A stretch of DNA of 64,000 bases from assembly GCA_037445555.1 (NCBI GenBank), contig JBBIKG010000012.1:14016-78015 (forward strand), given 5' to 3'. This DNA comes from Lentimicrobiaceae bacterium. Its GTDB lineage: Bacteria; Bacteroidota; Bacteroidia; Bacteroidales; JAAYJT01. Of the stretch, positions 1 through 64,000 are shown piece after piece (within the stretch, counting starts at the first letter, position 1; each line of letters opens with the position of its first letter). The notes beneath the pieces were generated by a model. It worked only from the letters and a program-made list of their open reading frames with translations, did not search any database and was not told where the DNA came from. A program made the translations under genes and the position numbers.

Positions 1-158
1 CTGAGCCGGGTGCCGTTTCCGTTTTTGATGGCTACTGACTTATGCCGGAAAGCCTGTTGGTAGAGTGCCAGATTGCCTGGTGTGAAACCAAAGAGATTTT
101 TAATCTGGCCACGTAAATCATCTCTGGGAAACAGGCGTTCCCTAAACCAACGAATCAT
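1..158 (-). CDS. rnc: ribonuclease III, N-terminal part (runs off window start)
   Basis: Manual translation from ATG at 158: MIRWFRERLFPRDDLRGQIKNLFGFTPGNLALYQQAFRHKSVAIKNGNGTRL. LY.QAF.HKS matches the RNase III N-terminus; position downstream of acpP-fabF is typical of Bacteroidota. Confidence 0.85.
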   Translation of the reverse strand, partial: MIRWFRERLFPRDDLRGQIKNLFGFTPGNLALYQQAFRHKSVAIKNGNGTRL

Positions 159-173
159 AATTAACCCAAAAGG

Positions 174-1427
174 TTAGCCGAGGTATTTTTTAAATACAAT
201 ACTGACATTATGCCCCCCGAAACCAAAGGTATTGGTCAGGGCGTAATTAACTACCCTGTGTTTGGCTGTATGGAAGGTGAAGTCTAGTTTGTTGTCTATC
301 TCGGGGTCGTCAGTAAAATGGTTGATGGTAGGAGGTACCACATCGTTTTGTGCGGCGAGCACGGTAGCGATGGCTTCCACAGCTCCGGCGGCACCCAGCA
401 GATGCCCTGTCATCGATTTGGTGGAATTAATGCTGATGTCATAGGCATGCTCGCCAAAGAGGTTTACAATGGCTTTTGGCTCAGCAATATCGCCAAGGGG
501 TGTGCTTGTACCGTGTGTATTGATATGATCGATATCGGCGGTGGTGATACCGGCTTCGCGGATTGCCTCCTTCATCGAATTATATGCTCCTAATCCTTCG
601 GGATGAGGTGCGGTGATATGGTTAGCGTCGGCGGTGAGGCCTGCACCAACTACTTCGGCATAGATTTTAGCTCCTCGGCGAATGGCATGGTCATAATCTT
701 CAAGGATTAGTGCCCCTGCGCCTTCTGCGATAACAAACCCGTCGCGGTCTCTGTCGAAAGGGCGGCTGGCAGTTTTGGGGTCATCGTTTCGGGTTGATAG
801 AGCATGCAATGCATTAAATCCGCCCACTGAAACAATGTTGATACTTGCTTCGCTTCCGCCACAGACAATCAGGTCGGCTTTGCCCAGGAGAAGGTAATAG
901 AATGCGTCAACAATGGCGTTGGCAGAGCTGGCACAGGCGGATACGGTGGCGAAATTCAGACCCCGGAACCCATACTTGATAGAAATATGCCCCGCAGTAA
1001 TATCAGCAATCATTTTTGGCACCAGAAAAGGACTGAAGCGCGGTGTACCATCGCCCTGGCAAAAACCCATGATTTCTTCAGCAATGGTTTCGATGCCTCC
1101 AATGCCGCTGGCCCAGATTACACCTACCCTGTCCAGGTCAATTGCCGATACGTCAATGCCGGCATCGCGGATGGCCTCGTCGGCTGTGACTATCCCATAC
1201 TGCGAAAAACGATCGTACTTCCGGGCCTCTTTTCTTTCAAAAAATTTAGAAGCATCAAAGCCCTTGATTTCACAGGCAAATTGCGTTTTGCATTTTGCGG
1301 GATCGAAGCGCGTTATGGTATTAGCGCCGCTGACTCCATTCAGCAACGCATCCCAGTATTCCGTAATGTTGTTACCGATTGGAGTCAGCGCGCCTAAACC
1401 AGTAATTACTACTCGCTTAGACTTCAT
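174..1427 (-). CDS. fabF: beta-ketoacyl-ACP synthase II
   Basis: RVVITGLG start, SACASS catalytic Cys, HGTSTPLGD, KSMTGHLLGAAG, NTFGFGGHN; follows acpP. Confidence 0.97.
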   Translation of the reverse strand: MKSKRVVITGLGALTPIGNNITEYWDALLNGVSGANTITRFDPAKCKTQFACEIKGFDASKFFERKEARKYDRFSQYGIVTADEAIRDAGIDVSAIDLDRVGVIWASGIGGIETIAEEIMGFCQGDGTPRFSPFLVPKMIADITAGHISIKYGFRGLNFATVSACASSANAIVDAFYYLLLGKADLIVCGGSEASINIVSVGGFNALHALSTRNDDPKTASRPFDRDRDGFVIAEGAGALILEDYDHAIRRGAKIYAEVVGAGLTADANHITAPHPEGLGAYNSMKEAIREAGITTADIDHINTHGTSTPLGDIAEPKAIVNLFGEHAYDISINSTKSMTGHLLGAAGAVEAIATVLAAQNDVVPPTINHFTDDPEIDNKLDFTFHTAKHRVVNYALTNTFGFGGHNVSIVFKKYLG

Positions 1428-1438
1428 CAAAGAGTAAA

Positions 1439-1675
1439 TTACTTAACAAGGCTTTCGATGTAGGTAATGGCTTCGCCAACCGTGGCAATCTTTTCAGCCT
1501 GGTCGTCGGGAATCTGCATACCGAACTCTTTTTCGAATTCCATGATGAGCTCAACAGTGTCGAGTGAATCGGCACCGAGGTCGTTGGTGAAGCTAGCTTC
1601 GGGTGTAACTTCGCTTTCATCAACACCAAGCTTATCAACAATGATAGCTTTTACTTTTGCTGCAATGTCTGACAT
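1439..1675 (-). CDS. acpP: acyl carrier protein
   Basis: 78 aa acidic protein with [12 protein letters not shown] phosphopantetheine site. Confidence 0.98.
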
Positions 1676-1897
1676 TTTTTCTCCTTTTTTAAGATTTGCG
1701 ATGCAAAGGAAATTATTAAATCGAAAAAAACAAAAAAATCACTGAATTATTTTGAGCCAACAAAACACATCTCACTCATTAACAATCAAATGCACCTGTC
1801 AGCCATATGTTTTGTGATCTTACGCTGGTTATAATTTTCAGGGAATTAGGTTCGCCTGCAAGCGAAGTGAATTTAATTCACTTTCAGGTACGTTTAA

Positions 1898-4216
1898 CTA
1901 TTTAATCACTATGACTTTACCGGAATAGATTTCCCGGCCGTTTTCTATTCGAAGGTGGTATATTCCGTTGCCAAGACCCGATAAATCAAGTGGAATCGGA
2001 TATTCGGGTGAAAATATCCGCCAGGTTCTGATTACTTTTCCGGCAATATCACAAACAGTTAGTACGCAGGGCTGCCGGGGCTTTGAAGGCAGGCTTACAA
2101 TGACCTGGCCATGCGAAGGATTTGGACTGATGTGCAGTGCGTTGATCCTAGGGGTTTCTCCCTTTGATGTTTCATTATCATTATTTGTTTGCACAATCTG
2201 TGGAAGGATCTGAATCATACTTTGATACGTCACTCTGTTATAGGCAAACAAGACTAGTTTTGCCCATCCCGGGTCGAGGGGCCCTGAAAACTGCAACGCT
2301 GCCTGATGATTTGTTATTCGCCCCACGGCAAGGATGCTGTCGCCCATGCTCAGGCAAACCATGGCGCCTTCGGCATCTGAATTGATCTCTATGCATGTAA
2401 CATCTGACCGGATGGCAGACGGGTGAGCAGCCTTTATTGCAGCGGGCATGTTCGTGCGAAATACCAGCGAAGGATCGCCAAAGAGTATCCAGGAGTCATG
2501 AGCTATGCGGCCTTCGGTTCCGTAGTGATCGATCATCCGCATACTTCCGGAGGTCGTAATGCCTCCAAGTGTTTTCATCCAGTTTTCTGACGGCCCTGTC
2601 AACAAGGCAATCATTTCGTCCTGCCCCGTCATCGGAGGCTGCCATGTTTGTTTCGAAGCCGAGAATTTGCCGCCAAGAGCTCCGGTTGGCTCGCGGCTTA
2701 TAGGGTCAGTGGCCCACATCCATTGTTCGGCAAAACAAGTGTTTTGTATAAAATTCCCCGCCTCACAAGCCACCGAAAAGATTATGGGCCACTTGCGGAG
2801 ATTAGACAACTGCCCCACCTGGGGGGCTCCATATCCTCCCACCCTCCACCCTGCTGAGGTGCCATGTCCGCAATAATTCACCAGCGATACTCCCGAGTTT
2901 ATCCGGTTTGAGATTTGTTCGGCAGAGGTGTTTTGCAGGCTGGGCAAATTGGCTTCATATTCACGAAAAACATTTCGATAGGTGTAGCTAAGCAATACAT
3001 CTCGGATCCCATCCATGTGAACATAGTCAGATTCTCCGTTGCGATGGCCTCTACCGTCGCCTTCATTGCGTGCAATGCCCATGGCCTGGGTTAACCAATT
3101 GGCGTCCGATCCAACTTCGCGTTCATAATACAATACCTTCTTTACCTGGTTTTGGACCTGCATTGGATTATTGGCCGGAAATCGTCCAACCAGTACTTCG
3201 TTGTATGAATCATCCCCTTCTAAATATCCGTAGTAATTATCAGAGTACTCGCCAGCTATCAGCTTTGCCGGTATATGTTCATGATCGCCCACGAGCAGCA
3301 GATAAGTTAATCCATTCGACTTGTAGTATTCTTTTACGAAGTCTCTGATTTTTTCAGGCTGAGAACTAATACGAGAAACATTTTTAACCACGGCATTTAT
3401 CCCACGTGATCTCTTCCACGAAACAAAGGGTTTGATTTCATTAATGAATTCGACTGGGCAAAGAATCAGCATATTTTCAGTTATGGCGCTTCCGGAATTT
3501 TTAACTGGTAAATAATTCACAAACTGCTCACGGAAGATGTTTTCAAACTCGGCAGATAATAATTGGCCTCTTAAGCTCTTCAGCGGCGGAAGCTGACCGC
3601 CGTTTCCCTCTTCAAACACCTCGATCTCCAGTTGGTCGTACACCTTTAGCAGCAGTGATTCCGGTTGATAGACAAAGGGGTTGACAACCAGGGTCTGTCC
3701 GCTCAATTCACGTAACTGATATGGGGCACGCAGGTAACAGATTTGATCCGGTAGCGGCACCTCCGAGGTAATACTTTGAAAATAAAGGCTAAGGCTATCA
3801 TTGCCGGCCCTGAAAAGATGGCCAGCAGAGGGGGCAATTTTTATATCGGAATACTCCCGCCAGGAGTAGTTTACAACTCTTACACGGCTCCGGCTGTGAG
3901 GTGCAACGACCAATGACAGGCAAAGGCAGGGCAGGGAATGGGATCCGCTTCGGAGAATCGGTACCATGCCTGGCACCTCAACTTTATAAGCACCACTGTC
4001 AGCTTCACCGAGATAAAACCCCTGAATTGTCAGTCTGACCACCGTGGATTGCGCTGATGAAGAAACAACCTCAGTGATGACTGATGCCGGTGTGTTTGAT
4101 CTTATCCCCACCCACTGCTTTCCGCTGGCTGGCACAACCAATGCACATAACATCCATATCAGCACATGTTTCCGCCAGTAAGTAACTGATGAATTAGATG
4201 AGGGTATCAGCTTCAT
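1898..4216 (-). CDS. C25 (gingipain-family) cysteine peptidase with propeptide and T9SS C-terminal sorting domain
   Basis: YLLLVGD, VGRFP, NYCGHG (catalytic His-Gly), SVACEAG (catalytic Cys), LFGDPSL; C-terminal ISPNPS...LDLSGLGNGIYHLRI...KVIVIK. Start codon uncertain. Confidence 0.88.
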   Translation of the reverse strand: MKLIPSSNSSVTYWRKHVLIWMLCALVVPASGKQWVGIRSNTPASVITEVVSSSAQSTVVRLTIQGFYLGEADSGAYKVEVPGMVPILRSGSHSLPCLCLSLVVAPHSRSRVRVVNYSWREYSDIKIAPSAGHLFRAGNDSLSLYFQSITSEVPLPDQICYLRAPYQLRELSGQTLVVNPFVYQPESLLLKVYDQLEIEVFEEGNGGQLPPLKSLRGQLLSAEFENIFREQFVNYLPVKNSGSAITENMLILCPVEFINEIKPFVSWKRSRGINAVVKNVSRISSQPEKIRDFVKEYYKSNGLTYLLLVGDHEHIPAKLIAGEYSDNYYGYLEGDDSYNEVLVGRFPANNPMQVQNQVKKVLYYEREVGSDANWLTQAMGIARNEGDGRGHRNGESDYVHMDGIRDVLLSYTYRNVFREYEANLPSLQNTSAEQISNRINSGVSLVNYCGHGTSAGWRVGGYGAPQVGQLSNLRKWPIIFSVACEAGNFIQNTCFAEQWMWATDPISREPTGALGGKFSASKQTWQPPMTGQDEMIALLTGPSENWMKTLGGITTSGSMRMIDHYGTEGRIAHDSWILFGDPSLVFRTNMPAAIKAAHPSAIRSDVTCIEINSDAEGAMVCLSMGDSILAVGRITNHQAALQFSGPLDPGWAKLVLFAYNRVTYQSMIQILPQIVQTNNDNETSKGETPRINALHISPNPSHGQVIVSLPSKPRQPCVLTVCDIAGKVIRTWRIFSPEYPIPLDLSGLGNGIYHLRIENGREIYSGKVIVIK

Positions 4217-4457
4217 GCATAACACTTAAAAAACTGCTTAGATCGATTCGGCCCTCCAGTAATAAATACATCTTCCACTCAAGCCCCGTTACGGGTTCCT
4301 CTTTGAGCGCAGGTGATTCATACCCGGCAGATTCAAAGTTAATACAAACCTGACTGTAATTTACCCGTGTGTAAATTAACAATAAATTTGCAGTTACACA
4401 ACCTTTTAAACGCCGGGAAACGAAGCTCTCAGACAGCCGGGGTTCCCGCTGCCTTTA

Positions 4458-5690
4458 TCAGGATAAGCGCAGATTAAAGAAGTTTGAGGTGATACGATGG
4501 GCAGGAAGCCAGGCAGCGGGTATTGAGATAACCATGACCATAAGGAAAACCAGCACAAAGTCAGAAAGCTGCAGTTTGACCGGGTATGCATCCACCACAA
4601 ATGCACCTTCGCCACCGCTAAGGGGAACAATACCAAACTTAATCTGAACAAGGCATATTATGGCACCCAGAATCATTCCCATAATAGCCCCGGACAGAGA
4701 AATGAGCAGACCTTCGGAATAAAAGATTTTTCTGATCAGGTTTTTATCAGCTCCGAAGCTATGCAGCACGGCAATGTCTTTCTTCTTGTCGAGGATCAGC
4801 ATCGACAGCGTCCCCAGAATATTGAATGTTGCCACAAAAAGAATGAAGGAAAGAATAAAAAAAATCGCCAGCTTCTCAGACTTCATAATCTTGTACAACA
4901 GAGCTTGCTGTTCGTAGCGATCCTTGACAACAAATAGTTCGCCAACGAGCTCTTTTACCTGTTTTTTAATGATCTCGGGACTTGATCTTTTGTCTGTTCC
5001 AAGCTCCACAGCCGTGAGTTCCTCGTTGTATTGAAACAGATCGCGAGCAAAGCGCAGGGAGGTCAATGTATATTTTGTATCAAAGTCATGCTGAATCGAA
5101 AAAATTCCGCTGGGGAATGCCACACGGCTGTTAAATGCCTGCTCGGCCAGCGGGCCATAAGTGGCATTGCGCCTTGGGGCATACACGGATATGGGGGTTT
5201 CGTAATCATTAAGATTAGACCCCAGCATATAAGCCACACCATAGCCTAGAACCAGGTAGTCATAGTCTCCTTTTTCGAAAAGCAGGCTGCCATTAATCAT
5301 CATCGTATCAAGCCCGCTGGATTTCCTGAAATCTTCTCCTACCCCTTTCAGTGTGACAAGAGCTTGCCTGTTTTGATATTTTAGCAGGGCAGTTTCCTCA
5401 AGCACTTCGACATAGGATATAACTCCCGGTATCTTTTCAATGGCATTACGGTCAAGATCGGCTGAATCGAAGTTCTTTCCTTCGGCCAGAGTAATTTTTA
5501 GGTCGGGATCAAACGAATTGAACAGTGACTTAACGAGCGATTCGAACCCATTGAACACGGAAAGCACGATAATGAGTGCCATAGTGCCAACCATAACGCC
5601 AATGAGTGAGATGAGCGAAATGATATTGATAATGTTATGGCTTTTTTTCGAAATCAGATACCGACGAGCGATATGTAGTGAGAGATTCAC
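4458..5690 (-). CDS. LolC/E-FtsX-like ABC transporter permease (lipoprotein release)
   Basis: IARRYL, LSVFNGFE, DKKKDIAVLHSFGA; 4-TM MacB/LolE layout. Confidence 0.88.
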   Translation of the reverse strand: MNLSLHIARRYLISKKSHNIINIISLISLIGVMVGTMALIIVLSVFNGFESLVKSLFNSFDPDLKITLAEGKNFDSADLDRNAIEKIPGVISYVEVLEETALLKYQNRQALVTLKGVGEDFRKSSGLDTMMINGSLLFEKGDYDYLVLGYGVAYMLGSNLNDYETPISVYAPRRNATYGPLAEQAFNSRVAFPSGIFSIQHDFDTKYTLTSLRFARDLFQYNEELTAVELGTDKRSSPEIIKKQVKELVGELFVVKDRYEQQALLYKIMKSEKLAIFFILSFILFVATFNILGTLSMLILDKKKDIAVLHSFGADKNLIRKIFYSEGLLISLSGAIMGMILGAIICLVQIKFGIVPLSGGEGAFVVDAYPVKLQLSDFVLVFLMVMVISIPAAWLPAHRITSNFFNLRLS

Positions 5691-6520
5691 TGTGCAGAAT
5701 TTTCGGGAGGTGATAATTTTAAAGCTTTAACGATAAGCCCTGTCCCTTTGGTGTGCCTTCTGTTTACATCGATCAGGTTTAGAAGTAGGCAAAGAGGTAT
5801 GGTGACAAGATAGTAGAAAGGAAGCAGAAGAAGGAACCATTTTGAAAGCCCCAGAATGAGCATCGGGTATTTCATGGATAATTTCCATGCGATTTGCCCT
5901 GGGTTCCCGTAAGAATAACCTGCCTCAACCTTCGAGAAGCCCGCGTGCATAAGTTTCCCCTTTATCTCTTCCATTCCATACCCATTACGAACATGCTCAC
6001 CGATAAATGACTCATCATGTGCATCTTCCGCATCTGAGCCTCCCAGATCAGAGGGGGTGGATATAATCAGTAAAGCTCCGGGCCGCAATGCGTGATAAAG
6101 GTTTTTGAATACCAAGACGTCGTCGACAATATGCTCCATCACATCGATGGAGATGGCCAGGTCGTATTTGTTTTCCTCGTGAAATTGGGTCAGGTCGGCC
6201 TGAATAAACCTTGCATTCGTCAGCTTTCTGTGGGCAAAGAACCGGGTACAGTCATCCACCTGTTCCTTTTTAAGGTCAACCCCGGACACCAAAGATCGGG
6301 TATAACGACTTGCAATAAAATAAGTGTATTGTCCAAACCCGCTTCCGGCATCCAACACTTCAATCGGCCGTTGGCGAGATCCGGCAAACCTTTTGATTTC
6401 CCTCTTTACGTACCAGGCTCGAAGCAACACGAGGTCGAGCATTTTATATATTATGACCCTGGCAATGGGATGGTAGCCGGCCAGCTTTCCAATGGTTGTT
6501 TTGATGGGGTCGTAAAGCAT
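5687..6520 (-). CDS. class I SAM-dependent methyltransferase
   Basis: VLDAGSGFG motif I, GVD, DVMEHI, LRPGALLIISTP. Confidence 0.85.
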   Translation of the reverse strand: MLYDPIKTTIGKLAGYHPIARVIIYKMLDLVLLRAWYVKREIKRFAGSRQRPIEVLDAGSGFGQYTYFIASRYTRSLVSGVDLKKEQVDDCTRFFAHRKLTNARFIQADLTQFHEENKYDLAISIDVMEHIVDDVLVFKNLYHALRPGALLIISTPSDLGGSDAEDAHDESFIGEHVRNGYGMEEIKGKLMHAGFSKVEAGYSYGNPGQIAWKLSMKYPMLILGLSKWFLLLLPFYYLVTIPLCLLLNLIDVNRRHTKGTGLIVKALKLSPPENSAQ

Positions 6521-6544
6521 TTGAAATGACAGGGTTAAAAAGGG

Positions 6545-6883
6545 CTATCCATGCAGAAGCTGGTCAATACGCTCGATATAATCGAGCGAGTCGTCGAGAT
6601 AGAAGTGTAGCTCGGGGACCACCCTTACCTGGTGTTTAATTCTGTTTCCGAGGTGATATCGTAAATCGCCGGCATGGGCTATTATTTTATTGAGCAGACC
6701 GCTTTTATCCTGCGTGGCAAAGAGGCTCACAAAAACTTTTGCCGACGAGAGGTCTCTACTTACCCGGACCTTTGTTACCGTAATCATGGCCCCATCAAAA
6801 TGGTTTCGTGATTCGCTGATAAAAATATCGCCAAGGTCGCGCTGGAGCAGTTTGGCTATTTTGTTTTGTCTGACTGTTTCCAT
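6545..6883 (-). CDS. rbfA: ribosome-binding factor A
   Basis: RQNKIAKLLQRDL, ITVTKVRVSRDLSSAKVFVS, RVVPELHFYLDDSL. Confidence 0.96.
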   Translation of the reverse strand: METVRQNKIAKLLQRDLGDIFISESRNHFDGAMITVTKVRVSRDLSSAKVFVSLFATQDKSGLLNKIIAHAGDLRYHLGNRIKHQVRVVPELHFYLDDSLDYIERIDQLLHG

Positions 6884-7053
6884 AGTGCAAAAGTAGGATT
6901 AATTGGTTTAGCGCAATATTTTCAAAGCCAGGGGAGTGTTGCCCGGCACTAAAACGGTCGGCAGGTAGTCTCGCCAGTAATGTAGCGGCGAAGGACGCAA
7001 AAAAAGCATTTTACGTTGGCCGTTATTGCAAACGAGTAATAAATTTGCGCCCG

Positions 7054-7083
7054 ATGCAACTTCCTGGGCCTGATTATCGTCAA
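7054..7083 (+). promoter_or_regulatory. putative ECF sigma-factor promoter (ATGCAAC-N17-CGTCA)
   Basis: AAC...CGT with 17-nt spacer about 30 nt upstream of the 7112 ORF; same motif occurs upstream of the ECF sigma gene at 15197-15225. Confidence 0.55.
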
Positions 7084-7111
7084 TAAATGTAACAAATTTA
7101 ACCATACCATT

Positions 7112-8938
7112 ATGAGAAAATATTTGATGAGTGCGATCCTGGCTGCTGGTTTAACAAATGTACTTTGGGCTCAATATTATGGCGACAGGCCCCTGGAGAT
7201 GTCGTTTGAGAAAACCGAGTTCTTTTTCAGGCCTATTTATCTCAACCCGCTGAGCACAGAGAATTTCGAAGGGCCTTCGCTTGTAGGCCTACATAACACT
7301 TTAATCGACCTACAACGCAACCCGGCAAATCTTTCTAGATTTGATAAAGATTCGCTGCCTGGCAGCTATTTTTATGTCGATTTTAGAAACTCCAGGAGCA
7401 TACTGAATAACCATTATGGCGGCATCTATCCCTACGATAAACTAAGCGTATCTTCCATCGCCCCGCGATATGGCTACTATTATACCTCTGAGCGGAAGGA
7501 ACTCACTCCGTTGATGAGCATTGCCTGGCTTTCGAGGCTGCCCGTTTTCAATAAATCAGTGACCCTGGGTGTTACCTATCAGGTAATTACGCTGGGAGAA
7601 AAATATTATTCCATCCCTTACGATATCTACCGCAATGCAGCCGGAAAAAACCTTGACGGAGCCTCATATGCAGGCTTGGAGAACTATACAATCACTGACA
7701 GGTTTTCGGGTTCTGACGAAATGTATCACGAGGGACATTCCATCCAAATATTTTCGGCTTACGAAATTAATGAGCAGTTGACCTTAGGAATCAAGGCCGG
7801 AAAGTTTTTGTTTGATCGTGACGGAAGCTTGGGGAGTAATAACATCTGGGATCAGCAACCCGGCTACCAGAACTACTGGAAAACTAACGAATCCAGAAAC
7901 CAGCAATACGATCACTTGGATTTTTCGCTTGGAGCAACCTATAAACAAAACAGCAGTACGTATGGCGCTTATGCCGGGTTCCTTTCCGGTAATGTGTCGC
8001 AACTCATGACCCGAAAGGATGATTCCTATTCTCAATATGGCTCAAAAGGCACAAATAACTGGAGTCTTTACAAGGGATGGTATACCTCGGACCAGGACTG
8101 GAACCATGAAGGAAATACCTACTATTCTTCACTTCAGATGGAGCACGAGTTGAATAACAGTACCCGGTTCAGACTGATGTATGATTATTCCTATTCTGAC
8201 CTGGACTTAAGGCTGAAATCATCCATCGAAAACCAATCGGAGAACGAGTATTATTACAAATGGAACACAAACTCCAGCCAAAGCAACGGTTCGACCAAAA
8301 TGTATGATTTCAGGAACGGCTCAGGTGGAATATCTTCGGGTACACATATCATACGGGCAGCTTTAAGCTGGCAGGTAACCGCCCGTCAAACCTTTGTTCT
8401 AGGGGCTATCGCAGGGCTACGGTCTGAACAAACAAAAACGAGCGAACGGACTGATTCCTACAGCGAAGTAAACAACTATTACAAATACATAAACAACTCG
8501 AACGAAACCATCTCGGAATACTACCGCCTGGCCGATGAGGATAAAACGATTAACTGGGAATACTCTACCCGGATGCGAACTTTTCAGATGCCTGTATTTT
8601 ATCAGCTCGCTTTCAAGGAACGATATAAAATCCTGCTGGGGATTAACCGAAGCATGAATTTCTGGAGGGCTGACAACACCACGCTCATTCTGTACGATTA
8701 CCGCCGGCGAATCAATAACTCCGAGGTGCTGGTTGAACGTATGACCGGCGAGCGTATTACAGAACCCCGCGAACGGATGAGTGTTATAAAAACCAGCTTT
8801 TTAGGAAACTTTTGCTTTTCTCCTGCCAGGAATGTTGGAGTCAATTTTTCCATTTCACCCGAAGTTAGCAAAAGCTCATATTACGACTCTATGAAGGTGG
8901 GCATGCAGTTTTGGGTAGGCATATCGCTTCAGTTGTAG
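7112..8938 (+). CDS. hypothetical exported protein, probable outer-membrane beta-barrel
   Basis: Signal peptide ending WA-Q; Tyr/Asn/Ser-rich alternating beta-strands; C-terminal FWVGISLQL. Confidence 0.6.
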   Translation: MRKYLMSAILAAGLTNVLWAQYYGDRPLEMSFEKTEFFFRPIYLNPLSTENFEGPSLVGLHNTLIDLQRNPANLSRFDKDSLPGSYFYVDFRNSRSILNNHYGGIYPYDKLSVSSIAPRYGYYYTSERKELTPLMSIAWLSRLPVFNKSVTLGVTYQVITLGEKYYSIPYDIYRNAAGKNLDGASYAGLENYTITDRFSGSDEMYHEGHSIQIFSAYEINEQLTLGIKAGKFLFDRDGSLGSNNIWDQQPGYQNYWKTNESRNQQYDHLDFSLGATYKQNSSTYGAYAGFLSGNVSQLMTRKDDSYSQYGSKGTNNWSLYKGWYTSDQDWNHEGNTYYSSLQMEHELNNSTRFRLMYDYSYSDLDLRLKSSIENQSENEYYYKWNTNSSQSNGSTKMYDFRNGSGGISSGTHIIRAALSWQVTARQTFVLGAIAGLRSEQTKTSERTDSYSEVNNYYKYINNSNETISEYYRLADEDKTINWEYSTRMRTFQMPVFYQLAFKERYKILLGINRSMNFWRADNTTLILYDYRRRINNSEVLVERMTGERITEPRERMSVIKTSFLGNFCFSPARNVGVNFSISPEVSKSSYYDSMKVGMQFWVGISLQL

Positions 8939-9071
8939 CCGCACAGAAAAGAATTACTCCGGGATTACATCAAATTCTTACTTTTGTTTGATAAAGCCGG
9001 CTTTCAGGACTATTGAAGTTTCCCTGAGCTGCAGTATAGATTTGTGATGGCAGAACCCGAAGCCCTGAAAC

Positions 9072-10298
9072 ATGAAAAAAACTTCGCATTATTCGGCCGA
9101 TCTGAAGGAAAAAATTCTTCGATTAGCCGGCGAGATATATCCGCAACTGGTTGAATACAGGCGACATTTGCACGCCCACCCTGAACTGTCATTCCAGGAG
9201 CATCAGACCGCTGCTTTCATCGCCGGCAGGCTGACGGATATGGGAATTGCCTGTCGCACAGGCGTAGCGAAAACAGGCATTGTGGCCACGATCGAAGGGA
9301 TCAATCCTTATGCGGATCTGATTGCCCTGCGTGCTGACATGGATGCATTACCCATCAGCGAACAGTCGGACGTGAAATATGCTTCGATGCACCCGGGAGC
9401 GATGCATGCCTGCGGACACGATGCCCATATGGCTTCATTGCTGGGCACAGCTTATATTCTTCATCGTCTGTGCAACGAGTTTAACGGTAGTGTGCGGGTT
9501 ATATTTCAGCCATCGGAAGAGTCGCTGCCGGGTGGGGCAAAAATGATGATAGACGAGGGTGTACTTGACAACCCCCGACCTCGTTGTATTTTTGGTCAGC
9601 ACGTGTATTCACAGCTCAACACCGGACAGGTTGGATTTAGAAAAGGTCCTTCCATGGCTTCATCGGATGAGATCTATATACGCGTCATTGGCAAGGGGGG
9701 GCATGGCGCCACCCCTCACCTGGTGGTCGACCCCATAGTGGTTGGCGCACAACTGGTCACATCGCTGCAACAGGTCGTGAGTCGCCATGCCCCCCCGCAT
9801 GTGCCGAGTGTACTCAGTTTTGGCCGTTTCAATGCCAACGGGCGTATGAACATCATCCCCGATGAAGCCCAGCTGGAAGGCATCATCCGCACCTACGATG
9901 AATCGTGGCGTCAAAAAGCCCACGTATTAGTGCACCAGATTGCCACGTCGGTGTGTGAAGGAATGGGCGCCCGGTGCGAAGTTAATATCCGCAGCGGTTA
10001 TCCGGTGCTTGTCAATGATTCTGCCTTGACGAGCAGGGCAATCAGTGCGGCAGAAGAGTTGCTTGGCAATGAAAACATTAAGGAAATAGACCCCCTGATG
10101 ACCACCGAAGATTTTGCTTTTTATTCGCACATCATTCCATCGTGCTTTTATCGACTTGGTATTCGCAACACAGATAAAGGAATCATATCGTCTGTACATA
10201 CCTCAACCTTTGATATTGATGAGCAGGCGCTGCACACCGGAACCGCACTGATGGCATGGCTTGCCATCAGCGAGCTGGCACTGAAGTCAGAACCGTAA
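9072..10298 (+). CDS. M20D family amidohydrolase
   Basis: RRHLHAHPELSFQE, ALRADMDALP, MHACGHD, FQPSEE, GKGGHGA, EDF. Confidence 0.93.
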   Translation: MKKTSHYSADLKEKILRLAGEIYPQLVEYRRHLHAHPELSFQEHQTAAFIAGRLTDMGIACRTGVAKTGIVATIEGINPYADLIALRADMDALPISEQSDVKYASMHPGAMHACGHDAHMASLLGTAYILHRLCNEFNGSVRVIFQPSEESLPGGAKMMIDEGVLDNPRPRCIFGQHVYSQLNTGQVGFRKGPSMASSDEIYIRVIGKGGHGATPHLVVDPIVVGAQLVTSLQQVVSRHAPPHVPSVLSFGRFNANGRMNIIPDEAQLEGIIRTYDESWRQKAHVLVHQIATSVCEGMGARCEVNIRSGYPVLVNDSALTSRAISAAEELLGNENIKEIDPLMTTEDFAFYSHIIPSCFYRLGIRNTDKGIISSVHTSTFDIDEQALHTGTALMAWLAISELALKSEP

Positions 10299-10347
10299 CC
10301 TATGGTTTTTCCAAATGTACTTAGGTCTGCTCATAAGTGCAGATTTC

Positions 10348-10414
10348 AAAAAAACTCAACCCCGCAAACGCTCGCTGTCACAGAAACCTGCATCGGCTGA
10401 GGCTGCGGGGTTGA
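10348..10414 (-). terminator. inverted repeat with long loop and U-tract, probable terminator
   Basis: TCAACCCCGCA (10356-10366) and TGCGGGGTTGA (10404-10414); T-run follows on the minus strand; lies between convergent genes. Confidence 0.45.
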
Positions 10415-10427
10415 ATGGCTGTTGCGA

Positions 10428-12482
10428 TTACTTTACCGCTTCAAGTGCTTTTGATACTGCATCGAGGATGGGCTGTACAGATAGCTCGGTTCCTACCGCA
10501 CCTTTCATCCACGCCTGTGGCAACACGCTTCCCTGAGTGTACATGCGCAGCACTTCGGTAGCAAAATTTTTCCCCTTGATATGTTGCTCAAGCTGGAAAT
10601 CGATGACGTGGCCCAGCGGATAGTTTGACAAATACAGAGGGCTGGAAATCATGTGCGAATATATGGCAAGTATGGGTTCGTCTGCCGAGCCAAACACAGG
10701 GGCATAGTACTGGGTCCATATATCTTTGGCAATTCTTATCACGGCTTCCTTCAGTTGGGATGGGGTAGCCAGGGGGTTGGCATACATCCATTCCCATACC
10801 TTCATATCAACCAGCGAGACGCCCATTATTTCATAGTTTGCCCAAAAATTGGTGAGTGCTGCCATATGTTCTTTCAAAGGATCAGTATCTTCAAGTCCCA
10901 GCAGCTCCAGGTCGCGTTTCTGAAACATGAAAGCGGTAGCTTCGGTGAACGCAGTATTTGGAACGCGGTTAAGGGTATAGTAATCCACATCGTGAAGAGT
11001 GATAACCTGTTCGGTATTATGGCCAAACTCGTGAATGCCAATATTGTATCCCTTGTAGTCCATACCGTCTTTGCCCATCCTGGAACGCAGCAGAACTTTG
11101 TCTTCTTTCATGGCTGAGCCATAGGCATGGCCTGCTCCTCTGGAGGCTTCAACCTTGACGTTTGATGCAATATACGCAGCCTTGGCCTTGTCGAATCCAA
11201 GCTTAACCAGGATGTTTCCGAGGTCGTTCTGAACGGCTTCCACGTTTGGGTATTTGGTTTTGACAATTTTATTTAGCTGCTCTTCGGTATATGATCCGCG
11301 TGCTTTGAATCCATTGTACCAGATATCGAATGGCTCGAGGGGTCTGTTCAGTCGCCGGCTAATTAGCTGAGCTACATCTTTTACCTGGGGGCTTGAGATG
11401 AAATCAATAAATAGCTTTTCAACTTCAGCCTGGGGAATTTCCATATTGGCTTCAAACTGCCGTTTGATGTAGGTAGGAAACATGGGGTAATAAGGATCAA
11501 GGCTGCGTTGTGCATTGAAGTTGTTCAGCAGCATCTGATAGCGGGTATCCGGTTCGGGCTTGAACTCAACAGGCGTGCCATCATTTGTGAGCTGATTTGT
11601 GACAGGGTTCCAATTATAGGAGCTTTTGTTGACAACATCCTGGGGGATGCTCTGATCAATGATGCGTTTCATCACGGCATACACCAACCGTTGTTTTTCC
11701 AGTCCGCGTTCATCGGCATAGTTTGATTTCAGCTCGTCGCGCAATCCCCAGTGGGTAATCAATCGCAGATTTTCGGGGAAAAGTTTTTCACCGGCATCAT
11801 TCACGAGCTTACCCATATAAATATTGTATTCGGCGATATAGTTATCTGATTCGGTTTCGATAGCACTTGCCTGTTGAATAATGGAGGCTGGAACACGAGA
11901 GGTGTAGTAGTCGCCCATGCGGGCATAGGCCCACTCTTTGCGACTCCAGTTTTGCCCAAGCGCCGATTTTTCGTTGAGCGAATAAAACGGGAAGTTGAGG
12001 GCTACGATAAACCCAACCTTATTTGCAAAAAAATCGTCTTTCAGATGCGCTCCGGGTTCATAACTACCAAACCTGACATCAAGCGGGTGAATGGGGCCGA
12101 CATCCAGATGCAGCGCACGCATGAGATCCTTCTTCATCTTGAGCATGCCTCCGCCAAGTATTTCAAAATATCCGCTAAGCTTGTTGAACATTACATCGAG
12201 TTCCTGTGCATCAGCAACGAAGCTCTCGAGGCAAAATATCTTAAATTCATTTTCGCTGCCATCGGTACTACGCCAGAGCTGCGCAGCTTGCGACACGCCG
12301 CGTTCAATCCTGAACCGGTGCGGTTCGCCATGCTTGTCAATAAGCTCACTGACCGCCTGCTGGGTTGTGAGTGCAGAAATGGGTGAAACATCGGGATTTG
12401 TGTTCTTCATTTGCTTTCCTCCACATGCTGCCATAATGAGGATCAGGGGCAGCAGCATCATTAAGTAAATTGGCTTTTTCAT
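10428..12482 (-). CDS. lipoprotein, putative gluzincin (M3/M2-like) metallopeptidase
   Basis: Lipobox MAAC; HEFGH followed about 24 aa later by FTEATA (third zinc ligand Glu); YSH and NYPLG late motifs. Confidence 0.65.
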   Translation of the reverse strand: MKKPIYLMMLLPLILIMAACGGKQMKNTNPDVSPISALTTQQAVSELIDKHGEPHRFRIERGVSQAAQLWRSTDGSENEFKIFCLESFVADAQELDVMFNKLSGYFEILGGGMLKMKKDLMRALHLDVGPIHPLDVRFGSYEPGAHLKDDFFANKVGFIVALNFPFYSLNEKSALGQNWSRKEWAYARMGDYYTSRVPASIIQQASAIETESDNYIAEYNIYMGKLVNDAGEKLFPENLRLITHWGLRDELKSNYADERGLEKQRLVYAVMKRIIDQSIPQDVVNKSSYNWNPVTNQLTNDGTPVEFKPEPDTRYQMLLNNFNAQRSLDPYYPMFPTYIKRQFEANMEIPQAEVEKLFIDFISSPQVKDVAQLISRRLNRPLEPFDIWYNGFKARGSYTEEQLNKIVKTKYPNVEAVQNDLGNILVKLGFDKAKAAYIASNVKVEASRGAGHAYGSAMKEDKVLLRSRMGKDGMDYKGYNIGIHEFGHNTEQVITLHDVDYYTLNRVPNTAFTEATAFMFQKRDLELLGLEDTDPLKEHMAALTNFWANYEIMGVSLVDMKVWEWMYANPLATPSQLKEAVIRIAKDIWTQYYAPVFGSADEPILAIYSHMISSPLYLSNYPLGHVIDFQLEQHIKGKNFATEVLRMYTQGSVLPQAWMKGAVGTELSVQPILDAVSKALEAVK

Positions 12483-12708
12483 ACGAGGTGATTTATAATT
12501 ACTTTGCCGGCAAAGCTACAAATTAAACGATTGCCCATCCAGTAAATTCATCTATTCTAGATATGATACACCACCCACCTGGCCTGAAATGATTACGTCT
12601 ACCGTATAATTGATTATAGTATTTTTGCGGCAACAACCTGCGGGCATCCATCATTTTGCCGGTGTTATTTGCGGGTTGGAAGCTCTCGTGAGGATAGGCA
12701 GGGTATTC

Positions 12709-13284
12709 ATGAAAAAACTTCTGACTGTTGCTTTATTGTTATTTGCCCTGGCCTGTGCCGGCCAGAAAACCAAAAAACCTGCCCGATATATTAATCAGGG
12801 GGCAGTGGGATTTATCGGACAATACGGGCATCCTTTCTACGAACTGCCCGAAGGTACTTGGTACCAGCCTTTCCTGATGGGTTTGTATGTTCACCTTCCG
12901 CTGATGCAAGTGAGTGGAGCTTTTAATTACGGCATGGATATTATTCCGCAATTTGGCCTCGCGCAAACCGATAAAATAAACATGGAGTTTGGGCTCATGG
13001 TGAACATGAATATCAACATCACACTTTCAAAAAACACCATAATCCACCTCGGTGCTGGTGCCGGCCCACACTTTATTGAGATGGAGACAGCTCGACAGGC
13101 CAATGGGTTCATCTTTGCCACCAATCTGCTCGGGGGTTTTAAGCAACGGAGCGAAACCGACGGGCAGCACTTTGAAATCGGTTTCTACTCAGGAATAAGG
13201 CATATTTCAAATGCCCAGACCCGAAAGCCCAACATAGGCATCAACAACCTGCTTTTCGGCTTGAGCTTTGCCAGAATGTTCTGA
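12709..13284 (+). CDS. PagL-like acyloxyacyl hydrolase / lipid A 3-O-deacylase family beta-barrel
   Basis: Signal peptide; C-terminal RHISNA...PNIGINN motif and terminal Phe. Confidence 0.8.
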   Translation: MKKLLTVALLLFALACAGQKTKKPARYINQGAVGFIGQYGHPFYELPEGTWYQPFLMGLYVHLPLMQVSGAFNYGMDIIPQFGLAQTDKINMEFGLMVNMNINITLSKNTIIHLGAGAGPHFIEMETARQANGFIFATNLLGGFKQRSETDGQHFEIGFYSGIRHISNAQTRKPNIGINNLLFGLSFARMF

Positions 13285-13322
13285 GCCAATTCTTCAGGGA
13301 TGGGTCTAATAAAGTTTTATGA

Positions 13323-15020
13323 TCAGTAACCGACAGCCTGGCCGTCTTTTCGTGATTCTGATGCGCCAAAATATACTTTCCTTGCCGCATCATACATTAT
13401 TGCCTGGTAACCGCCATAGTTACCATTCGAGAATACGACCTTGTGTCCCATATTCATGAGTTGCCGGATGGTTTCGTAAGAAAATCCCGACTCAAGCTCG
13501 ATTTCGCCTACTCCCGGACGGGCATAGGGCCCGACTGGGTCGGTGGAACCGCTATGGCTTATTCGCGGAGCATCGCCGGCTTCTTGCAGGTTCATGCCAA
13601 AATCAACCAGGTTCATGATGATCTGCACATGCCCCATCGGTTGAAAGTCGCCTCCCATCACGCCAAAGCTAAGCCATGGCACTCCGTTTTTGGTGACAAA
13701 AGCGGGAATAATGGTTTGAAAGGGTCTTTTGCCGGGAGCATAGATATTGGGGTGCCCATCCGTAAGACTGAACAGTTCGCCGCGATCCTGCAACATGAAG
13801 CCCAGCCCAGGGGGGACAATACCGGAACCTAAACCTCTGTAATTGCTCTGGATCAGCGATATCATATTGCCGTCCTTATCGGCGGTTGTTAGATAAATTG
13901 TCCCTCCCTCCATGGGATTTCCGGCCTCAAACCGGCCGGCTCTTTCTTCGTTAATCAGCTTTCGTCGGCTGGCTGCATATTCCTTGGAAGCCAACTGTTT
14001 GAGCGGAACGGCGGCAAACTGCATGTCGGCATAATACCTGGCCCTGTCTTCGAAAGCGAGCTTTTTGGCCTCCACGAATAGGTGCATATGTTTGGGACTG
14101 CCGTAGGGAATTTTTGAAAAATCATACCCCTCGAGTATGTTAAGCATCTGAAGTGCAACAACCCCCTGGCCGTTAGGTGGCAGTTCCCACACATCATACC
14201 CCCTGTAATTGGTTGAAACCGGTTCAACCCATTCACTTCTATGGATGGCCAGGTCGTCATATGATAAAAAACCGCCCTGCGATTTTACGAAGTCGCCAAT
14301 CACCCGTGCGATCTGTCCTTTGTAAAACGCATCCCTTCCGCCGGAAGCAATTTGCCTATATGTAGAGGCAAGGGCGGGATTGCGGAAATTATCTCCTTTT
14401 TTTGGGGTATTCTTTCCATCGACCGAATACGTTTCAACCACGTTCGGAAAGCGGGCATGCATCCTGACTCCCCGCTCAAGATAATAGGCAATCAGTTCGG
14501 TAACTGGAAAGCCATTTTCGGCATAATCAATGGCCGGTTGCAGGATTTCAGCAATGGGTAATTTCCCGAACTTTTCGTGAAGTTCAAACCAGCCGTCGAC
14601 GCATCCGGGAACCGATAACGGCAACACCCCGTACGAAGGAATGTTGGTGATGTTATTTTTCCTGAAATAGTCGAGCGTCAGTGATTTGGGTGATCGTCCG
14701 GAGGCATTAAGCCCGTATAATTTCTTGTTTTTATCATCCCACACTATGGCGAAAAGATCACCGCCAACCCCACAACCTGTTGGTTCCATCAGTCCAAGCG
14801 CAGCATTGGCTGCTATGGCTGCATCAACCGCACTACCACCCTTTTTCAATATGTCGATAGCAATCTGGGTGGCTAACGGGTGACTCGTGGCGGCCATTCC
14901 GTTGGCAGCGATTACCTCTGAGCGGGTGGTAAAAGGGAGTCCGGTGATTCTGTCCTGGCCCCAGGCCTGCATATAACATGCGGTAGCCAGAACAAGCAAT
15001 GTTTTCATAAGCCTTTTCAT
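13323..15020 (-). CDS. ggt: gamma-glutamyltransferase
   Basis: GGSAVDAAIA, GVGGDLF, G-TIYLTTADKDGN autoprocessing Thr, PGKRPFQTIIP, GVMGGDFQ, SRKDG. Confidence 0.95.
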   Translation of the reverse strand: MKRLMKTLLVLATACYMQAWGQDRITGLPFTTRSEVIAANGMAATSHPLATQIAIDILKKGGSAVDAAIAANAALGLMEPTGCGVGGDLFAIVWDDKNKKLYGLNASGRSPKSLTLDYFRKNNITNIPSYGVLPLSVPGCVDGWFELHEKFGKLPIAEILQPAIDYAENGFPVTELIAYYLERGVRMHARFPNVVETYSVDGKNTPKKGDNFRNPALASTYRQIASGGRDAFYKGQIARVIGDFVKSQGGFLSYDDLAIHRSEWVEPVSTNYRGYDVWELPPNGQGVVALQMLNILEGYDFSKIPYGSPKHMHLFVEAKKLAFEDRARYYADMQFAAVPLKQLASKEYAASRRKLINEERAGRFEAGNPMEGGTIYLTTADKDGNMISLIQSNYRGLGSGIVPPGLGFMLQDRGELFSLTDGHPNIYAPGKRPFQTIIPAFVTKNGVPWLSFGVMGGDFQPMGHVQIIMNLVDFGMNLQEAGDAPRISHSGSTDPVGPYARPGVGEIELESGFSYETIRQLMNMGHKVVFSNGNYGGYQAIMYDAARKVYFGASESRKDGQAVGY

Positions 15021-15196
15021 ACTGTGCATGGGTTTAATGAGGTAAAGGTAAAAATAAAGATCACCCACGTTTGTCTTCGTGGCATATGTTTATTCCTGTT
15101 GTACATTTTAGCCATAAACTACGAAAAGAAACAATTCGTTATATTCGTCAACCGGATCATACGAGAAAAGAAATTGTGCCTGATAGCCAACCGGAC

Positions 15197-15225
15197 ATGC
15201 AACCTTTTTAGAAAAATGATCGTCA
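15197..15225 (+). promoter_or_regulatory. putative autoregulatory ECF promoter (ATGCAAC-N17-CGTCA)
   Basis: Classical ECF AAC/CGT elements 40 nt upstream of the ECF sigma start codon. Confidence 0.6.
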
Positions 15226-15264
15226 TATTTTTACCTTGTTGTAAACCCTTGCTTTTGGCACTGC

Positions 15265-15801
15265 ATGGATGAAAAACAGCTTGTTGAAGGGTGCGTTGCG
15301 GGGAAAAAGAGTGCTCAAAGAGAGCTTTACAACCGTTATACGTCAAAAATGTTTGGGGTATGCTTAAGGTATGCACCCGATCATGACACGGCACAGGATA
15401 TGCTGCAGGAGGGCTTTATCAGGGTATTTTCAAATATTGGCAGGTACAAGGGGTTGGGTTCGTTTGAAGGCTGGATACGTAAAATTATAGTGAATACTGC
15501 GTTGGAGATGTTACGAAAAAATGATGTGTTACGGTATTCCGCAGATGTGCAGGTAATTACCGGGGTGGCTTCCGACCTTGAGGACAGTTTGACCCAGCTT
15601 GCGGCAGCCGATCTGGTCGCACTGATTCAGTCGCTGCCAGCTAGTTATCGGGCTATATTCAACCTGTATGCCATTGAAGGATATTCGCACAAAGAAATTG
15701 CGGAGATGCTTGAGATAGCCGAAGGAACCTCCAAGTCTCAATTTTCGAGGGCCAGGGTATGGCTTCAGAAAAAACTGCCCGATAAATACTCTGTCAAATG
15801 A
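15265..15801 (+). CDS. ECF-type RNA polymerase sigma-70 factor
   Basis: AQDMLQEGF, FEGWIRKI region 2; EGYSHKEIAEML...GTSKSQFSRAR region 4. Confidence 0.95.
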   Translation: MDEKQLVEGCVAGKKSAQRELYNRYTSKMFGVCLRYAPDHDTAQDMLQEGFIRVFSNIGRYKGLGSFEGWIRKIIVNTALEMLRKNDVLRYSADVQVITGVASDLEDSLTQLAAADLVALIQSLPASYRAIFNLYAIEGYSHKEIAEMLEIAEGTSKSQFSRARVWLQKKLPDKYSVK

Positions 15802-17087
15802 AAACCCCTCTGGACGATACTGCCCGGCAAACTCTCAGAAGGACACTGGCTGACTTCGAACAAGTGCCTCCGGAATCCGTCTGGTATGGCGTTGAATCGG
15901 CATTAAAAAGACGTAAAAGAATCATTATCTGGAGGCAGTTGGGTGTGGCAGCGATATTTCTGCTTCTGGTTTCGCTTCCCGTCGCATATTTTGTTACCCG
16001 CGACTCTGTTCCTTCAACTTTGGAAATCTTGGTCCAGCAAACAGGTCCGGATAAATCCGGTAATGGATCATCGACAGAAATACCCAGGTTTGCCCACAAA
16101 TTATCGCCTTCTTTGACAGTTGCCTCTAAACCGCCCGCTGCAACCGACACCAGCCTGATAAACCTACACCCTGTCGCCATCAGGTCGCAAATCAATCAGA
16201 CTATTACGACACCGGCCTTCGCAGAACCGAATATAACTGAGCTTGTAAATGAGGTTGCAGAAACATCCATTTCCGAAATTGCACGGCTGGATTCTACCTC
16301 GACAGCAGGAATGCCTTCACCGGCCGGGCAAGGAGTTCCCTATCCCCCGGAATCTGTCCAACAGCCTGATGGAGATTTTCTGGCTTTAGCCATAGATTTA
16401 CAAAAACCAGTTTACGATAATCGTAAGTGGCAATTATCCCTGGCCTATGGAACAACTAAGGGATTATCACCGGCCTCAGACCTGCTTCAGGCCTCATATG
16501 ACAAAGGAAATTTTGAACTTGATTCCTACTCCAGCACCGTGGCCGTTCAAACCCGCAATTTCTCGAACATTGAACGAACGGTACATCAGCAGCCACTCAC
16601 TTTTGGTATCCTTGTCTCGAAAGGATTAACCGGGCGATGGGCGGCCGAAACTGGCCTGCAATACACCCTGCTAAGTGGCGCCAGTCGCACATATGAAATT
16701 AACCGTGAACGCCGCGAATACAATAACCACATCCATTACCTTGGCATTCCGGTGGCTATCCGTTTTCAGTTATTGTCGAAAAGGCCTTTTGCAATATATT
16801 TTACCCAGGGACTAATCATTGAAAAAGGACTGAGTCTGCAATACAAGAACGATCGGTTTTTTGACCAGAAATTAGTACAAACGGAGGCAGGTTCTCAGGC
16901 AATTAAAGGATATCAGATGTCGTCGTTAACCTCCCTGGGCGCATCATTTAGCTTTTCCAAAGCCCTTGGAATCTACATTCAACCCGGGCTGCAAATTTTC
17001 ATGCGGAATGCCTCTCAGCCCTACAACATCAGGAGCTCCCATGCGGCCTGGCCTTCGGTAAATATTGGAGTCAGGGCACAATTATAG
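15798..17087 (+). CDS. putative anti-sigma factor with N-terminal TM segment and C-terminal outer-membrane beta-barrel-like domain
   Basis: Overlaps the sigma stop codon; PPESVW anti-sigma-like N-terminus, one TM, Pro/Thr/Ser linker, then ETGLQY/HYLGIP barrel motifs. Confidence 0.7.
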   Translation: MKTPLDDTARQTLRRTLADFEQVPPESVWYGVESALKRRKRIIIWRQLGVAAIFLLLVSLPVAYFVTRDSVPSTLEILVQQTGPDKSGNGSSTEIPRFAHKLSPSLTVASKPPAATDTSLINLHPVAIRSQINQTITTPAFAEPNITELVNEVAETSISEIARLDSTSTAGMPSPAGQGVPYPPESVQQPDGDFLALAIDLQKPVYDNRKWQLSLAYGTTKGLSPASDLLQASYDKGNFELDSYSSTVAVQTRNFSNIERTVHQQPLTFGILVSKGLTGRWAAETGLQYTLLSGASRTYEINRERREYNNHIHYLGIPVAIRFQLLSKRPFAIYFTQGLIIEKGLSLQYKNDRFFDQKLVQTEAGSQAIKGYQMSSLTSLGASFSFSKALGIYIQPGLQIFMRNASQPYNIRSSHAAWPSVNIGVRAQL

Positions 17088-17102
17088 AGTGAAAAACTCT
17101 CG

Positions 17103-17630
17103 TCACACAATGGCTCCCGGCTGCGCCTGAGGCTTTTCTTTGACAGGCAGCAACGGCTTGATTTTTGGCCAGATATACGGGAAAACCGCACTCAGGGGCC
17201 CGTAAAGTTTTGATTCTTTCCGGGTGTCGGGGTTGATAATCTGCTGATTGACATCAACGCTGTTTATAATGAAAAGTATGGCTCCGAGAAAAACAGCTGC
17301 TTTTGCCAGTCCGAGGGCGGCTCCTCCCAGCCGGTTAAGGATGCCGAGCGATGCCATATCGGCAGCCTTGTTGAAGATACGACCAAGGATCTGGATCACA
17401 ATCACTGCCAGCAAAAAGGTGATGGAAAAAGCAATTTGTGGAAGAAACCTGGGTTGCCATTTCATGGTGTGGATAAGCCAGTCGGATACCAGGTCGGAGA
17501 AGTGCACAGCAAAATAAATTCCGGCGATGAGGCCTGCGAGGGATGCCAGACTCATAATCAGTCCTTTCGAGAACCCCCTGAAAAGCCACCAGGCTGTGGG
17601 TATCAGCAAAAGTATATCCAGATAGTTCAT
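17103..17630 (-). CDS. CvpA (colicin V production) family membrane protein
   Basis: MNYLDI...GFSKGLI, LNRLGGAALG, SKLY. Confidence 0.9.
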   Translation of the reverse strand: MNYLDILLLIPTAWWLFRGFSKGLIMSLASLAGLIAGIYFAVHFSDLVSDWLIHTMKWQPRFLPQIAFSITFLLAVIVIQILGRIFNKAADMASLGILNRLGGAALGLAKAAVFLGAILFIINSVDVNQQIINPDTRKESKLYGPLSAVFPYIWPKIKPLLPVKEKPQAQPGAIV

Positions 17631-18391
17631 AATCTCTGAGCGGTGGGTTTTTTGAGCTTTCGGGTGAGCTCAGTAGCAAACACAAACTGATTCAGTTCTG
17701 CGTTCTCATCTTCGAGAATGCTTTGCCGGTCTCCCTCCCACCACAAGCGACCGTTATAAATAAAAGCCACCTTCTCACCAATCTCCAGAACTGAATTCAT
17801 ATCATGGGTGTTCACCACTGTGGTCATTCCGTATTCGTGTGTTAACTCGCTGATAAGCCGGTCGATGGTGTTGGCTGTTTGAGGGTCAAGGCCTGAATTC
17901 GGTTCGTCGCAGAACAAGTATTTGGGGTTCATGGCAATGGCCCGGGCAATGGCAACCCTTTTTTTCATGCCTCCGCTAAGTTCTGAGGGGTATAGGTGAT
18001 TGACATTTAACAGGTTAACGCGTTCGAGACAAAAGTTAGCCCTATCGCGTTTTTCAGCCTGGCTCATGTCAGAAAACATCGAAAGTGGGAACATCACATT
18101 TTGCTCGGCGGTCATGGAATCGAAGAGCGCCCCACCCTGAAAAAGCATACCGATCTCGCGCCTCAGGAGTTTTACTTCCCGGGGTTTCATGGCTGAGATA
18201 TTCCTTTTGTCGTAATAAATGCTTCCGCTGTCGGCAGTAATAAGGCCGACCAGACATTTCATTAAGACAGTTTTACCCGACCCGCTCGCACCAATGATCA
18301 GGTTGGTGATGCCAGGTTCAAACTTTACCGACACATCGGTTAACACCTGGATGTCGCCAAAGGTCTTGTTTATGTTCAGGACCTCGATCAT
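17627..18391 (-). CDS. MlaF-like ABC transporter ATP-binding protein
   Basis: Start MIEVLNINK at 18391; GASGSGKT, LSGGMKKRVAIARA, DEPNSGLDP. Confidence 0.92.
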   Translation of the reverse strand: MIEVLNINKTFGDIQVLTDVSVKFEPGITNLIIGASGSGKTVLMKCLVGLITADSGSIYYDKRNISAMKPREVKLLRREIGMLFQGGALFDSMTAEQNVMFPLSMFSDMSQAEKRDRANFCLERVNLLNVNHLYPSELSGGMKKRVAIARAIAMNPKYLFCDEPNSGLDPQTANTIDRLISELTHEYGMTTVVNTHDMNSVLEIGEKVAFIYNGRLWWEGDRQSILEDENAELNQFVFATELTRKLKKPTAQRL

Positions 18392-19128
18392 GTAAGAAGC
18401 AATTGGGTGAGGATTAGATTGAAGAAGATGATCATGATGCTGCTGAAAACCACCCCGCGAGTACTTGCAGTGCCTACCTCCAGTGCCCCTCCTTGTGTCA
18501 TATAACCGTGATAGCCCGAAATGGATGCAATGAGAAAGGCGAAAACGACTGTTTTGATCAGGGCATAGAAGATATTGAACGGGATAAAATATGACTGGAT
18601 TCCAAAAATGTAGGTGGTTGAATTTACCAGACCTGTCATTACTCCGGCAGCCCATCCCCCGGCAATGGCCAGAAACATGCTGAAAACTATCAGCACCGGA
18701 TTGATCAGCATAGAGGCTACTATCTTGGGGAATATCAGATAGGTGGCCGGGTTTATACCCATAATCTGCAGGGCGTCGACCTGCTCGGTAACCCGCATAG
18801 TACCAATCTCAGAGGCAATGCGCGATCCAATTTTCCCTGCCAAAATGAGGCTGATGATGGTGGGAGAAAATTCAAGCACCACGGACTCGCGCACCGAGAG
18901 GCCAATAGTATAAGTGGGTATCAGAGGGTGGGTGATATTGAAGGCCATCTGGATACATAGCACTGCGCCCATAAAAACAGAAATGATGGCCACTATTCCA
19001 ATGGATTCAATGCCAAGCTTTTCCATCTCATATAGGATCTGGCGCAGGTAAATTTTCTGATTTTCCGGTCGGCGGAAAACCTCACGCATCAGCAGCACGT
19101 ACTCTCCTATTTCTTGAAGCCAGCTCAT
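18388..19128 (-). CDS. MlaE-like ABC transporter permease
   Basis: AGKIGSRIASEIGTMRVTEQVDAL, GGALEVG. Confidence 0.93.
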   Translation of the reverse strand: MSWLQEIGEYVLLMREVFRRPENQKIYLRQILYEMEKLGIESIGIVAIISVFMGAVLCIQMAFNITHPLIPTYTIGLSVRESVVLEFSPTIISLILAGKIGSRIASEIGTMRVTEQVDALQIMGINPATYLIFPKIVASMLINPVLIVFSMFLAIAGGWAAGVMTGLVNSTTYIFGIQSYFIPFNIFYALIKTVVFAFLIASISGYHGYMTQGGALEVGTASTRGVVFSSIMIIFFNLILTQLLLT

Positions 19129-19295
19129 CAGGAAATATTTAGGCTAAGTTACACATATTCGGCACAAACTGATCCGAACCTGTCACTGAAAAATTTATCC
19201 TCAACGCACCCCGAACAGGCTCTAAAAATCTTGAGCGTCATATAATACCGGTGTACGATATTCGTTAAAAACAAAACACTCAAACTTCACAGCCG

Positions 19296-19484
19296 ATGAA
19301 AAAGGCCGTTGCTGGTCTTCTCCTGCTGCTTCTGCTGGCCACCATATTCGCGTCATGCCAGCGCTCTCGCTATGGTAGCAGCTATTATAAAAAGAAAAAG
19401 TACAAAGGGTGCAGCTGCGAGGCTATCATTAACCCAACACAAGTTTTCGCTTCGGATATTGCACTTCTTCAGATTTCTTCCTGA
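19296..19484 (+). CDS. small basic putative lipoprotein
   Basis: MKK plus hydrophobic core plus FASC lipobox; Lys/Tyr-rich with a CSC motif. Confidence 0.55.
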   Translation: MKKAVAGLLLLLLLATIFASCQRSRYGSSYYKKKKYKGCSCEAIINPTQVFASDIALLQISS

Positions 19485-19485
19485 C

Positions 19486-20091
19486 ATGCTCGAACATTAC
19501 CTGGATCCTCCCCTGCACCAGAAAGTTAACCAATGGATACGTGCGAATCGTGTAGAGCTGGTCGTCAGTAAACCCCGGTACAGTAAGCTTGGCGATTTCA
19601 GACCGGCCCTTGGCAGAAGGCCTCATCGCATTTCGCTGAATGCCACGCCGAACATCTTCGAATTTCGTATCACGCTTGTTCACGAAATGGCTCATCTGGA
19701 AACATGGAAAGCCTTTGGCAAACGGGTGCCTCCCCATGGATTCGAATGGAAGGCGGTGTATCACAGGCTATATTATGAATTCCTTCAATCCTGCCTTCCT
19801 GAAGACCTGTCACGGTTGCTCGAGGCCTACCTGTCTGCTCCGGCCAGGTCACGGATTCCCAAAGAAAACCTGGTGAGGGCTATTCGAAATTATGGCTCCT
19901 CACATGACAAGGTCGAAGTTGGAAAGGTGGGCGCCGGAAGATGTTTCAAGGCCGGTAATGGCCGGATTTTTCGCATGATCGGTAAACACCACACCCGTTA
20001 CAAATGCGTTTGCCTTGATAATGACCGGCTGTTCCTGTTCAGTAGGCTGGCACAGGTAACTCCCTGCGAACCCGATGCTCAAACGGTTTAG
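19486..20091 (+). CDS. SprT-like zinc metalloprotease domain protein
   Basis: KLGDFR, TLVHEMAHL, PHGFEWK. Start chosen at MLEHYL. Confidence 0.85.
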   Translation: MLEHYLDPPLHQKVNQWIRANRVELVVSKPRYSKLGDFRPALGRRPHRISLNATPNIFEFRITLVHEMAHLETWKAFGKRVPPHGFEWKAVYHRLYYEFLQSCLPEDLSRLLEAYLSAPARSRIPKENLVRAIRNYGSSHDKVEVGKVGAGRCFKAGNGRIFRMIGKHHTRYKCVCLDNDRLFLFSRLAQVTPCEPDAQTV

Positions 20092-20180
20092 AGCATTATC
20101 TTACGCGGAAGTATTTTGTCAGGCCATTAGCTTTCTTTACATTTGTCGCCTTCAGCAACAATGCAAATCCCAGCCTTTCT

Positions 20181-21272
20181 ATGGATAACAATAATTATTG
20201 CATAATCATGGCCGGCGGGATTGGCGCCCGCTTTTGGCCCATGAGCCGCGCCTCTCGTCCAAAACAGTTCATCGACATTCTTGGCACCGGCCAAACTTTG
20301 ATACAGCAGACCTACGCCCGATTTGCACGCATTTGCCCTCCCGAAAACATATATGTTGTAACCAACGAGCAATACAGGCAACTGGTACTTGAACAAATAC
20401 CCGGCATTGATAATCACCAGGTGCTGGGCGAGCCCATTGCCCGCAACACGGCCCCCTGCATAGCCTATGCCTGCTTCAAAATTGCACAGCGCAACAAACA
20501 TGCCAACATTATCGTGGCTCCTTCAGACCACCTCATTCTGAAAGAAGACAACTTTCATCAGGTGATTCTGAAGGGACTCGAGGCCACTCATCATCACGAG
20601 ATACTTCTGACTCTCGGAATCCGCCCGAGCCGTCCCGATACAGGCTACGGCTATATACAGTATGATGAAGCTACCCCGGGTGCATTCAGCAGCCATATTG
20701 CCAAAGTCAAAACCTTTACCGAAAAACCCCAGCTTGAGATAGCACAATCGTTTCTCGAAAGCGGAGATTTTTTGTGGAACTCCGGAATTTTTATCTGGAA
20801 CCTGAAAAGTATCATGCATGCATTCAGGAAATACCTGCCTGAGGTGTATGATGTATTTCACGAAGGTATTCACGCCTACAACACCAACAGCGAGGCAGAG
20901 TTTATTGCCAGGGCTTATGCGGTGATCAAGGGAATCAGTATTGACTATGGAATACTTGAGAAAGCAAAAAATGTGTTTGTAATGGCTGCCGATTTTGGCT
21001 GGTCAGATCTGGGCACCTGGGGCTCGCTGTATACAAACCTGCCAAAAGATGCGCACGCAAACACCATTGGCGGTAAACACACTTTGCTTTACGACACCAC
21101 GGACTCTATTATAAAGGTGCCTGACCAAAAACTGGTTGTTGTGCAGGGACTGCAAGGATTCATCGTGGTTGAAGAACAGGATGCCCTGCTGATATGCAAA
21201 CGCGAAGACGAACAAAAGCTACGCCAGATAGTGGAAGATATCCGAAACAAGAAAGGCGAACAATATCTTTAA
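20181..21272 (+). CDS. mannose-1-phosphate guanylyltransferase
   Basis: IMAGGIGARFWPMSR...PKQF, EPIARNTAP, TGYGYI, FTEKP, WNSG, WSDLGTW. Confidence 0.95.
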   Translation: MDNNNYCIIMAGGIGARFWPMSRASRPKQFIDILGTGQTLIQQTYARFARICPPENIYVVTNEQYRQLVLEQIPGIDNHQVLGEPIARNTAPCIAYACFKIAQRNKHANIIVAPSDHLILKEDNFHQVILKGLEATHHHEILLTLGIRPSRPDTGYGYIQYDEATPGAFSSHIAKVKTFTEKPQLEIAQSFLESGDFLWNSGIFIWNLKSIMHAFRKYLPEVYDVFHEGIHAYNTNSEAEFIARAYAVIKGISIDYGILEKAKNVFVMAADFGWSDLGTWGSLYTNLPKDAHANTIGGKHTLLYDTTDSIIKVPDQKLVVVQGLQGFIVVEEQDALLICKREDEQKLRQIVEDIRNKKGEQYL

Positions 21273-21308
21273 TTCCTTTACCAACTGTCAAACTTTAATG
21301 TATTCATT

Positions 21309-23456
21309 ATGAAAAAATTCATTCTATCAGTTCTGATCCTGATTTCTGCCTTCACAGGCCAGCTACGTGCCGACGAAGGTATGTGGATTCCTTTCCTGCT
21401 CAACGATGCGGTTTTTGGCAAGATGCAGGAGAAGGGGCTTAAGCTCACCAGGGAACAACTCTTCAGCTTTACCAGCTCAAGCCTGAAAGACGCCATTGTG
21501 AGCATTGGCGGCTGCACGGCCGAAATCATTTCAAACCAGGGGTTGATGCTTACCAACCATCATTGCGGCAAGGGGCGTATTCAGGCACACAGCTCTGTGC
21601 AGAACGACTATCTGCGCGATGGTTTTTGGGCGGCCAATCTGGCCGAAGAGCTGCCAAATCAGGGCATGGTGGCCAGATTTCTGATACGTGCCGAGGATGT
21701 CACGGCACAATTTAAGGATGTACTGAAACCTGAAATGACCGAGCCTGAGAGAAACGCCGCCATCCGCACGCATAGTGCTGAGATTGAGAAAAAAGCTGTG
21801 GCAGGCACCCATTACAGTGCCAACGTAAGGCCAATGTTTGCCGGCAATGAATTTTACTTGTTCGTTTTTGAAACCTTTACCGATGTTCGCTTGGTAGGAG
21901 CTCCTCCGTCAAGCATCGGCGAATACGGAGGCGACACAGACAACTGGATGTGGCCACGTCATACCGGCGACTTTACTCTTTTCAGGGTGTATTCTGGTCC
22001 TGACGGAAAACCGGCCGATTACAGCCCGAACAACATCCCGCTTAAGCCCCGCTATTACCTTCCGGTATCGATCAAAGGAGTGAAAGAAGGCGACTATGCC
22101 ATGATCCTCGGCTACCCCGGATCGACCACACGATATCTTACATCGCATGGCATTGAGTTCAACCTCGAAAAAATGTATCCGGTTCGCATCGACATCCGCC
22201 GTAAAAAACTCGATATCATAGAAGAGGCCATGGCCGCAAGCGACCAAAACCGTATCATGTATGCCTCCCGCCAGTCGGGCATATCCAACTACTGGAAAAA
22301 CTTTATCGGCATGAGTCGAGCGTTGGTCCGCCTGAAAATAGCCGACACCAAGCGCGAGCAGGAAGCCCGGTTCATGGACTGGGTAAATGCAAACCCCGCA
22401 CGTACGGCTGAGTATGGCAACCTGATGAAAGAGTATAAGGCCATCTACGATGGTTTGCGTCAGTTTAACTCGATCAACTACATTTACATAGAGGCTATGG
22501 CCTCAGGACCTGCCAACTTCACCTTGGTTGCCTCAGCACTTACTTTGCCTGCATTGCTCGAGGACAAAAGCAAAGAGAAAGAGGCCACCGAGGCCGTAAA
22601 CAGACTGAAATCGGCTTCTGAGCGTTTTTTCCGCAACTATAACGGCCCGGTAGAAGAAAAAATGTGGGCGGCAATGTTTGAAGAATACGCCAAGAGGCTG
22701 CCGAAAGAAAACCTTCCTGATATTTTCCAAACTATCGAACGTAAATACAAGAACAACTTTGCCCGCTACGCCGCAGATGTTTACAAAACAAGCCTGTTCG
22801 CCAGCCCCGACAGGTTAAACAAATTCCTGGCCAAGCCAACCGCCAAAGCACTGAAAGCCGATCCGATGTTTGCGGCAGTGCAATCGGGAACCCAGCATTT
22901 TCAGGATGTGAATGCTAAACTGCAGGATTACAACAATCGCCTTGCGCGCACCGAACGCACATACATCAAAGGCTTGCGCGAGATGGACCCGAACGGATTA
23001 TTCTATCCCGATGCCAACTCAACCATGCGTCTTACCTATGGCAGTGTGGAAGGATACCAGGCAGCCGATGCCGTGTACTATCAGTTCCAGACTTCACTCG
23101 ACGGGGTGATCGAGAAAGAAAATCCCTCAAACCATGAGTTTGTTCTCAGCAGCAAGCTTAAAAGCCTTTACCAGGACAAAAACTACGGAGAATATGGAGA
23201 AAAGGGAAGGATGTTTGTCAACTTTATCTCTAACAACGACATTACTGGAGGTAACTCAGGCAGTCCTGTGATTAATGGCGATGGCCACCTGATCGGTCTG
23301 GCCTTTGACGGAAACTGGGAAGCCATGAGCGGCGATATACTGTTCGAAAATAACACCCAGCGGACAATCAGCGTGGATATACGCTATGTGTTGTTCGTGA
23401 TCGATAAATTTGCGCATGCCCGTCGCCTCATCGATGAGATGACTATCATCCGATAG
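21309..23456 (+). CDS. S46 family dipeptidyl peptidase (DPP7-like)
   Basis: ADEGMW, TNHHC, NWMWPRHTGDF, TGGNSGSP; FDGNWE has Gly at the S1 position, as in DPP7 rather than DPP11. Confidence 0.93.
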   Translation: MKKFILSVLILISAFTGQLRADEGMWIPFLLNDAVFGKMQEKGLKLTREQLFSFTSSSLKDAIVSIGGCTAEIISNQGLMLTNHHCGKGRIQAHSSVQNDYLRDGFWAANLAEELPNQGMVARFLIRAEDVTAQFKDVLKPEMTEPERNAAIRTHSAEIEKKAVAGTHYSANVRPMFAGNEFYLFVFETFTDVRLVGAPPSSIGEYGGDTDNWMWPRHTGDFTLFRVYSGPDGKPADYSPNNIPLKPRYYLPVSIKGVKEGDYAMILGYPGSTTRYLTSHGIEFNLEKMYPVRIDIRRKKLDIIEEAMAASDQNRIMYASRQSGISNYWKNFIGMSRALVRLKIADTKREQEARFMDWVNANPARTAEYGNLMKEYKAIYDGLRQFNSINYIYIEAMASGPANFTLVASALTLPALLEDKSKEKEATEAVNRLKSASERFFRNYNGPVEEKMWAAMFEEYAKRLPKENLPDIFQTIERKYKNNFARYAADVYKTSLFASPDRLNKFLAKPTAKALKADPMFAAVQSGTQHFQDVNAKLQDYNNRLARTERTYIKGLREMDPNGLFYPDANSTMRLTYGSVEGYQAADAVYYQFQTSLDGVIEKENPSNHEFVLSSKLKSLYQDKNYGEYGEKGRMFVNFISNNDITGGNSGSPVINGDGHLIGLAFDGNWEAMSGDILFENNTQRTISVDIRYVLFVIDKFAHARRLIDEMTIIR

Positions 23457-23480
23457 ACATTATCACGTTATGCCATAAAT

Positions 23481-23516
23481 AAACAGCCGGCTGGGAAATT
23501 CCCAGCCGGCTGTTTT
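23481..23516. terminator. bidirectional intrinsic terminator
   Basis: AAACAGCCGGCTGGGAA-A-TTCCCAGCCGGCTGTTT between convergent genes. Confidence 0.85.
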
Positions 23517-23534
23517 ACTGAAAATGGCTTAAGT

Positions 23535-24884
23535 CTAAAACAGGTAATTCAGCCCGATATAGAGGCCGCTTTTGCCGTCACGTTTGTCGAGGGCTTTGCC
23601 GTAATCAACCGCCACGATGAAATTTTCGTTTAAGACCACCCGTAGTCCGGCACCCGCGGTGGCATGCAGTTTTTCTTCGCCTGAGGCAAAGTATGTAGCC
23701 CTTTCGGAGGCTGGCACCGGAGGCTGGCTGAATTCTATCTTCTTCAGCACTTTTCCGGCGTCTACAAAGGTATTGAGGCCAAGGTAGAGGTTCTGGTTCA
23801 GAACCACGGTTTTAAGAAATTTCCATCTGAACTCGGCATTTCCGAAAGCGAAAGCATCGCCTACCACACGGTTGCGCAACATGCCTCTTACAGTTTTCGA
23901 TCCGCCCAGGCCATCGGTGTTTGATGAGTTACTGAATGAATAAATCATGTAGGGTTGCATGAAAAAGGGAACGGTTCCGCCAAGGGTTCCCTGATAATTG
24001 AGACGATAAGCAAACGAGAGTCGGTCTTTGACCAGGGTAAAGTACTGTCTGTGAGTTGCTGAAATCTTAAAATAGCCATAGTCGCCGTTGCCAAAGAATT
24101 TTGGGGCGGCAAAAAGTACCATTTCGCTCCATACGCCTTTCATAGGATTGGGTTCAAAATCGCGCGTGTCATATACCAGGCCGAGCTTGAGATTGTTTGC
24201 CCAGCCTCCGTTTTTTTCATTTTCCCTGATAATGCCCCACTGCACATATTTGTCATACAAACCAGGCACCAAAGGCAGTTTGTCCTCGTCTTTCTTTCCC
24301 TTGTTAAGGGCATCCACATCCACCGGACCTATGCTGTTCTTCAGGATACCGATACCGGCAATCCAACGCAGGTTGTCGATGGCAAGCCCACCCTGAAAAT
24401 CGGCGGTGATGCGGAACATGTCGCGGTTGTGACGGTAAAACATACGTGTCTTATAGGCAGCGCTCTCATCATTTTCCCAGTCAGCGTTGTAAATGGCATC
24501 GTATCCGTTGAATCCGTAGAAATCAAGGGCCCGTTCGGTGAGGTAACTCACGTCGGCCGTAAAACGTATGCCTGGAATCAAATACTCTGAATCGTAGAAA
24601 AAGCGGTTCACCCCGCTGCCCTTGGTATAGCGCGACACCTCCGCATAGAGCGAATGCATGTATTTAGGATATGTACTCCCATCGCCAAAATAATAAAGAT
24701 TAACTAAGGCTCCGTACTGAAACCCAAGATCGGAATTGAACGATACTGCCGGAAGCGCCCCAAACGTCCATCCTTTTTTGATTTTTTGTTTTTCGGTATT
24801 GTCCTGGGCATACCCCTGGTATGAGCCTAAGATAAATCCAAGCAGCACGATGGCCGCTAACGTGTGTACTGTTCCCTTTTTCAT
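23535..24884 (-). CDS. Omp85/BamA-TamA family beta-barrel protein lacking POTRA domains
   Basis: Signal peptide, YDTRD, GGSKTVRG loop-6 motif, FVDAGKV, terminal YLF. Confidence 0.8.
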   Translation of the reverse strand: MKKGTVHTLAAIVLLGFILGSYQGYAQDNTEKQKIKKGWTFGALPAVSFNSDLGFQYGALVNLYYFGDGSTYPKYMHSLYAEVSRYTKGSGVNRFFYDSEYLIPGIRFTADVSYLTERALDFYGFNGYDAIYNADWENDESAAYKTRMFYRHNRDMFRITADFQGGLAIDNLRWIAGIGILKNSIGPVDVDALNKGKKDEDKLPLVPGLYDKYVQWGIIRENEKNGGWANNLKLGLVYDTRDFEPNPMKGVWSEMVLFAAPKFFGNGDYGYFKISATHRQYFTLVKDRLSFAYRLNYQGTLGGTVPFFMQPYMIYSFSNSSNTDGLGGSKTVRGMLRNRVVGDAFAFGNAEFRWKFLKTVVLNQNLYLGLNTFVDAGKVLKKIEFSQPPVPASERATYFASGEEKLHATAGAGLRVVLNENFIVAVDYGKALDKRDGKSGLYIGLNYLF

Positions 24885-25121
24885 AAGATGTTGGTTAGGT
24901 TTGTAAATCTTTTTCTGTTTTTCTCTCTTTGGATTGTGTGTGGCTAAAATACAATATTTTGAGTACGAAACGCAAGTGGGAATTGTTTTATGTATTCTTT
25001 ATCCAGCCAATTAATGTGAGAAAGTTTTCACGAATACATTGTTTCAGGCGGCATCAACACCATTGCTTCATAAAATAGTTTCTGAAAAATCCTTACTATT
25101 GCAGAAACAAACCCGTTTACA

Positions 25122-26474
25122 ATGAGAACAAAACACACCCGTTGGCTACCTGCAATTCTCCTTTTGTACACACTTTCTTTCCCGGGAACAATCTTCGCCT
25201 GGTCCGAACATCCCATGCTGGTGAGACCGGCCCTTAAAGACCTGCCCATGTGGGTGAGGCTCGATGCAGTTGAAGTAAAAAGCCTGAAAACCTTCCTGGT
25301 GGAAGTGGAAAAAAACCTTGAGCAATTTCTTGCTGAACACGAAAAATGGTCTCGGGCCAATCTCCCAGATTATGCTCCCTGTCCTGATCAGCTTGCCTTT
25401 AAGGCAATCGGCAACCACGAGGATATCCTGACCCGTTTCTATCGAGCCATACGCGTCAATCCTCACATTAAGGTGCCTTTGTATCTTCACCTGCTGCCGC
25501 ACGACGATACCGAAGGCCGCCCCGTTGCCGATCCACGCGACATCACCACCCTGACCGACATCAGTTCCATGATCAACACCACCTACGTCTGGATCAACGA
25601 AGGAGAGATGGTACATCCGTTCATGGTGGTAAGCAGTGCCTCTGATGAACCCGACTATGGTTTTGACCTCGGCCTCTTCGACGATAACAATACCGACTAC
25701 GGTGCGCAATACGGATTCGGCACTCAGTCATTCGGCAACCCAAACCTGGAATACGGAAGTCAGGCTCCTTTTCATATGGGATTCTACCATGAGGCAAAGA
25801 TCCTCTACAAATTCGGCCCCTTCCTTAAGCGCACCTACCTTGACTACCGATTATTTCTTTACAGGGCACTTGCCCAATTTGCCTTCAGCCAGAACCAGCC
25901 CTACTGGGGTTGGCGATTTGCCGGCTGGGGATTGCACTACCTGAATGATGTTTCCATGCCATATCACATGAAACCGCTTCCTGGTGTGAGCACGCTACGC
26001 ATGATATGGATTAACCTGAAGGCCATGCTTGGCTTCCCAAAGGCCAAAAACGATGCCGTGCAGCTTGTGTCAAACCGGCACACGGTGTTCGAAGAGTTTC
26101 AGGTGCAGGTATTGCGCCAGGCGCTGCGCGACAAAAATGAAACACATCCATTCCTGAAAGCGCTTGCCAGCCCTGTCGAAGCTGTACCTTTTTCGTATGA
26201 TTTCCTGATTAATACTGCTTCGAAAGACTCAGCTAAAAGAGCAAAGGAGGTTGACAAGGCCCTGGCCAGGTACATGCCTGCCCACATGGTTAAAGATCCC
26301 AAAATAGAAGCAAACGACCTGCCTGAGCTTGACGAATTGATTGAAACCATAAATAAGGATATGGGAAATGCTGCCATTGACGGGATGACAAACGTGATGG
26401 CTGAGCGTATGCGCTCGTTCAGCATGCATGCCCAGAGCTATTTGGATGATGTTGTATCAAAATCAGGAATATAA
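25122..26474 (+). CDS. secreted protein with phospholipase C / S1-P1 nuclease-like zinc-binding motifs
   Basis: Mature N-terminus W-S-E-H after the signal peptide; HYLNDVSMPYH; RHTVFEE. Confidence 0.6.
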   Translation: MRTKHTRWLPAILLLYTLSFPGTIFAWSEHPMLVRPALKDLPMWVRLDAVEVKSLKTFLVEVEKNLEQFLAEHEKWSRANLPDYAPCPDQLAFKAIGNHEDILTRFYRAIRVNPHIKVPLYLHLLPHDDTEGRPVADPRDITTLTDISSMINTTYVWINEGEMVHPFMVVSSASDEPDYGFDLGLFDDNNTDYGAQYGFGTQSFGNPNLEYGSQAPFHMGFYHEAKILYKFGPFLKRTYLDYRLFLYRALAQFAFSQNQPYWGWRFAGWGLHYLNDVSMPYHMKPLPGVSTLRMIWINLKAMLGFPKAKNDAVQLVSNRHTVFEEFQVQVLRQALRDKNETHPFLKALASPVEAVPFSYDFLINTASKDSAKRAKEVDKALARYMPAHMVKDPKIEANDLPELDELIETINKDMGNAAIDGMTNVMAERMRSFSMHAQSYLDDVVSKSGI

Positions 26475-26508
26475 CAAATACCGGTTGTCTTGAAATAAAA
26501 ATACTCCC

Positions 26509-28905
26509 ATGAAAACATTAAAAAAAATCCTGGCAGGCTTGGGGATACTCCTGGCCATTGTGCTCATAGTAGCATTCTTTTTTGTGCGAAACGTATCTCG
26601 TAAGGCGCTGCCCGATTATAATAAATCATTGAAGATTGAAGGCTTACAGGATGTGGTGGAGGTGTACCGCGACTCATTCGCCATTCCGCATGTGTATGCC
26701 GTCAACGAACACGATCTGTATATGGCCACCGGATATCTGATGGCGCAGGACCGATTATGGCAAATGGATTTCCTTCGCAGAGTAACCCAGGGGCGCTTAT
26801 CAGAAATCTTGGGCGCCACTACCACAGATGCCGACCACCTGCTACGCGCGCTTCGCATTCCGGAAAAATCACAAATGGTGCTTGAACGCAGCGATACCCT
26901 TTTGCTTCAATGTCTCGAGGCTTTTGCTGCCGGAGTCAACCAGTATATCGAAACACAGGGAAAAAAGCTTCCGCCTGAATTCACCTTGCTTGGCTACAAA
27001 CCCGAGCCATGGTTGCCGGAGCACTCGGTCAACCTTATAGGCTACATGGCCTGGGATTTGACTGGATCGTGGACCACCGAAGTGGTGATGCATAAACTGG
27101 CACAAAAACTTGATGGAGAGAGGTTTAAACAACTTCTCCCTGCCATGAACAGGCAATCCACCTATGTACATCCCGATTATAGTATCGCTGAATCAACGAA
27201 GATGTTCACCTTGCTCGATAAAGCAGATCTGCTCCGTAACTTCAAACTGGAAGTATTCAGCGCGAGCAACAACTGGGCTGTTTCGGGAGCAAGGAGCATA
27301 ACGAGCATGCCATTGCTTTCGAATGATATGCACCTTGGATTTGGATCGCCTGGTATATGGTATCCAATGCATCAAGAGATCGAAGGCAGCCTGAAGGTAA
27401 GCGGAGTAGCATTGCCGGGCGCACCGGCGATTATCGCAGGGCATAACGAAAAAATAGCCTGGGGAATGACCAATCTTTATGTGGACGATATGGATTTTTA
27501 TGTCGAAACCATCGACTCTCTTTCCAATACCTATAAAGTGAACGATGAATGGAAGCAGCTGCTAATCCGAGAAGAGAAAATTGCAGTTAAAGGAGGCGAC
27601 ACCATTACCCGCCCTATTCGTTACACCCAGCGCGGACCTATCATCTCAGACTTTAAGAAAATAAAAGACCAGGCCATATCCATGCGCTGGATAGGTAATG
27701 ACTACAGCAACGAGTTACGCACCATTTATTTGCTCAACCGCGCAGGTAATTGGAATGAATTTCGAGATGCCCTCTCCACATTTATCGCAGTGAGCCAAAA
27801 TGTAGTTTATGCCGATGTTGATGGCAATATTGGATTACAAACTGCCGGAGGAGTACCCATAAGAAAAGAAGGTAATGGTATGTTCATTAGCCCGGGCGAC
27901 AGCGATCGGTTCGACTGGACCGGTATTGTACCCTTCGACCAGCTTCCGTTTACCTATAACCCGCCCGAAGGGTTCGTAGCTTCGGCAAACAACCGAACAG
28001 TAGGCGAAAACTATCCTCATAATATCGGACATTGGTTCGATCTTCCCAGCCGTATAGATCGCATACGCGAAATGCTTGCTACCAAAGAAAAATTTGATGT
28101 GGAGGATTTCAAACTTATGCTGGCCGATTTTCGTTCGAAGCATGCAGAAAAGCATTTGCCGGTATTCTTAGAGGCGTTGCAGAAAGACGAATCGCTCACA
28201 CCTAAGGAAAAAGAGGTGCTCGAATACCTGAAAAATTGGGACTATCAACTCACCGCCGATAGCAAAGCAGCATCGGTGTTTGAAGTGATGTATCTTAATT
28301 TGTCGCGCAACCTGAAGCACGACGAGATGGGCGACGACTTGTATAGAGAGTTTATAGGCGTGCGCATGATGGTAAGAAACCTTATTGAGCATGTACTTGA
28401 ACATTCTGCTTCGTTGTGGGTAGACAATGTGGATACCCCCGAAACAGAAACCTTTGAAAGCCTAGTGGTAAAAAGTTTTCGCGAGGCACTCGATTGGCTC
28501 ACCAAAACTTATGGAGATGAAAGCGAAGATTGGGCCTGGGGCAAGGTGCACACCCTCACCATCGAGCACCCGTTGGGATCAGTTAAATTGCTCGACAAAA
28601 TTTTTAGTCTAAATAAAGGCCCATATCCAATTGGAGGCAGTTACCATACGGTGAACCCACTTGCCTACAGTTTCCGCAATCCTTTTAAATCGGTGCATGG
28701 AGCCTCGCAACGCCACATCTATAGCCTGTCCGATTGGACAGAGTCGCAAGTGGTAATTCCCACAGGAATCTCAGGTATACCCGCAAGCAGGCATTACCTC
28801 GACCAAACCCCACTTTTTGTAAGAAACGAATATCGCAATGAGCTATGGACCAAAGAAAAAGTACAGAGCCAAGCAAAATACCATGCAATATTCAGCCCAA
28901 AATAA
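26509..28905 (+). CDS. penicillin acylase (S45, Ntn-hydrolase) family protein
   Basis: RDSFAIPHVYA, AQDRLWQMD, SNNWAVSG nucleophile, NDMHL, QNVVYADVDGNIG, SANN. Confidence 0.94.
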   Translation: MKTLKKILAGLGILLAIVLIVAFFFVRNVSRKALPDYNKSLKIEGLQDVVEVYRDSFAIPHVYAVNEHDLYMATGYLMAQDRLWQMDFLRRVTQGRLSEILGATTTDADHLLRALRIPEKSQMVLERSDTLLLQCLEAFAAGVNQYIETQGKKLPPEFTLLGYKPEPWLPEHSVNLIGYMAWDLTGSWTTEVVMHKLAQKLDGERFKQLLPAMNRQSTYVHPDYSIAESTKMFTLLDKADLLRNFKLEVFSASNNWAVSGARSITSMPLLSNDMHLGFGSPGIWYPMHQEIEGSLKVSGVALPGAPAIIAGHNEKIAWGMTNLYVDDMDFYVETIDSLSNTYKVNDEWKQLLIREEKIAVKGGDTITRPIRYTQRGPIISDFKKIKDQAISMRWIGNDYSNELRTIYLLNRAGNWNEFRDALSTFIAVSQNVVYADVDGNIGLQTAGGVPIRKEGNGMFISPGDSDRFDWTGIVPFDQLPFTYNPPEGFVASANNRTVGENYPHNIGHWFDLPSRIDRIREMLATKEKFDVEDFKLMLADFRSKHAEKHLPVFLEALQKDESLTPKEKEVLEYLKNWDYQLTADSKAASVFEVMYLNLSRNLKHDEMGDDLYREFIGVRMMVRNLIEHVLEHSASLWVDNVDTPETETFESLVVKSFREALDWLTKTYGDESEDWAWGKVHTLTIEHPLGSVKLLDKIFSLNKGPYPIGGSYHTVNPLAYSFRNPFKSVHGASQRHIYSLSDWTESQVVIPTGISGIPASRHYLDQTPLFVRNEYRNELWTKEKVQSQAKYHAIFSPK

Positions 28906-29094
28906 GAAATACAATTTTGAGGTCATATATTTTATAACGGCAGTCAATGAAAGGCTGATACTTATCGTTATGAATTCCTCAAGTGGCATTCAAGTTTCTG
29001 GAAGTGTGTAATTAAGGAGTGATTATCCACCTGAGGGTTTGCGGCTTTATTTGAATTTATATATAAACATTGTACTAATCAGAGTTACAACACA

Positions 29095-29691
29095 ATGAGA
29101 AAAAATTATCGTTTGATCTTCATACTGATCAAAATAATGTTTATTACTTCTTGCGACATACTACATCAGGTGGCTGAGATGCACACCTTTTCGAAATGCG
29201 AGTTCCGGGTGGCGTCTGTTACAGATACTTACCTGGCCGGGGTGAATCTTTCGGCCATCAAAAGTTTTTCTGACATCAAACCCCTCGATCTGGTAATGCT
29301 AACTTCGGCTGCCCTAAGCAATAATCTGCCACTTAACCTGAAACTGAACCTGGAGGTAAAAAACCCCAATAGTCAGGCTGCATCTCTTAGCCGAGTTGAT
29401 TGGCAATTATTTATTGATGATTTGAAAATGCTCGAGGGCGCCGTGAACGATCGTTTTGTGGCCGATGCATATCAGACAGCCACCCTTCCGTTGACCTTTT
29501 CGTTTAATCTCAAAGAAACGCTCAAAGGCGAAAAAGCCGATAAACTCATCTCTTTCGCCACAGGCCTTGCTGACGGCACCAACCAAAGCAACAGGGTGAT
29601 GATGCGTCTGAAACCATCGGTAATGGTGGGTGGACGCACTGTGGCCTATCCGGGATATATTGATGTGAAAAATGTTTTTACTTCACAATGA
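29095..29691 (+). CDS. LEA_2/WHy-like domain lipoprotein
   Basis: ITSC lipobox; LEVKNPN motif. Confidence 0.65.
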   Translation: MRKNYRLIFILIKIMFITSCDILHQVAEMHTFSKCEFRVASVTDTYLAGVNLSAIKSFSDIKPLDLVMLTSAALSNNLPLNLKLNLEVKNPNSQAASLSRVDWQLFIDDLKMLEGAVNDRFVADAYQTATLPLTFSFNLKETLKGEKADKLISFATGLADGTNQSNRVMMRLKPSVMVGGRTVAYPGYIDVKNVFTSQ

Positions 29692-29792
29692 TACGCCCCC
29701 AAACGAAACGTGAGCCCTTCAGATAGATGATGCTTGAGTCCACCCGCAACGCCATCAGAAAATTAAGTTGCTGTGGTTTTCAAAAATATTTT

Positions 29793-29800
29793 TACTTTTG
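29793..29800 (+). promoter_or_regulatory. Bacteroidota sigma-A -7 element for tRNA-Ala
   Basis: TACTTTTG (TAnnTTTG) 16 nt upstream of the tRNA. Confidence 0.65.
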
Positions 29801-29816
29801 CAGCCCTGATTCACGC

Positions 29817-29890
29817 GGGGCGTTAGCTCAGTTGGCTAGAGCGTTAGACTGGCAGTCTAAAGGTCAGGGGTTCGACTCCCCTACGCTCCA
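29817..29890 (+). tRNA. tRNA-Ala (GGC)
   Basis: Cloverleaf GGGGCGT...ACGCTCC-A with G3:U70; anticodon arm TTAGA-CTGGCAG-TCTAA; GTTCGAC T-loop. Confidence 0.96.
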
Positions 29891-29899
29891 CTCAGTTTG

Positions 29900-29935
29900 A
29901 ACACCTGTCGGCTTCTCTGGCAGGTGTTTTCTTTT
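29900..29935 (+). terminator. intrinsic terminator after tRNA-Ala
   Basis: AACACCTGTCGG...CTGGCAGGTGTT followed by a T-rich tract. Confidence 0.75.
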
Positions 29936-30065
29936 CTCCTCGTTTCCTGCACTATACCAATCATTGAAGCTTAGGAAATAAATTAGACTGCCAGGAATTT
30001 GATATGCGAATATTTTGCATATATTGCAGTCTGTTCTGTAACTATTAACCTCTAATCAGATTATT

Positions 30066-30767
30066 ATGAACCACACTTTGGGATCTCTCAGCCGATTCGC
30101 CTGGAAGCATTATATATCTTTACTGGTTTTTGCGGCAACAACCAATAGCCTTAGTGCAGGTAATCCCGTGAAGATTCAGCTCCCGCAACCTGCAAAACAA
30201 GGAGTGGTATCGCTCGAAGAGGCTTTACTGCAGCGCCGCAGTGTCCGGAGTTTCGCGCCATATGCCATCACCCTTCAAGAGGTGGGGCAGTTGTTGTGGG
30301 CAGGGCAAGGCATTACTCAGGCCGACCGCAGTTTACGCACTGCACCCTCGGCCGGCGCCACCTTTCCTATTGAACTATATGTTGCCATTTTCAACGCCGA
30401 AGGTATTACTCCCGGATTGTATCAATACCAGTGCAAGGAGCACTCTCTCATCATGAAAAAACAGGCCCTTCCGGCCGACAGCCTGGTTGGCGTGGCCTTA
30501 TCGCAGCAATGGATAAAGGAGGCTTCAGCGGTGATCTTTGTTTGTGCGGTGCCGGCACGCACTTCGCCGCGCTATGGCGAGCGCACCAGCCGTTACGTGC
30601 ACATTGAAGTGGGGCATGTGGGGCAAAACATTGCCCTGCAGGCCGTTGCGCTTAAACTCGGAACCACCATGGTTGGATCGTTTAAAGACGTCGTCCTTGC
30701 TACCATTCTTCAACTGCCCGAAGGCGAGATACCGCTTTACACGATCCCGGTAGGGAAGCCCAAATAA
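30066..30767 (+). CDS. SagB/ThcOx-type nitroreductase-fold flavoprotein
   Basis: RRSVRSF, LLWAGQG, RTAPSAGATFP, EVGHVGQN. Confidence 0.9.
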   Translation: MNHTLGSLSRFAWKHYISLLVFAATTNSLSAGNPVKIQLPQPAKQGVVSLEEALLQRRSVRSFAPYAITLQEVGQLLWAGQGITQADRSLRTAPSAGATFPIELYVAIFNAEGITPGLYQYQCKEHSLIMKKQALPADSLVGVALSQQWIKEASAVIFVCAVPARTSPRYGERTSRYVHIEVGHVGQNIALQAVALKLGTTMVGSFKDVVLATILQLPEGEIPLYTIPVGKPK

Positions 30768-30847
30768 ATCCCGGCTATCTTACAAAGTATATTTTGTTTT
30801 GGCTGACCGGGAGTGGTGAAAGATCGCTTGACAACGGAAGAAACAGA

Positions 30848-31540
30848 TTAAACCTTCTTCAAATTCCTGATTGTGGTGGTCAGCCTTTCTCGCGAAATAA
30901 CACCCCCATGCGATGGGTAGAAGCGCTCGCAGCCTGTGTCGAGCAGCGCCTGCCACGAAACAGGGATCTTTTCGGGGTGATCGGCAAAGGGAGGGAAAAT
31001 TCTACCCGGCAAAATATTAAATAAAGTATCCCCAACTATACAATCTTTATCTTCGATTACCACGCTCAGGCTTCCGGCTGTGTGTCCGGGAGTGTGCAGC
31101 AGATATCCGTTCAGCCCGATTATTCCAAGGTCAAACCAGTTATGCACGATGACGTCGGGTGTAACTCCGTCAAAGCTCCCTTTGCTTACCTTCAGCCATC
31201 CGGCCATGGCAATCAATAATCTGAAAAACTGGTTGGTACCCAATGGCAGGGGCGTAAATCCCTGCTGCAGAAAGTCCTTCTCCTGCTCCTGCACTATCAC
31301 TTTGGCGCCGGTTTTTTGTTTCAGTTCGGCAAGGCTGCCAACATGATCGAAGTGGGTATGGGTGACAATAATATATTTGAGATCGCCGGGCCGCAACCCC
31401 GCCTTTTTAATGGCTTCGATCATGAATCCAGCCTTGTCGCTTACGCCAGTATCGATGAGCGCATTGCCTTTGTCGCCCAAAAGGAGGTAACAATTGGTCT
31501 TCCCTGTTATTATTTTCACAAACCGTTTCGATGCATTCAT
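30848..31540 (-). CDS. MBL-fold metallo-hydrolase
   Basis: LIDTG, THTHFDHVG, TPGHTAGS, GD, PSHG. Confidence 0.92.
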   Translation of the reverse strand: MNASKRFVKIITGKTNCYLLLGDKGNALIDTGVSDKAGFMIEAIKKAGLRPGDLKYIIVTHTHFDHVGSLAELKQKTGAKVIVQEQEKDFLQQGFTPLPLGTNQFFRLLIAMAGWLKVSKGSFDGVTPDVIVHNWFDLGIIGLNGYLLHTPGHTAGSLSVVIEDKDCIVGDTLFNILPGRIFPPFADHPEKIPVSWQALLDTGCERFYPSHGGVISRERLTTTIRNLKKV

Positions 31541-31579
31541 TGGTGCGCTTTCATTTTTCGGAACAACAGGAGTTTTGTT

Positions 31580-33463
31580 CTATGCCGGATATTCACGCAG
31601 CACCTGGTGACTTCCCTTGTGCATCTCGTACCAGTATTCGTAGGCGGCATCCTGTTTATTGCGGTCAAAAAACCTGAGCCAGTAATCCAGTTCTCCATCG
31701 CTGACACCCTCGGTATCTTTCTTTTTTCGAAGATAGGTATGAATCAGATCGATACAACGCTCCGACTCCCACCAAACAGAAGCGTTTCGGCTTGTAATGC
31801 GGCTGGCCGTGAGGCTGACCGAGCGCAAAAATTCCTCTTTCACGCCAAAAAGTTTATTTACGATGTCGGGCATAAGATCTTCGGCCCAAGCGCGGTGAAA
31901 CCGGCATATCCCGAGATTGTCTATCATCAGTTCGGCCATCATGCGCCTGGCATTAAGTTTTCCCAGCTCGCGCGGCGGCAAAAAATCACGTCCGTAATGC
32001 ATATAATATTTCCCCATTATGGCCATGGGTGAGAGCACGCCGGGCACCCAGTACTGGTTGGGAACCATCCAGCCCTGCCGGGCAAAGGCGTTGTAAACAA
32101 ACAGGTCGAGTACTTTGCGGCCTTTTTTTCGCGCCAGTCCTCTGGCAAATTTGCGGGCACCGAAAGGCATCAGCAATTTACCATCCTTTGCACACATCTG
32201 ATCGAGCAAGCCGATACCCAGTCTGGCATTGTGCATGCTATCATTAACTATATCAAATCCTTCCATGTTCCAGTGCGGCCGGCTCTCTACGCCAAGTTCT
32301 TCAGGGTGTAAAAGGCCTGTGTCCAGGCAATCCATCAGCCAGCTGAGTACTCCGCCTATGGATATTGCATCAAAGCCGAGACTGTCGGCATGATGGTTTA
32401 GTATCTCAGCGGCTCGCTGGTCAAAAATTCCACACAGGGGCCCCATAGTCTGGTAAGGCTCATAATCTTTTTTGTAGTGGCCATTCAGTTTCTTGCAAAC
32501 GGCGGCACAGGGCTCTCCACAGTTTTTCTGTTGTTTCGCCTGGATAGTTTCTTCGTTGAACTGCTTCAGGTAATGGTCGGCAATAAATCGTTTGTGGAGG
32601 TCTTTTCTTTCGTCCTCGCCCCAGTAGATGGTTCGGTAGTTGAAGGCAAGCGTATTGCCTTCCATGGTGGCGTAATTCACCCCGAAAGTGCCTCCGGTGT
32701 TGAATTTTGGATCATAGCGATACTTGGTGGTGGCTTCGATGTCTTTGGCGGCCATGCGTTGGTTGTATTTTTCCGTAAACCATTCGTCAGCTACCGAGCG
32801 GTCGCGAAAATCTTCCATGATGTGAGTGCCCCCGTAGATAATGCCGATAATTCCGTGTTCCTGAAGCAGTTTTGATCCGAACCCTCCTCGGCCAGCCCAG
32901 GTATCCACATATGTGAGCTGGCCGTTTTTTACAGGCGCAGAGGCGATGGCTCCCGTATCGCTGCAAAAGGAGGCGGGGCCGGCAGCCAGCACACGGGGAT
33001 CGGTAGAATAGCGGTGTTTGAATTTTTCGAGTGCAAACTCCATCACGGCATATACACCCTTAGGCCCTTGTTGCCAAATAAGATCGGGCACTACTTCTGT
33101 AAGTTCAACTTCAATTTCTTCGCCATGATTACGGTTGAGATATAGCAATGAAGGATGAGCGGCCTTACCTATGATGCTCAGCATGTTGATGCCGATGTTG
33201 TCGAACACCAGGGCGGCCCCTCCCATTGAGCTGATGAAAAAACCGTGCCAGCATGGCGATATGCCGGAGAACACCAAGCGATTTGATCCGGGAAAAACTG
33301 ATCCTGCCAGAAGCCCCGATCCGATGTTCAGGCTGTTGTGCTTATGGGCCAGGTGTATGCCCAAATCGACCGGGCCGAAAAAATCGCCCACCCGGTATCG
33401 CTTCATCTGATAGAACCCGGTGCCGGCATCCAGCATCAGCACCCTCAGCTTATTTTCGGCCAT
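31580..33463 (-). CDS. aldehyde:ferredoxin oxidoreductase family, GAPOR-like (W/Mo-pterin)
   Basis: SSMGGA, WAGRGG, KYRYDPKFNTGGTFG, CGEPCAAVCKK and DNLGICRFHRAW (four Fe-S Cys), GFDAIS; these resemble archaeal glyceraldehyde-3-phosphate:ferredoxin oxidoreductase as recalled. Confidence 0.82.
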   Translation of the reverse strand: MAENKLRVLMLDAGTGFYQMKRYRVGDFFGPVDLGIHLAHKHNSLNIGSGLLAGSVFPGSNRLVFSGISPCWHGFFISSMGGAALVFDNIGINMLSIIGKAAHPSLLYLNRNHGEEIEVELTEVVPDLIWQQGPKGVYAVMEFALEKFKHRYSTDPRVLAAGPASFCSDTGAIASAPVKNGQLTYVDTWAGRGGFGSKLLQEHGIIGIIYGGTHIMEDFRDRSVADEWFTEKYNQRMAAKDIEATTKYRYDPKFNTGGTFGVNYATMEGNTLAFNYRTIYWGEDERKDLHKRFIADHYLKQFNEETIQAKQQKNCGEPCAAVCKKLNGHYKKDYEPYQTMGPLCGIFDQRAAEILNHHADSLGFDAISIGGVLSWLMDCLDTGLLHPEELGVESRPHWNMEGFDIVNDSMHNARLGIGLLDQMCAKDGKLLMPFGARKFARGLARKKGRKVLDLFVYNAFARQGWMVPNQYWVPGVLSPMAIMGKYYMHYGRDFLPPRELGKLNARRMMAELMIDNLGICRFHRAWAEDLMPDIVNKLFGVKEEFLRSVSLTASRITSRNASVWWESERCIDLIHTYLRKKKDTEGVSDGELDYWLRFFDRNKQDAAYEYWYEMHKGSHQVLREYPA

Positions 33464-33545
33464 GGTTGGTAATTATTATGGTGTTAAGAAGTAATCAAAC
33501 CTTGACTTCAGAGAGCCTTCAGCACATTTAAGCCTTCAGGAGCAG

Positions 33546-34640
33546 TTATCTGTCAAAAGACCTTGGCCTGTAAGCGGCCCTGTCGATGTCGCGAAGGGTT
33601 TTAACCGGTTTGGGAGGATTAAGGTATCTGGCCAAAAATCCATAGATTTTCACCCTGGTCTCCTTAGCAAATTTCGAATCGATGCGGTCGAACCCATGCC
33701 CTCCCGGGATATCCTTAAAGATCTCATAGTCAAATTTTTTGTCTTCGGCTTTCAGCGCTCTGATAAGGTGCTCCACTTCCAGCACATATACGTCATCGTC
33801 GTTGGTGTTGGTGTGGATAAGCAATGGAGTTTGCAGCTTATGAACATGATTGACCGGAGAGCGTCGGCGGTATTCGTCCACATTGTCTCTGGCCGTAGCG
33901 CCAATATGATAGCTTGCCGAAAATAGTTTGCGATAATCTTCGGTGGAGTATCCCATCCGGGCCACCAGGTCGCTTACCGGAACCCCGGCAAAACACACCT
34001 GGTAATCGTTGGGATAATTGAAGATATTCATCAACGCAATCATTCCGCCATGGCTCCAGCCAATGATACCCACTCGTTTGGGATCCACAAATTCATAGTT
34101 TTCGACCACGTAATCGCGGCTGGCCTTTACGTCTTCATTCTCCAGTCCGCCGTAATCGATCAGCTCGTAGAATCGCTGCCCGTAGCCGGTGCTGCCACGG
34201 TACTCAGGAGCTACTACAATGTATTGCTGAGCCATCATTTCGCGTATCATGTGGGTGTGATAGGTCGTAAAATCGGCATGCACTCCGCCATGGGGCAATA
34301 CCAGCAGCGGGTATTTTTTTGATGGATCTATGTCGCGGGGGATAAAAATGTATGACCAGAATCGCACGGGATTTTTAGCTCCCTTGAGGTTTGGATTTTT
34401 TACAACCGCAGGCGGAGGTCCTGTGATAAACACTTTGTCCACATAGGCTATATCTCCGACCTTATTCACCCACGCAAGGTCATCCACGGCCTTTGACAGT
34501 GCATCGAGTGTGTGGCCAAGTTCTTCAAATTTTTTATTCACATGCTGAATGACTTCCTGATTGGTTTGGGCATAACTTCCGAACGTTACGAGCATCAGGG
34601 GTACTAAAATCAGGATAAAAATGGCATAAGCTTTTTTCAT
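33546..34640 (-). CDS. S9 family (prolyl oligopeptidase-like) peptidase
   Basis: Signal peptide, HGG, YRGSTGYG, GWSHGG nucleophile, DDDV, GHGF. Confidence 0.9.
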   Translation of the reverse strand: MKKAYAIFILILVPLMLVTFGSYAQTNQEVIQHVNKKFEELGHTLDALSKAVDDLAWVNKVGDIAYVDKVFITGPPPAVVKNPNLKGAKNPVRFWSYIFIPRDIDPSKKYPLLVLPHGGVHADFTTYHTHMIREMMAQQYIVVAPEYRGSTGYGQRFYELIDYGGLENEDVKASRDYVVENYEFVDPKRVGIIGWSHGGMIALMNIFNYPNDYQVCFAGVPVSDLVARMGYSTEDYRKLFSASYHIGATARDNVDEYRRRSPVNHVHKLQTPLLIHTNTNDDDVYVLEVEHLIRALKAEDKKFDYEIFKDIPGGHGFDRIDSKFAKETRVKIYGFLARYLNPPKPVKTLRDIDRAAYRPRSFDR

Positions 34641-34830
34641 GTTTGCATTGGTTTTTTTGATGATGTTTAACAAAAGTCTAAAATTACAAATAATTGATGT
34701 TTGCCGGGTTAATTAAAGATCTTCCGGAGCACCGCATGGGCTATCAAATAATCACGTATTTTGGATATTAAGGTGTGGATTACTTTTGCAGTCCCAAAAA
34801 AAGCAGATACTTTTGCAAAAATTTCCATCC

Positions 34831-35241
34831 ATGAAACCAACTCACATCGAACACATTGGAATTGCCGTCAAAAGCCTCGAAGAGAGCATTGCCTGGTACG
34901 AAAAAATGCTCGGATTGACCTGCTATGCTATAGAGGAAGTTGAAGAACAGCGCGTGCGTACGGCCTTCTTTATGATTGGGCAAACCAAACTTGAACTGCT
35001 CGAATCCACCGATCCCGAAGGCCCTATTGGCAAGTTTATCGAAAAACGCGGCGAAGGTGTGCACCATATCGCCTATGCCGTGCAGGGCCTTGAAGATAGC
35101 CTGACCGAAATGGAAGCCAAAGGCGTTCAGCTGATAGACAAGTCTCCCAGAAAAGGAGCCGAAGGGCTGCATATTGCCTTCCTGCATCCAAAATCAACCG
35201 GTGGCGTGCTTACCGAATTGTGTGAAGATAAAAACAAGTAA
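34831..35241 (+). CDS. mce: methylmalonyl-CoA epimerase
   Basis: HIEHIGIAV, KLELLE, GEGVHHIAY, AFLHPKSTGGVLTELCE. Confidence 0.95.
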   Translation: MKPTHIEHIGIAVKSLEESIAWYEKMLGLTCYAIEEVEEQRVRTAFFMIGQTKLELLESTDPEGPIGKFIEKRGEGVHHIAYAVQGLEDSLTEMEAKGVQLIDKSPRKGAEGLHIAFLHPKSTGGVLTELCEDKNK

Positions 35242-35262
35242 AGTCATTATATACTTTCTCCC

Positions 35263-36822
35263 ATGGAGCGAATTGAGAAGATAAGGGAACTCATTGAACT
35301 GCGTGAACAGGCTAAGCTCGGTGGAGGCGAAAAACGCCTGGAAGCCCAGCGTTCAAAAGGAAAATATACTGCCCGCGAACGCATTGATATGCTACTCGAC
35401 GAAGGCAGCTTCGAAGAATACGACATGTTTGTGACCCATCGTTGCCGCGATTTTGGCCTCGAGAATCAGACCTACCTGGGCGACGGGGTGATTACAGGGC
35501 ATGGCACCATAGACGGAAGGGTGGTGTATATTTTTTCCCAGGATTTTACCGTAATGGGTGGATCGCTTAGCGAAATCTTTGCTAAAAAAATCTGTAAGGT
35601 GATGGATCAGGCCATGAAGGTGGGCGCCCCTATCATCGGCATCAACGACAGTGGTGGTGCACGTATACAGGAAGGTGTATTGAGCCTTGCCGGATATGCC
35701 GAGATCTTTCAACGCAATATCATGGCATCCGGAGTGGTGCCGCAGATATCGGCCATCTTTGGTCCGTGTGCCGGCGGAGCCGTTTACTCTCCGGCCCTCA
35801 CGGATGTGATCATCATGAGCCAGGATAACAGCTATATGTTTGTCACCGGACCCAAGGTTACCAAGGCAGTAACGGGCGAAGACATAAGCACCGAAGATCT
35901 GGGAGGCGCTGTCGTGCATACAGGCAAATCGGGTGTGGCTCATTTTCGGGCCGAGAGCGAAGAAGAAGGCATCCTGCTCATCCGCAAGCTGCTCGAATAT
36001 CTGCCCTCAAACAACCTCGAAGATCCTATCACCACTGAGTGCTCCGATCCGATTGACCGCCAGGATGACGAGCTGAACACCGCGATTCCGGCCAACCCAA
36101 ACCAACCCTACGATATCAAAGATTTGATCTACACTATTGTAGATGACCGGGAGTTTCTGGAAATGCACCGCCACTTTGCCAAAAATATCGTGGTAGGGTT
36201 TGCAAAATTCAACGGAATGCCGGTAGGAATAGTGGCCAATCAGCCGAATTACCTTGCCGGAGTACTTGATATCGACGCTTCCAAAAAAGCTGCCCGCTTT
36301 GTCAGGTTTTGCGATGCCTTTAACGTGCCACTGGTTACCCTGGTGGACGTTCCGGGCTTCCTCCCCGGCAGCAAGCAGGAGCATGGCGGCATCATCGTTC
36401 ACGGAGCCAAACTTTTGTTCGCCTATGGCGAAGCTACCGTGCCCAAAGTAACCGTTACCCTGCGCAAGAGCTATGGAGGAGCACACGATGTGATGAGTTC
36501 CAAACAATTGCGGGGCGATATCAACTACGCATGGCCATCGGCCGAAATTGCCGTGATGGGGGCAAGGGGCGCTATTGAGATACTAGAGGGAAGCAATGCA
36601 GCGAAAATCGAAGATCCGCAAGAACGAGCCAAATACCTCGCCCAAAAAGAATCCGAATACATCGAAAAATTTGCCAACCCCTATGAGGCGGCAAAATACG
36701 GATTCATCGATGACATCATTGAGCCGAGAAACACCCGCTTCAGGATTATCAGGGCGCTGCAAACCCTCTCGACCAAGAAAGACACCAATCCGCCTCGCAA
36801 GCACAACAATATGCCTTTGTAA
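35263..36822 (+). CDS. mmdA: methylmalonyl-CoA decarboxylase alpha subunit (carboxyltransferase)
   Basis: [31 protein letters not shown]; operon context with mce, OadG, biotin carrier and beta subunit. Confidence 0.9.
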
Positions 36823-36834
36823 ATTCACCGACCT

Positions 36835-37200
36835 ATGATTACCGAGCTTGCAAAAATAAATTTTGACTTTTCGGCCATCGACGGGTTTGCCATAACCGTC
36901 ACGGTGGTTGGGTATGTGATTGTGTTTGTAGCGTTAGTGCTCCTTTACTACACATACACCCTCATCCCTCGGCTGGTTAAGATGAATTTACGCCAGAAAC
37001 TTCGCCGCCAGGGCAAGGAAAAACAATTGAAAGATGAGGATATGCATATCCCCGGCGAAGTGAATGCCGCCATCGGCATGGCATTATTCCTTTTTATCAA
37101 CGAAGTGCATGACCAGGAAAAAACTGTAATAACCATCAAGAGGGTTTCGAAGCGCTACTCGCCCTGGAGTTCAAAAATTTACAGCCTCGACAGGTACTAA
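36835..37200 (+). CDS. OadG/MmdD-type decarboxylase membrane subunit
   Basis: Single TM GYVIVFVALVLL, AAIGMAL, SPWSSK. Confidence 0.85.
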   Translation: MITELAKINFDFSAIDGFAITVTVVGYVIVFVALVLLYYTYTLIPRLVKMNLRQKLRRQGKEKQLKDEDMHIPGEVNAAIGMALFLFINEVHDQEKTVITIKRVSKRYSPWSSKIYSLDRY

Positions 37201-37219
37201 AAGTAACAATACCTAATCC

Positions 37220-37645
37220 ATGAGAAAATTCGAATTCACGATCAGTGGCAACAAATACGAGGTAGAGCTAAAAAAGCTTGAGGAAAACATCGCCGAGGTG
37301 GAGGTGAATGGAACACTTTACACTGTAGAACTTCACCGCGAAATAAAAACCACCAAAACACCAAAGCTTGTCCGGTCTGAAGTGGTGACCACGCGTGCCG
37401 AGAGTAAAATCAAGAAAACTATCACCACGTCTTCAGCTGGTGTTACCTCGCCGCTGCCGGGCGTCATCCTGCAAATTCTGGTGAAAGAAGGCGACACCGT
37501 GAAAAAAGGTGATAGGCTTCTGGTATACGAAACCATGAAGATGGAGAATACCCTGCATGCTGAACGGGATGGGACCGTAATAAGTGTCAAAGTAGCCATC
37601 GGCCAAAACATCCTGCAAGGCGACTTACTGTTGGAGATAGCCTGA
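37220..37645 (+). CDS. biotin carboxyl carrier subunit (MmdC-like)
   Basis: SPLPG...ETMKMEN biotinylation motif. Confidence 0.92.
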   Translation: MRKFEFTISGNKYEVELKKLEENIAEVEVNGTLYTVELHREIKTTKTPKLVRSEVVTTRAESKIKKTITTSSAGVTSPLPGVILQILVKEGDTVKKGDRLLVYETMKMENTLHAERDGTVISVKVAIGQNILQGDLLLEIA

Positions 37646-37670
37646 TGCCAGACCATAACCTGTGAAGAAG

Positions 37671-39002
37671 ATGAAAAAATTCACCACTTTTATCGGCATC
37701 ATCGCTATTTTGGTCATCCTAAGGCTTGTGTTAGCTCAGATTAACCCTGCTGCGGCTGACCACCTGGCGAGCCATGCCGTTGCTGACTCTGTTTCCGCAG
37801 CCATTAGTGACAAAGGTGACCTGTCCGACCTGTTGCTCGAAACCGAACAGGCCACCGAATCAGGCCTGAAAACCTTCTGGAGCTACACCGGTTTCCGCAA
37901 TGCCAAACCGGGCAACCTGATCATGATCATTGTGGGGCTATTCTTTATGTTTCTTGCCATACGCTATGACTACGAACCCCTGTTGCTCATCCCTATCGGC
38001 ACCGGTATAATCCTGGGGAACATCCCATTTTATCAGGATGGCGGGTTCAATCTTCAGCTTGGCATATATCAGGAAGGTAGCGTGCTCAATTATCTCTATT
38101 TCGGGGTGCTGAAAGGTGTCTACCCCCCTTTGATCTTTCTCGGGATCGGGGCCATGACCGATTTTTCATCACTTATATCCAACCCGCGCCTCATGCTGCT
38201 GGGAGCAGCCGCCCAGGTAGGTATTTTTATCACGTTTTTGAGTGCCCTCGCCTTTGGATTTGATCTCCAACAGGCCGCCTCTATCGGTATCATTGGTGGG
38301 GCAGACGGGCCTACGGCCATATTCCTTTCGTCCCAACTGGCACCCAAACTGATCGGCCCAATCGCCATCGCAGCCTACTCATACATGGCCCTTGTGCCCG
38401 TGATACAGCCGCCTGTGATGAATTTGCTCACCAGCAAAAAAGAGAGGCTGATACGAATGAAACCGCCACGTTCGGTGTCGAAGATCGAGAAGATACTGTT
38501 TCCCATCATCGGGCTGCTGCTTACCACGTTTATTGCGCCCAGTGCCCTGCCGCTGCTTGGGATGCTGTTTTTCGGAAACATACTCAAAGAAAGCGGAGTA
38601 ACCAAACGCTTGGCCGACACTGCCCGCACTTCCCTTATCGACATCGTGACCATGATACTTGGCATTACCGTAGGCGCATCAACTCAGGCCGATGTTTTCC
38701 TGACGCCCCAGTCTATTTTCATCTTCATATTGGGGGCTGTTTCGTTCATGATCGCCACAGCCGGAGGAGTTGTATTTGCCAAAGTGATGAACCTCTTTCT
38801 TAGGGAAGACCAGAAAATCAACCCGCTAATTGGTGCAGCCGGGGTATCGGCAGTGCCCGATAGTGCAAGGGTTGTGCAGCAGGAAGGATTGAAAAATGAT
38901 CCGTCGAACCACCTGCTCATGCATGCCATGGCCCCTAATGTGGCTGGAGTGATTGGCTCGGCGGTTGCCGCAGGGATTTTGTTGAGTTTCTTAATTAAAT
39001 AA
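37671..39002 (+). CDS. Na+-translocating decarboxylase beta subunit (OadB/MmdB)
   Basis: EPLLLIPIG, GAMTDF, IGIIGGADGPT, AYSYMALVP, AGVSAVP, HAMAPNVAG. Confidence 0.95.
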   Translation: MKKFTTFIGIIAILVILRLVLAQINPAAADHLASHAVADSVSAAISDKGDLSDLLLETEQATESGLKTFWSYTGFRNAKPGNLIMIIVGLFFMFLAIRYDYEPLLLIPIGTGIILGNIPFYQDGGFNLQLGIYQEGSVLNYLYFGVLKGVYPPLIFLGIGAMTDFSSLISNPRLMLLGAAAQVGIFITFLSALAFGFDLQQAASIGIIGGADGPTAIFLSSQLAPKLIGPIAIAAYSYMALVPVIQPPVMNLLTSKKERLIRMKPPRSVSKIEKILFPIIGLLLTTFIAPSALPLLGMLFFGNILKESGVTKRLADTARTSLIDIVTMILGITVGASTQADVFLTPQSIFIFILGAVSFMIATAGGVVFAKVMNLFLREDQKINPLIGAAGVSAVPDSARVVQQEGLKNDPSNHLLMHAMAPNVAGVIGSAVAAGILLSFLIK

Positions 39003-39006
39003 CCAT

Positions 39007-39627
39007 ATGCTGATAATTGGCATTGCCGGCGGCTCGGGATCGGGCAAATCAACCGTGGTAAAGAAAATCATGCGCATGCTGCCAAAAGACTCGGTGGCTG
39101 TCATTCCGCAAGATTCCTATTATCGCGACAATGGCCACCTGAAGCCCGAAGAAAGGGCAAAAATCAACTTCGACCACCCGTCCAGCATCGAATTCAATCT
39201 GCTCATCAGGCATCTTGACCTGCTCAGACAGGGTCAGACCATCGATATGCCCATCTACAGCTACCTGACCTGCGCCAGGGCAAAAGAAACTATTCCCATT
39301 GCGCCAAAAGATGTAATCATTGTGGAAGGGATACTGGTGCTGACCAATCCGCGACTGCGCGATCGCATGGACATCAAGGTGTTTGTGGATGCCGATGCGG
39401 ATGACCGCCTGATGAGAATTATCCGCCGCGATATTGAGGAGCGCGGACGTTCGTTTATGCAGGTGCTGGAACATTATGAGAAGTTTGTGAAACCCATGCA
39501 CCTTTTGTTTATCGAACCCACCAAGCGATATGCCGACATCATCGTACCGTTGGGCGGCACCAATCAGGTAGCTATTGACATTCTTACTTCTCGTATTTTC
39601 TACCAGCTCGAAAAAGACAGAGCATAG
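39007..39627 (+). CDS. udk: uridine kinase
   Basis: IGIAGGSGSGKST, QDSYY, NFDHP, VEGIL, RRDIEERGR. Confidence 0.95.
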   Translation: MLIIGIAGGSGSGKSTVVKKIMRMLPKDSVAVIPQDSYYRDNGHLKPEERAKINFDHPSSIEFNLLIRHLDLLRQGQTIDMPIYSYLTCARAKETIPIAPKDVIIVEGILVLTNPRLRDRMDIKVFVDADADDRLMRIIRRDIEERGRSFMQVLEHYEKFVKPMHLLFIEPTKRYADIIVPLGGTNQVAIDILTSRIFYQLEKDRA

Positions 39628-39830
39628 AAGACTGCCATTTTGGCCGGCTTTGCATTGACTTTGCCATGCGCACGCGCCATATTGTCCGCTTCGGATTTTG
39701 GCTCCAACCTTATTTTGCTATGAAATATCCCGACCACAGCGAGAGATCAACTAACTAAATATATGTTTTACAGATTTTTACATATTTTGTGTCACGGATC
39801 AATTCGATTGAAGGCTCTCAAGGGTAAAAA

Positions 39831-39845
39831 TGGTACATGATTTGC
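39831..39845 (+). promoter_or_regulatory. putative sigma-54 (-24/-12) promoter of hsp20
   Basis: TGGTAC-ATGAT-TTGC has exact GG-N10-GC spacing, 55 nt upstream of the ATG. Confidence 0.6.
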
Positions 39846-39899
39846 CTTGTACTGGTAGCAAACAACCAATAACCAATAAAAATAAAGGAGGATCAAGTT

Positions 39900-40331
39900 A
39901 TGTTACCAATGACAAGAAGAGGGATTGCATTCCCGCGGTTCACAGATGAGTTTTTCGGAAAGGATCTGTTGGCGGACATTTTCGACAACCGCCTCGGCAT
40001 TACAACACCATCGGTAAATATCATTGAAGGCCAGGATATTTTCCGTATTGAGGTGGCAGCACCGGGCTACGGCAAAGAAGATTTCAGGCTCGATTTGCAG
40101 AACAATGTGCTCACGGTTTCGTCAGAGAAAGACCAGAAGACCGAAAATGATGATGAAAAAATTATGCGTCGCGAATTCAGTTATTGCTCGTTCAACCGCT
40201 CGTTTGCTCTGCCTAACACTGTAGATGCCGAGAAAATATCTGCCAACTATAAAGACGGTGTATTGACCATCCTCATTCCGAAAAAAGAAGAGGCAAAGGT
40301 TAAACCTATGCGCCAGATCAGCATTTCGTAA
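39900..40331 (+). CDS. small heat-shock protein (Hsp20/alpha-crystallin)
   Basis: PSVNI, APGYGKEDF, RREFSYCSFNRSFALP, ANYKDGVLTI, C-terminal ISI. Confidence 0.95.
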   Translation: MLPMTRRGIAFPRFTDEFFGKDLLADIFDNRLGITTPSVNIIEGQDIFRIEVAAPGYGKEDFRLDLQNNVLTVSSEKDQKTENDDEKIMRREFSYCSFNRSFALPNTVDAEKISANYKDGVLTILIPKKEEAKVKPMRQISIS

Positions 40332-40344
40332 CCGAAACCCAAGT

Positions 40345-40375
40345 AAAGGCCGGCCGGATTTTGGCCGGTTTTTTT
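40345..40375 (+). terminator. intrinsic terminator after hsp20
   Basis: GCCGGCCGG-ATT-TTGGCCGGT followed by a T-run. Confidence 0.75.
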
Positions 40376-40457
40376 GTTTCAGGCGGCTGCACTGGTCATG
40401 CATGCCGCACACGGGGCGAAAAAATCAGAGGGTATTGCGCATATCGAAAAGTATTTA

Positions 40458-40465
40458 TACTTTTG
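40458..40465 (+). promoter_or_regulatory. Bacteroidota -7 promoter element for tRNA-Asn
   Basis: TACTTTTG 15 nt upstream of the tRNA. Confidence 0.65.
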
Positions 40466-40480
40466 CACCCCTGAAAACAC

Positions 40481-40554
40481 TCCTCCTTAGCTCAGTCGGT
40501 TAGAGCATCTGACTGTTAATCAGAGGGTCGCTGGTTCAAGTCCAGCAGGGGGAG
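40481..40554 (+). tRNA. tRNA-Asn (GTT)
   Basis: TCCTCCT/AGGGGGA acceptor stem, TCTGA-CTGTTAA-TCAGA anticodon arm, GTTCAAG T-loop; CCA not encoded. Confidence 0.96.
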
Positions 40555-40955
40555 CAAGCAAGCGGGCACATGGCTCGCTTTTTTATTATGAACTGGACGG
40601 TCTATATTCTATTCTCCCAGAAACTCAATCGGTTCTATGTCGGATATTCTCATCAACCCGATATCCGACTCCTGCAACACCTCTCATTTCTGAAAGGAAA
40701 TACTGCTTTCACCGCCAAAGCTCAAGACTGGAAGCAGTTGCTCTGCCTGTCCTGTCGAGATGAAACCCATGCCAGAAAAGTGGAATCACATATCAAAAAA
40801 ATGAAAAGCAAGGCTTTTATCATTAACCTTATCAAATACCCTGAACTCCAGCGTAAAGTGCTCTCCCGTTATTAGCCGTTAATCAGAGCCCCGATGGCTA
40901 TCGGGGTGGTTCAAGTCCAGCAGGGGGAGCAAGCAAGCGGGCACATGGCTCGCTT
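40515..40955 (+). repeat. direct repeat of tRNA-Asn 3' half plus downstream hairpin, flanking a GIY-YIG gene
   Basis: 49-bp identity between 40532-40580 and 40907-40955, plus GTTAATCAGAG at 40515 and 40878. In copy 2, GGTCGC is replaced by CCCCGATGGCTATCGGGG (40889-40906). Confidence 0.9.
40588..40875 (+). CDS. small stand-alone GIY-YIG nuclease family protein
   Basis: VYILFS...FYVGYS...RLLQH...FT...W...ARKVESHIKKMKS. Confidence 0.88.
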   Translation: MNWTVYILFSQKLNRFYVGYSHQPDIRLLQHLSFLKGNTAFTAKAQDWKQLLCLSCRDETHARKVESHIKKMKSKAFIINLIKYPELQRKVLSRY

Positions 40956-41086
40956 ATGCTTTTCATTTCGTGGCAAATTATCCTCTCCTTCCAAAACATC
41001 GCTTCCGGTGGCGTGTCAAATAGTAAAATCATTGAATATCAATAAATTATCGATATATCTGCATATAATTTTATTTTTAGATGAAA

Positions 41087-41289
41087 ATGAAAAGGGGAAA
41101 GCGAAATTCTTTAATGAGATGAAGGGGTTCGGATTCATTAAAAATGACGATTCACACAACGATTTTTTTGTTCATGCAACCGGCCTTAGCAACAAGTTAA
41201 GGGAAGTTGACCCGATAACCTTCGAACTGCAAGAGGGTAGAAAAGGGCTTCATGCAGTAAAAGCAAAGCTTGACTTGTTTAATTCCTGA
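41087..41289 (+). pseudogene. cold-shock protein, frameshifted just after the start codon
   Basis: KGKAKFFNEMKGFGFI...DFFVHATGL (RNP1/RNP2) is out of frame with the nearby ATGs at 41081 and 41087; one extra A in ATGAAAAGGGG restores MKKGK. Confidence 0.6.
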
Positions 41290-41646
41290 TAAATTGCTGA
41301 GGTTGAAAAACTGATGTTGCAGGGCTATTTTTATTCAATAATTCGTGTTGCAAAATCGCTGAAATACAAGTAAAAAACACCTTGTCTTCATCATTGAAGT
41401 TTGTTTCCTGGCGACCGGAAAGAAAATGGATGACCGGCATCGGGTCAACGGAGACAGATAAATCACGTTAAGCCGGTTATGTTGTTCCGGATTCAAACAG
41501 ATCCACAAACATTTCGCAGTCTGAAACGGTCCATTGCTTTAATAATAAGACTATCTTTATCCCCACAAGTCGCAGAATTATTTAATTCGGCCCGGCAAAA
41601 CAGAATAAAGGAGGTTTCGATAAATTTATACCACCAATTAGCAATC

Positions 41647-42102
41647 ATGGCAAGAGCAAAAGAGACAAGCGGAAAAAAAGAAGTGCGATCAAAGCAGGAA
41701 AAGAAACGAAAAGAAAAGGAACGAAAACGCATTGAGCGAAAGGAAAGCAGAAGCAGCGGTGAGAGCAGCAGCATGATTGCCTACGTGGATGAATTTGGAA
41801 ATATTACATCAACCCCGCCCGATCCGGCTACTCGTCAGGTTATAAAGGCCGAAGACATAAATATCAGCGTGCCTAATAACACCGATCCGGGTTCGAACAA
41901 TCCGATCCGAACCGGTATTGTCACATTTTTTGATGCCAAAAAGGGCTTTGGCTTTATTCGGGATACTGAGACCAGTCAGGATTATTTCGTTCATGTTAAT
42001 GGGCTTCTTGAGCCAATCAGTGAAAACAATAAAGTAGTTTACAAGTTGGTTCGGGGCCAGAAGGGAATGAACGCCGTGGATGTTCAGATCAAGAGGGAAT
42101 AG
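41647..42102 (+). CDS. cold-shock domain protein with basic N-terminal extension
   Basis: Lys/Arg-rich N-terminus, AYVDEFGNITSTPPDP, GIVTFFDAKKGFGFI, YFVH. Confidence 0.88.
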   Translation: MARAKETSGKKEVRSKQEKKRKEKERKRIERKESRSSGESSSMIAYVDEFGNITSTPPDPATRQVIKAEDINISVPNNTDPGSNNPIRTGIVTFFDAKKGFGFIRDTETSQDYFVHVNGLLEPISENNKVVYKLVRGQKGMNAVDVQIKRE

Positions 42103-42235
42103 CCTCTGCCCTCGCAGACAGTTCAAACACTTGCACAAGTGTTTTTGAGTAGCTTCGTTCCAATTTCAAAATCCGGTTTTCGCCAGATTATTTTAGAAGC
42201 AGCGATTAGAGAAGTTTTGCTCTCGCTTTGGCAAA

Positions 42236-42442
42236 CTAGCCGGCCGTGTATTTCTCGTACAGCACGAACAGGAATTCAATGCGTCTGATTTCGGTGGCAA
42301 AAGGTTGGGGGCGGTAGGCCAGGGCAACAACTTTGTCGAGCGCCTGGTGGGCTTTTACCAGTTTGGGTGGCATGGCCCGTGGGGCGTATAAATCGGCTAA
42401 ACTGCTGCCCGCAAACTCAGCGCGCACTTCCAGCACTTTCAA
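42236..42442 (-). pseudogene. remnant of the C-terminus of an MmeI-like type IIL restriction-modification enzyme
   Basis: SLADLYAP..MPPKLVKAHQALDKVV..AY...F.....RIEFLF.LY; no upstream methyltransferase ORF. Confidence 0.75.
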
Positions 42443-42573
42443 TTATCATGGCTTCGATGAATTGGCCACTTATTAAAACCGGTCTGCTCTTTTCTGGCAA
42501 AAGCATTGTGCTGGCTCAAGATGGTAGCTTAAGATGGCGATTGTTTACTGTATCATATCCTTAATTCTAAGCA

Positions 42574-43392
42574 TCAGTGGCTGCGCCGTTCAAACTTTTC
42601 AAGGTTGTTCAGAATAATCCATTCTACCAGACGGGGACAAAGGCGTTGAATCAAATAATTAAGCTTGCCAATTGGAGTTAACACGGTAATGTACTTTCGC
42701 CTTTCGATGTTTTTCATCACCGCCCTGGCCACCGAATCGATGGTCTGCACACCCTTGCCCGAGCGTTTGTTCAACCTGATCAACGATCCATCGGCAGCAA
42801 CGGTAGTTTTACCTTCCTCGTTCTCGGTATATCCAACATAAACCAACCCCACATGGATACGATTCTCCTTTTCTTCGATGCGGATGGTCTCGGTGATGGC
42901 GCGTATCGCCATCTTGGCTGAACAATACGCGGAAATATTCGGCAGCCCCCGGATGCCCGCCAGACTCGATATGAATACCAGGCTTCCATGACTCTGCCTC
43001 AGAAATGGCAATGCGGCTATTGCCGGACTAACAGCTCCCAATACGTTGCTCCTGAACATGGATTCGAAAACACCGGGGTTCAGATCAGCAAATCTGCCCC
43101 GCATCGACATGCCCACATTATTCACCAAAATATCTATTCTACCATGCTTTTCGATGGTTTTGCCAATGAGTAGCCGCCCGCCTTCGTGGGTGGACACATC
43201 GCAGCAAACAGACAGGGTGCTGCCCTGTATTGGCGCGAGCTCTTTTTCGGCTGCATGCAGCTGTTCGGGATTACGTGCGTTAAGCACAACGCTTGCCCCT
43301 TTACGAGCCAGCGCTTTAGCAACGCCCTTGCCTATGCCCCGGCTCGACCCGGTGACAATAGCTATTTTGCCGGATAAATTACTGGTACTCAT
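42574..43392 (-). CDS. short-chain dehydrogenase/reductase
   Basis: TGSSRGIG, NNVG, SS, YCSAK. Confidence 0.92.
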   Translation of the reverse strand: MSTSNLSGKIAIVTGSSRGIGKGVAKALARKGASVVLNARNPEQLHAAEKELAPIQGSTLSVCCDVSTHEGGRLLIGKTIEKHGRIDILVNNVGMSMRGRFADLNPGVFESMFRSNVLGAVSPAIAALPFLRQSHGSLVFISSLAGIRGLPNISAYCSAKMAIRAITETIRIEEKENRIHVGLVYVGYTENEEGKTTVAADGSLIRLNKRSGKGVQTIDSVARAVMKNIERRKYITVLTPIGKLNYLIQRLCPRLVEWIILNNLEKFERRSH

Positions 43393-43396
43393 GCTT

Positions 43397-44143
43397 TTAT
43401 TTGTTTTTAATCGTCATTTCCGGATTGTATTTTAACGCCGTGAAGCTATTGGTAAGCGCCATAGCCACATGCACCAGGAAGGCTATCCATAAGGTGCCTG
43501 ATGCCAGGGTGAGCAGGCAAAGCACCAAACCCAGGGGCAGCGCCCCCACGGTTTCTTCAAGCCCCTTGGGGACGTGTGTGGCCGAATATAATGCCATGTT
43601 TACGGCAATGGCAGGCCATACACCAATCTGGCCGGCAAGCGGAAACAGCAACAGCCCCCTGAAAAGGAACTCATATCCTAAAAGGTACAACGCCCAGGTG
43701 AGCGCATTGATGAGCATGGTACGCCTTGTCCATACCCGTGCCCTGATCTGGGGATAGTTGGCCAGGTTCTTTGGCTTTTGGGCACTGAAAAATGCCACCG
43801 GAACGACAAGCCCAGTCAAACCAAGAGTCCATGCCAGCGAAAACAGAGCAGTGTCGGCCCTGTAGGTAAGCCCGAAGGAGGCTAATGAATACCCCCTCAT
43901 ACATACCAGGGCAATGATGGCGGGTACAAGGCCCATAACCACGAAACCAGCGATACGGTTAAACGCAATATGGTTTATCGACGCCTGGTCGGAAGCATAT
44001 CTTGAATAGAACCATTGTTTAAGCACTTCGGATTTGGCGGTGAACCAATACACGGCAAATGAAACTGCGGCAAGCACAACGGGCAGAAAGACTGTCAGGT
44101 CGCCATCTTTCCAGGATAAGTCGGTAATCATAAGAACAATCAT
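43397..44143 (-). CDS. CPBP (Abi/CAAX) family intramembrane metalloprotease
   Basis: YEFLFRG, YSATH, HVAMALTN; multiple TM segments. Confidence 0.85.
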   Translation of the reverse strand: MIVLMITDLSWKDGDLTVFLPVVLAAVSFAVYWFTAKSEVLKQWFYSRYASDQASINHIAFNRIAGFVVMGLVPAIIALVCMRGYSLASFGLTYRADTALFSLAWTLGLTGLVVPVAFFSAQKPKNLANYPQIRARVWTRRTMLINALTWALYLLGYEFLFRGLLLFPLAGQIGVWPAIAVNMALYSATHVPKGLEETVGALPLGLVLCLLTLASGTLWIAFLVHVAMALTNSFTALKYNPEMTIKNK

Positions 44144-44154
44144 ATTTTAGGAGA

Positions 44155-45127
44155 TTAGAGGTATTTGTTTTCGAGAAACCATTGATAGCACTCATGTATG
44201 GCCAGGCTGATATCTGTTTGTGGCAGGCCAAGCTCTCATGGCCTCCCGGCTTTCGACAAATTGTTTTTCGCACGATATGCGGGCCATGGGGTAGCTCAGC
44301 AGGGGCTCTTTGCCCGTTATTTTCCCTGACAGGCTGCCTGCCAGACCGGCTGTCTTCACCAGCCACGACGGAACTGCTATCCGCGGACGGGGAACTCCAA
44401 GCACCTCAGCCGCCTTCCGGAAAAATTCGCGATAGGTAAGGTTTTCGTTGCCCGTGATGTAGTAACGGCCCACCTGTCCCATGTCGAGGCTGTTTGCAAT
44501 GGCTGTGGCTACATCCCCCACATAAATAAAATTTCTTCCACCCTTGCTGTATACTTTCAGCTTCCCCCGGGCAAGGGCAAGAATCATTTTTCCGGCTCCC
44601 GGCAACGAGTCATAAGGACCAATCATGAAGGTGGGTAGAATTGCTATGGCCGGCAGCCCGCGTTTGTTCACAGCATCCATTACCAGACCGAAGGCTTCAA
44701 ACTTCGAATCAATATAATCGAGGCCAAACCTGGCTCCCGGAAAGGGAAAACGGTCGCCTGCCCGCGGCTGTGCGTTAACCGAACTGGCCGATCCCACATA
44801 AATCAGCCGACTGACAGTATCTTTAAGGCATGCGTCAATGACGTTACGGGTACCTTCCACATTGATGCGACGAACGAATTCTGATCGTGACGGCCACACG
44901 CTGGTGCTGGCAGCAGCATGAATCACGACATCTGTACCCGAAAAAGGATCTGACAGTGTTTCGGGCTGCAACACATCTCCGTAATGCCTGCTGATTGCTA
45001 ACCCATCGAGGGTTCGCGATTTTGACGACGGATGTATCATTACGCTTACGGCATGGCCCCTGGCGAGGAGCAGTCTGACAAGATTACTGCCCAGCAGTCC
45101 ATCGGCCCCGGTAACGGTTACATGCAT
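44155..45127 (-). pseudogene. NAD-dependent epimerase/dehydratase (HpnA/DFR-like) with a frameshift near the 3' end
   Basis: VTGADGLLG, HAAA, YIDSK. The expected C-terminus ELGLPQTDISLAIHECYQWFLENKYL* lies in another frame after ATGAGAGCT (about 44233-44239), consistent with loss of one GA unit. Confidence 0.75.
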
Positions 45128-45464
45128 GGCTGATCGTTTTGGAATTTTAGCATGGGTAGAAAAGTTAAATTTACAATCTTTTTGTGGAAAGGCAACGGAC
45201 CTCGAATGTTTATTTTACACACTCATCCAAAGCACTTGCTCATCTTCGGGGCAGAACCATGCTTTCCAAACCTTTTCCGTGTCGTGAAACACGCCTTAAA
45301 GTGAATTACCAATGCCACCGCCCGCAGTCATTAAACCAAGGGCCAGGAAAATCATGCCTGTCGGAATAGGGCCGGTGGTGGGAATATTGAATGGCAGTTG
45401 AGGCCCGGCAAAGCTAGCCTGTAAACAGATTATCGTATTGTCGCCGACCAGATATTTCCCGATG

Positions 45465-45892
45465 CCTACCGGGTGGCTGTCCCGTTTGTAAGGTTGCTGG
45501 CTGAGGAATTGTCCGTTGCTTTGCAGGTTCCGTTTATTTGTTGTCTGTAAAAGGGGACCTCGTTTGTTGCCGTGTTCCAACCTATCAGCTCAACGGTTCC
45601 ACGGGCCTGTGCGCCGTTGGTGTGTTTTCAGGCACAATCAAAAATACTGTTGATGGGGCAGCTTGCCCAGATGCCGCTCCACCCGCAGCATTCCGTTACA
45701 TTCCATGTGCTGCCTAAAAGAGCCTGGTTACTACTGCTGCGGGATCTCATCCAAATGACTTTACCTTTTATATCATCGCCTGCAGGGGGTGGCCCGTCGG
45801 TTGAGCAGGAGACTTTTTGTAGCATCCTGGGTGCGAACGTGTAGCGTGGTGACTAGTAGCAATACGCCTGCTATTAGCCCGGTGATGATCAT
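45465..45892 (-). pseudogene. degraded gene for a small secreted Trp/Cys-rich protein
   Basis: Signal-like MIITGLIAGVLLLVTT in one frame; LGSTWNVTECCGWSGIW...FDCA*KHTNGAQARGTVEL continues in another frame through an internal TGA. Confidence 0.4.
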
Positions 45893-46104
45893 TGCATTAG
45901 GTTCCTCGTTTCAAAATTAACGATGAAGACAAATAAGTGTGTCCGTTTATATTTTTCAAACAGTTTCCGTGTTTTTATCTGTTCTGCCTAATCAGAAATA
46001 GTAATGTTTCCAAACAAAGTTTCAAGCTGTTGACTTTTTTCAACCCATCCTATTTTAAGTAGCATACCCGTAGCAGGAGAATTTGGCGGTAAGAATCAGG
46101 AAAG

Positions 46105-46133
46105 AGGAAAGAGGCCAGACTGACCTCTTTCCT
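46105..46133 (-). terminator. hairpin downstream of ccsBA
   Basis: AGGAAAGAGGCCAG / CTGACCTCTTTCCT inverted repeat. Confidence 0.55.
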
Positions 46134-46201
46134 GGTAAATGATTCAAATTAAGTCCTGATTAGGTATCAGGTGTATAAGCCACGGGGCATAACTTTTGAT
46201 A

Positions 46202-49200
46202 TTATTGCGTTGAATCTGCCTCCGAAATCTCATCATCCGAGCGTATCTGGTGTTTCTTTTGGCTGGCAAAAGCAAGGGAAATCACCATCAGAACCACCAC
46301 AACCGCCACATATACTCCTGCAGGCACGGGAGCCGGATCGCCCTGGGCATAGCTGTGAAGCCCCGACAGGTAATAGTTCACCCCGAAATAGGTCATCAGC
46401 ACTGAAGAGAATCCCGCCAGAGCGGCGGCACTCAGCGCAAACTGGCCCCTTAACCCGGGAATCTTGTGCATATGGGTGATGAATGAATATATCAAAATTG
46501 TGACTAAAGACCATGTTTCTTTTGGATCCCAGCCCCAATATCGACCCCACGACTCGTTAGCCCACACCCCTCCAAGAAACGAGCCTATTGTCAGAAGATA
46601 AAGTCCTAGGATAAGTGCTATCTCAATGATGTAGGAAAGCTCTTTTACAGTGAAGCCAACTCGTGCAGAATTGTAGGATGTGCGACTAATTATCAGTAGC
46701 AGGTTTGTTAGCCCCAACAGAGCCCCTGTGCCAAGAAATCCATAGCTGGCTGTAATAACAGAAACATGGATTATAAGCCAATATGATTTGAGAACAGGCA
46801 CTAAATTGGTAAGTTCGGGATTCATCCAGCTCATCCCTGCAACAAAAAGTGTAATGGCTGCTAATATAGCGGTTACTGCAAGGGTAATGGGCGAGCGCCG
46901 TGCGAAAACCAATCCGGCCAGAGCCGAAGTCCAACTGATGTAAAGCAAAGTTTCATAGCCATTACTCCAAGGTGCATGATCGGTAATATACCAGCGGGCG
47001 GCCATAGCCATTGTATGAATCAATAATAGGCCGAGTATGATCCAAAAAACAATTTTGGCAAGGTTGGCTCGCCTGGCAACCGGACTCATTAATGTTGTGA
47101 TCTGATAAATAAGTAAAAGCAAACCGAAGAAAATATATAGTATGGCCAGCCTGCTGTATATGTTTAAGTTGATATAATGAATTTCAAGCCATGTTTTGAA
47201 TCGGGGCGGGTGAATCGCCGCTCCAGCTGTTTTTTGAAAGTCAATCAGCTGATCGAGATATGTATTGGCTTGGCTATAGTCCTTAGAAACTTCGGCCTTC
47301 ATCAAAGCATGCAAATAGTTCTGCATCGACTTTAGCGCCGGATTTTCCTTTAATGCTTCATTGTGGCTGAGCGCGCTGTGAAAATCAGTCCATTTATTAT
47401 TTGGGTCGCCCGGTACTGGAAAAATTGTCAGGTAAGTGCCATTGAGCATCCCATACAATACGTTCACTCTTTCATCAATGGCTATTATTTCTTTGTCAAA
47501 ACGCGATCGTTGTACCAATTTTTTCTCGTACGCTTTTTCTACAAATTCCTGCAATTTGTAGTTTGATTCGTGATCGTTTTGAAAAAAATCTGCAAAGGAT
47601 GCCTGCTCAGACCGAATTCCGAGATGGCGTTGTATCTCGGGATTAGAGACTTTAATTATGGGAACGGTGAGCCAGGCCTGTGAGTTTGCGGTGATTTCAA
47701 TGAGAATTTGTGTAGCAGTTTTACCGTTAAAAGTTGTTTTCCTGGCAATTTTTCTGAGCAATTCCGAAGCAAGGGTGTTTATCGGTTCAATACGTCCATC
47801 GGCTCCAAGCACCTGTAATCGTCGGAATTTTTTTTCATGCTCTTCAATACTTACACCCGGAGTGCCCTGAGCAAATGCATGAGAATATGAAACAAGGAAG
47901 GCTATCAGTACGATTCCTGACAGTTGAGTGCTCGATTTGTTTGAGATTCGACCTAAAGCCCCTGCCAGTCTTCTAAATCGGCTGGAGCGAGCAAAAAGAG
48001 ATAAAATCATGCCTAAAGTCATCAGGAAGTAGCCAATATAAGTAATGATCGTGCCAGCAGCATCATAATTTACCGAAAGAACCGTGCCTTCTTCATCCTG
48101 ATCATATGAAGATTGAAAAAAGCGGTAGCCTTGATATTTGAGTATGTTGTTCATGAATATCCTGTAGGGTCGATTAATATTATGCGCCTGGTCAATCAGC
48201 ATAACTTCGCTTGCAAACGATGAGGGACTGTTTGATCCTGGATAGCGCTCGAGTTGAAAGTCATGTAATTTAAGTGAAAACGGCAGCTGGATAACAGCAG
48301 AAGCATAGGATAGATCAATTTCTGTGTCACCAATCTTGAATGTTGTGGGCTCATCGTGACTGTTGGTTTCAAAGATAGAAGCGATATTAGTTTCATTATC
48401 AACACTAACCGAAAACTGAAGAGCATTTGAGCCGGGAGTGCCATCAGGCGCAGGTACGGAGACAAGCTTCAGAATCCCGGATTTTATGTATTTTTTAATA
48501 ACAAAAGTTATGTCACCAGTTCGATAAATGGTTCGAGGCATTAGTTCTAGCGGCTGTCCAGGGGCAACTTGCTGATTCCCTTCTAAGCCCATTTGAGATA
48601 CAAAAACAGAATCAATTGCATTTAGAACAAGGGTCCCATTTTCTTCCCTGATTCTAAGTTGAGCCTCGGGAGAGTTGTAATCAAAACTGAAAACAACGTT
48701 CCCGATTCTATGCTGCTTATTTTGCTCAAGTACGAAGTCGTCGCGATGGCCATGCATATCCATGGCGAGCAGTGAAATCATTGGCACCCCATTTGGGCCC
48801 TCGACCAAGGTCTTGGTGGCATGGGGCAGATAGTCATCGAGTTTTATGGTAATTTTCTTGTGGTTCAGCTTGAAAGTCTTGCTAAATCTATTTGCGAAAT
48901 TTGGCGAAAGCATAAGATCCTTCGTAGCCAAATATTCTTCCCGATTCGAGCGAGCTGATATTTTTAAGGATTTTGTGGATGCTATCAAACGACTGCTAGA
49001 TTCTCCTTCGCGGATGTGCATCATGCCTTCGAAACCAGTATAACGCGTAACCGCTGCCCCAGCCAGTATTACCAAAAACCCAAAGTGAAACAAAAATACC
49101 GGCCAGCGTTTACGACTTACCAGTTTATTTACAACAATGCTTCCTCCTAGGTTGATGGATAATAAGAGCAGTAACACTTCGAACCACCAGGCATTGTAAA

Positions 49201-49330
49201 TGAGAAGCCGGGCAGTTGGGGTGCCAAAATCATTTTCGACAAACGTGGCATATGCAATTGCAAGCGCAAAGACCATTATCAACATGCCAGTTATCTGCAT
49301 CGAGAATACAAATGAAAATACTTTTTTCAT
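46202..49330 (-). CDS. ccsBA: fused System II cytochrome c synthase (ResB-ResC / CcsBA)
   Basis: FLFHFGF...RYTGFEG, FQLERYPGS.SPSSFAS, HAPWSNGYE, WLIIHV, WWD domain WANESWGRYWGWDPKETW, GLHSYA. Confidence 0.95.
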   Translation of the reverse strand: MKKVFSFVFSMQITGMLIMVFALAIAYATFVENDFGTPTARLLIYNAWWFEVLLLLLSINLGGSIVVNKLVSRKRWPVFLFHFGFLVILAGAAVTRYTGFEGMMHIREGESSSRLIASTKSLKISARSNREEYLATKDLMLSPNFANRFSKTFKLNHKKITIKLDDYLPHATKTLVEGPNGVPMISLLAMDMHGHRDDFVLEQNKQHRIGNVVFSFDYNSPEAQLRIREENGTLVLNAIDSVFVSQMGLEGNQQVAPGQPLELMPRTIYRTGDITFVIKKYIKSGILKLVSVPAPDGTPGSNALQFSVSVDNETNIASIFETNSHDEPTTFKIGDTEIDLSYASAVIQLPFSLKLHDFQLERYPGSNSPSSFASEVMLIDQAHNINRPYRIFMNNILKYQGYRFFQSSYDQDEEGTVLSVNYDAAGTIITYIGYFLMTLGMILSLFARSSRFRRLAGALGRISNKSSTQLSGIVLIAFLVSYSHAFAQGTPGVSIEEHEKKFRRLQVLGADGRIEPINTLASELLRKIARKTTFNGKTATQILIEITANSQAWLTVPIIKVSNPEIQRHLGIRSEQASFADFFQNDHESNYKLQEFVEKAYEKKLVQRSRFDKEIIAIDERVNVLYGMLNGTYLTIFPVPGDPNNKWTDFHSALSHNEALKENPALKSMQNYLHALMKAEVSKDYSQANTYLDQLIDFQKTAGAAIHPPRFKTWLEIHYINLNIYSRLAILYIFFGLLLLIYQITTLMSPVARRANLAKIVFWIILGLLLIHTMAMAARWYITDHAPWSNGYETLLYISWTSALAGLVFARRSPITLAVTAILAAITLFVAGMSWMNPELTNLVPVLKSYWLIIHVSVITASYGFLGTGALLGLTNLLLIISRTSYNSARVGFTVKELSYIIEIALILGLYLLTIGSFLGGVWANESWGRYWGWDPKETWSLVTILIYSFITHMHKIPGLRGQFALSAAALAGFSSVLMTYFGVNYYLSGLHSYAQGDPAPVPAGVYVAVVVVLMVISLAFASQKKHQIRSDDEISEADSTQ

Positions 49331-49872
49331 GCTATAATTTAAACTGATTTTAGAAAGTTATTTGCGATTAGAAAAGAATGACCAAAGACACTTGTTCTTA
49401 AATTAACAAATCTGGATACAAAACTATGAATTAATCTCACAATCATTGTTTGATCGCTTTGAGCAGGCAATAGGCTTTGTTAATTATTTGTTAATCTGCG
49501 CAATTACCATCAACCCTACAGTAAAATGCATATATGTTTTATCTGGTAAAACTTTCCCTTTTTGAACCACTCACTTACAGGTGCTAGCTTCAACCTGTAG
49601 AAAAGGTAACTTGTTTAATAGGTTTGGACGATTTTAGGTGCGTAAATTCTTGTGTTAAGGGCAAGACTTTTGAACTTCCTTTTTCTGTCAGAAATTCTCT
49701 GCCTTGCGCCAGCTATAATATCTCTCTAGCGCGGCTTAGGTTTGGCAAGCGAAAACCTGACAAGTATTGTCAGTTCTTAACCATCTGTGACTAGTGAAGG
49801 AAGAACATTATCCCTATCGTCCGAAATCGAGCACGAGACAATTGTTCACCCAATACGATTATGTCTTTAACT

Positions 49873-49913
49873 TTAAAGAAAGGCCTAACCGAATCGGTCA
49901 GGTCTTTCTTTAA
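49873..49913 (-). terminator. intrinsic terminator ending the cytochrome operon
   Basis: TTAAAGAAAGGCCTAACCGA / TCGGTCAGGTCTTTCTTTAA hairpin just after the stop at 49930. Confidence 0.75.
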
Positions 49914-49929
49914 TAGGGCTCCAGGGTTA

Positions 49930-50970
49930 TTAATTGAGTGAGGCTAATGTGTTAAGAAGCAGCGCTCTTGTGAGCCGGTAATTATGCGCTCCACTACTGC
50001 CATCGTATGCAATGAACCTATAATTCATAACAGCGGCAGCTTCCATCTGGGTCATTGTTCTGGGAACAGGGATTAGATCCTGATCATTGAGAAGGCCTTT
50101 TTGCAGTAATCTGGTCTTAAGCTGAGAAATCAATCCCTGAATTTCGGTCCTGTTTTGAGCCAACACAGTAGTGATCGCTGTAACATTGCTATGGCAGCCC
50201 GATGCACCACAACCCGTATATTGATATGCAGTTGCGCCTGCAGTATTTGTATATTTTACATTCATTTGATGCCCTCCCGCCCAGATTCCTGTTGCAGTAG
50301 ACATATGGCAAGTAACACATCCGTTAGTAACGGCTGTAGTATGAGCTGAATTCAGGTAGGGCTGTGTGCCAGGAATTTGGAATGGGCCTCTGCCTGATAG
50401 CATGTTGGCTTGCGGGCCATAGTGGGGACCATACCGGGCATTTGTAATCGTAATATTAGCGCCCCCGCTTACCGGATATGGCGAGATGGGTCGTGCTTGA
50501 TGGCAATTTGCACATAGGTTCGAATTATTGTAGCTGTAATTAGCTTCGCCAACGCTAAGTGCTACCGCTTGTTTTGTGCGCAATGCGTAATCGTTAACGG
50601 TATACGACTCATGGATCGGGTGGCATGTCCGGCAATTTATTGGTGTAGGATTATCAACGATAGCTGTTGTTCCATCCTTAATGAAGTTACGAAACCCCAT
50701 ACTAGTATGGCACCTTGAGCAAGTGGCGGAATTTTGCGTCACATTTATTCCGCTTGCATGTTTTGATTTGGAGTATTGGGCAATTTTTGAGGTAAGCAGT
50801 TCCGACAGGTTATGGCACCCGCTGCAGCTTTCTGCACCGTCTTTACCATCAATACCATCAAGTCCTGGTTTGCCCTCGGGCCCCTCTTTTGTGCAGCTGC
50901 TGATCATGATACTACCAAACAGAAATATAATCAACGCAGTTTGAATGACAAGTGAATGTTGCTTTTTCAT
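49930..50970 (-). CDS. multiheme cytochrome c lipoprotein (5 CxxCH plus 1 CX4CH)
   Basis: ISSC lipobox, six Gly-X-Y triplets, CSGCH, CSRCH, CRTCH, CANCH, CVTCH, CGASGCH; C-terminal DGSSGAHN helical region. Confidence 0.9.
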   Translation of the reverse strand: MKKQHSLVIQTALIIFLFGSIMISSCTKEGPEGKPGLDGIDGKDGAESCSGCHNLSELLTSKIAQYSKSKHASGINVTQNSATCSRCHTSMGFRNFIKDGTTAIVDNPTPINCRTCHPIHESYTVNDYALRTKQAVALSVGEANYSYNNSNLCANCHQARPISPYPVSGGANITITNARYGPHYGPQANMLSGRGPFQIPGTQPYLNSAHTTAVTNGCVTCHMSTATGIWAGGHQMNVKYTNTAGATAYQYTGCGASGCHSNVTAITTVLAQNRTEIQGLISQLKTRLLQKGLLNDQDLIPVPRTMTQMEAAAVMNYRFIAYDGSSGAHNYRLTRALLLNTLASLN

Positions 50971-50987
50971 AAGGATACGGTATTTGT

Positions 50988-51656
50988 TTAATTTGTTTTA
51001 TTGTTGTTTTTTGTATCAGGTGTTGTGGTTTCTGTATCGTGCTCCTCGTGATATCCGGTGATGATGGTTTTAAAACCCTTAGTTGGACTGGGGCCGATGG
51101 TGATCACATATAGATGGATGATCAGGAAAATGGATATAAAGAAGCCGGCGATTGAATGAACCAGACTTGTCAGCATGATCCCGCTGTAGCCAAAAACATT
51201 CAGAACGATGGTTTCCGGATATATCAAGGCCCAACCTGTAATAAAGGTAATGGGGGTGATGGCATGCATGATTACGAAATATGTGATCTGCTGAATCGGA
51301 TTAAACTTTCTCTCCTCAGTTATCCGAAACGGATTTTTTTCGCCACGAAATATTCCAAAAAGATAATAGCGGAGTTGCCTGGTAAAAGCCACAAAGAAAT
51401 TTTCTGTTCGCACGACATAGTAGCGTCCGATGGTAGTAAACAATACTCCGATAAGAAAGAGAAAATACGAGATGGTGAGCGAAACGCCGCAAAGATTGTG
51501 AATCCTCACGGCGATATCAAAACGAATAAGCGGATAAGCAGGATCGGAGTATTGCATACTGATCCCCGTGGCTATCAAAAAAATCATCAAAACAGCATTA
51601 ACATGATGCCAGATACGAAGCCACAAGGGGTATAGGTAAAGTTTTTTACTCGTCAT
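50988..51656 (-). CDS. diheme cytochrome b, membrane quinol-interacting subunit (CbcB/PhsC-like)
   Basis: RIWHHVNA, RIHN, KFNPIQ, LVHS, IIHLY, IITG; four TM helices; overlaps the upstream heptaheme gene. Confidence 0.88.
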   Translation of the reverse strand: MTSKKLYLYPLWLRIWHHVNAVLMIFLIATGISMQYSDPAYPLIRFDIAVRIHNLCGVSLTISYFLFLIGVLFTTIGRYYVVRTENFFVAFTRQLRYYLFGIFRGEKNPFRITEERKFNPIQQITYFVIMHAITPITFITGWALIYPETIVLNVFGYSGIMLTSLVHSIAGFFISIFLIIHLYVITIGPSPTKGFKTIITGYHEEHDTETTTPDTKNNNKTN

Positions 51657-52645
51657 TTTCCCCTCCTGTATTTTAAATAGCGCAATGTGGCATGCAACGC
51701 TATACCTGCCAGCACCATCCCGAAAATAACTACACTGATGAGGTTAAAATAGTAATTTCTGTTCGCTCCTATTATGTAAGCATCTCCGGTGATGGAGGCA
51801 TTAAAAAATCCATACTTGTTCCGTCGCTCAATGATTTGGTGTTTGTAGAGTGATGCCAGCAAAATGGAATTTGTCGAATGGCAGTCCACGCAGTTCTTCA
51901 CCGCCTCATCGGCAGGCTTGACGTGATGCGCTACTAAGATATCTTTATTTACTTGCGCATGGCAATCAATACATCGCACCTTGCGAAAATGAAGGCTTTG
52001 ATTGGGCAGCCAGTCGTGCTTCGAAAGCATGTTAGTAAGCTGATTTTCGATAATCACAGCATAATGGCTTATATCGCCGTGACAACCTAAACACATGGAG
52101 TTATTGTAAGCAACCAGGTCGACAATGCTTTCTTGTGTACGAACGGTGGACCGGTAGGTGTGTGGGTTGTGGCAACTCCAGCAACTAAAACGGGGTATCA
52201 GATGCTCAGCGTGAACGCTGCTACTAAACTCTTTTTCGATAGTCTCGAAATGGAAATCGGCAAAATGTTGGTCATTGGCGTGGCAGTCCATACACGAATA
52301 CCTGACTTCAAACTTGACGCTCACCGGATGGGGGTGTATTTCGTAATCAGGAGAGTGACAGTCAGTACATGAAAAATGACCGTGTGTGGCTTTTGCGTAT
52401 CGTTTTGGATCGATTCTCAATTCTTCATACATCTTCATTGTAATCGACTCGCCTGTTTTTTCATCGGCGAACGTATAGGTTGAGGACCCGTGACAACGCA
52501 GGCAGGCATGATCGCTGTAATCTTCCTGCGGCTCAACCAGCAAGGTGGTTGCTCTTGCCGAAATCAACCAGACAATGAGAATCGGCGTTAGCCACAATGG
52601 CCATTTAACCCATGACGTCGGTTTTCGTTTTACTGAGGGTTTCAT
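51653..52645 (-). CDS. heptaheme cytochrome c with C-terminal membrane anchor (CbcA-like)
   Basis: CLRCH, CTDCH, CMDCH, CWSCH, CLGCH, CIDCH, CVDCH; N-terminal signal; C-terminal TM containing a His (IALHATLR). Confidence 0.88.
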   Translation of the reverse strand: MKPSVKRKPTSWVKWPLWLTPILIVWLISARATTLLVEPQEDYSDHACLRCHGSSTYTFADEKTGESITMKMYEELRIDPKRYAKATHGHFSCTDCHSPDYEIHPHPVSVKFEVRYSCMDCHANDQHFADFHFETIEKEFSSSVHAEHLIPRFSCWSCHNPHTYRSTVRTQESIVDLVAYNNSMCLGCHGDISHYAVIIENQLTNMLSKHDWLPNQSLHFRKVRCIDCHAQVNKDILVAHHVKPADEAVKNCVDCHSTNSILLASLYKHQIIERRNKYGFFNASITGDAYIIGANRNYYFNLISVVIFGMVLAGIALHATLRYLKYRRGK

Positions 52646-52663
52646 CTCTCTGCACTTAGTTCT

Positions 52664-52704
52664 AAAAAGAAGTAACCCGGATGAGGCTACTGTCCTTCAT
52701 CCCG
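52664..52704 (-). terminator. intra-operon hairpin with U-rich tail
   Basis: Minus strand GGATGAAGG-ACAGTAG-CCTCATCC followed by GGGTTACTTCTTTTT. Confidence 0.5.
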
Positions 52705-52705
52705 T

Positions 52706-53128
52706 CTACTTTTTCAGCGTTCGGATAAAATTCACAATAGCCCATCTCTCCTCTTCGTCGGGAATTGGCTTTTCAAAATTGGGCATTTCGTCGCGACCGA
52801 AAAATGACATATAATAAATCTCTCCGTCAGAAAGTTTCTGAAAGTCTTCTTTCGAAAAATCTCCCGAGAACGTCTTCAGGGTATTAGCCCGGGGGCCATC
52901 GCCCAATCCAGTGTTTCCATGACACGAGCGGCAGTGTTTTGCCCAAGCTGTCTTTCCGAGTTTGATCAGAGAGGCATCCCCCTTGTGTGGGTTCTTCATT
53001 TTTTTGTACGTGTCGGGGATGTTCCAGGGTGCTCCAAGTTTCTGTTCCTGTGGAGCAATAAAAGCCATAAAAGCGAGTGTGGCAATGGCTGCCATCATCA
53101 TCTTCAATCCATTATTCATTCTATTCAA
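52706..53128 (-). CDS. periplasmic monoheme cytochrome c
   Basis: Signal peptide, KNP, CRSCHG..GLGDGP, SDGEIYY, distal Met in EMPNF. Confidence 0.9.
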   Translation of the reverse strand: MNRMNNGLKMMMAAIATLAFMAFIAPQEQKLGAPWNIPDTYKKMKNPHKGDASLIKLGKTAWAKHCRSCHGNTGLGDGPRANTLKTFSGDFSKEDFQKLSDGEIYYMSFFGRDEMPNFEKPIPDEEERWAIVNFIRTLKK

Positions 53129-53146
53129 AGTTTAAGTTTGTTACTA

Positions 53147-54016
53147 TTAGAAGCCCCAAAGCCGGTTGATCGAAAAACCGAACATAAGGTCTCCTCTGGT
53201 CCAGTCATAATTATTATATAGTGCATTGTGCTGAGGAATCATACCGTCAGCCGACGTCACATAAATATGAAAAGCATGGGTGGTGGTTTTAATTTCCCAG
53301 CCAATGCCCAGGTTTGGTTTGGCCAAATCTTTAAATTCACGGTGCTCCCTTATTCCATCAACTTTCAGCGGAATATCGTATTGGAAAAGAATTGAAGATT
53401 GAGGCGAGAATTTGATTCTTCCATTAAAACCCAAGGCAATTTTGTCATGATCGATACCGGGTTGTGTGATGTTGAAATGAGTGAAGCTGACATTGGCCTG
53501 AACCGATAACCAGTCGGTGAATTTGCGGCCTACGATCAACTGTGAAAAGTAAGAGAATCGATTGGTGAATTGGTAATTTTTCCCAAACAGTTCTTCATTC
53601 CTGCCATCTATGGTCATGTTGGCATATATTCCAACGGCAACCGGAATGGTATTTCGCCTGGTTTGTTCCAGGATGGTGTATTTCACTGAAAAATCGCTGT
53701 ACATATTTACCCTGCTGAGGCCATAACCTACCTGCAGGTTTTTTATCGGTACATAGGACAGAGCAAGTCTAATGTTTGCTCCGGGGGCATAAATTCCGAA
53801 TAAATCGGAAAAACCGTTTGCCATGGTTCCAAACTTATGCTGAATAAGCAATTCCAGCGAATTGGATGGTGGAACAACCGTGGTTTGGTTGTCGATCAAG
53901 ATGCCAGTTTCGAATGGCGACCTCACAGGTCTGTCCTTTGGTTTCTCTTCCGGCTCCTGGGCAATCAATCCTAAAACTGATAGAAGGAAGCATGCATTGA
54001 TGAAATATTTTTTCAT
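53147..54016 (-). CDS. outer-membrane beta-barrel protein (DUF5777-like)
   Basis: Signal peptide; F....LID.QT, IQHKFG, GANIRL, RFSYFSQLIVGRKF, HAFHI, FGFSINRLWGF C-terminus. Confidence 0.78.
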   Translation of the reverse strand: MKKYFINACFLLSVLGLIAQEPEEKPKDRPVRSPFETGILIDNQTTVVPPSNSLELLIQHKFGTMANGFSDLFGIYAPGANIRLALSYVPIKNLQVGYGLSRVNMYSDFSVKYTILEQTRRNTIPVAVGIYANMTIDGRNEELFGKNYQFTNRFSYFSQLIVGRKFTDWLSVQANVSFTHFNITQPGIDHDKIALGFNGRIKFSPQSSILFQYDIPLKVDGIREHREFKDLAKPNLGIGWEIKTTTHAFHIYVTSADGMIPQHNALYNNYDWTRGDLMFGFSINRLWGF

Positions 54017-54034
54017 GGTCGGTGTCTGTTGATA

Positions 54035-54412
54035 TTAGTTGTTTTGTGCTCCCTGCTTGATCCAGTTCAATACCAATGATGCCTGTGCAGGCGTGTATTT
54101 CTTAAATCCATGTCCGGAAGAGGCTGGGTTGGGGTATGTGTAAATCTTACTGGATTCGGGGTTGGCTAACTTAACCAGTGATGGCACTATGGAATTGTAA
54201 GCCCGGTCAGTGGTAAGATCGGGCGGCTGCGAACCTGCCTTGTGGCAAGCCGTACAATTGTTGTTTGCATTGAAAATGGGGATTATTTCCGTTGAGAATT
54301 TCACCGTAACAGAGGGGTCAGAAGTGTCTGTTTCGATGAACTCGTATTCGCAGGAAGTCATTGCAAGGAAAATTATCAGCAAGGCACCAATTAAAAACCA
54401 TTTTGTTTTCAT
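54035..54412 (-). CDS. monoheme cytochrome c lipoprotein
   Basis: MTSC lipobox, F..EIIPIF...CTACH, PESSKIY, WIKQGAQNN. Confidence 0.82.
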   Translation of the reverse strand: MKTKWFLIGALLIIFLAMTSCEYEFIETDTSDPSVTVKFSTEIIPIFNANNNCTACHKAGSQPPDLTTDRAYNSIVPSLVKLANPESSKIYTYPNPASSGHGFKKYTPAQASLVLNWIKQGAQNN

Positions 54413-54498
54413 GTTTCAGAGTATTTCTGGTATCACAAAACAACCAAATATCTACATATAAGATAATTAATATCCCATGAAAAAGACATTGGTTTCTA

Positions 54499-54533
54499 TT
54501 GATATTTGTCACAGATGGATTGATCTATATCAG
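54499..54533. promoter_or_regulatory. two tandem FNR/CRP-like boxes in the divergent promoter region
   Basis: TTGAT-ATTT-GTCAC (54499-54512) and TTGAT-CTAT-ATCAG (54520-54533) versus FNR consensus TTGAT-N4-ATCAA; TACCTTTG -7 element at 54556-54563. Confidence 0.65.
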
Positions 54534-54619
54534 TGCATATTGTGGTCAATATAATTACCTTTGCGCCTTCATGGATGCAAATTGTCCGTTTTAATATTAC
54601 TTTCCGACATATAAACACT

Positions 54620-55312
54620 ATGGGGAAATTGGCAAACTTATCATGCCTGGGCTGCCTGAAAAGATCGGAAATATTCAACTCTTTGATCGAATCCGAACTC
54701 GAAATGATTGATTGTCACAGGGTAAGCGTTAATTACTCCGCTGGCGAGATTCTTTTCAAACAGGGAACCCCCTGCTATAACTTTACCTGCATTACATCGG
54801 GTATGGTAAAATTATATATTGAACACGACGACCATCACAAGACCATAGTCGGGTTGGTCAGGCCTGTAGACTACATTTTTGTACCCGGAGCTTATGTCGA
54901 TCAGCGTCATCACTTTACTGCGGTTGCCTGTGAACCAACCACAGCCTGCCTTATCGATACCCATATTTTTCGCGACCTGGTGAGGCTGAACCCGCAGTTT
55001 GCAAATGATTTCATTACTAAATTAAGCAACCAAGCCATTGCTCTTTTGGATAGGATCTCGGGGTTCTCGCACAAGCATATTTTTGGCCGGATGGCCGAAA
55101 CCTTGCTCTACCTTGCCAACCATATTTATAAAAGCAATATCTTCGATCTTACCCTTTCGCGGCAGGATTTGGCTGACCTGTCGGATATGACCAAAGAAAG
55201 CGCCATCAGAGTGCTGAAGAAATTCAAGGATGATGGGATCATCCGACTTGAATCTAATCACATCGAGATCATAAATACGACCATGCTCGAATCCGTTAGC
55301 CGCACGGGATGA
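54620..55312 (+). CDS. Crp/Fnr family transcriptional regulator, Cys-rich
   Basis: N-terminal CLGC, cNMP-binding fold (LFKQG, SGMVKLY), HTH LSRQDLADLSDMTKESAIRVL. Confidence 0.92.
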   Translation: MGKLANLSCLGCLKRSEIFNSLIESELEMIDCHRVSVNYSAGEILFKQGTPCYNFTCITSGMVKLYIEHDDHHKTIVGLVRPVDYIFVPGAYVDQRHHFTAVACEPTTACLIDTHIFRDLVRLNPQFANDFITKLSNQAIALLDRISGFSHKHIFGRMAETLLYLANHIYKSNIFDLTLSRQDLADLSDMTKESAIRVLKKFKDDGIIRLESNHIEIINTTMLESVSRTG

Positions 55313-55431
55313 GATGTCAAGGGGGCGGCAACCTGCTACACAATCAATATTGGTGCGGAGCTTGCGCATTTGGCACTTTTTCATAATTTTGCAGCCCTTT
55401 TCGACCCATAAACAATTTAATTTCAAACATA

Positions 55432-57567
55432 ATGAAGGTTTATAAAACTAATGAGGTAAGGAATGTGGCCCTTATCGGTAGTGCAAAATCGGGCAAGACT
55501 ACATTGGCCGAATCGATGTTGTTCGAAGGTGGATTGATCAACCGCCGCGGCAGTGTTGACGATAAAAATACCGTTTCAGACTATCGAGAGATTGAGCTGG
55601 AGCGCCAGAATTCAGTATCATCCACTGTGTTGTATGCCGAATATCAGGGGCATAAACTCAATATCATCGACACCCCAGGATTTGACGATTTTGTGGGCGA
55701 GGTTGTTGCATCATTGTATGTGGCCGACTCAGCCATAATGGTAGTAAACGCACAGAACGGGATTGAAGTGGGTACCGAAATTCACTGGAGACATACGGTC
55801 AAAAACAACACGCCGGTTATTTTTGCCATCAATCACCTGGAACATGAAAAATCGAGCTTTGAGGAAACCACGCGCCAGCTTAAACAGCAGTTCGGCAACA
55901 GTGTCACCATAGCTCAGTACCCGGTTAATGAAGGCCACAGCTTCAACAGCATCATCGACCTGCTGAAGATGAAGATGTTCAAGTACCCTTCAGGTGGGGG
56001 CAAACCCGAGGTTCTGGATATTCCAGCCTCTGAAAAAGAAAAAGCCGAAAGCTTTCAGGCCATTCTGATTGAAAATGCAGCAGAGAATGACGAAAGCCTC
56101 ATGGAAACCTTCTTCGAAAACGGAACACTTAACGAAGAAGAAATTAAGCGGGGTCTGAAACTCGGCATTACAAACCGTGGTTTGTTTCCTGTGTTTTGTA
56201 TTGGAGCCAAGCCATTCATCGGAATTGGCCGGTTAATGGAATTTCTGATCAGCTCAATGCCTGCGCCTGCTGACGCTCCGGCCAAGAAAACCACTGCCGG
56301 CAAGGATTTGAAATGCAACGCTGCTGAGCCGACTTCCGCGTTCATTTTTAAAACATCTATTGAACCGCATCTGGGCGAAGTGTCATTCTTTAAAGTTTAT
56401 GCCGGCGAAATGGCCGAAGGAACCGACATGGTTAACGGCATTACCGGGAATAAGGAAAGAATAACACAGCTTTACGCTGTGGCTGGCAAAAGCCGCGAAA
56501 AAGTTGAAAAGGTAATGGCCGGCGACATCGGAGCCACCATTAAGCTTAAAAGCGCACGCACCAACCAAACCTTAAACAGCCCCAAAAACTCGGATGACGT
56601 TATTTCGCCTATCGTATTTCCGGAGCCAAAAATCCGTATGGCAGTGAAGGCAAAGAACTCAACCGACGACGAAAAACTGGGTGGCATCCTGAACGAAATG
56701 AATAAGATGGACCCCACACTTATCGCACAACAGTCGAAAGAACTGCGCCAGCTTATCGTGGAAGGGCAGGGCGAGTTGCACCTCAACATCGCCAAATGGC
56801 ATATCGAAACAATGGAGAAGATTGCCATAGAGTATATCGCTCCAAAAATTCCTTATCGCGAAACCATTACCAAGCAGTCAAAATCGATGTATCGCCACAA
56901 GAAACAGTCGGGTGGTGCCGGTCAGTTTGGTGAAGTGCACATGCTTATCCAGCCTTATACAGAAGACATGCAGAAACCTACCGAGTTCCCGGTCAGGGGC
57001 ACCGAAGAACACGAAATGACTTGGGGAGGCAAGCTCATCTTCAACAACTGTATTGTTGGGGGTGCCATTGATGCGCGTTTTATGCCTGCCATTCTGAAGG
57101 GAATTATGGAAAAAATGGAACAGGGCCCGCTCACTGGGTCCTATGCACGCGACATCGCTGTGTATATCTACGATGGCAAGATGCATCCGGTCGACTCAAA
57201 TGAAATATCGTTTAAGCTGGCCGGCCGTAACGCCTTCAAGGAAGCCTTCAAAAATGCAGGACCAAAGATTCTTGAGCCTATCTACGACGTTGAGGTTATC
57301 GTTCCCGAAGACAAGATGGGTGATGTGATGACCGATCTTCAAGGCCGCCGTGCCGTTATAATGGGTATGGACAGCGAAGGGAACTACCAGAAAATAAAGG
57401 CCAAGGTCCCCCTGGCCGAAATGAATCGTTATTCCACCTCGCTCAGTTCAATCACCAGCGGAAGGGCTACCTACAACCTGCGGTTTGCCGAGTACACTCA
57501 GGTTCCGCCCGATGTTCAAACTGCACTGCTCAAAACTTACGAAGAGCAGGAATCGGATGAGGATTAG
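55432..57567 (+). CDS. elongation factor G paralog (EF-G2 type)
   Basis: EF-G domains with HKKQSGGAGQFG, DGKMHPVDSNE, LEPIY; divergent G motifs (GSAKSGKT, DTPGF, NHLE). Confidence 0.93.
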   Translation: MKVYKTNEVRNVALIGSAKSGKTTLAESMLFEGGLINRRGSVDDKNTVSDYREIELERQNSVSSTVLYAEYQGHKLNIIDTPGFDDFVGEVVASLYVADSAIMVVNAQNGIEVGTEIHWRHTVKNNTPVIFAINHLEHEKSSFEETTRQLKQQFGNSVTIAQYPVNEGHSFNSIIDLLKMKMFKYPSGGGKPEVLDIPASEKEKAESFQAILIENAAENDESLMETFFENGTLNEEEIKRGLKLGITNRGLFPVFCIGAKPFIGIGRLMEFLISSMPAPADAPAKKTTAGKDLKCNAAEPTSAFIFKTSIEPHLGEVSFFKVYAGEMAEGTDMVNGITGNKERITQLYAVAGKSREKVEKVMAGDIGATIKLKSARTNQTLNSPKNSDDVISPIVFPEPKIRMAVKAKNSTDDEKLGGILNEMNKMDPTLIAQQSKELRQLIVEGQGELHLNIAKWHIETMEKIAIEYIAPKIPYRETITKQSKSMYRHKKQSGGAGQFGEVHMLIQPYTEDMQKPTEFPVRGTEEHEMTWGGKLIFNNCIVGGAIDARFMPAILKGIMEKMEQGPLTGSYARDIAVYIYDGKMHPVDSNEISFKLAGRNAFKEAFKNAGPKILEPIYDVEVIVPEDKMGDVMTDLQGRRAVIMGMDSEGNYQKIKAKVPLAEMNRYSTSLSSITSGRATYNLRFAEYTQVPPDVQTALLKTYEEQESDED

Positions 57568-57570
57568 TAT

Positions 57571-57599
57571 AAAAAAACCCGGGGCTACCGGGTTTTTTT
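57571..57599. terminator. bidirectional intrinsic terminator
   Basis: AAAAAAACCCGG-GGCTA-CCGGGTTTTTTT between convergent genes. Confidence 0.88.
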
Positions 57600-58737
57600 A
57601 TCGCGCCAGCTCAAGCAATTTTTCCAGCCTTGGGGCATTAAGCCTGAAATTATTTCCGCCGGCTTTGTTTCTGATCAGCAGGTTAAGTAATGCCTGCTCA
57701 TTATACTCGGAAGATATGGATTCGGAGATGCGCACCGGGCATCCGATTGAAGCGAAGAATTCTTCGAGTTTCAGGATAGTTTCGTCCATGCCAATCACAC
57801 CAAACACCTCCCTGCCTAAACGTTCAATGGCAGGTGCTGCTTCGCTTTTGAAGACTTTCAAATAGGCGGGATAAATAATCGTAAGCGAAGCCCCGTGAGG
57901 TGTGCCGTAGAGTAGTGACAGATGATGGCCAATACTGTGCACACCCCAGTCGCCCATGCCCTTGCCAATGGCGGTTGTGCCATTAAGTGCTACTGTTGCG
58001 GCATACATAATGCGTGCGCGCAGCTCATAGTCCGAAAGGTTGGCAAGGAGTTTGTGCCCATTTTCGACCGCCTCGCGGAGAATGGAGAAGATGAACCGGT
58101 CGGTGAGCGGGGCGTCGGCCCGGCCAAAGTAGTTTTCGAGGCAGTGAGCCATCAGGTCTGCTATGCCATAAGCAGTATGATCTTTCGGAACACTCAGAGT
58201 ATAGGTGGGGTCGAGCAACGAATGAGTGGGGTACATCAGGGGATGGCCATAACCGTTTTTTTGTCCGGCTTCGTCGTTTTGAACAACAGCAAACATATTC
58301 ATTTCTGTGCCGGTGGCAGCCAGTGTCAGCACCGAGATGAGCGGTATGGCACGCGAAGGCTTTTGGGCACCGTTAAAAAAATCCCATCCGCTGTGGCCGA
58401 CTGGTATGGTGATGGCTATAGCCTTGGCTGAGTCAATAACACTGCCCCCGCCCACGGCAACAATCACGTTAACCTTTTTGTCGCGCCCGAGCTGTGCGGC
58501 AGCATCCACATCTTCAATCACGGGGTTGGGTTTTATACCGGAATACTCAAAAATCTCAGTTCCGGCCTGAACCAGCTGGTTAACCACATCGCGATAAGCT
58601 CCGTTTTTTTTCACCGAGCCTTTTCCGTACACCAACAAAACTTTCTTGCCGAAACCCGAGAGAATTTCGGGCATTTTACCTACCACTCCCTTGCCAAAAT
58701 GCAGCCGCGTGGGATTATACATGACAAAATTTTCCAT
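57598..58737 (-). CDS. iron-containing alcohol dehydrogenase (butanol dehydrogenase-like)
   Basis: NPTRLHFGKG, AVGGGSVIDSAK, TLAATGTE, D..AH..E, HSIGH, HGASL. Confidence 0.92.
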   Translation of the reverse strand: MENFVMYNPTRLHFGKGVVGKMPEILSGFGKKVLLVYGKGSVKKNGAYRDVVNQLVQAGTEIFEYSGIKPNPVIEDVDAAAQLGRDKKVNVIVAVGGGSVIDSAKAIAITIPVGHSGWDFFNGAQKPSRAIPLISVLTLAATGTEMNMFAVVQNDEAGQKNGYGHPLMYPTHSLLDPTYTLSVPKDHTAYGIADLMAHCLENYFGRADAPLTDRFIFSILREAVENGHKLLANLSDYELRARIMYAATVALNGTTAIGKGMGDWGVHSIGHHLSLLYGTPHGASLTIIYPAYLKVFKSEAAPAIERLGREVFGVIGMDETILKLEEFFASIGCPVRISESISSEYNEQALLNLLIRNKAGGNNFRLNAPRLEKLLELAR

Positions 58738-58809
58738 AATTCAAACAGAGTTACTAGTAAATGATGCGGGGATTTCATCCTGCAGGCAGGAATTAAAACA
58801 ATGAAATCA

Positions 58810-60060
58810 CTAAAAGGTTGATCGCATAGCTTCGACCGGATCAAGCCTTGATGCCGACCAGGCCGGTACGATACCCGAAATGAGGCCGATGATGGCCGAC
58901 ACAGATATTCCAAGTATAATATTGCCTGCTGTAAGGGCTAGTTCCATTTCGAACATAGATTCGGCCAGCAGTGTACCGATAAAGATGATGGCCAGGCCCA
59001 AAATTCCGCCCAGCACAGACAAAAAGACAGCTTCGAAAAGGAATTGAAACAACACAAAATAATTCTTGGCTCCTACTGATTTCTGGATGCCTATGATTCC
59101 CGTGCGCTCCTTGACCGACACAAACATGATATTCGCTATGCCGAATCCCCCAACGAGGAGCGAAAAGCCTCCAATAATCCATCCCACCACCGAAACAACC
59201 CTGAAAAGCGAGTCAAAGCCCTGCGAGATGACACTTGTTTCGTTGATCGCAAAATTGGCCTCGGCTGAGGGCTTGAGCCTGCGAACCGAGCGCAGGATAC
59301 CCGTTAACTCATCGGTGAGTTCCTGATTCGATACGTTTGGTTTGCCCTTTACTGCTATCGTGGCGCCGACATTGCCGCTGTTCAGGTCAATGAAAGCGCG
59401 GGCAAAGTTGATTGGTACAAGCACTTGTTTGTCGGATGAATTTCTGAAAGCAGACTCGCCTTCGCGCTTCATTACTCCGATCACCTCAAGTTTTCTTCCC
59501 CATACGATAATGTTCATCCCAAGGGGGTTGGCGCCAGGAAACAGGGTTTGTGCTATAGTGCTTCCGATGACGGCCACATTTCGCCCGGCGGCAGATTCGA
59601 TGGGAGTAAAGTATCTTCCCTGAGCAATTTCGAAATAAAAACATTGGAAATATTCGTGTGAAATCCCTACAATGGAAGCTCCTTCGACAACCTTGCTCTG
59701 GTGGCTGACATTTTTGGAAACCCCTGTGAAAAATGCCACCGCATCGGCGGCCTGGCTCCGGCGTTTTATTTCCTCAAGCTCGGCGATCTTCGGTTCGGGG
59801 CGTTTCATGTATTTCCACCATGGATAATCAGATCCTCCCATTGCCCAGGGCCATTTCTGCACAAAAAGCACGTTGCTGCCCAACGACTCAATGCTGCTGC
59901 GTATGTTGCGCTCAAGGCTGTCGAACACCGTGAATACAGAAATGATGCAAAAAATTCCGATGGTGATGCCTAACAGGGATAGGATCGTACGAGTTTTGTT
60001 GGCATTAACAGCCTGAAGTGCAAATATCAGGCTCTCGCGAAGTAGCTTAACAAAAAGCAT
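58810..60060 (-). CDS. MacB/FtsX-family ABC transporter permease
   Basis: NKTRTILSLLGITIG, GGFGIANIMFVSVKERT, LDPVEAMR. Confidence 0.9.
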   Translation of the reverse strand: MLFVKLLRESLIFALQAVNANKTRTILSLLGITIGIFCIISVFTVFDSLERNIRSSIESLGSNVLFVQKWPWAMGGSDYPWWKYMKRPEPKIAELEEIKRRSQAADAVAFFTGVSKNVSHQSKVVEGASIVGISHEYFQCFYFEIAQGRYFTPIESAAGRNVAVIGSTIAQTLFPGANPLGMNIIVWGRKLEVIGVMKREGESAFRNSSDKQVLVPINFARAFIDLNSGNVGATIAVKGKPNVSNQELTDELTGILRSVRRLKPSAEANFAINETSVISQGFDSLFRVVSVVGWIIGGFSLLVGGFGIANIMFVSVKERTGIIGIQKSVGAKNYFVLFQFLFEAVFLSVLGGILGLAIIFIGTLLAESMFEMELALTAGNIILGISVSAIIGLISGIVPAWSASRLDPVEAMRSTF

Positions 60061-60266
60061 GTTGTGGGTGTTATTCGTTCTCTTGTCAGTATCGTATCCA
60101 GCAGGCGGTCTGGAGGGGGTAAAATTAGAATAAAAATATGTGCAGCAGCTCAAAGCCCCTCAGGTATTTTTAATAATATTGCACCGGTTTTCAGTCGCCC
60201 TAAATTATTGAAAAGCAAACCCCTACCCTGCCCTGATGCTGCGGTAATTTTATTGATGCTCATTGC

Positions 60267-61784
60267 ATGAAAAAGATTCAACGCGCCCTTATTTCAGTGT
60301 ATCACAAAGATGGCCTGGAAACCATCCTGGAAAAATTACATGGCTCTGACGTTGAACTGTATTCGACAGGCGGCACCTACGACTTTATCTTATCCTGCGG
60401 CCTTCCGGCAAAAAGCATCGAATTCCTTACGGGCTATCCCTCAATCCTCGACGGTCGTGTGAAAACTCTGCATCCAAAAGTATTTGGAGGAATCCTTGCC
60501 CGACAGAATATTAGCACCGACCAGCAACAGCTGGCCGATTACGATATTCCGCCTTTTGATCTTGTGATTGTTGACCTGTATCCTTTTGAGCAAACCCTTA
60601 AGGAAACCGGCGATGAAGGCGAGATCATTGAAAAAATAGACATTGGAGGCATTTCGCTTATCCGTGCGGCAGCAAAAAACTTTGCCGATGTGCTGGTGGT
60701 AGCGGGGAGGCATATGTATGCGCCCTTGCTTAACCTGATTGAAGAAAACGGAATGGCAAGTTCACCTGAACAGCGCAAATATTTTGCTGCGGAGGCATTT
60801 AATGTTAGCTCACACTACGACACAGCTATTTTTCACTATTTCAACCAATGGGTCAATATTCCTGCTTTCAAAGAAAGTATAACATCCTATTCCCCACTTC
60901 GCTACGGCGAAAATCCTCACCAGGCAGGATTTTTCTTTGGGAACCTGGAAGAAGCTTTCGAACAGCTGCATGGCAAAGAACTATCATACAACAATTTGGG
61001 CGATATTGATGCAGCCATGGCTTTGATCGACGAGTTTCAGGATCCCACCTTTGCCATCATCAAGCATACCAATGCGTGTGGTTTAGCCAGCCGTCCTACT
61101 TTGATCCAAGCATGGAATGACGCCCTTGCGGGGGATCCGGTGTCGGCTTTTGGCGGCGTATTGATCTGTAATGCTACTTTAGATGCGGGCACGGCTTCGG
61201 CTATCGACACTTTGTTTTTCGAGGTGATTTTAGCCCCTGCATACTCAGAAGAGGGGCTTGCGCTGCTGAAATCAAAGAAAAATAGAATAATTTTGCGGCG
61301 AAAATCGTATAATTCCCGATCCGTATCTTACCGAACGGCAATAAACGGGGTGTTGTGGCAACAGGCCGATAGGGTTACAAGCCCTGCGGATGGGTTAACG
61401 GTGGTTACGCAACACACTCCTGACAGCCGTGAAATTGAAGATATGTTTTGGGCAAACAAGGTGGTGAAGCATTCCAAGTCGAATGCCATTGTTTTGGCAA
61501 AAAACAGGCAGCTGCTTGGAAGCGGAACCGGGCAAACTTCGCGTGTGGATGCCGTGCGCCACGCCATTGAAAAAGCCGGACAATTTGGGTTCGGTCTTGG
61601 TGGGGCGGTAATGGCATCAGATGCGTTTTTTCCCTTTTCTGATTCAATCGGGCTTGCGCATAGTGCGGGCATAACGGCCGTGATACAGCCGGGGGGCTCG
61701 GTAAGAGACCAGGAAAGCATCGATTATTGCAACGCTCATGGAATTGCCATGGCGTTCACCGGCATACGACATTTCAAACATTGA
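60267..61784 (+). CDS. purH: bifunctional AICAR transformylase/IMP cyclohydrolase
   Basis: ALISVYHK, GRVKTLHP, IDIGG, LRYGENPHQ, KHTNACG, SDAFFPF, RHFKH. Confidence 0.97.
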   Translation: MKKIQRALISVYHKDGLETILEKLHGSDVELYSTGGTYDFILSCGLPAKSIEFLTGYPSILDGRVKTLHPKVFGGILARQNISTDQQQLADYDIPPFDLVIVDLYPFEQTLKETGDEGEIIEKIDIGGISLIRAAAKNFADVLVVAGRHMYAPLLNLIEENGMASSPEQRKYFAAEAFNVSSHYDTAIFHYFNQWVNIPAFKESITSYSPLRYGENPHQAGFFFGNLEEAFEQLHGKELSYNNLGDIDAAMALIDEFQDPTFAIIKHTNACGLASRPTLIQAWNDALAGDPVSAFGGVLICNATLDAGTASAIDTLFFEVILAPAYSEEGLALLKSKKNRIILRRKSYNSRSVSYRTAINGVLWQQADRVTSPADGLTVVTQHTPDSREIEDMFWANKVVKHSKSNAIVLAKNRQLLGSGTGQTSRVDAVRHAIEKAGQFGFGLGGAVMASDAFFPFSDSIGLAHSAGITAVIQPGGSVRDQESIDYCNAHGIAMAFTGIRHFKH

Positions 61785-61824
61785 CAGAAACAATATTACT
61801 AACGGGAAAATACTCTTTACCAAT

Positions 61825-62847
61825 ATGGGACTTTTATCCTTCCTGAACCGCGAAATAGCCATTGACCTTGGCACAGCAAATACGGTGATCATATATAACG
61901 ACAAAGTAGTGGTCGATGAGCCTTCGATCGTGGCCATGGAGCGCAGCACCGGAAAAATAATTGCTGTGGGCAAGCGCGCTCAGATGATGTTTGGCAAAAC
62001 GCACGATAATATCAAAACCATCCGCCCTTTGCGCGATGGAGTAATTGCCGATTTTCAGGCCGCCGAGCACATGCTCAGAGAGATGATAAAAATGATCAAT
62101 CAGAAGAAGTCATTATTTCCTCCGGCACTGAAAATGGTGATTTGTATTCCTTCAGGCATCACCGAGGTGGAAGAGCGCGCCGTAAAAGATTCGGCCGAAC
62201 AAGCCGGGGCCAAAGAGGTAAGGCTGATTCACGAACCAATGGCGGCGGCTATCGGTATCGGTATCGATGTGATGGAGCCTAATGGTAACATGGTGATTGA
62301 CATCGGAGGGGGAACCAGTGAGATTGCAGTAATTGCTCTGGGCGGGATCGTAAACAACAAATCCATACGCATTGCCGGCGATGAATTTAACATTGACATC
62401 GTGGAGTATATGCGCAAACAACATAACATCGTGATTGGGGAGCGATCGGCCGAGATTATCAAGATCGAGGTGGGTGCAGCGATGGCCGACATTGACAATC
62501 CTCCGCCCGACTTTGCCGTACACGGGCGCGACCTGCTGACAGGCATTCCTAAAGAAATTTATGTGAACTATGCCGAAATCGCCCACTGCCTCGACAAATC
62601 CATTTCAAAGATTGAGGCGGCTGTGCTGAATGCCCTCGAAATGACCCCACCCGAACTTGCTGCCGACATATACAAAACCGGGATTTACCTGGCAGGAGGT
62701 GGTTCGCTGTTGCGGGGTCTCGACAAGCGCATTTCCCTGAAAACAAAATTGCCGGTGCATGTTGCTGATGACCCGTTGCGTGCTGTTGCCCGCGGAACCG
62801 GGATTGCTCTCAAGAACTTTAACAAATTCAACTTCCTCATTAAGTAG
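61825..62847 (+). CDS. mreB: rod shape-determining protein MreB
   Basis: IAIDLGTANT, PLRDGVIADF, EPMAAAIG, DIGGGT, GGGSLL. Confidence 0.97.
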   Translation: MGLLSFLNREIAIDLGTANTVIIYNDKVVVDEPSIVAMERSTGKIIAVGKRAQMMFGKTHDNIKTIRPLRDGVIADFQAAEHMLREMIKMINQKKSLFPPALKMVICIPSGITEVEERAVKDSAEQAGAKEVRLIHEPMAAAIGIGIDVMEPNGNMVIDIGGGTSEIAVIALGGIVNNKSIRIAGDEFNIDIVEYMRKQHNIVIGERSAEIIKIEVGAAMADIDNPPPDFAVHGRDLLTGIPKEIYVNYAEIAHCLDKSISKIEAAVLNALEMTPPELAADIYKTGIYLAGGGSLLRGLDKRISLKTKLPVHVADDPLRAVARGTGIALKNFNKFNFLIK

Positions 62848-62884
62848 CCCACTTTTCGCTCAAAGCAAACGCTGACACCCCGCT

Positions 62885-63706
62885 ATGCGAAACCTTTTTG
62901 AGTTTATCTGGAGAAACCGCTATTATCTTCTTTTCGTTATTCTCGAAACTATCGCATTCAGCATTATCATAAACAGTTCAATATATCAGCAATGGGCAGT
63001 GCAGGACATCACCGGATCAGTGGTGGGCTCTATCAATAAAACCACCGCTAACATCGGCGAATTTTTTACCCTGAAAAAAGACAATGTATCGCTTGCGCTT
63101 GAAAATGCCAAACTGCGGCAGCAACTGGATGCATATTCTGCCTTGGCTGACACACTAGGTGTAAAACCCCGGATTTCCAATAAAGATCCTCAGTATCAGT
63201 ACACCTATGCCAAGGTGATAAAGAACTCCGTCACCTTGCGAAACAACTACCTGATGCTTGACCGGGGGAGGCTGAGCGGCATTGAAAAAGATATGGCCGT
63301 AATTGCGCCCAATGGAGTAGTGGGCATCGTGCTGAATGTGTCCAACAACTATAGCTGGGTAATGTCGGTATTGAATCAAAATACTAAGATAAACGGCAAA
63401 CTGCTAAAAAACAATTTCCAGGGCTCGCTCACCTGGGATGGCATAACTTATCATACCGGCACCCTGCGCGACATACCTGCACATATCGAACTGCTGCCGG
63501 GCGATACCATTGTCACCAGCGGGTTTTCATTAATGTTCCCCGAAGGTATCATGATAGGTACAGTAAAAGATTCATACATTGATAAAGGTGATCACTTCCA
63601 TACCGTTAAGGTTGATTTTTCGGTCGACTATAATAATCTGAGACATGTTTACGTGGTCAAGAATCTGCGGCGCAAGGAGCAACTCTCAACCCAGCAATAC
63701 CTATGA
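62885..63706 (+). CDS. mreC: rod shape-determining protein MreC
   Basis: N-terminal TM, coiled coil ENAKLR, GVVG, GDTIVTSG..FPEGI; follows mreB. Confidence 0.93.
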   Translation: MRNLFEFIWRNRYYLLFVILETIAFSIIINSSIYQQWAVQDITGSVVGSINKTTANIGEFFTLKKDNVSLALENAKLRQQLDAYSALADTLGVKPRISNKDPQYQYTYAKVIKNSVTLRNNYLMLDRGRLSGIEKDMAVIAPNGVVGIVLNVSNNYSWVMSVLNQNTKINGKLLKNNFQGSLTWDGITYHTGTLRDIPAHIELLPGDTIVTSGFSLMFPEGIMIGTVKDSYIDKGDHFHTVKVDFSVDYNNLRHVYVVKNLRRKEQLSTQQYL

Positions 63707-64000
63707 ACAACACCTTACGCATCATCCTGCGGTTTATTATCCTGGTATCAGTTCAGGTGTTGGTGCTGAACAATATCCGGCTGGGGGGATTTCTTAACCC
63801 GTACCTGTATGTTCTATTTATCATCACTTTGCCTTTTGTAATTCCGGGGTGGCAGCTTCTCTTGCTGGGTTTTCTGACGGGTTTTTTGATTGATGCCTTT
63901 TCAAACGCCGGGGGCATTCATGCCGCCGCCACGGTGCTGATGGCATTCATCAGGCCGGGACTGATTAAAATGTATTTCCGAAAAGAGACTTTCGAGCCCT
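63703..64000 (+). CDS. mreD: rod shape-determining protein MreD (partial, runs off window end)
   Basis: ATG overlaps the mreC stop; MNNTLRIILRFIILVSVQVLVLNNI...NPYLYVLFI...GFLIDAFSNAGGIHAAA. Confidence 0.85.
   Translation, partial: MNNTLRIILRFIILVSVQVLVLNNIRLGGFLNPYLYVLFIITLPFVIPGWQLLLLGFLTGFLIDAFSNAGGIHAAATVLMAFIRPGLIKMYFRKETFEP

Follow-up and report, generated by a model that had tools for sequence, protein, structure and literature searches.

The window analysed here, a stretch of 64,000 nucleotides from the genome of a subsurface Lentimicrobiaceae bacterium (Bacteroidales), carries at 49930-54412 on the minus strand six genes of one orientation whose products comprise a DUF5777 barrel, a b-type cytochrome and, in all, 15 heme-c sites. 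We tentatively favour, at somewhat less than even confidence, the reading of this gene set as an anaerobically induced, Fnr-controlled and modular chain for outward electron transfer across the cell envelope. The gene content, the conserved linkage, the family memberships, the size of the barrel, a model-supported complex between barrel and lipoprotein, and a conserved FNR box were all computed; from these we infer the sequence of carriers, the outward flow, the acceptor and a surface position for both lipoproteins. The six co-oriented genes and the divergent Cys-bearing Crp/Fnr regulator lie where a preliminary description of the locus had placed them, and the heme-c total is 15 (1+1+7+6 for the monoheme lipoprotein, the periplasmic c, the heptaheme and the hexaheme lipoprotein). 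The features are:

54620-55312 (+): Crp/Fnr-family regulator, PF00027 + PF13545, divergent from the operon
54520-54533: FNR/CRP-type box TTGATCTATATCAG, 1 mismatch to TTGAT-N4-ATCAA
54499-54512: second, weaker FNR/CRP-type box, 2 mismatches
54035-54412 (-): monoheme c lipoprotein, 125 aa, lipobox Cys21, one CxxCH
53147-54016 (-): DUF5777 outer-membrane beta-barrel, 289 aa, PF19089, E 4.3e-72
52706-53128 (-): periplasmic class-I monoheme cytochrome c, 140 aa, PF00034/PF13442
51653-52645 (-): heptaheme cytochrome c, CbcA-like, 330 aa, 7 CxxCH, C-terminal membrane helix
50988-51656 (-): dihaem-type cytochrome b, CbcB/PhsC-like quinol-reactive subunit, 222 aa, PF01292, E 1.8e-21, overlapping the heptaheme gene by 4 bp
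49930-50970 (-): hexaheme c lipoprotein, candidate terminal reductase, 346 aa, Cys26, 5 CxxCH + one Cx4CH
49884-49902 (-): terminator-like hairpin directly after the hexaheme gene, 8-pair stem and then a T-rich tail, by consensus scan only
46202-49330 (-): fused ResB-CcsA (System II) heme lyase, 1042 aa, PF05140 + PF01578, TIGR03144

The clustering of the core genes is not due to chance. All six were found in 34 of 55 Bacteroidales loci (24 of 35 when only loci with 4 kb or more of sequence on both sides of the barrel are counted), and in all 55 loci the core genes that were found share the strand of the barrel. Taken singly, the monoheme lipoprotein was present in 54 loci, in 51 of them as the gene immediately upstream of the barrel, the hexaheme lipoprotein in 52, the adjacent heptaheme-cytochrome b pair in 45 and the periplasmic monoheme cytochrome in 41; gene order is permuted among lineages and the gene set is retained. 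Cultured organisms with such a locus include Tangfeifania diversioriginum DSM 27063 and strains of Saccharicrinis. The expected synteny of the barrel with its cytochromes is thus conserved, and the six genes are supported as a functional unit composed of quinol-reactive inner-membrane cytochromes, an outer-membrane barrel and lipoprotein cytochromes. Some related loci add genes of the extracellular electron transfer (EET) type: an ImcH-like cytochrome (18/55), a 19-heme/cytochrome b fusion family (4/55) and an 8-heme cytochrome family (2/55) whose representative, L026, bears a type-IX secretion sorting domain/tail; no recurrent molybdopterin enzyme or hydrogenase was found among the neighbours of the cluster in these loci. 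The barrel, its lipoprotein and the periplasmic cytochrome also form a trio elsewhere in the Bacteroidota, where another quinol module accompanies them. Among 10 such loci, drawn from other orders and from one further class, the lipoprotein always adjoins the barrel, the periplasmic cytochrome is present in nine, and the quinol module is a pair of DsrO/NrfC-like and NrfD-like proteins. The hexaheme is absent from eight of these 10 distant loci, which retain the trio, and is therefore an add-on and not part of the core. If the other orders of the class which carry the trio are mostly aerobic lineages, its ancestral role need not be mineral respiration.

The barrel, a single copy in this genome, is modelled by AF2 with 12 strands (pLDDT 86.5), and its Foldseek matches were FapF, the COG4313 channel, NanC/KdgM and OmpG (12-14 strands; TM about 0.4-0.5). 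The porins of MtrCAB and Pcc have 20 or more strands. With 12, the modelled barrel is too small to sheathe a cytochrome in the Mtr/Pcc manner, and a conduit of that type is not supported. The lumen appears polar and charged, three invariant histidines appear from strand periodicity to face outwards at the membrane interfaces and not into the lumen, and no cofactor or relay across the outer membrane was identified in the barrel. The likeness to MtrCAB of Shewanella and to Pcc/OmbB-OmaB-OmcB of Geobacter is one of concept only, namely the joint encoding of quinol dehydrogenase, periplasmic carrier, barrel and lipoprotein cytochrome; the cluster lacks a deca- or octaheme of the periplasm that could be threaded through the barrel, and the cytochromes with a lipid anchor are here a monoheme and a hexaheme of the NrfA type.

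The interaction between barrel and cytochrome which had been proposed earlier was recovered by co-folding with the monoheme lipoprotein, which scored 0.77, 0.77 and 0.70 against 0.00 for the best control; 58 of 80 solved complexes and 2 of 110 mismatched pairs attained that mark. At least 73% of the contacts agree between the three runs, and the pLDDT of the partner is at least 81. On the side of the lipoprotein the interface comprises residues 20-29, including Cys21 and Tyr23, which together with C53xxCH57 are invariant in 45 sequences; on the side of the barrel it comprises residues 142-156 and 180-190, including the invariant Tyr156, His180 and Asn182; by strand order these barrel segments fall in loops 3 and 4, on the side away from the termini. 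The models support a docking of the conserved N-terminus of the lipoprotein on the long-loop face of the barrel, a face which is taken as extracellular. The predicted arrangement, a lipoprotein lid over the outside of a barrel whose gene is adjacent, recalls the Bacteroidota surface pairs SusCD and BtuBG, which differ in that their barrel is a TonB-dependent transporter and not a small 12-strand barrel, and in that here the lid bears a covalent heme. The match of the lipoproteins to export signals is partial (C-T-K-E-G-P and C-E-Y-E-F-I, against the published C-X-K-(D/E)2 and SDDDD). The candidate sixth heme ligand of the monoheme lipoprotein is His in all 45 Bacteroidales sequences of the cluster type and in both distant loci with a hexaheme; it is Met in 9/9 distant sequences from loci which lack the hexaheme and in 13/13 of the paralogue type.

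At the inner membrane, the heptaheme (7 CxxCH in 44/45 homologues) has in its C-terminal helix a His318 conserved in at least 95% of homologues, and His17, His53, His167 and His181 of the cytochrome b each recur in 95% or more of 41 sequences; the best NCBIfam match of the latter, NF011582 (thiosulfate-reductase cytochrome b subunit), scores 155 bits, below the 204-bit cut-off. To judge by these features, the pair fits CbcBA, the inner-membrane bc-type menaquinol oxidoreductase of Geobacter sulfurreducens (Joshi, Chan and Bond, 2021). As far as the published description of GSU0593/0594 goes, the two systems have in common a seven-heme c anchored by a His-bearing C-terminal helix and an adjacent downstream four-helix cytochrome b, termed 'thiosulfate-reductase-like'. 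They differ in regulation (Crp/Fnr and an FNR box in the window, the sigma-54-dependent BccR for CbcBA), in the four conserved membrane histidines of the window's cytochrome b where the paper describes three, and in that the operon of the window's pair also encodes outer-membrane components. The same paper mentions cbcBA-homologous clusters in Bacteroidetes (Prolixibacter, Marinilabiliales and Labilibaculum; Joshi et al., 2021), so that one portion of the system is already on record. The periplasmic cytochrome carries CxxCH and a conserved 'GRdeMP' Met (40 sequences); a His/Met class-I cytochrome, usually of high potential, is an odd fit in a low-potential outward chain.

The regulator ORF is open from GTG 54533, with ATG 54620 as its likely start, and its NCBIfam FnrL/Fnr-like matches are below cut-off. 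In 38 homologues Cys is conserved at position 9 in 74%, 12 in 89%, 57 in 66% and 110 in 100%, and a homologue is present in 37/55 related loci. The consensus scanned for, TTGAT-N4-ATCAA, is of the FNR/CRP type, and TTGATCTATATCAG sits in the 207-bp divergent intergenic region between regulator and operon. Of the related loci with a divergent regulator, 14/17 have an intergenic box that departs from the consensus at no more than one position; of the 15 boxes found, 11 are perfect, and box density is ~2.7 per kb in the divergent intergenic regions against 0.15 per kb over whole loci. At 2 mismatches, boxes across the window are not above chance (60 found, 48.6 expected). The gene set is probably oxygen-regulated, and control of the Fnr type points to anoxia. 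The heme lyase does follow the cluster, as first described (49330-46202), but it is set apart by about 600 bp and the terminator-like hairpin, and since the genome has no second copy it probably serves housekeeping; the fetched flank includes it in 14/55 related loci.

The hexaheme lipoprotein is, by profile comparison, a pruned cytochrome of the NrfA/ONR/OcwA superfamily. Its family profile matches OcwA of Thermincola potens (6I5B, 1.4e-16), ONR (8rv0, 3.4e-13), OmhA (6QVM, 1.7e-12) and NrfA (3ubr, 1.1e-11), and a C-terminal helical bundle ending in a conserved G-x-H-N motif is common to them all; OcwA, the best solved match, and OmhA are surface terminal reductases of Gram-positive metal reducers, whereas NrfA and ONR are nitrite reductases. 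It is not MtrC-like; the MtrC-domain Pfam match in the lipoprotein cytochromes of the cluster is sub-threshold (29.0 vs 30 bits). Unlike its relatives, with nine, eleven, five or eight hemes, the window protein has six, and it is a lipoprotein of a diderm cell in which lipobox Cys26 is followed by TKEGP and a collagen-like Gly-X-Y tether of variable repeat number (model pLDDT 86; tether disordered). Six CxxCH occur in 33/40 aligned members and five plus a Cx4CH in 6/40, the Cx4CH of the window standing where the family normally has its sixth CxxCH.

Membership of an enzyme superfamily, with the second heme aligned to the catalytic heme of the nitrite reductases, means that the hexaheme could use a soluble periplasmic substrate. 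It would then be a periplasmic respiratory reductase (of nitrite, hydroxylamine, NO, or an oxyanion of sulfur or another kind) supplied with electrons by the CbcBA-like pair and monoheme c in the way that NrfA is supplied by NrfH or NrfBCD, with the barrel and its lipoprotein admitting or sensing the substrate; we consider this unlikely, although it fares best among the alternatives. It is favoured by the profile matches to ONR and NrfA, by the alignment of the second CxxCH to the CxxCK of ONR, by an invariant His183 followed by His (25/40) or Tyr (15/40), a pair positioned comparably to the distal His-His pocket of the open hemes of OcwA, by the slow reduction of nitrite and hydroxylamine by OcwA itself, and by the resemblance of the polar, charged barrel lumen to a small-solute channel. 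Against it, the hexaheme has not kept NrfA's catalytic residues (Lys, Tyr and Arg): it has no CxxCK and thus no proximal Lys, with CxxCH at the equivalent of NrfA heme 1 as in OcwA heme 5, and where the CHVEYY motif has its catalytic Tyr, 38/40 members have Arg160. The six hemes are matched by six invariant histidines outside the motifs, which would also allow bis-His ligation throughout; NrfHA and an OTR-family octaheme are already present in the genome; most distant loci with the trio do without the hexaheme; and the conserved barrel-heme lipoprotein complex would be left without a role. The hexaheme may nevertheless have a substrate-accessible heme, and the earlier statement that the cluster contains no catalytic subunit, which holds for CxxCK proteins and for recurrent molybdopterin enzymes and hydrogenases, was too strong for a member of the NrfA/ONR/OcwA superfamily.

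Electrons might also run inwards, from extracellular Fe(II), Fe(0), a cathode or reduced humics, with the barrel and monoheme lipoprotein acting as a split Cyc2 which hands them to the class-I cytochrome of the periplasm; from there they would go to an oxidase or, uphill, into the quinone pool. Cyc2 is the fused monoheme cytochrome-porin of iron oxidisers. The combination of one heme c, a modest-sized barrel and a class-I His/Met cytochrome does resemble the Cyc2-Cyc1 layout, a caa3-type subunit II and NrfHA are possible sinks in the genome, the Met-type lipoproteins of other Bacteroidota would suit a high-potential donor, and cytochrome chains are reversible. We nevertheless regard uptake as improbable: the barrel is a separate gene with 12 strands, where Cyc2 is fused and has about 16, and the lipidated cytochrome is predicted on its outer loops; the window's lipoprotein is of the His type and is joined to multiheme partners of low-potential type and to a CbcBA-like module, which in the published account serves outward transfer in Geobacter; and Fnr-type control indicates anoxia. 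Slightly more doubtful still is a non-respiratory surface redox service, such as Fe(III) reduction at the barrel mouth with import of Fe2+ through the barrel (reductive iron assimilation), detoxification of external oxidants, or electron supply to secreted enzymes, for although DUF5777 is above the Pfam cut-off in 87/201 sampled genomes of the order, often with 2-3 matches per genome, accompanies a small heme lipoprotein also in other orders and one other class, has paralogous copies adjoining YceI-like and PSCyt1 proteins without a respiratory module, and has a charged, polar lumen, the 13 further hemes and quinol module tied to the window copy exceed the needs of assimilation, no recurrent iron-uptake genes lie beside the cluster in related loci, and the regulator is of the Fnr and not the Fur type.

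In the outward chain that we favour, the CbcBA-type pair of cytochrome b and membrane-anchored heptaheme c would oxidise menaquinol and pass electrons to the soluble periplasmic monoheme c, which would deliver them to an outer-membrane module formed by the 12-strand DUF5777 barrel with the monoheme lipoprotein on its extracellular loops; the chain would end at the OcwA-like hexaheme lipoprotein, reducing acceptors that lie outside the cell or permeate poorly, such as Fe(III) or Mn(IV) oxides or humic quinones. The quinol-to-surface chain of the preliminary description is in part supported by the conserved unit, the predicted barrel-lipoprotein complex and the EET-type neighbours. Labilibaculum, among the related Bacteroidetes, is described as reducing both Fe(III) and Mn(IV), with no mechanism known. 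If the reading is correct, a fermentative anaerobe would gain an outlet for reducing equivalents, and the gene set is a candidate for how Bacteroidales regarded as "fermenters" deliver electrons to iron or manganese minerals.

Six tightly packed genes were identified on the minus strand of the window, from 54412 to 49930, with a terminator-like hairpin after the last of them. The gene inventory of the preliminary description was correct, and its count of 14-15 heme-c sites can now be given as 15. These genes and the lyase gene that lies beyond them are as follows.

Features of the cluster and of the adjacent heme lyase gene
Monoheme lipoprotein, minus strand: 125 aa, one CxxCH
Barrel, minus strand: 289 aa, DUF5777 (PF19089, E 4.3e-72)
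Periplasmic monoheme cytochrome c, minus strand: 140 aa, class-I
Heptaheme cytochrome, minus strand: 330 aa, seven CxxCH, hydrophobic C-terminal helix
Cytochrome b, minus strand: 222 aa, PF01292; best NCBIfam model the thiosulfate-reductase b subunit (NF011582), 155 bits, below the 204-bit cut-off
Hexaheme lipoprotein, minus strand: 346 aa, five CxxCH and one Cx4CH
Heme lyase, about 600 bp beyond the hairpin: 1042-aa ResB-CcsA fusion

The barrel match to PF19089 is full-length (242.8 bits against a gathering cut-off of 23.1, profile positions 1-247 covered), and the heptaheme and cytochrome b genes overlap by 4 bp. A fused heme lyase had been described as following the cluster; the ResB-CcsA fusion is indeed there, but it is set apart by the distance and the hairpin listed and, being the only copy in the genome, probably serves all of its c-type cytochromes. 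A Crp/Fnr regulator gene is divergent from the cluster. Beyond the regulator lies an EF-G paralogue (711 aa, 55432-57567), which has a counterpart in none of the 55 Bacteroidales loci and in just one of the 10 distant loci analyzed below (L079, 55% identical); its position beside the cluster is probably a coincidence.

A locus scan using one genome per species yielded 55 loci whose barrels share 42-82% identity with that of the window, all of them from Bacteroidales in the wide sense. Carriers include Lentimicrobiaceae, Prolixibacteraceae, Carboxylicivirga, Saccharicrinis, Tangfeifania, and Draconibacterium, with cultured representatives in Tangfeifania (locus L030) and Saccharicrinis (L043 and L046).

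Occurrence of the cluster components in the 55 loci
Monoheme lipoprotein: present in 54/55
Monoheme lipoprotein immediately upstream of the barrel: 51/55
Hexaheme: present in 52/55
Heptaheme: present in 49/55
Cytochrome b: present in 47/55
Heptaheme adjoining cytochrome b: 45/55
Periplasmic monoheme: present in 41/55
Regulator: present in 37/55
Lyase: present in 14/55

The complete six-gene set was found in 34/55 loci, and in 24 of the 35 having at least 4 kb on either side of the barrel, so that the barrel and cytochromes, first described as a self-contained cluster, do behave as a conserved unit. Lineages differ in whether the hexaheme gene is placed upstream or downstream, which means that the gene set is kept while its order varies. 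Neighboring families included an ImcH-like NapC/NirT six-heme protein with three membrane helices (18/55 loci), an unknown lipoprotein family (15/55), a c554-like tetraheme (7/55), and an NrfC-like iron-sulfur protein (2/55). In four loci the neighbor belonged to a family whose representative in L038 (5996-8842) is a 948-aa protein combining 19 CxxCH motifs with a cytochrome b561 domain, a layout resembling that of Geobacter CbcL. An eight-heme family was found in two loci; its representative, encoded next to the cluster in the genome of an uncultured member of the Bacteroidales (L026:5863-7377), carries a PF18962 C-terminal sorting domain of type-IX secretion and would therefore be a secreted or surface-attached multiheme partner.

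The inner-membrane pair has a described counterpart in CbcBA, the menaquinol oxidoreductase of Geobacter sulfurreducens. CbcB is a four-helix dihaem b protein usually annotated as thiosulfate-reductase-like, and CbcA is a seven-heme c-type protein anchored by a C-terminal helix that donates a histidine, the proposed b-heme ligand; CbcBA-homologous clusters have been reported in the Bacteroidetes, namely in Prolixibacter, Marinilabiliales, and Labilibaculum (Joshi, Chan and Bond). The window shares with this system a seven-heme c with a C-terminal anchor, a histidine in that helix, and an adjoining thiosulfate-reductase-like b subunit. Seven CxxCH motifs are present in the heptaheme of the window and in 44 of 45 homologues, and at least 95% of 45 sequences retain His318, which lies in the C-terminal helix. 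The two systems differ in that the b subunit of the window has four conserved membrane histidines, in helices 1, 2, and 4, whereas the paper gives three for CbcB, and in that the adjacent regulator is of the Crp/Fnr type, with an FNR-type box, in place of the sigma-54/BccR system of CbcBA. The pair thus fits CbcBA by description, while homology to GSU0593/0594 rests on the statement of that paper about Bacteroidetes. Searches against solved structures gave no significant match for the cytochrome b and a single unnamed "Cytochrome c" entry for the heptaheme (28pb, 2.5e-7); in a Protein Atlas search the heptaheme hit nothing but generic cytochrome clusters, the commonest from Bacteroidota, Pseudomonadota, or Thermodesulfobacteriota, a result that is silent on CbcA homology.

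For the hexaheme lipoprotein a profile built from 40 family members matched the solved structures of OcwA, the surface reductase of Thermincola potens (6I5B, 1.4e-16), octaheme nitrite reductase (ONR; 8RV0, 3.4e-13), OmhA (6QVM, 1.7e-12), and NrfA (3UBR, 1.1e-11), the entries 6I5B and 6QVM being those of Costa et al. (2019) and Soares et al. (2022). Judged from these alignments the protein is a member of the NrfA/ONR/OcwA multiheme superfamily, by similarity in the C-terminal pentaheme module and helical bundle, with five of its six hemes equivalent to the NrfA pentaheme core and the remaining one placed before that core. The predicted model has three long C-terminal helices and gave weak Foldseek results (best ONR, E 0.03, TM 0.36; no match at E ≤ 0.001). 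An MtrC/OmcA-type assignment was rejected (PF22113 at 29.0 bits, below the cut-off of 30), the profile searches leading to the NrfA/OcwA family.

Membership in this superfamily raises the alternative that the cluster encodes a periplasmic reductase for a soluble oxyanion, centered on an NrfA-family hexaheme, which we regard as unlikely. The protein is not NrfA proper: the second motif, C84xxCH, aligns with the CxxCK of ONR in the HMMER alignment, Arg160 (38/40 sequences) occupies the tyrosine position of the NrfA CHVEYY motif, and there is neither a CxxCK catalytic heme nor a Tyr/His/Arg pocket. A comparison by hhalign with the NrfA of the same genome (E 2.9e-6) covers the C-terminal half only, so that this mapping of the active site rests on the HMMER alignment to ONR. 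His183 is invariant, residue 184 is His in 25/40 and Tyr in 15/40 sequences, and the position of the two is comparable to that of the distal His-His pair reported above the open hemes of OcwA, in a stretch that HMMER leaves unaligned to OcwA. Six histidines outside the motifs are invariant (71, 120, 183, 210, 234, and 329), and the sequences accommodate two readings, one with all hemes bis-His ligated and one with five bis-His hemes and His183 in a substrate pocket. The claim that the cluster holds no catalytic subunit therefore stands in part: no recurrent molybdopterin enzyme or hydrogenase was found beside the cluster among the 55 loci and there is no CxxCK, but the hexaheme itself belongs to a superfamily that includes nitrite reductases.

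After the lipobox the hexaheme continues with an invariant T-K-E-G-P followed by collagen-like Gly-X-Y triplets (window 50830-50890, residues ~27-47). This run varies from 3 to 11 triplets in ten sequences sampled and is disordered in the model, where it looks like a flexible tether; it could also act as a spacer or oligomerisation element. Export signals of Bacteroidetes lipoproteins have been described as C-X-K-(D/E)2, SDDDD, and SDDFE (Lauber et al., 2016); the sequences found here, C-T-K-E-G-P in the hexaheme and C-E-Y-E-F-I-E-T-D in the monoheme lipoprotein, are each a partial match.

In the AF2 model (pLDDT 86.5) the barrel has 12 strands, with long loops on one face and short turns and both termini on the opposite one. 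A search of solved structures gave nothing significant; by Foldseek the closest folds were 12-14-strand barrels (FapF, COG4313 channel, NanC/KdgM, OmpG; TM ~0.4-0.5). With such a strand number in the model and in its nearest folds, the barrel would be far below the size of a cytochrome-sheathing porin, and a large sheathing porin of the Mtr/Pcc type was rejected on this count of strands. A periplasmic multiheme partner like MtrA or OmaB was likewise rejected, the soluble periplasmic cytochrome having a single heme and the heptaheme being anchored in the inner membrane. Nor is there support for a heme held in the barrel by the invariant histidines, as His60, His180, and His247 are placed outward at the membrane interfaces by strand periodicity, or for a hydrophobic (quinone) channel, the inward positions being mostly polar or charged.

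Co-folding was performed for one pair, the barrel and the monoheme lipoprotein, and gave scores of 0.77, 0.77, and 0.70 where the best of three controls scored 0.00. The mark applied is reached by 58/80 solved complexes and 2/110 mismatched pairs, a calibration that is only rough here because our own alignments were used. The runs agreed in at least 73% of contacts, with a partner pLDDT of at least 81. The barrel-cytochrome contact on which the preliminary description depended is therefore predicted, with the lipoprotein docking on the long-loop face of the barrel: residues 20-29 of the lipoprotein meet residues 142-156 and 180-190 of the barrel, including the lipidated Cys21 and invariant Tyr23 on one side and the invariant Tyr156, His180, and Asn182 on the other. 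Strand order assigns the contacted barrel residues to loops 3 and 4, on the side away from the termini, a face that from the usual topology of such barrels would be extracellular.

A cytochrome paired with an outer-membrane barrel also brings to mind inward electron uptake in the manner of Cyc2, a reading that we consider improbable. Cyc2 is one polypeptide, whereas cytochrome and barrel are separate genes in the window. The 120 near-length barrel homologues among the matches listed had PF19089 only and no fused cytochrome, and no fused cytochrome-barrel proteins were seen among longer proteins, the latter being weak evidence. DUF5777 itself had no mention in the literature searched.

The distribution of the barrel is wider than that of the cluster. 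Of 201 genomes taken from across the order, 87 had PF19089 above cut-off, often two or three times in one genome, and 20 such places were examined, one of which (L066) holds both of the barrel types that could be distinguished. A cluster-type barrel was present at 5/20 places, four of them with the heptaheme-cytochrome b pair, and a paralogue-type barrel, 25-32% identical and with a higher Pfam score, at 16/20 (L057-L068, L070-L072, and L076). All 16 paralogue barrels have a small (110-135 aa) CxxCH lipoprotein ORF within ~2 kb, typically beginning C-Y-Y-D-x-E-E after the lipobox, and most of these places carry a YceI-like protein, a tRNA_anti-like (OB-fold) membrane protein, or PSCyt1-domain lipoproteins. 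None of the 16 has a respiratory module of its own; for the cluster, a non-respiratory redox service at the surface, such as reductive iron uptake, is the least probable of the readings considered.

In phylum-level sampling the cluster-type profile was matched at E ≤ 1e-60 in 14/401 genomes, and 10 distant loci were fetched (L077-L086), one belonging to a different class and the other nine to different orders of the same class. The lipoprotein adjoins the barrel in all ten and has CxxCH or Cx4CH in every case, and the periplasmic monoheme is present in nine. About half of these lipoproteins have Cx4CH instead of CxxCH, the same variant as at the sixth site of the window hexaheme. In most of the ten loci (seen in seven) the quinol module consisted of a TAT-exported DsrO/NrfC-like iron-sulfur protein and an NrfD/DsrP-like membrane protein, not the CbcBA pair, and in most such loci a ~285-aa membrane-anchored Ig-like protein lay beside them. 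A CbcBA-like pair was found in L085 only and a hexaheme in L081 and L085 only. From this gene content the constant core is made up of lipoprotein, barrel, and periplasmic cytochrome, around which the quinol dehydrogenase is interchangeable and the hexaheme optional. In L081, from another order, the hexaheme gene is separated from the lipoprotein-barrel pair by the gene for a lipoprotein of the EB_dh type (ethylbenzene-dehydrogenase-type, DOMON-like heme b; 6353-7588).

Alignment of the lipoproteins revealed one column in which paralogue-type and most distant sequences have the Met of an "x-P-M-P" motif and Bacteroidales cluster-type sequences have His. The sequences are related to one another, so that the counts overstate independence, but His is at the column or within two residues of it in 45/45 Bacteroidales sequences and at 2/2 distant loci with a hexaheme, and Met is at the column in 9/9 distant sequences from loci without a hexaheme and in 13/13 paralogue-type sequences. 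Three His-type Bacteroidales loci had no hexaheme in the fetched stretch. Judged from the alignment, this residue is a candidate sixth heme ligand of the lipoprotein. If so, the lipoprotein would have turned bis-His where low-potential multiheme partners were added, and the bis-His form would probably be lower in potential.

The 207-bp intergenic region between cluster and regulator contains the FNR-type box TTGATCTATATCAG at 54520-54533. A TTGAT-N4-ATCAA box with at most one mismatch was present in the same region in 14 of 17 related loci with the divergent layout, and 11/15 intergenic boxes were perfect. Box density was ~2.7 per kb in the intergenic regions as opposed to 0.15 per kb over whole loci; the window-wide count of FNR boxes is not above chance, and it is the cross-locus intergenic comparison that carries weight. 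The regulator homologues have C9-x2-C12 near the N-terminus, an invariant central C110, and a fourth Cys in 66% of cases, and do not reproduce the cysteine spacing of E. coli FNR. These features make control of the cluster by an FNR-like redox or oxygen sensor likely.

The reading best supported by these data is an outward chain, as the preliminary description had proposed, and we hold it tentatively, at somewhat less than an even chance. Menaquinol would be oxidised by the CbcBA-like pair, electrons would pass through the periplasmic monoheme to the barrel-lipoprotein module and from there to the tethered OcwA-like hexaheme, and the hexaheme would reduce extracellular acceptors. This reading is weakest where electrons must cross the outer membrane, as the modeled barrel could not hold a cytochrome domain; with a barrel so small, histidines apparently directed outward, and a polar or charged lumen, the crossing would need a further relay or a diffusible carrier in the pore. 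A broader and more doubtful proposal is that the DUF5777 barrel and heme-c lipoprotein form a new, phylum-wide, minimal "split cytochrome-porin", which would connect periplasmic cytochromes to the surface through a 12-strand barrel by a non-Mtr mechanism, with lineage-specific quinol dehydrogenases (CbcBA-like or NrfCD-like) and with Met-to-His tuning when an OcwA-like hexaheme is added for anaerobic mineral or humic reduction. Such a split cytochrome-porin might work by electron hopping along amino acids, by means of a small bound cofactor, or with a shuttle that moves through the pore.

Besides the cluster, the genome that carries the window (2.5 Mb, 99.6% complete) has genes for NrfHA, for a caa3-type subunit II, and for an OTR-family octaheme accompanied by a cytochrome b and a Crp-like regulator of its own, which indicates that the organism respires and does not live by fermentation alone. 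The last of these is a second, similarly built module on contig C3 (~6801-9901, L088), whose octaheme matches the tetrathionate-reductase family OTR (TIGR04315, 567 bits against a cut-off of 375) and has a C-terminal membrane helix, and whose PF01292 cytochrome b is 30% identical to that of the window. On contig C23 of the same genome (9031-11690, L087) there is a 401-aa protein that has a signal peptide and, some 30 residues from its start, a CxxCH; the remainder looks like a barrel and gave no Pfam or NCBIfam match. This protein adjoins a 457-aa tetraheme cytochrome and may represent a Cyc2-like fused cytochrome-porin. Window DNA was found in four sequencing runs from a single subsurface-metagenome study, one of them possibly its source, and no RNA run containing it was listed.

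Anoxic sediments, digesters, and the subsurface are rich in Bacteroidota, which models usually treat as fermenters. Two parts of the cluster are already known, the CbcBA-like part having been noted in Bacteroidetes and the OcwA-type reductase in Gram-positive bacteria. The main texts of the literature searched mention neither a DUF5777 barrel paired with a heme lipoprotein, nor the use of that pair as a module, nor the ligand switch, and the outer-membrane module is possibly new in kind. While fermenting, Labilibaculum isolates from subsurface sediment reduce oxides of Fe(III) and Mn(IV) with genes that the authors of that work state to be unknown; the cluster, which is found in cultured strains, is a concrete and testable candidate for reduction of this type. 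If the barrel and heme lipoprotein do carry electrons across the outer membrane, they would be a further solution beside the Mtr/Pcc conduits and Cyc2, DUF5777 would gain a function, and a type of terminal reductase so far characterised in Gram-positive bacteria would enter the diderm envelope.
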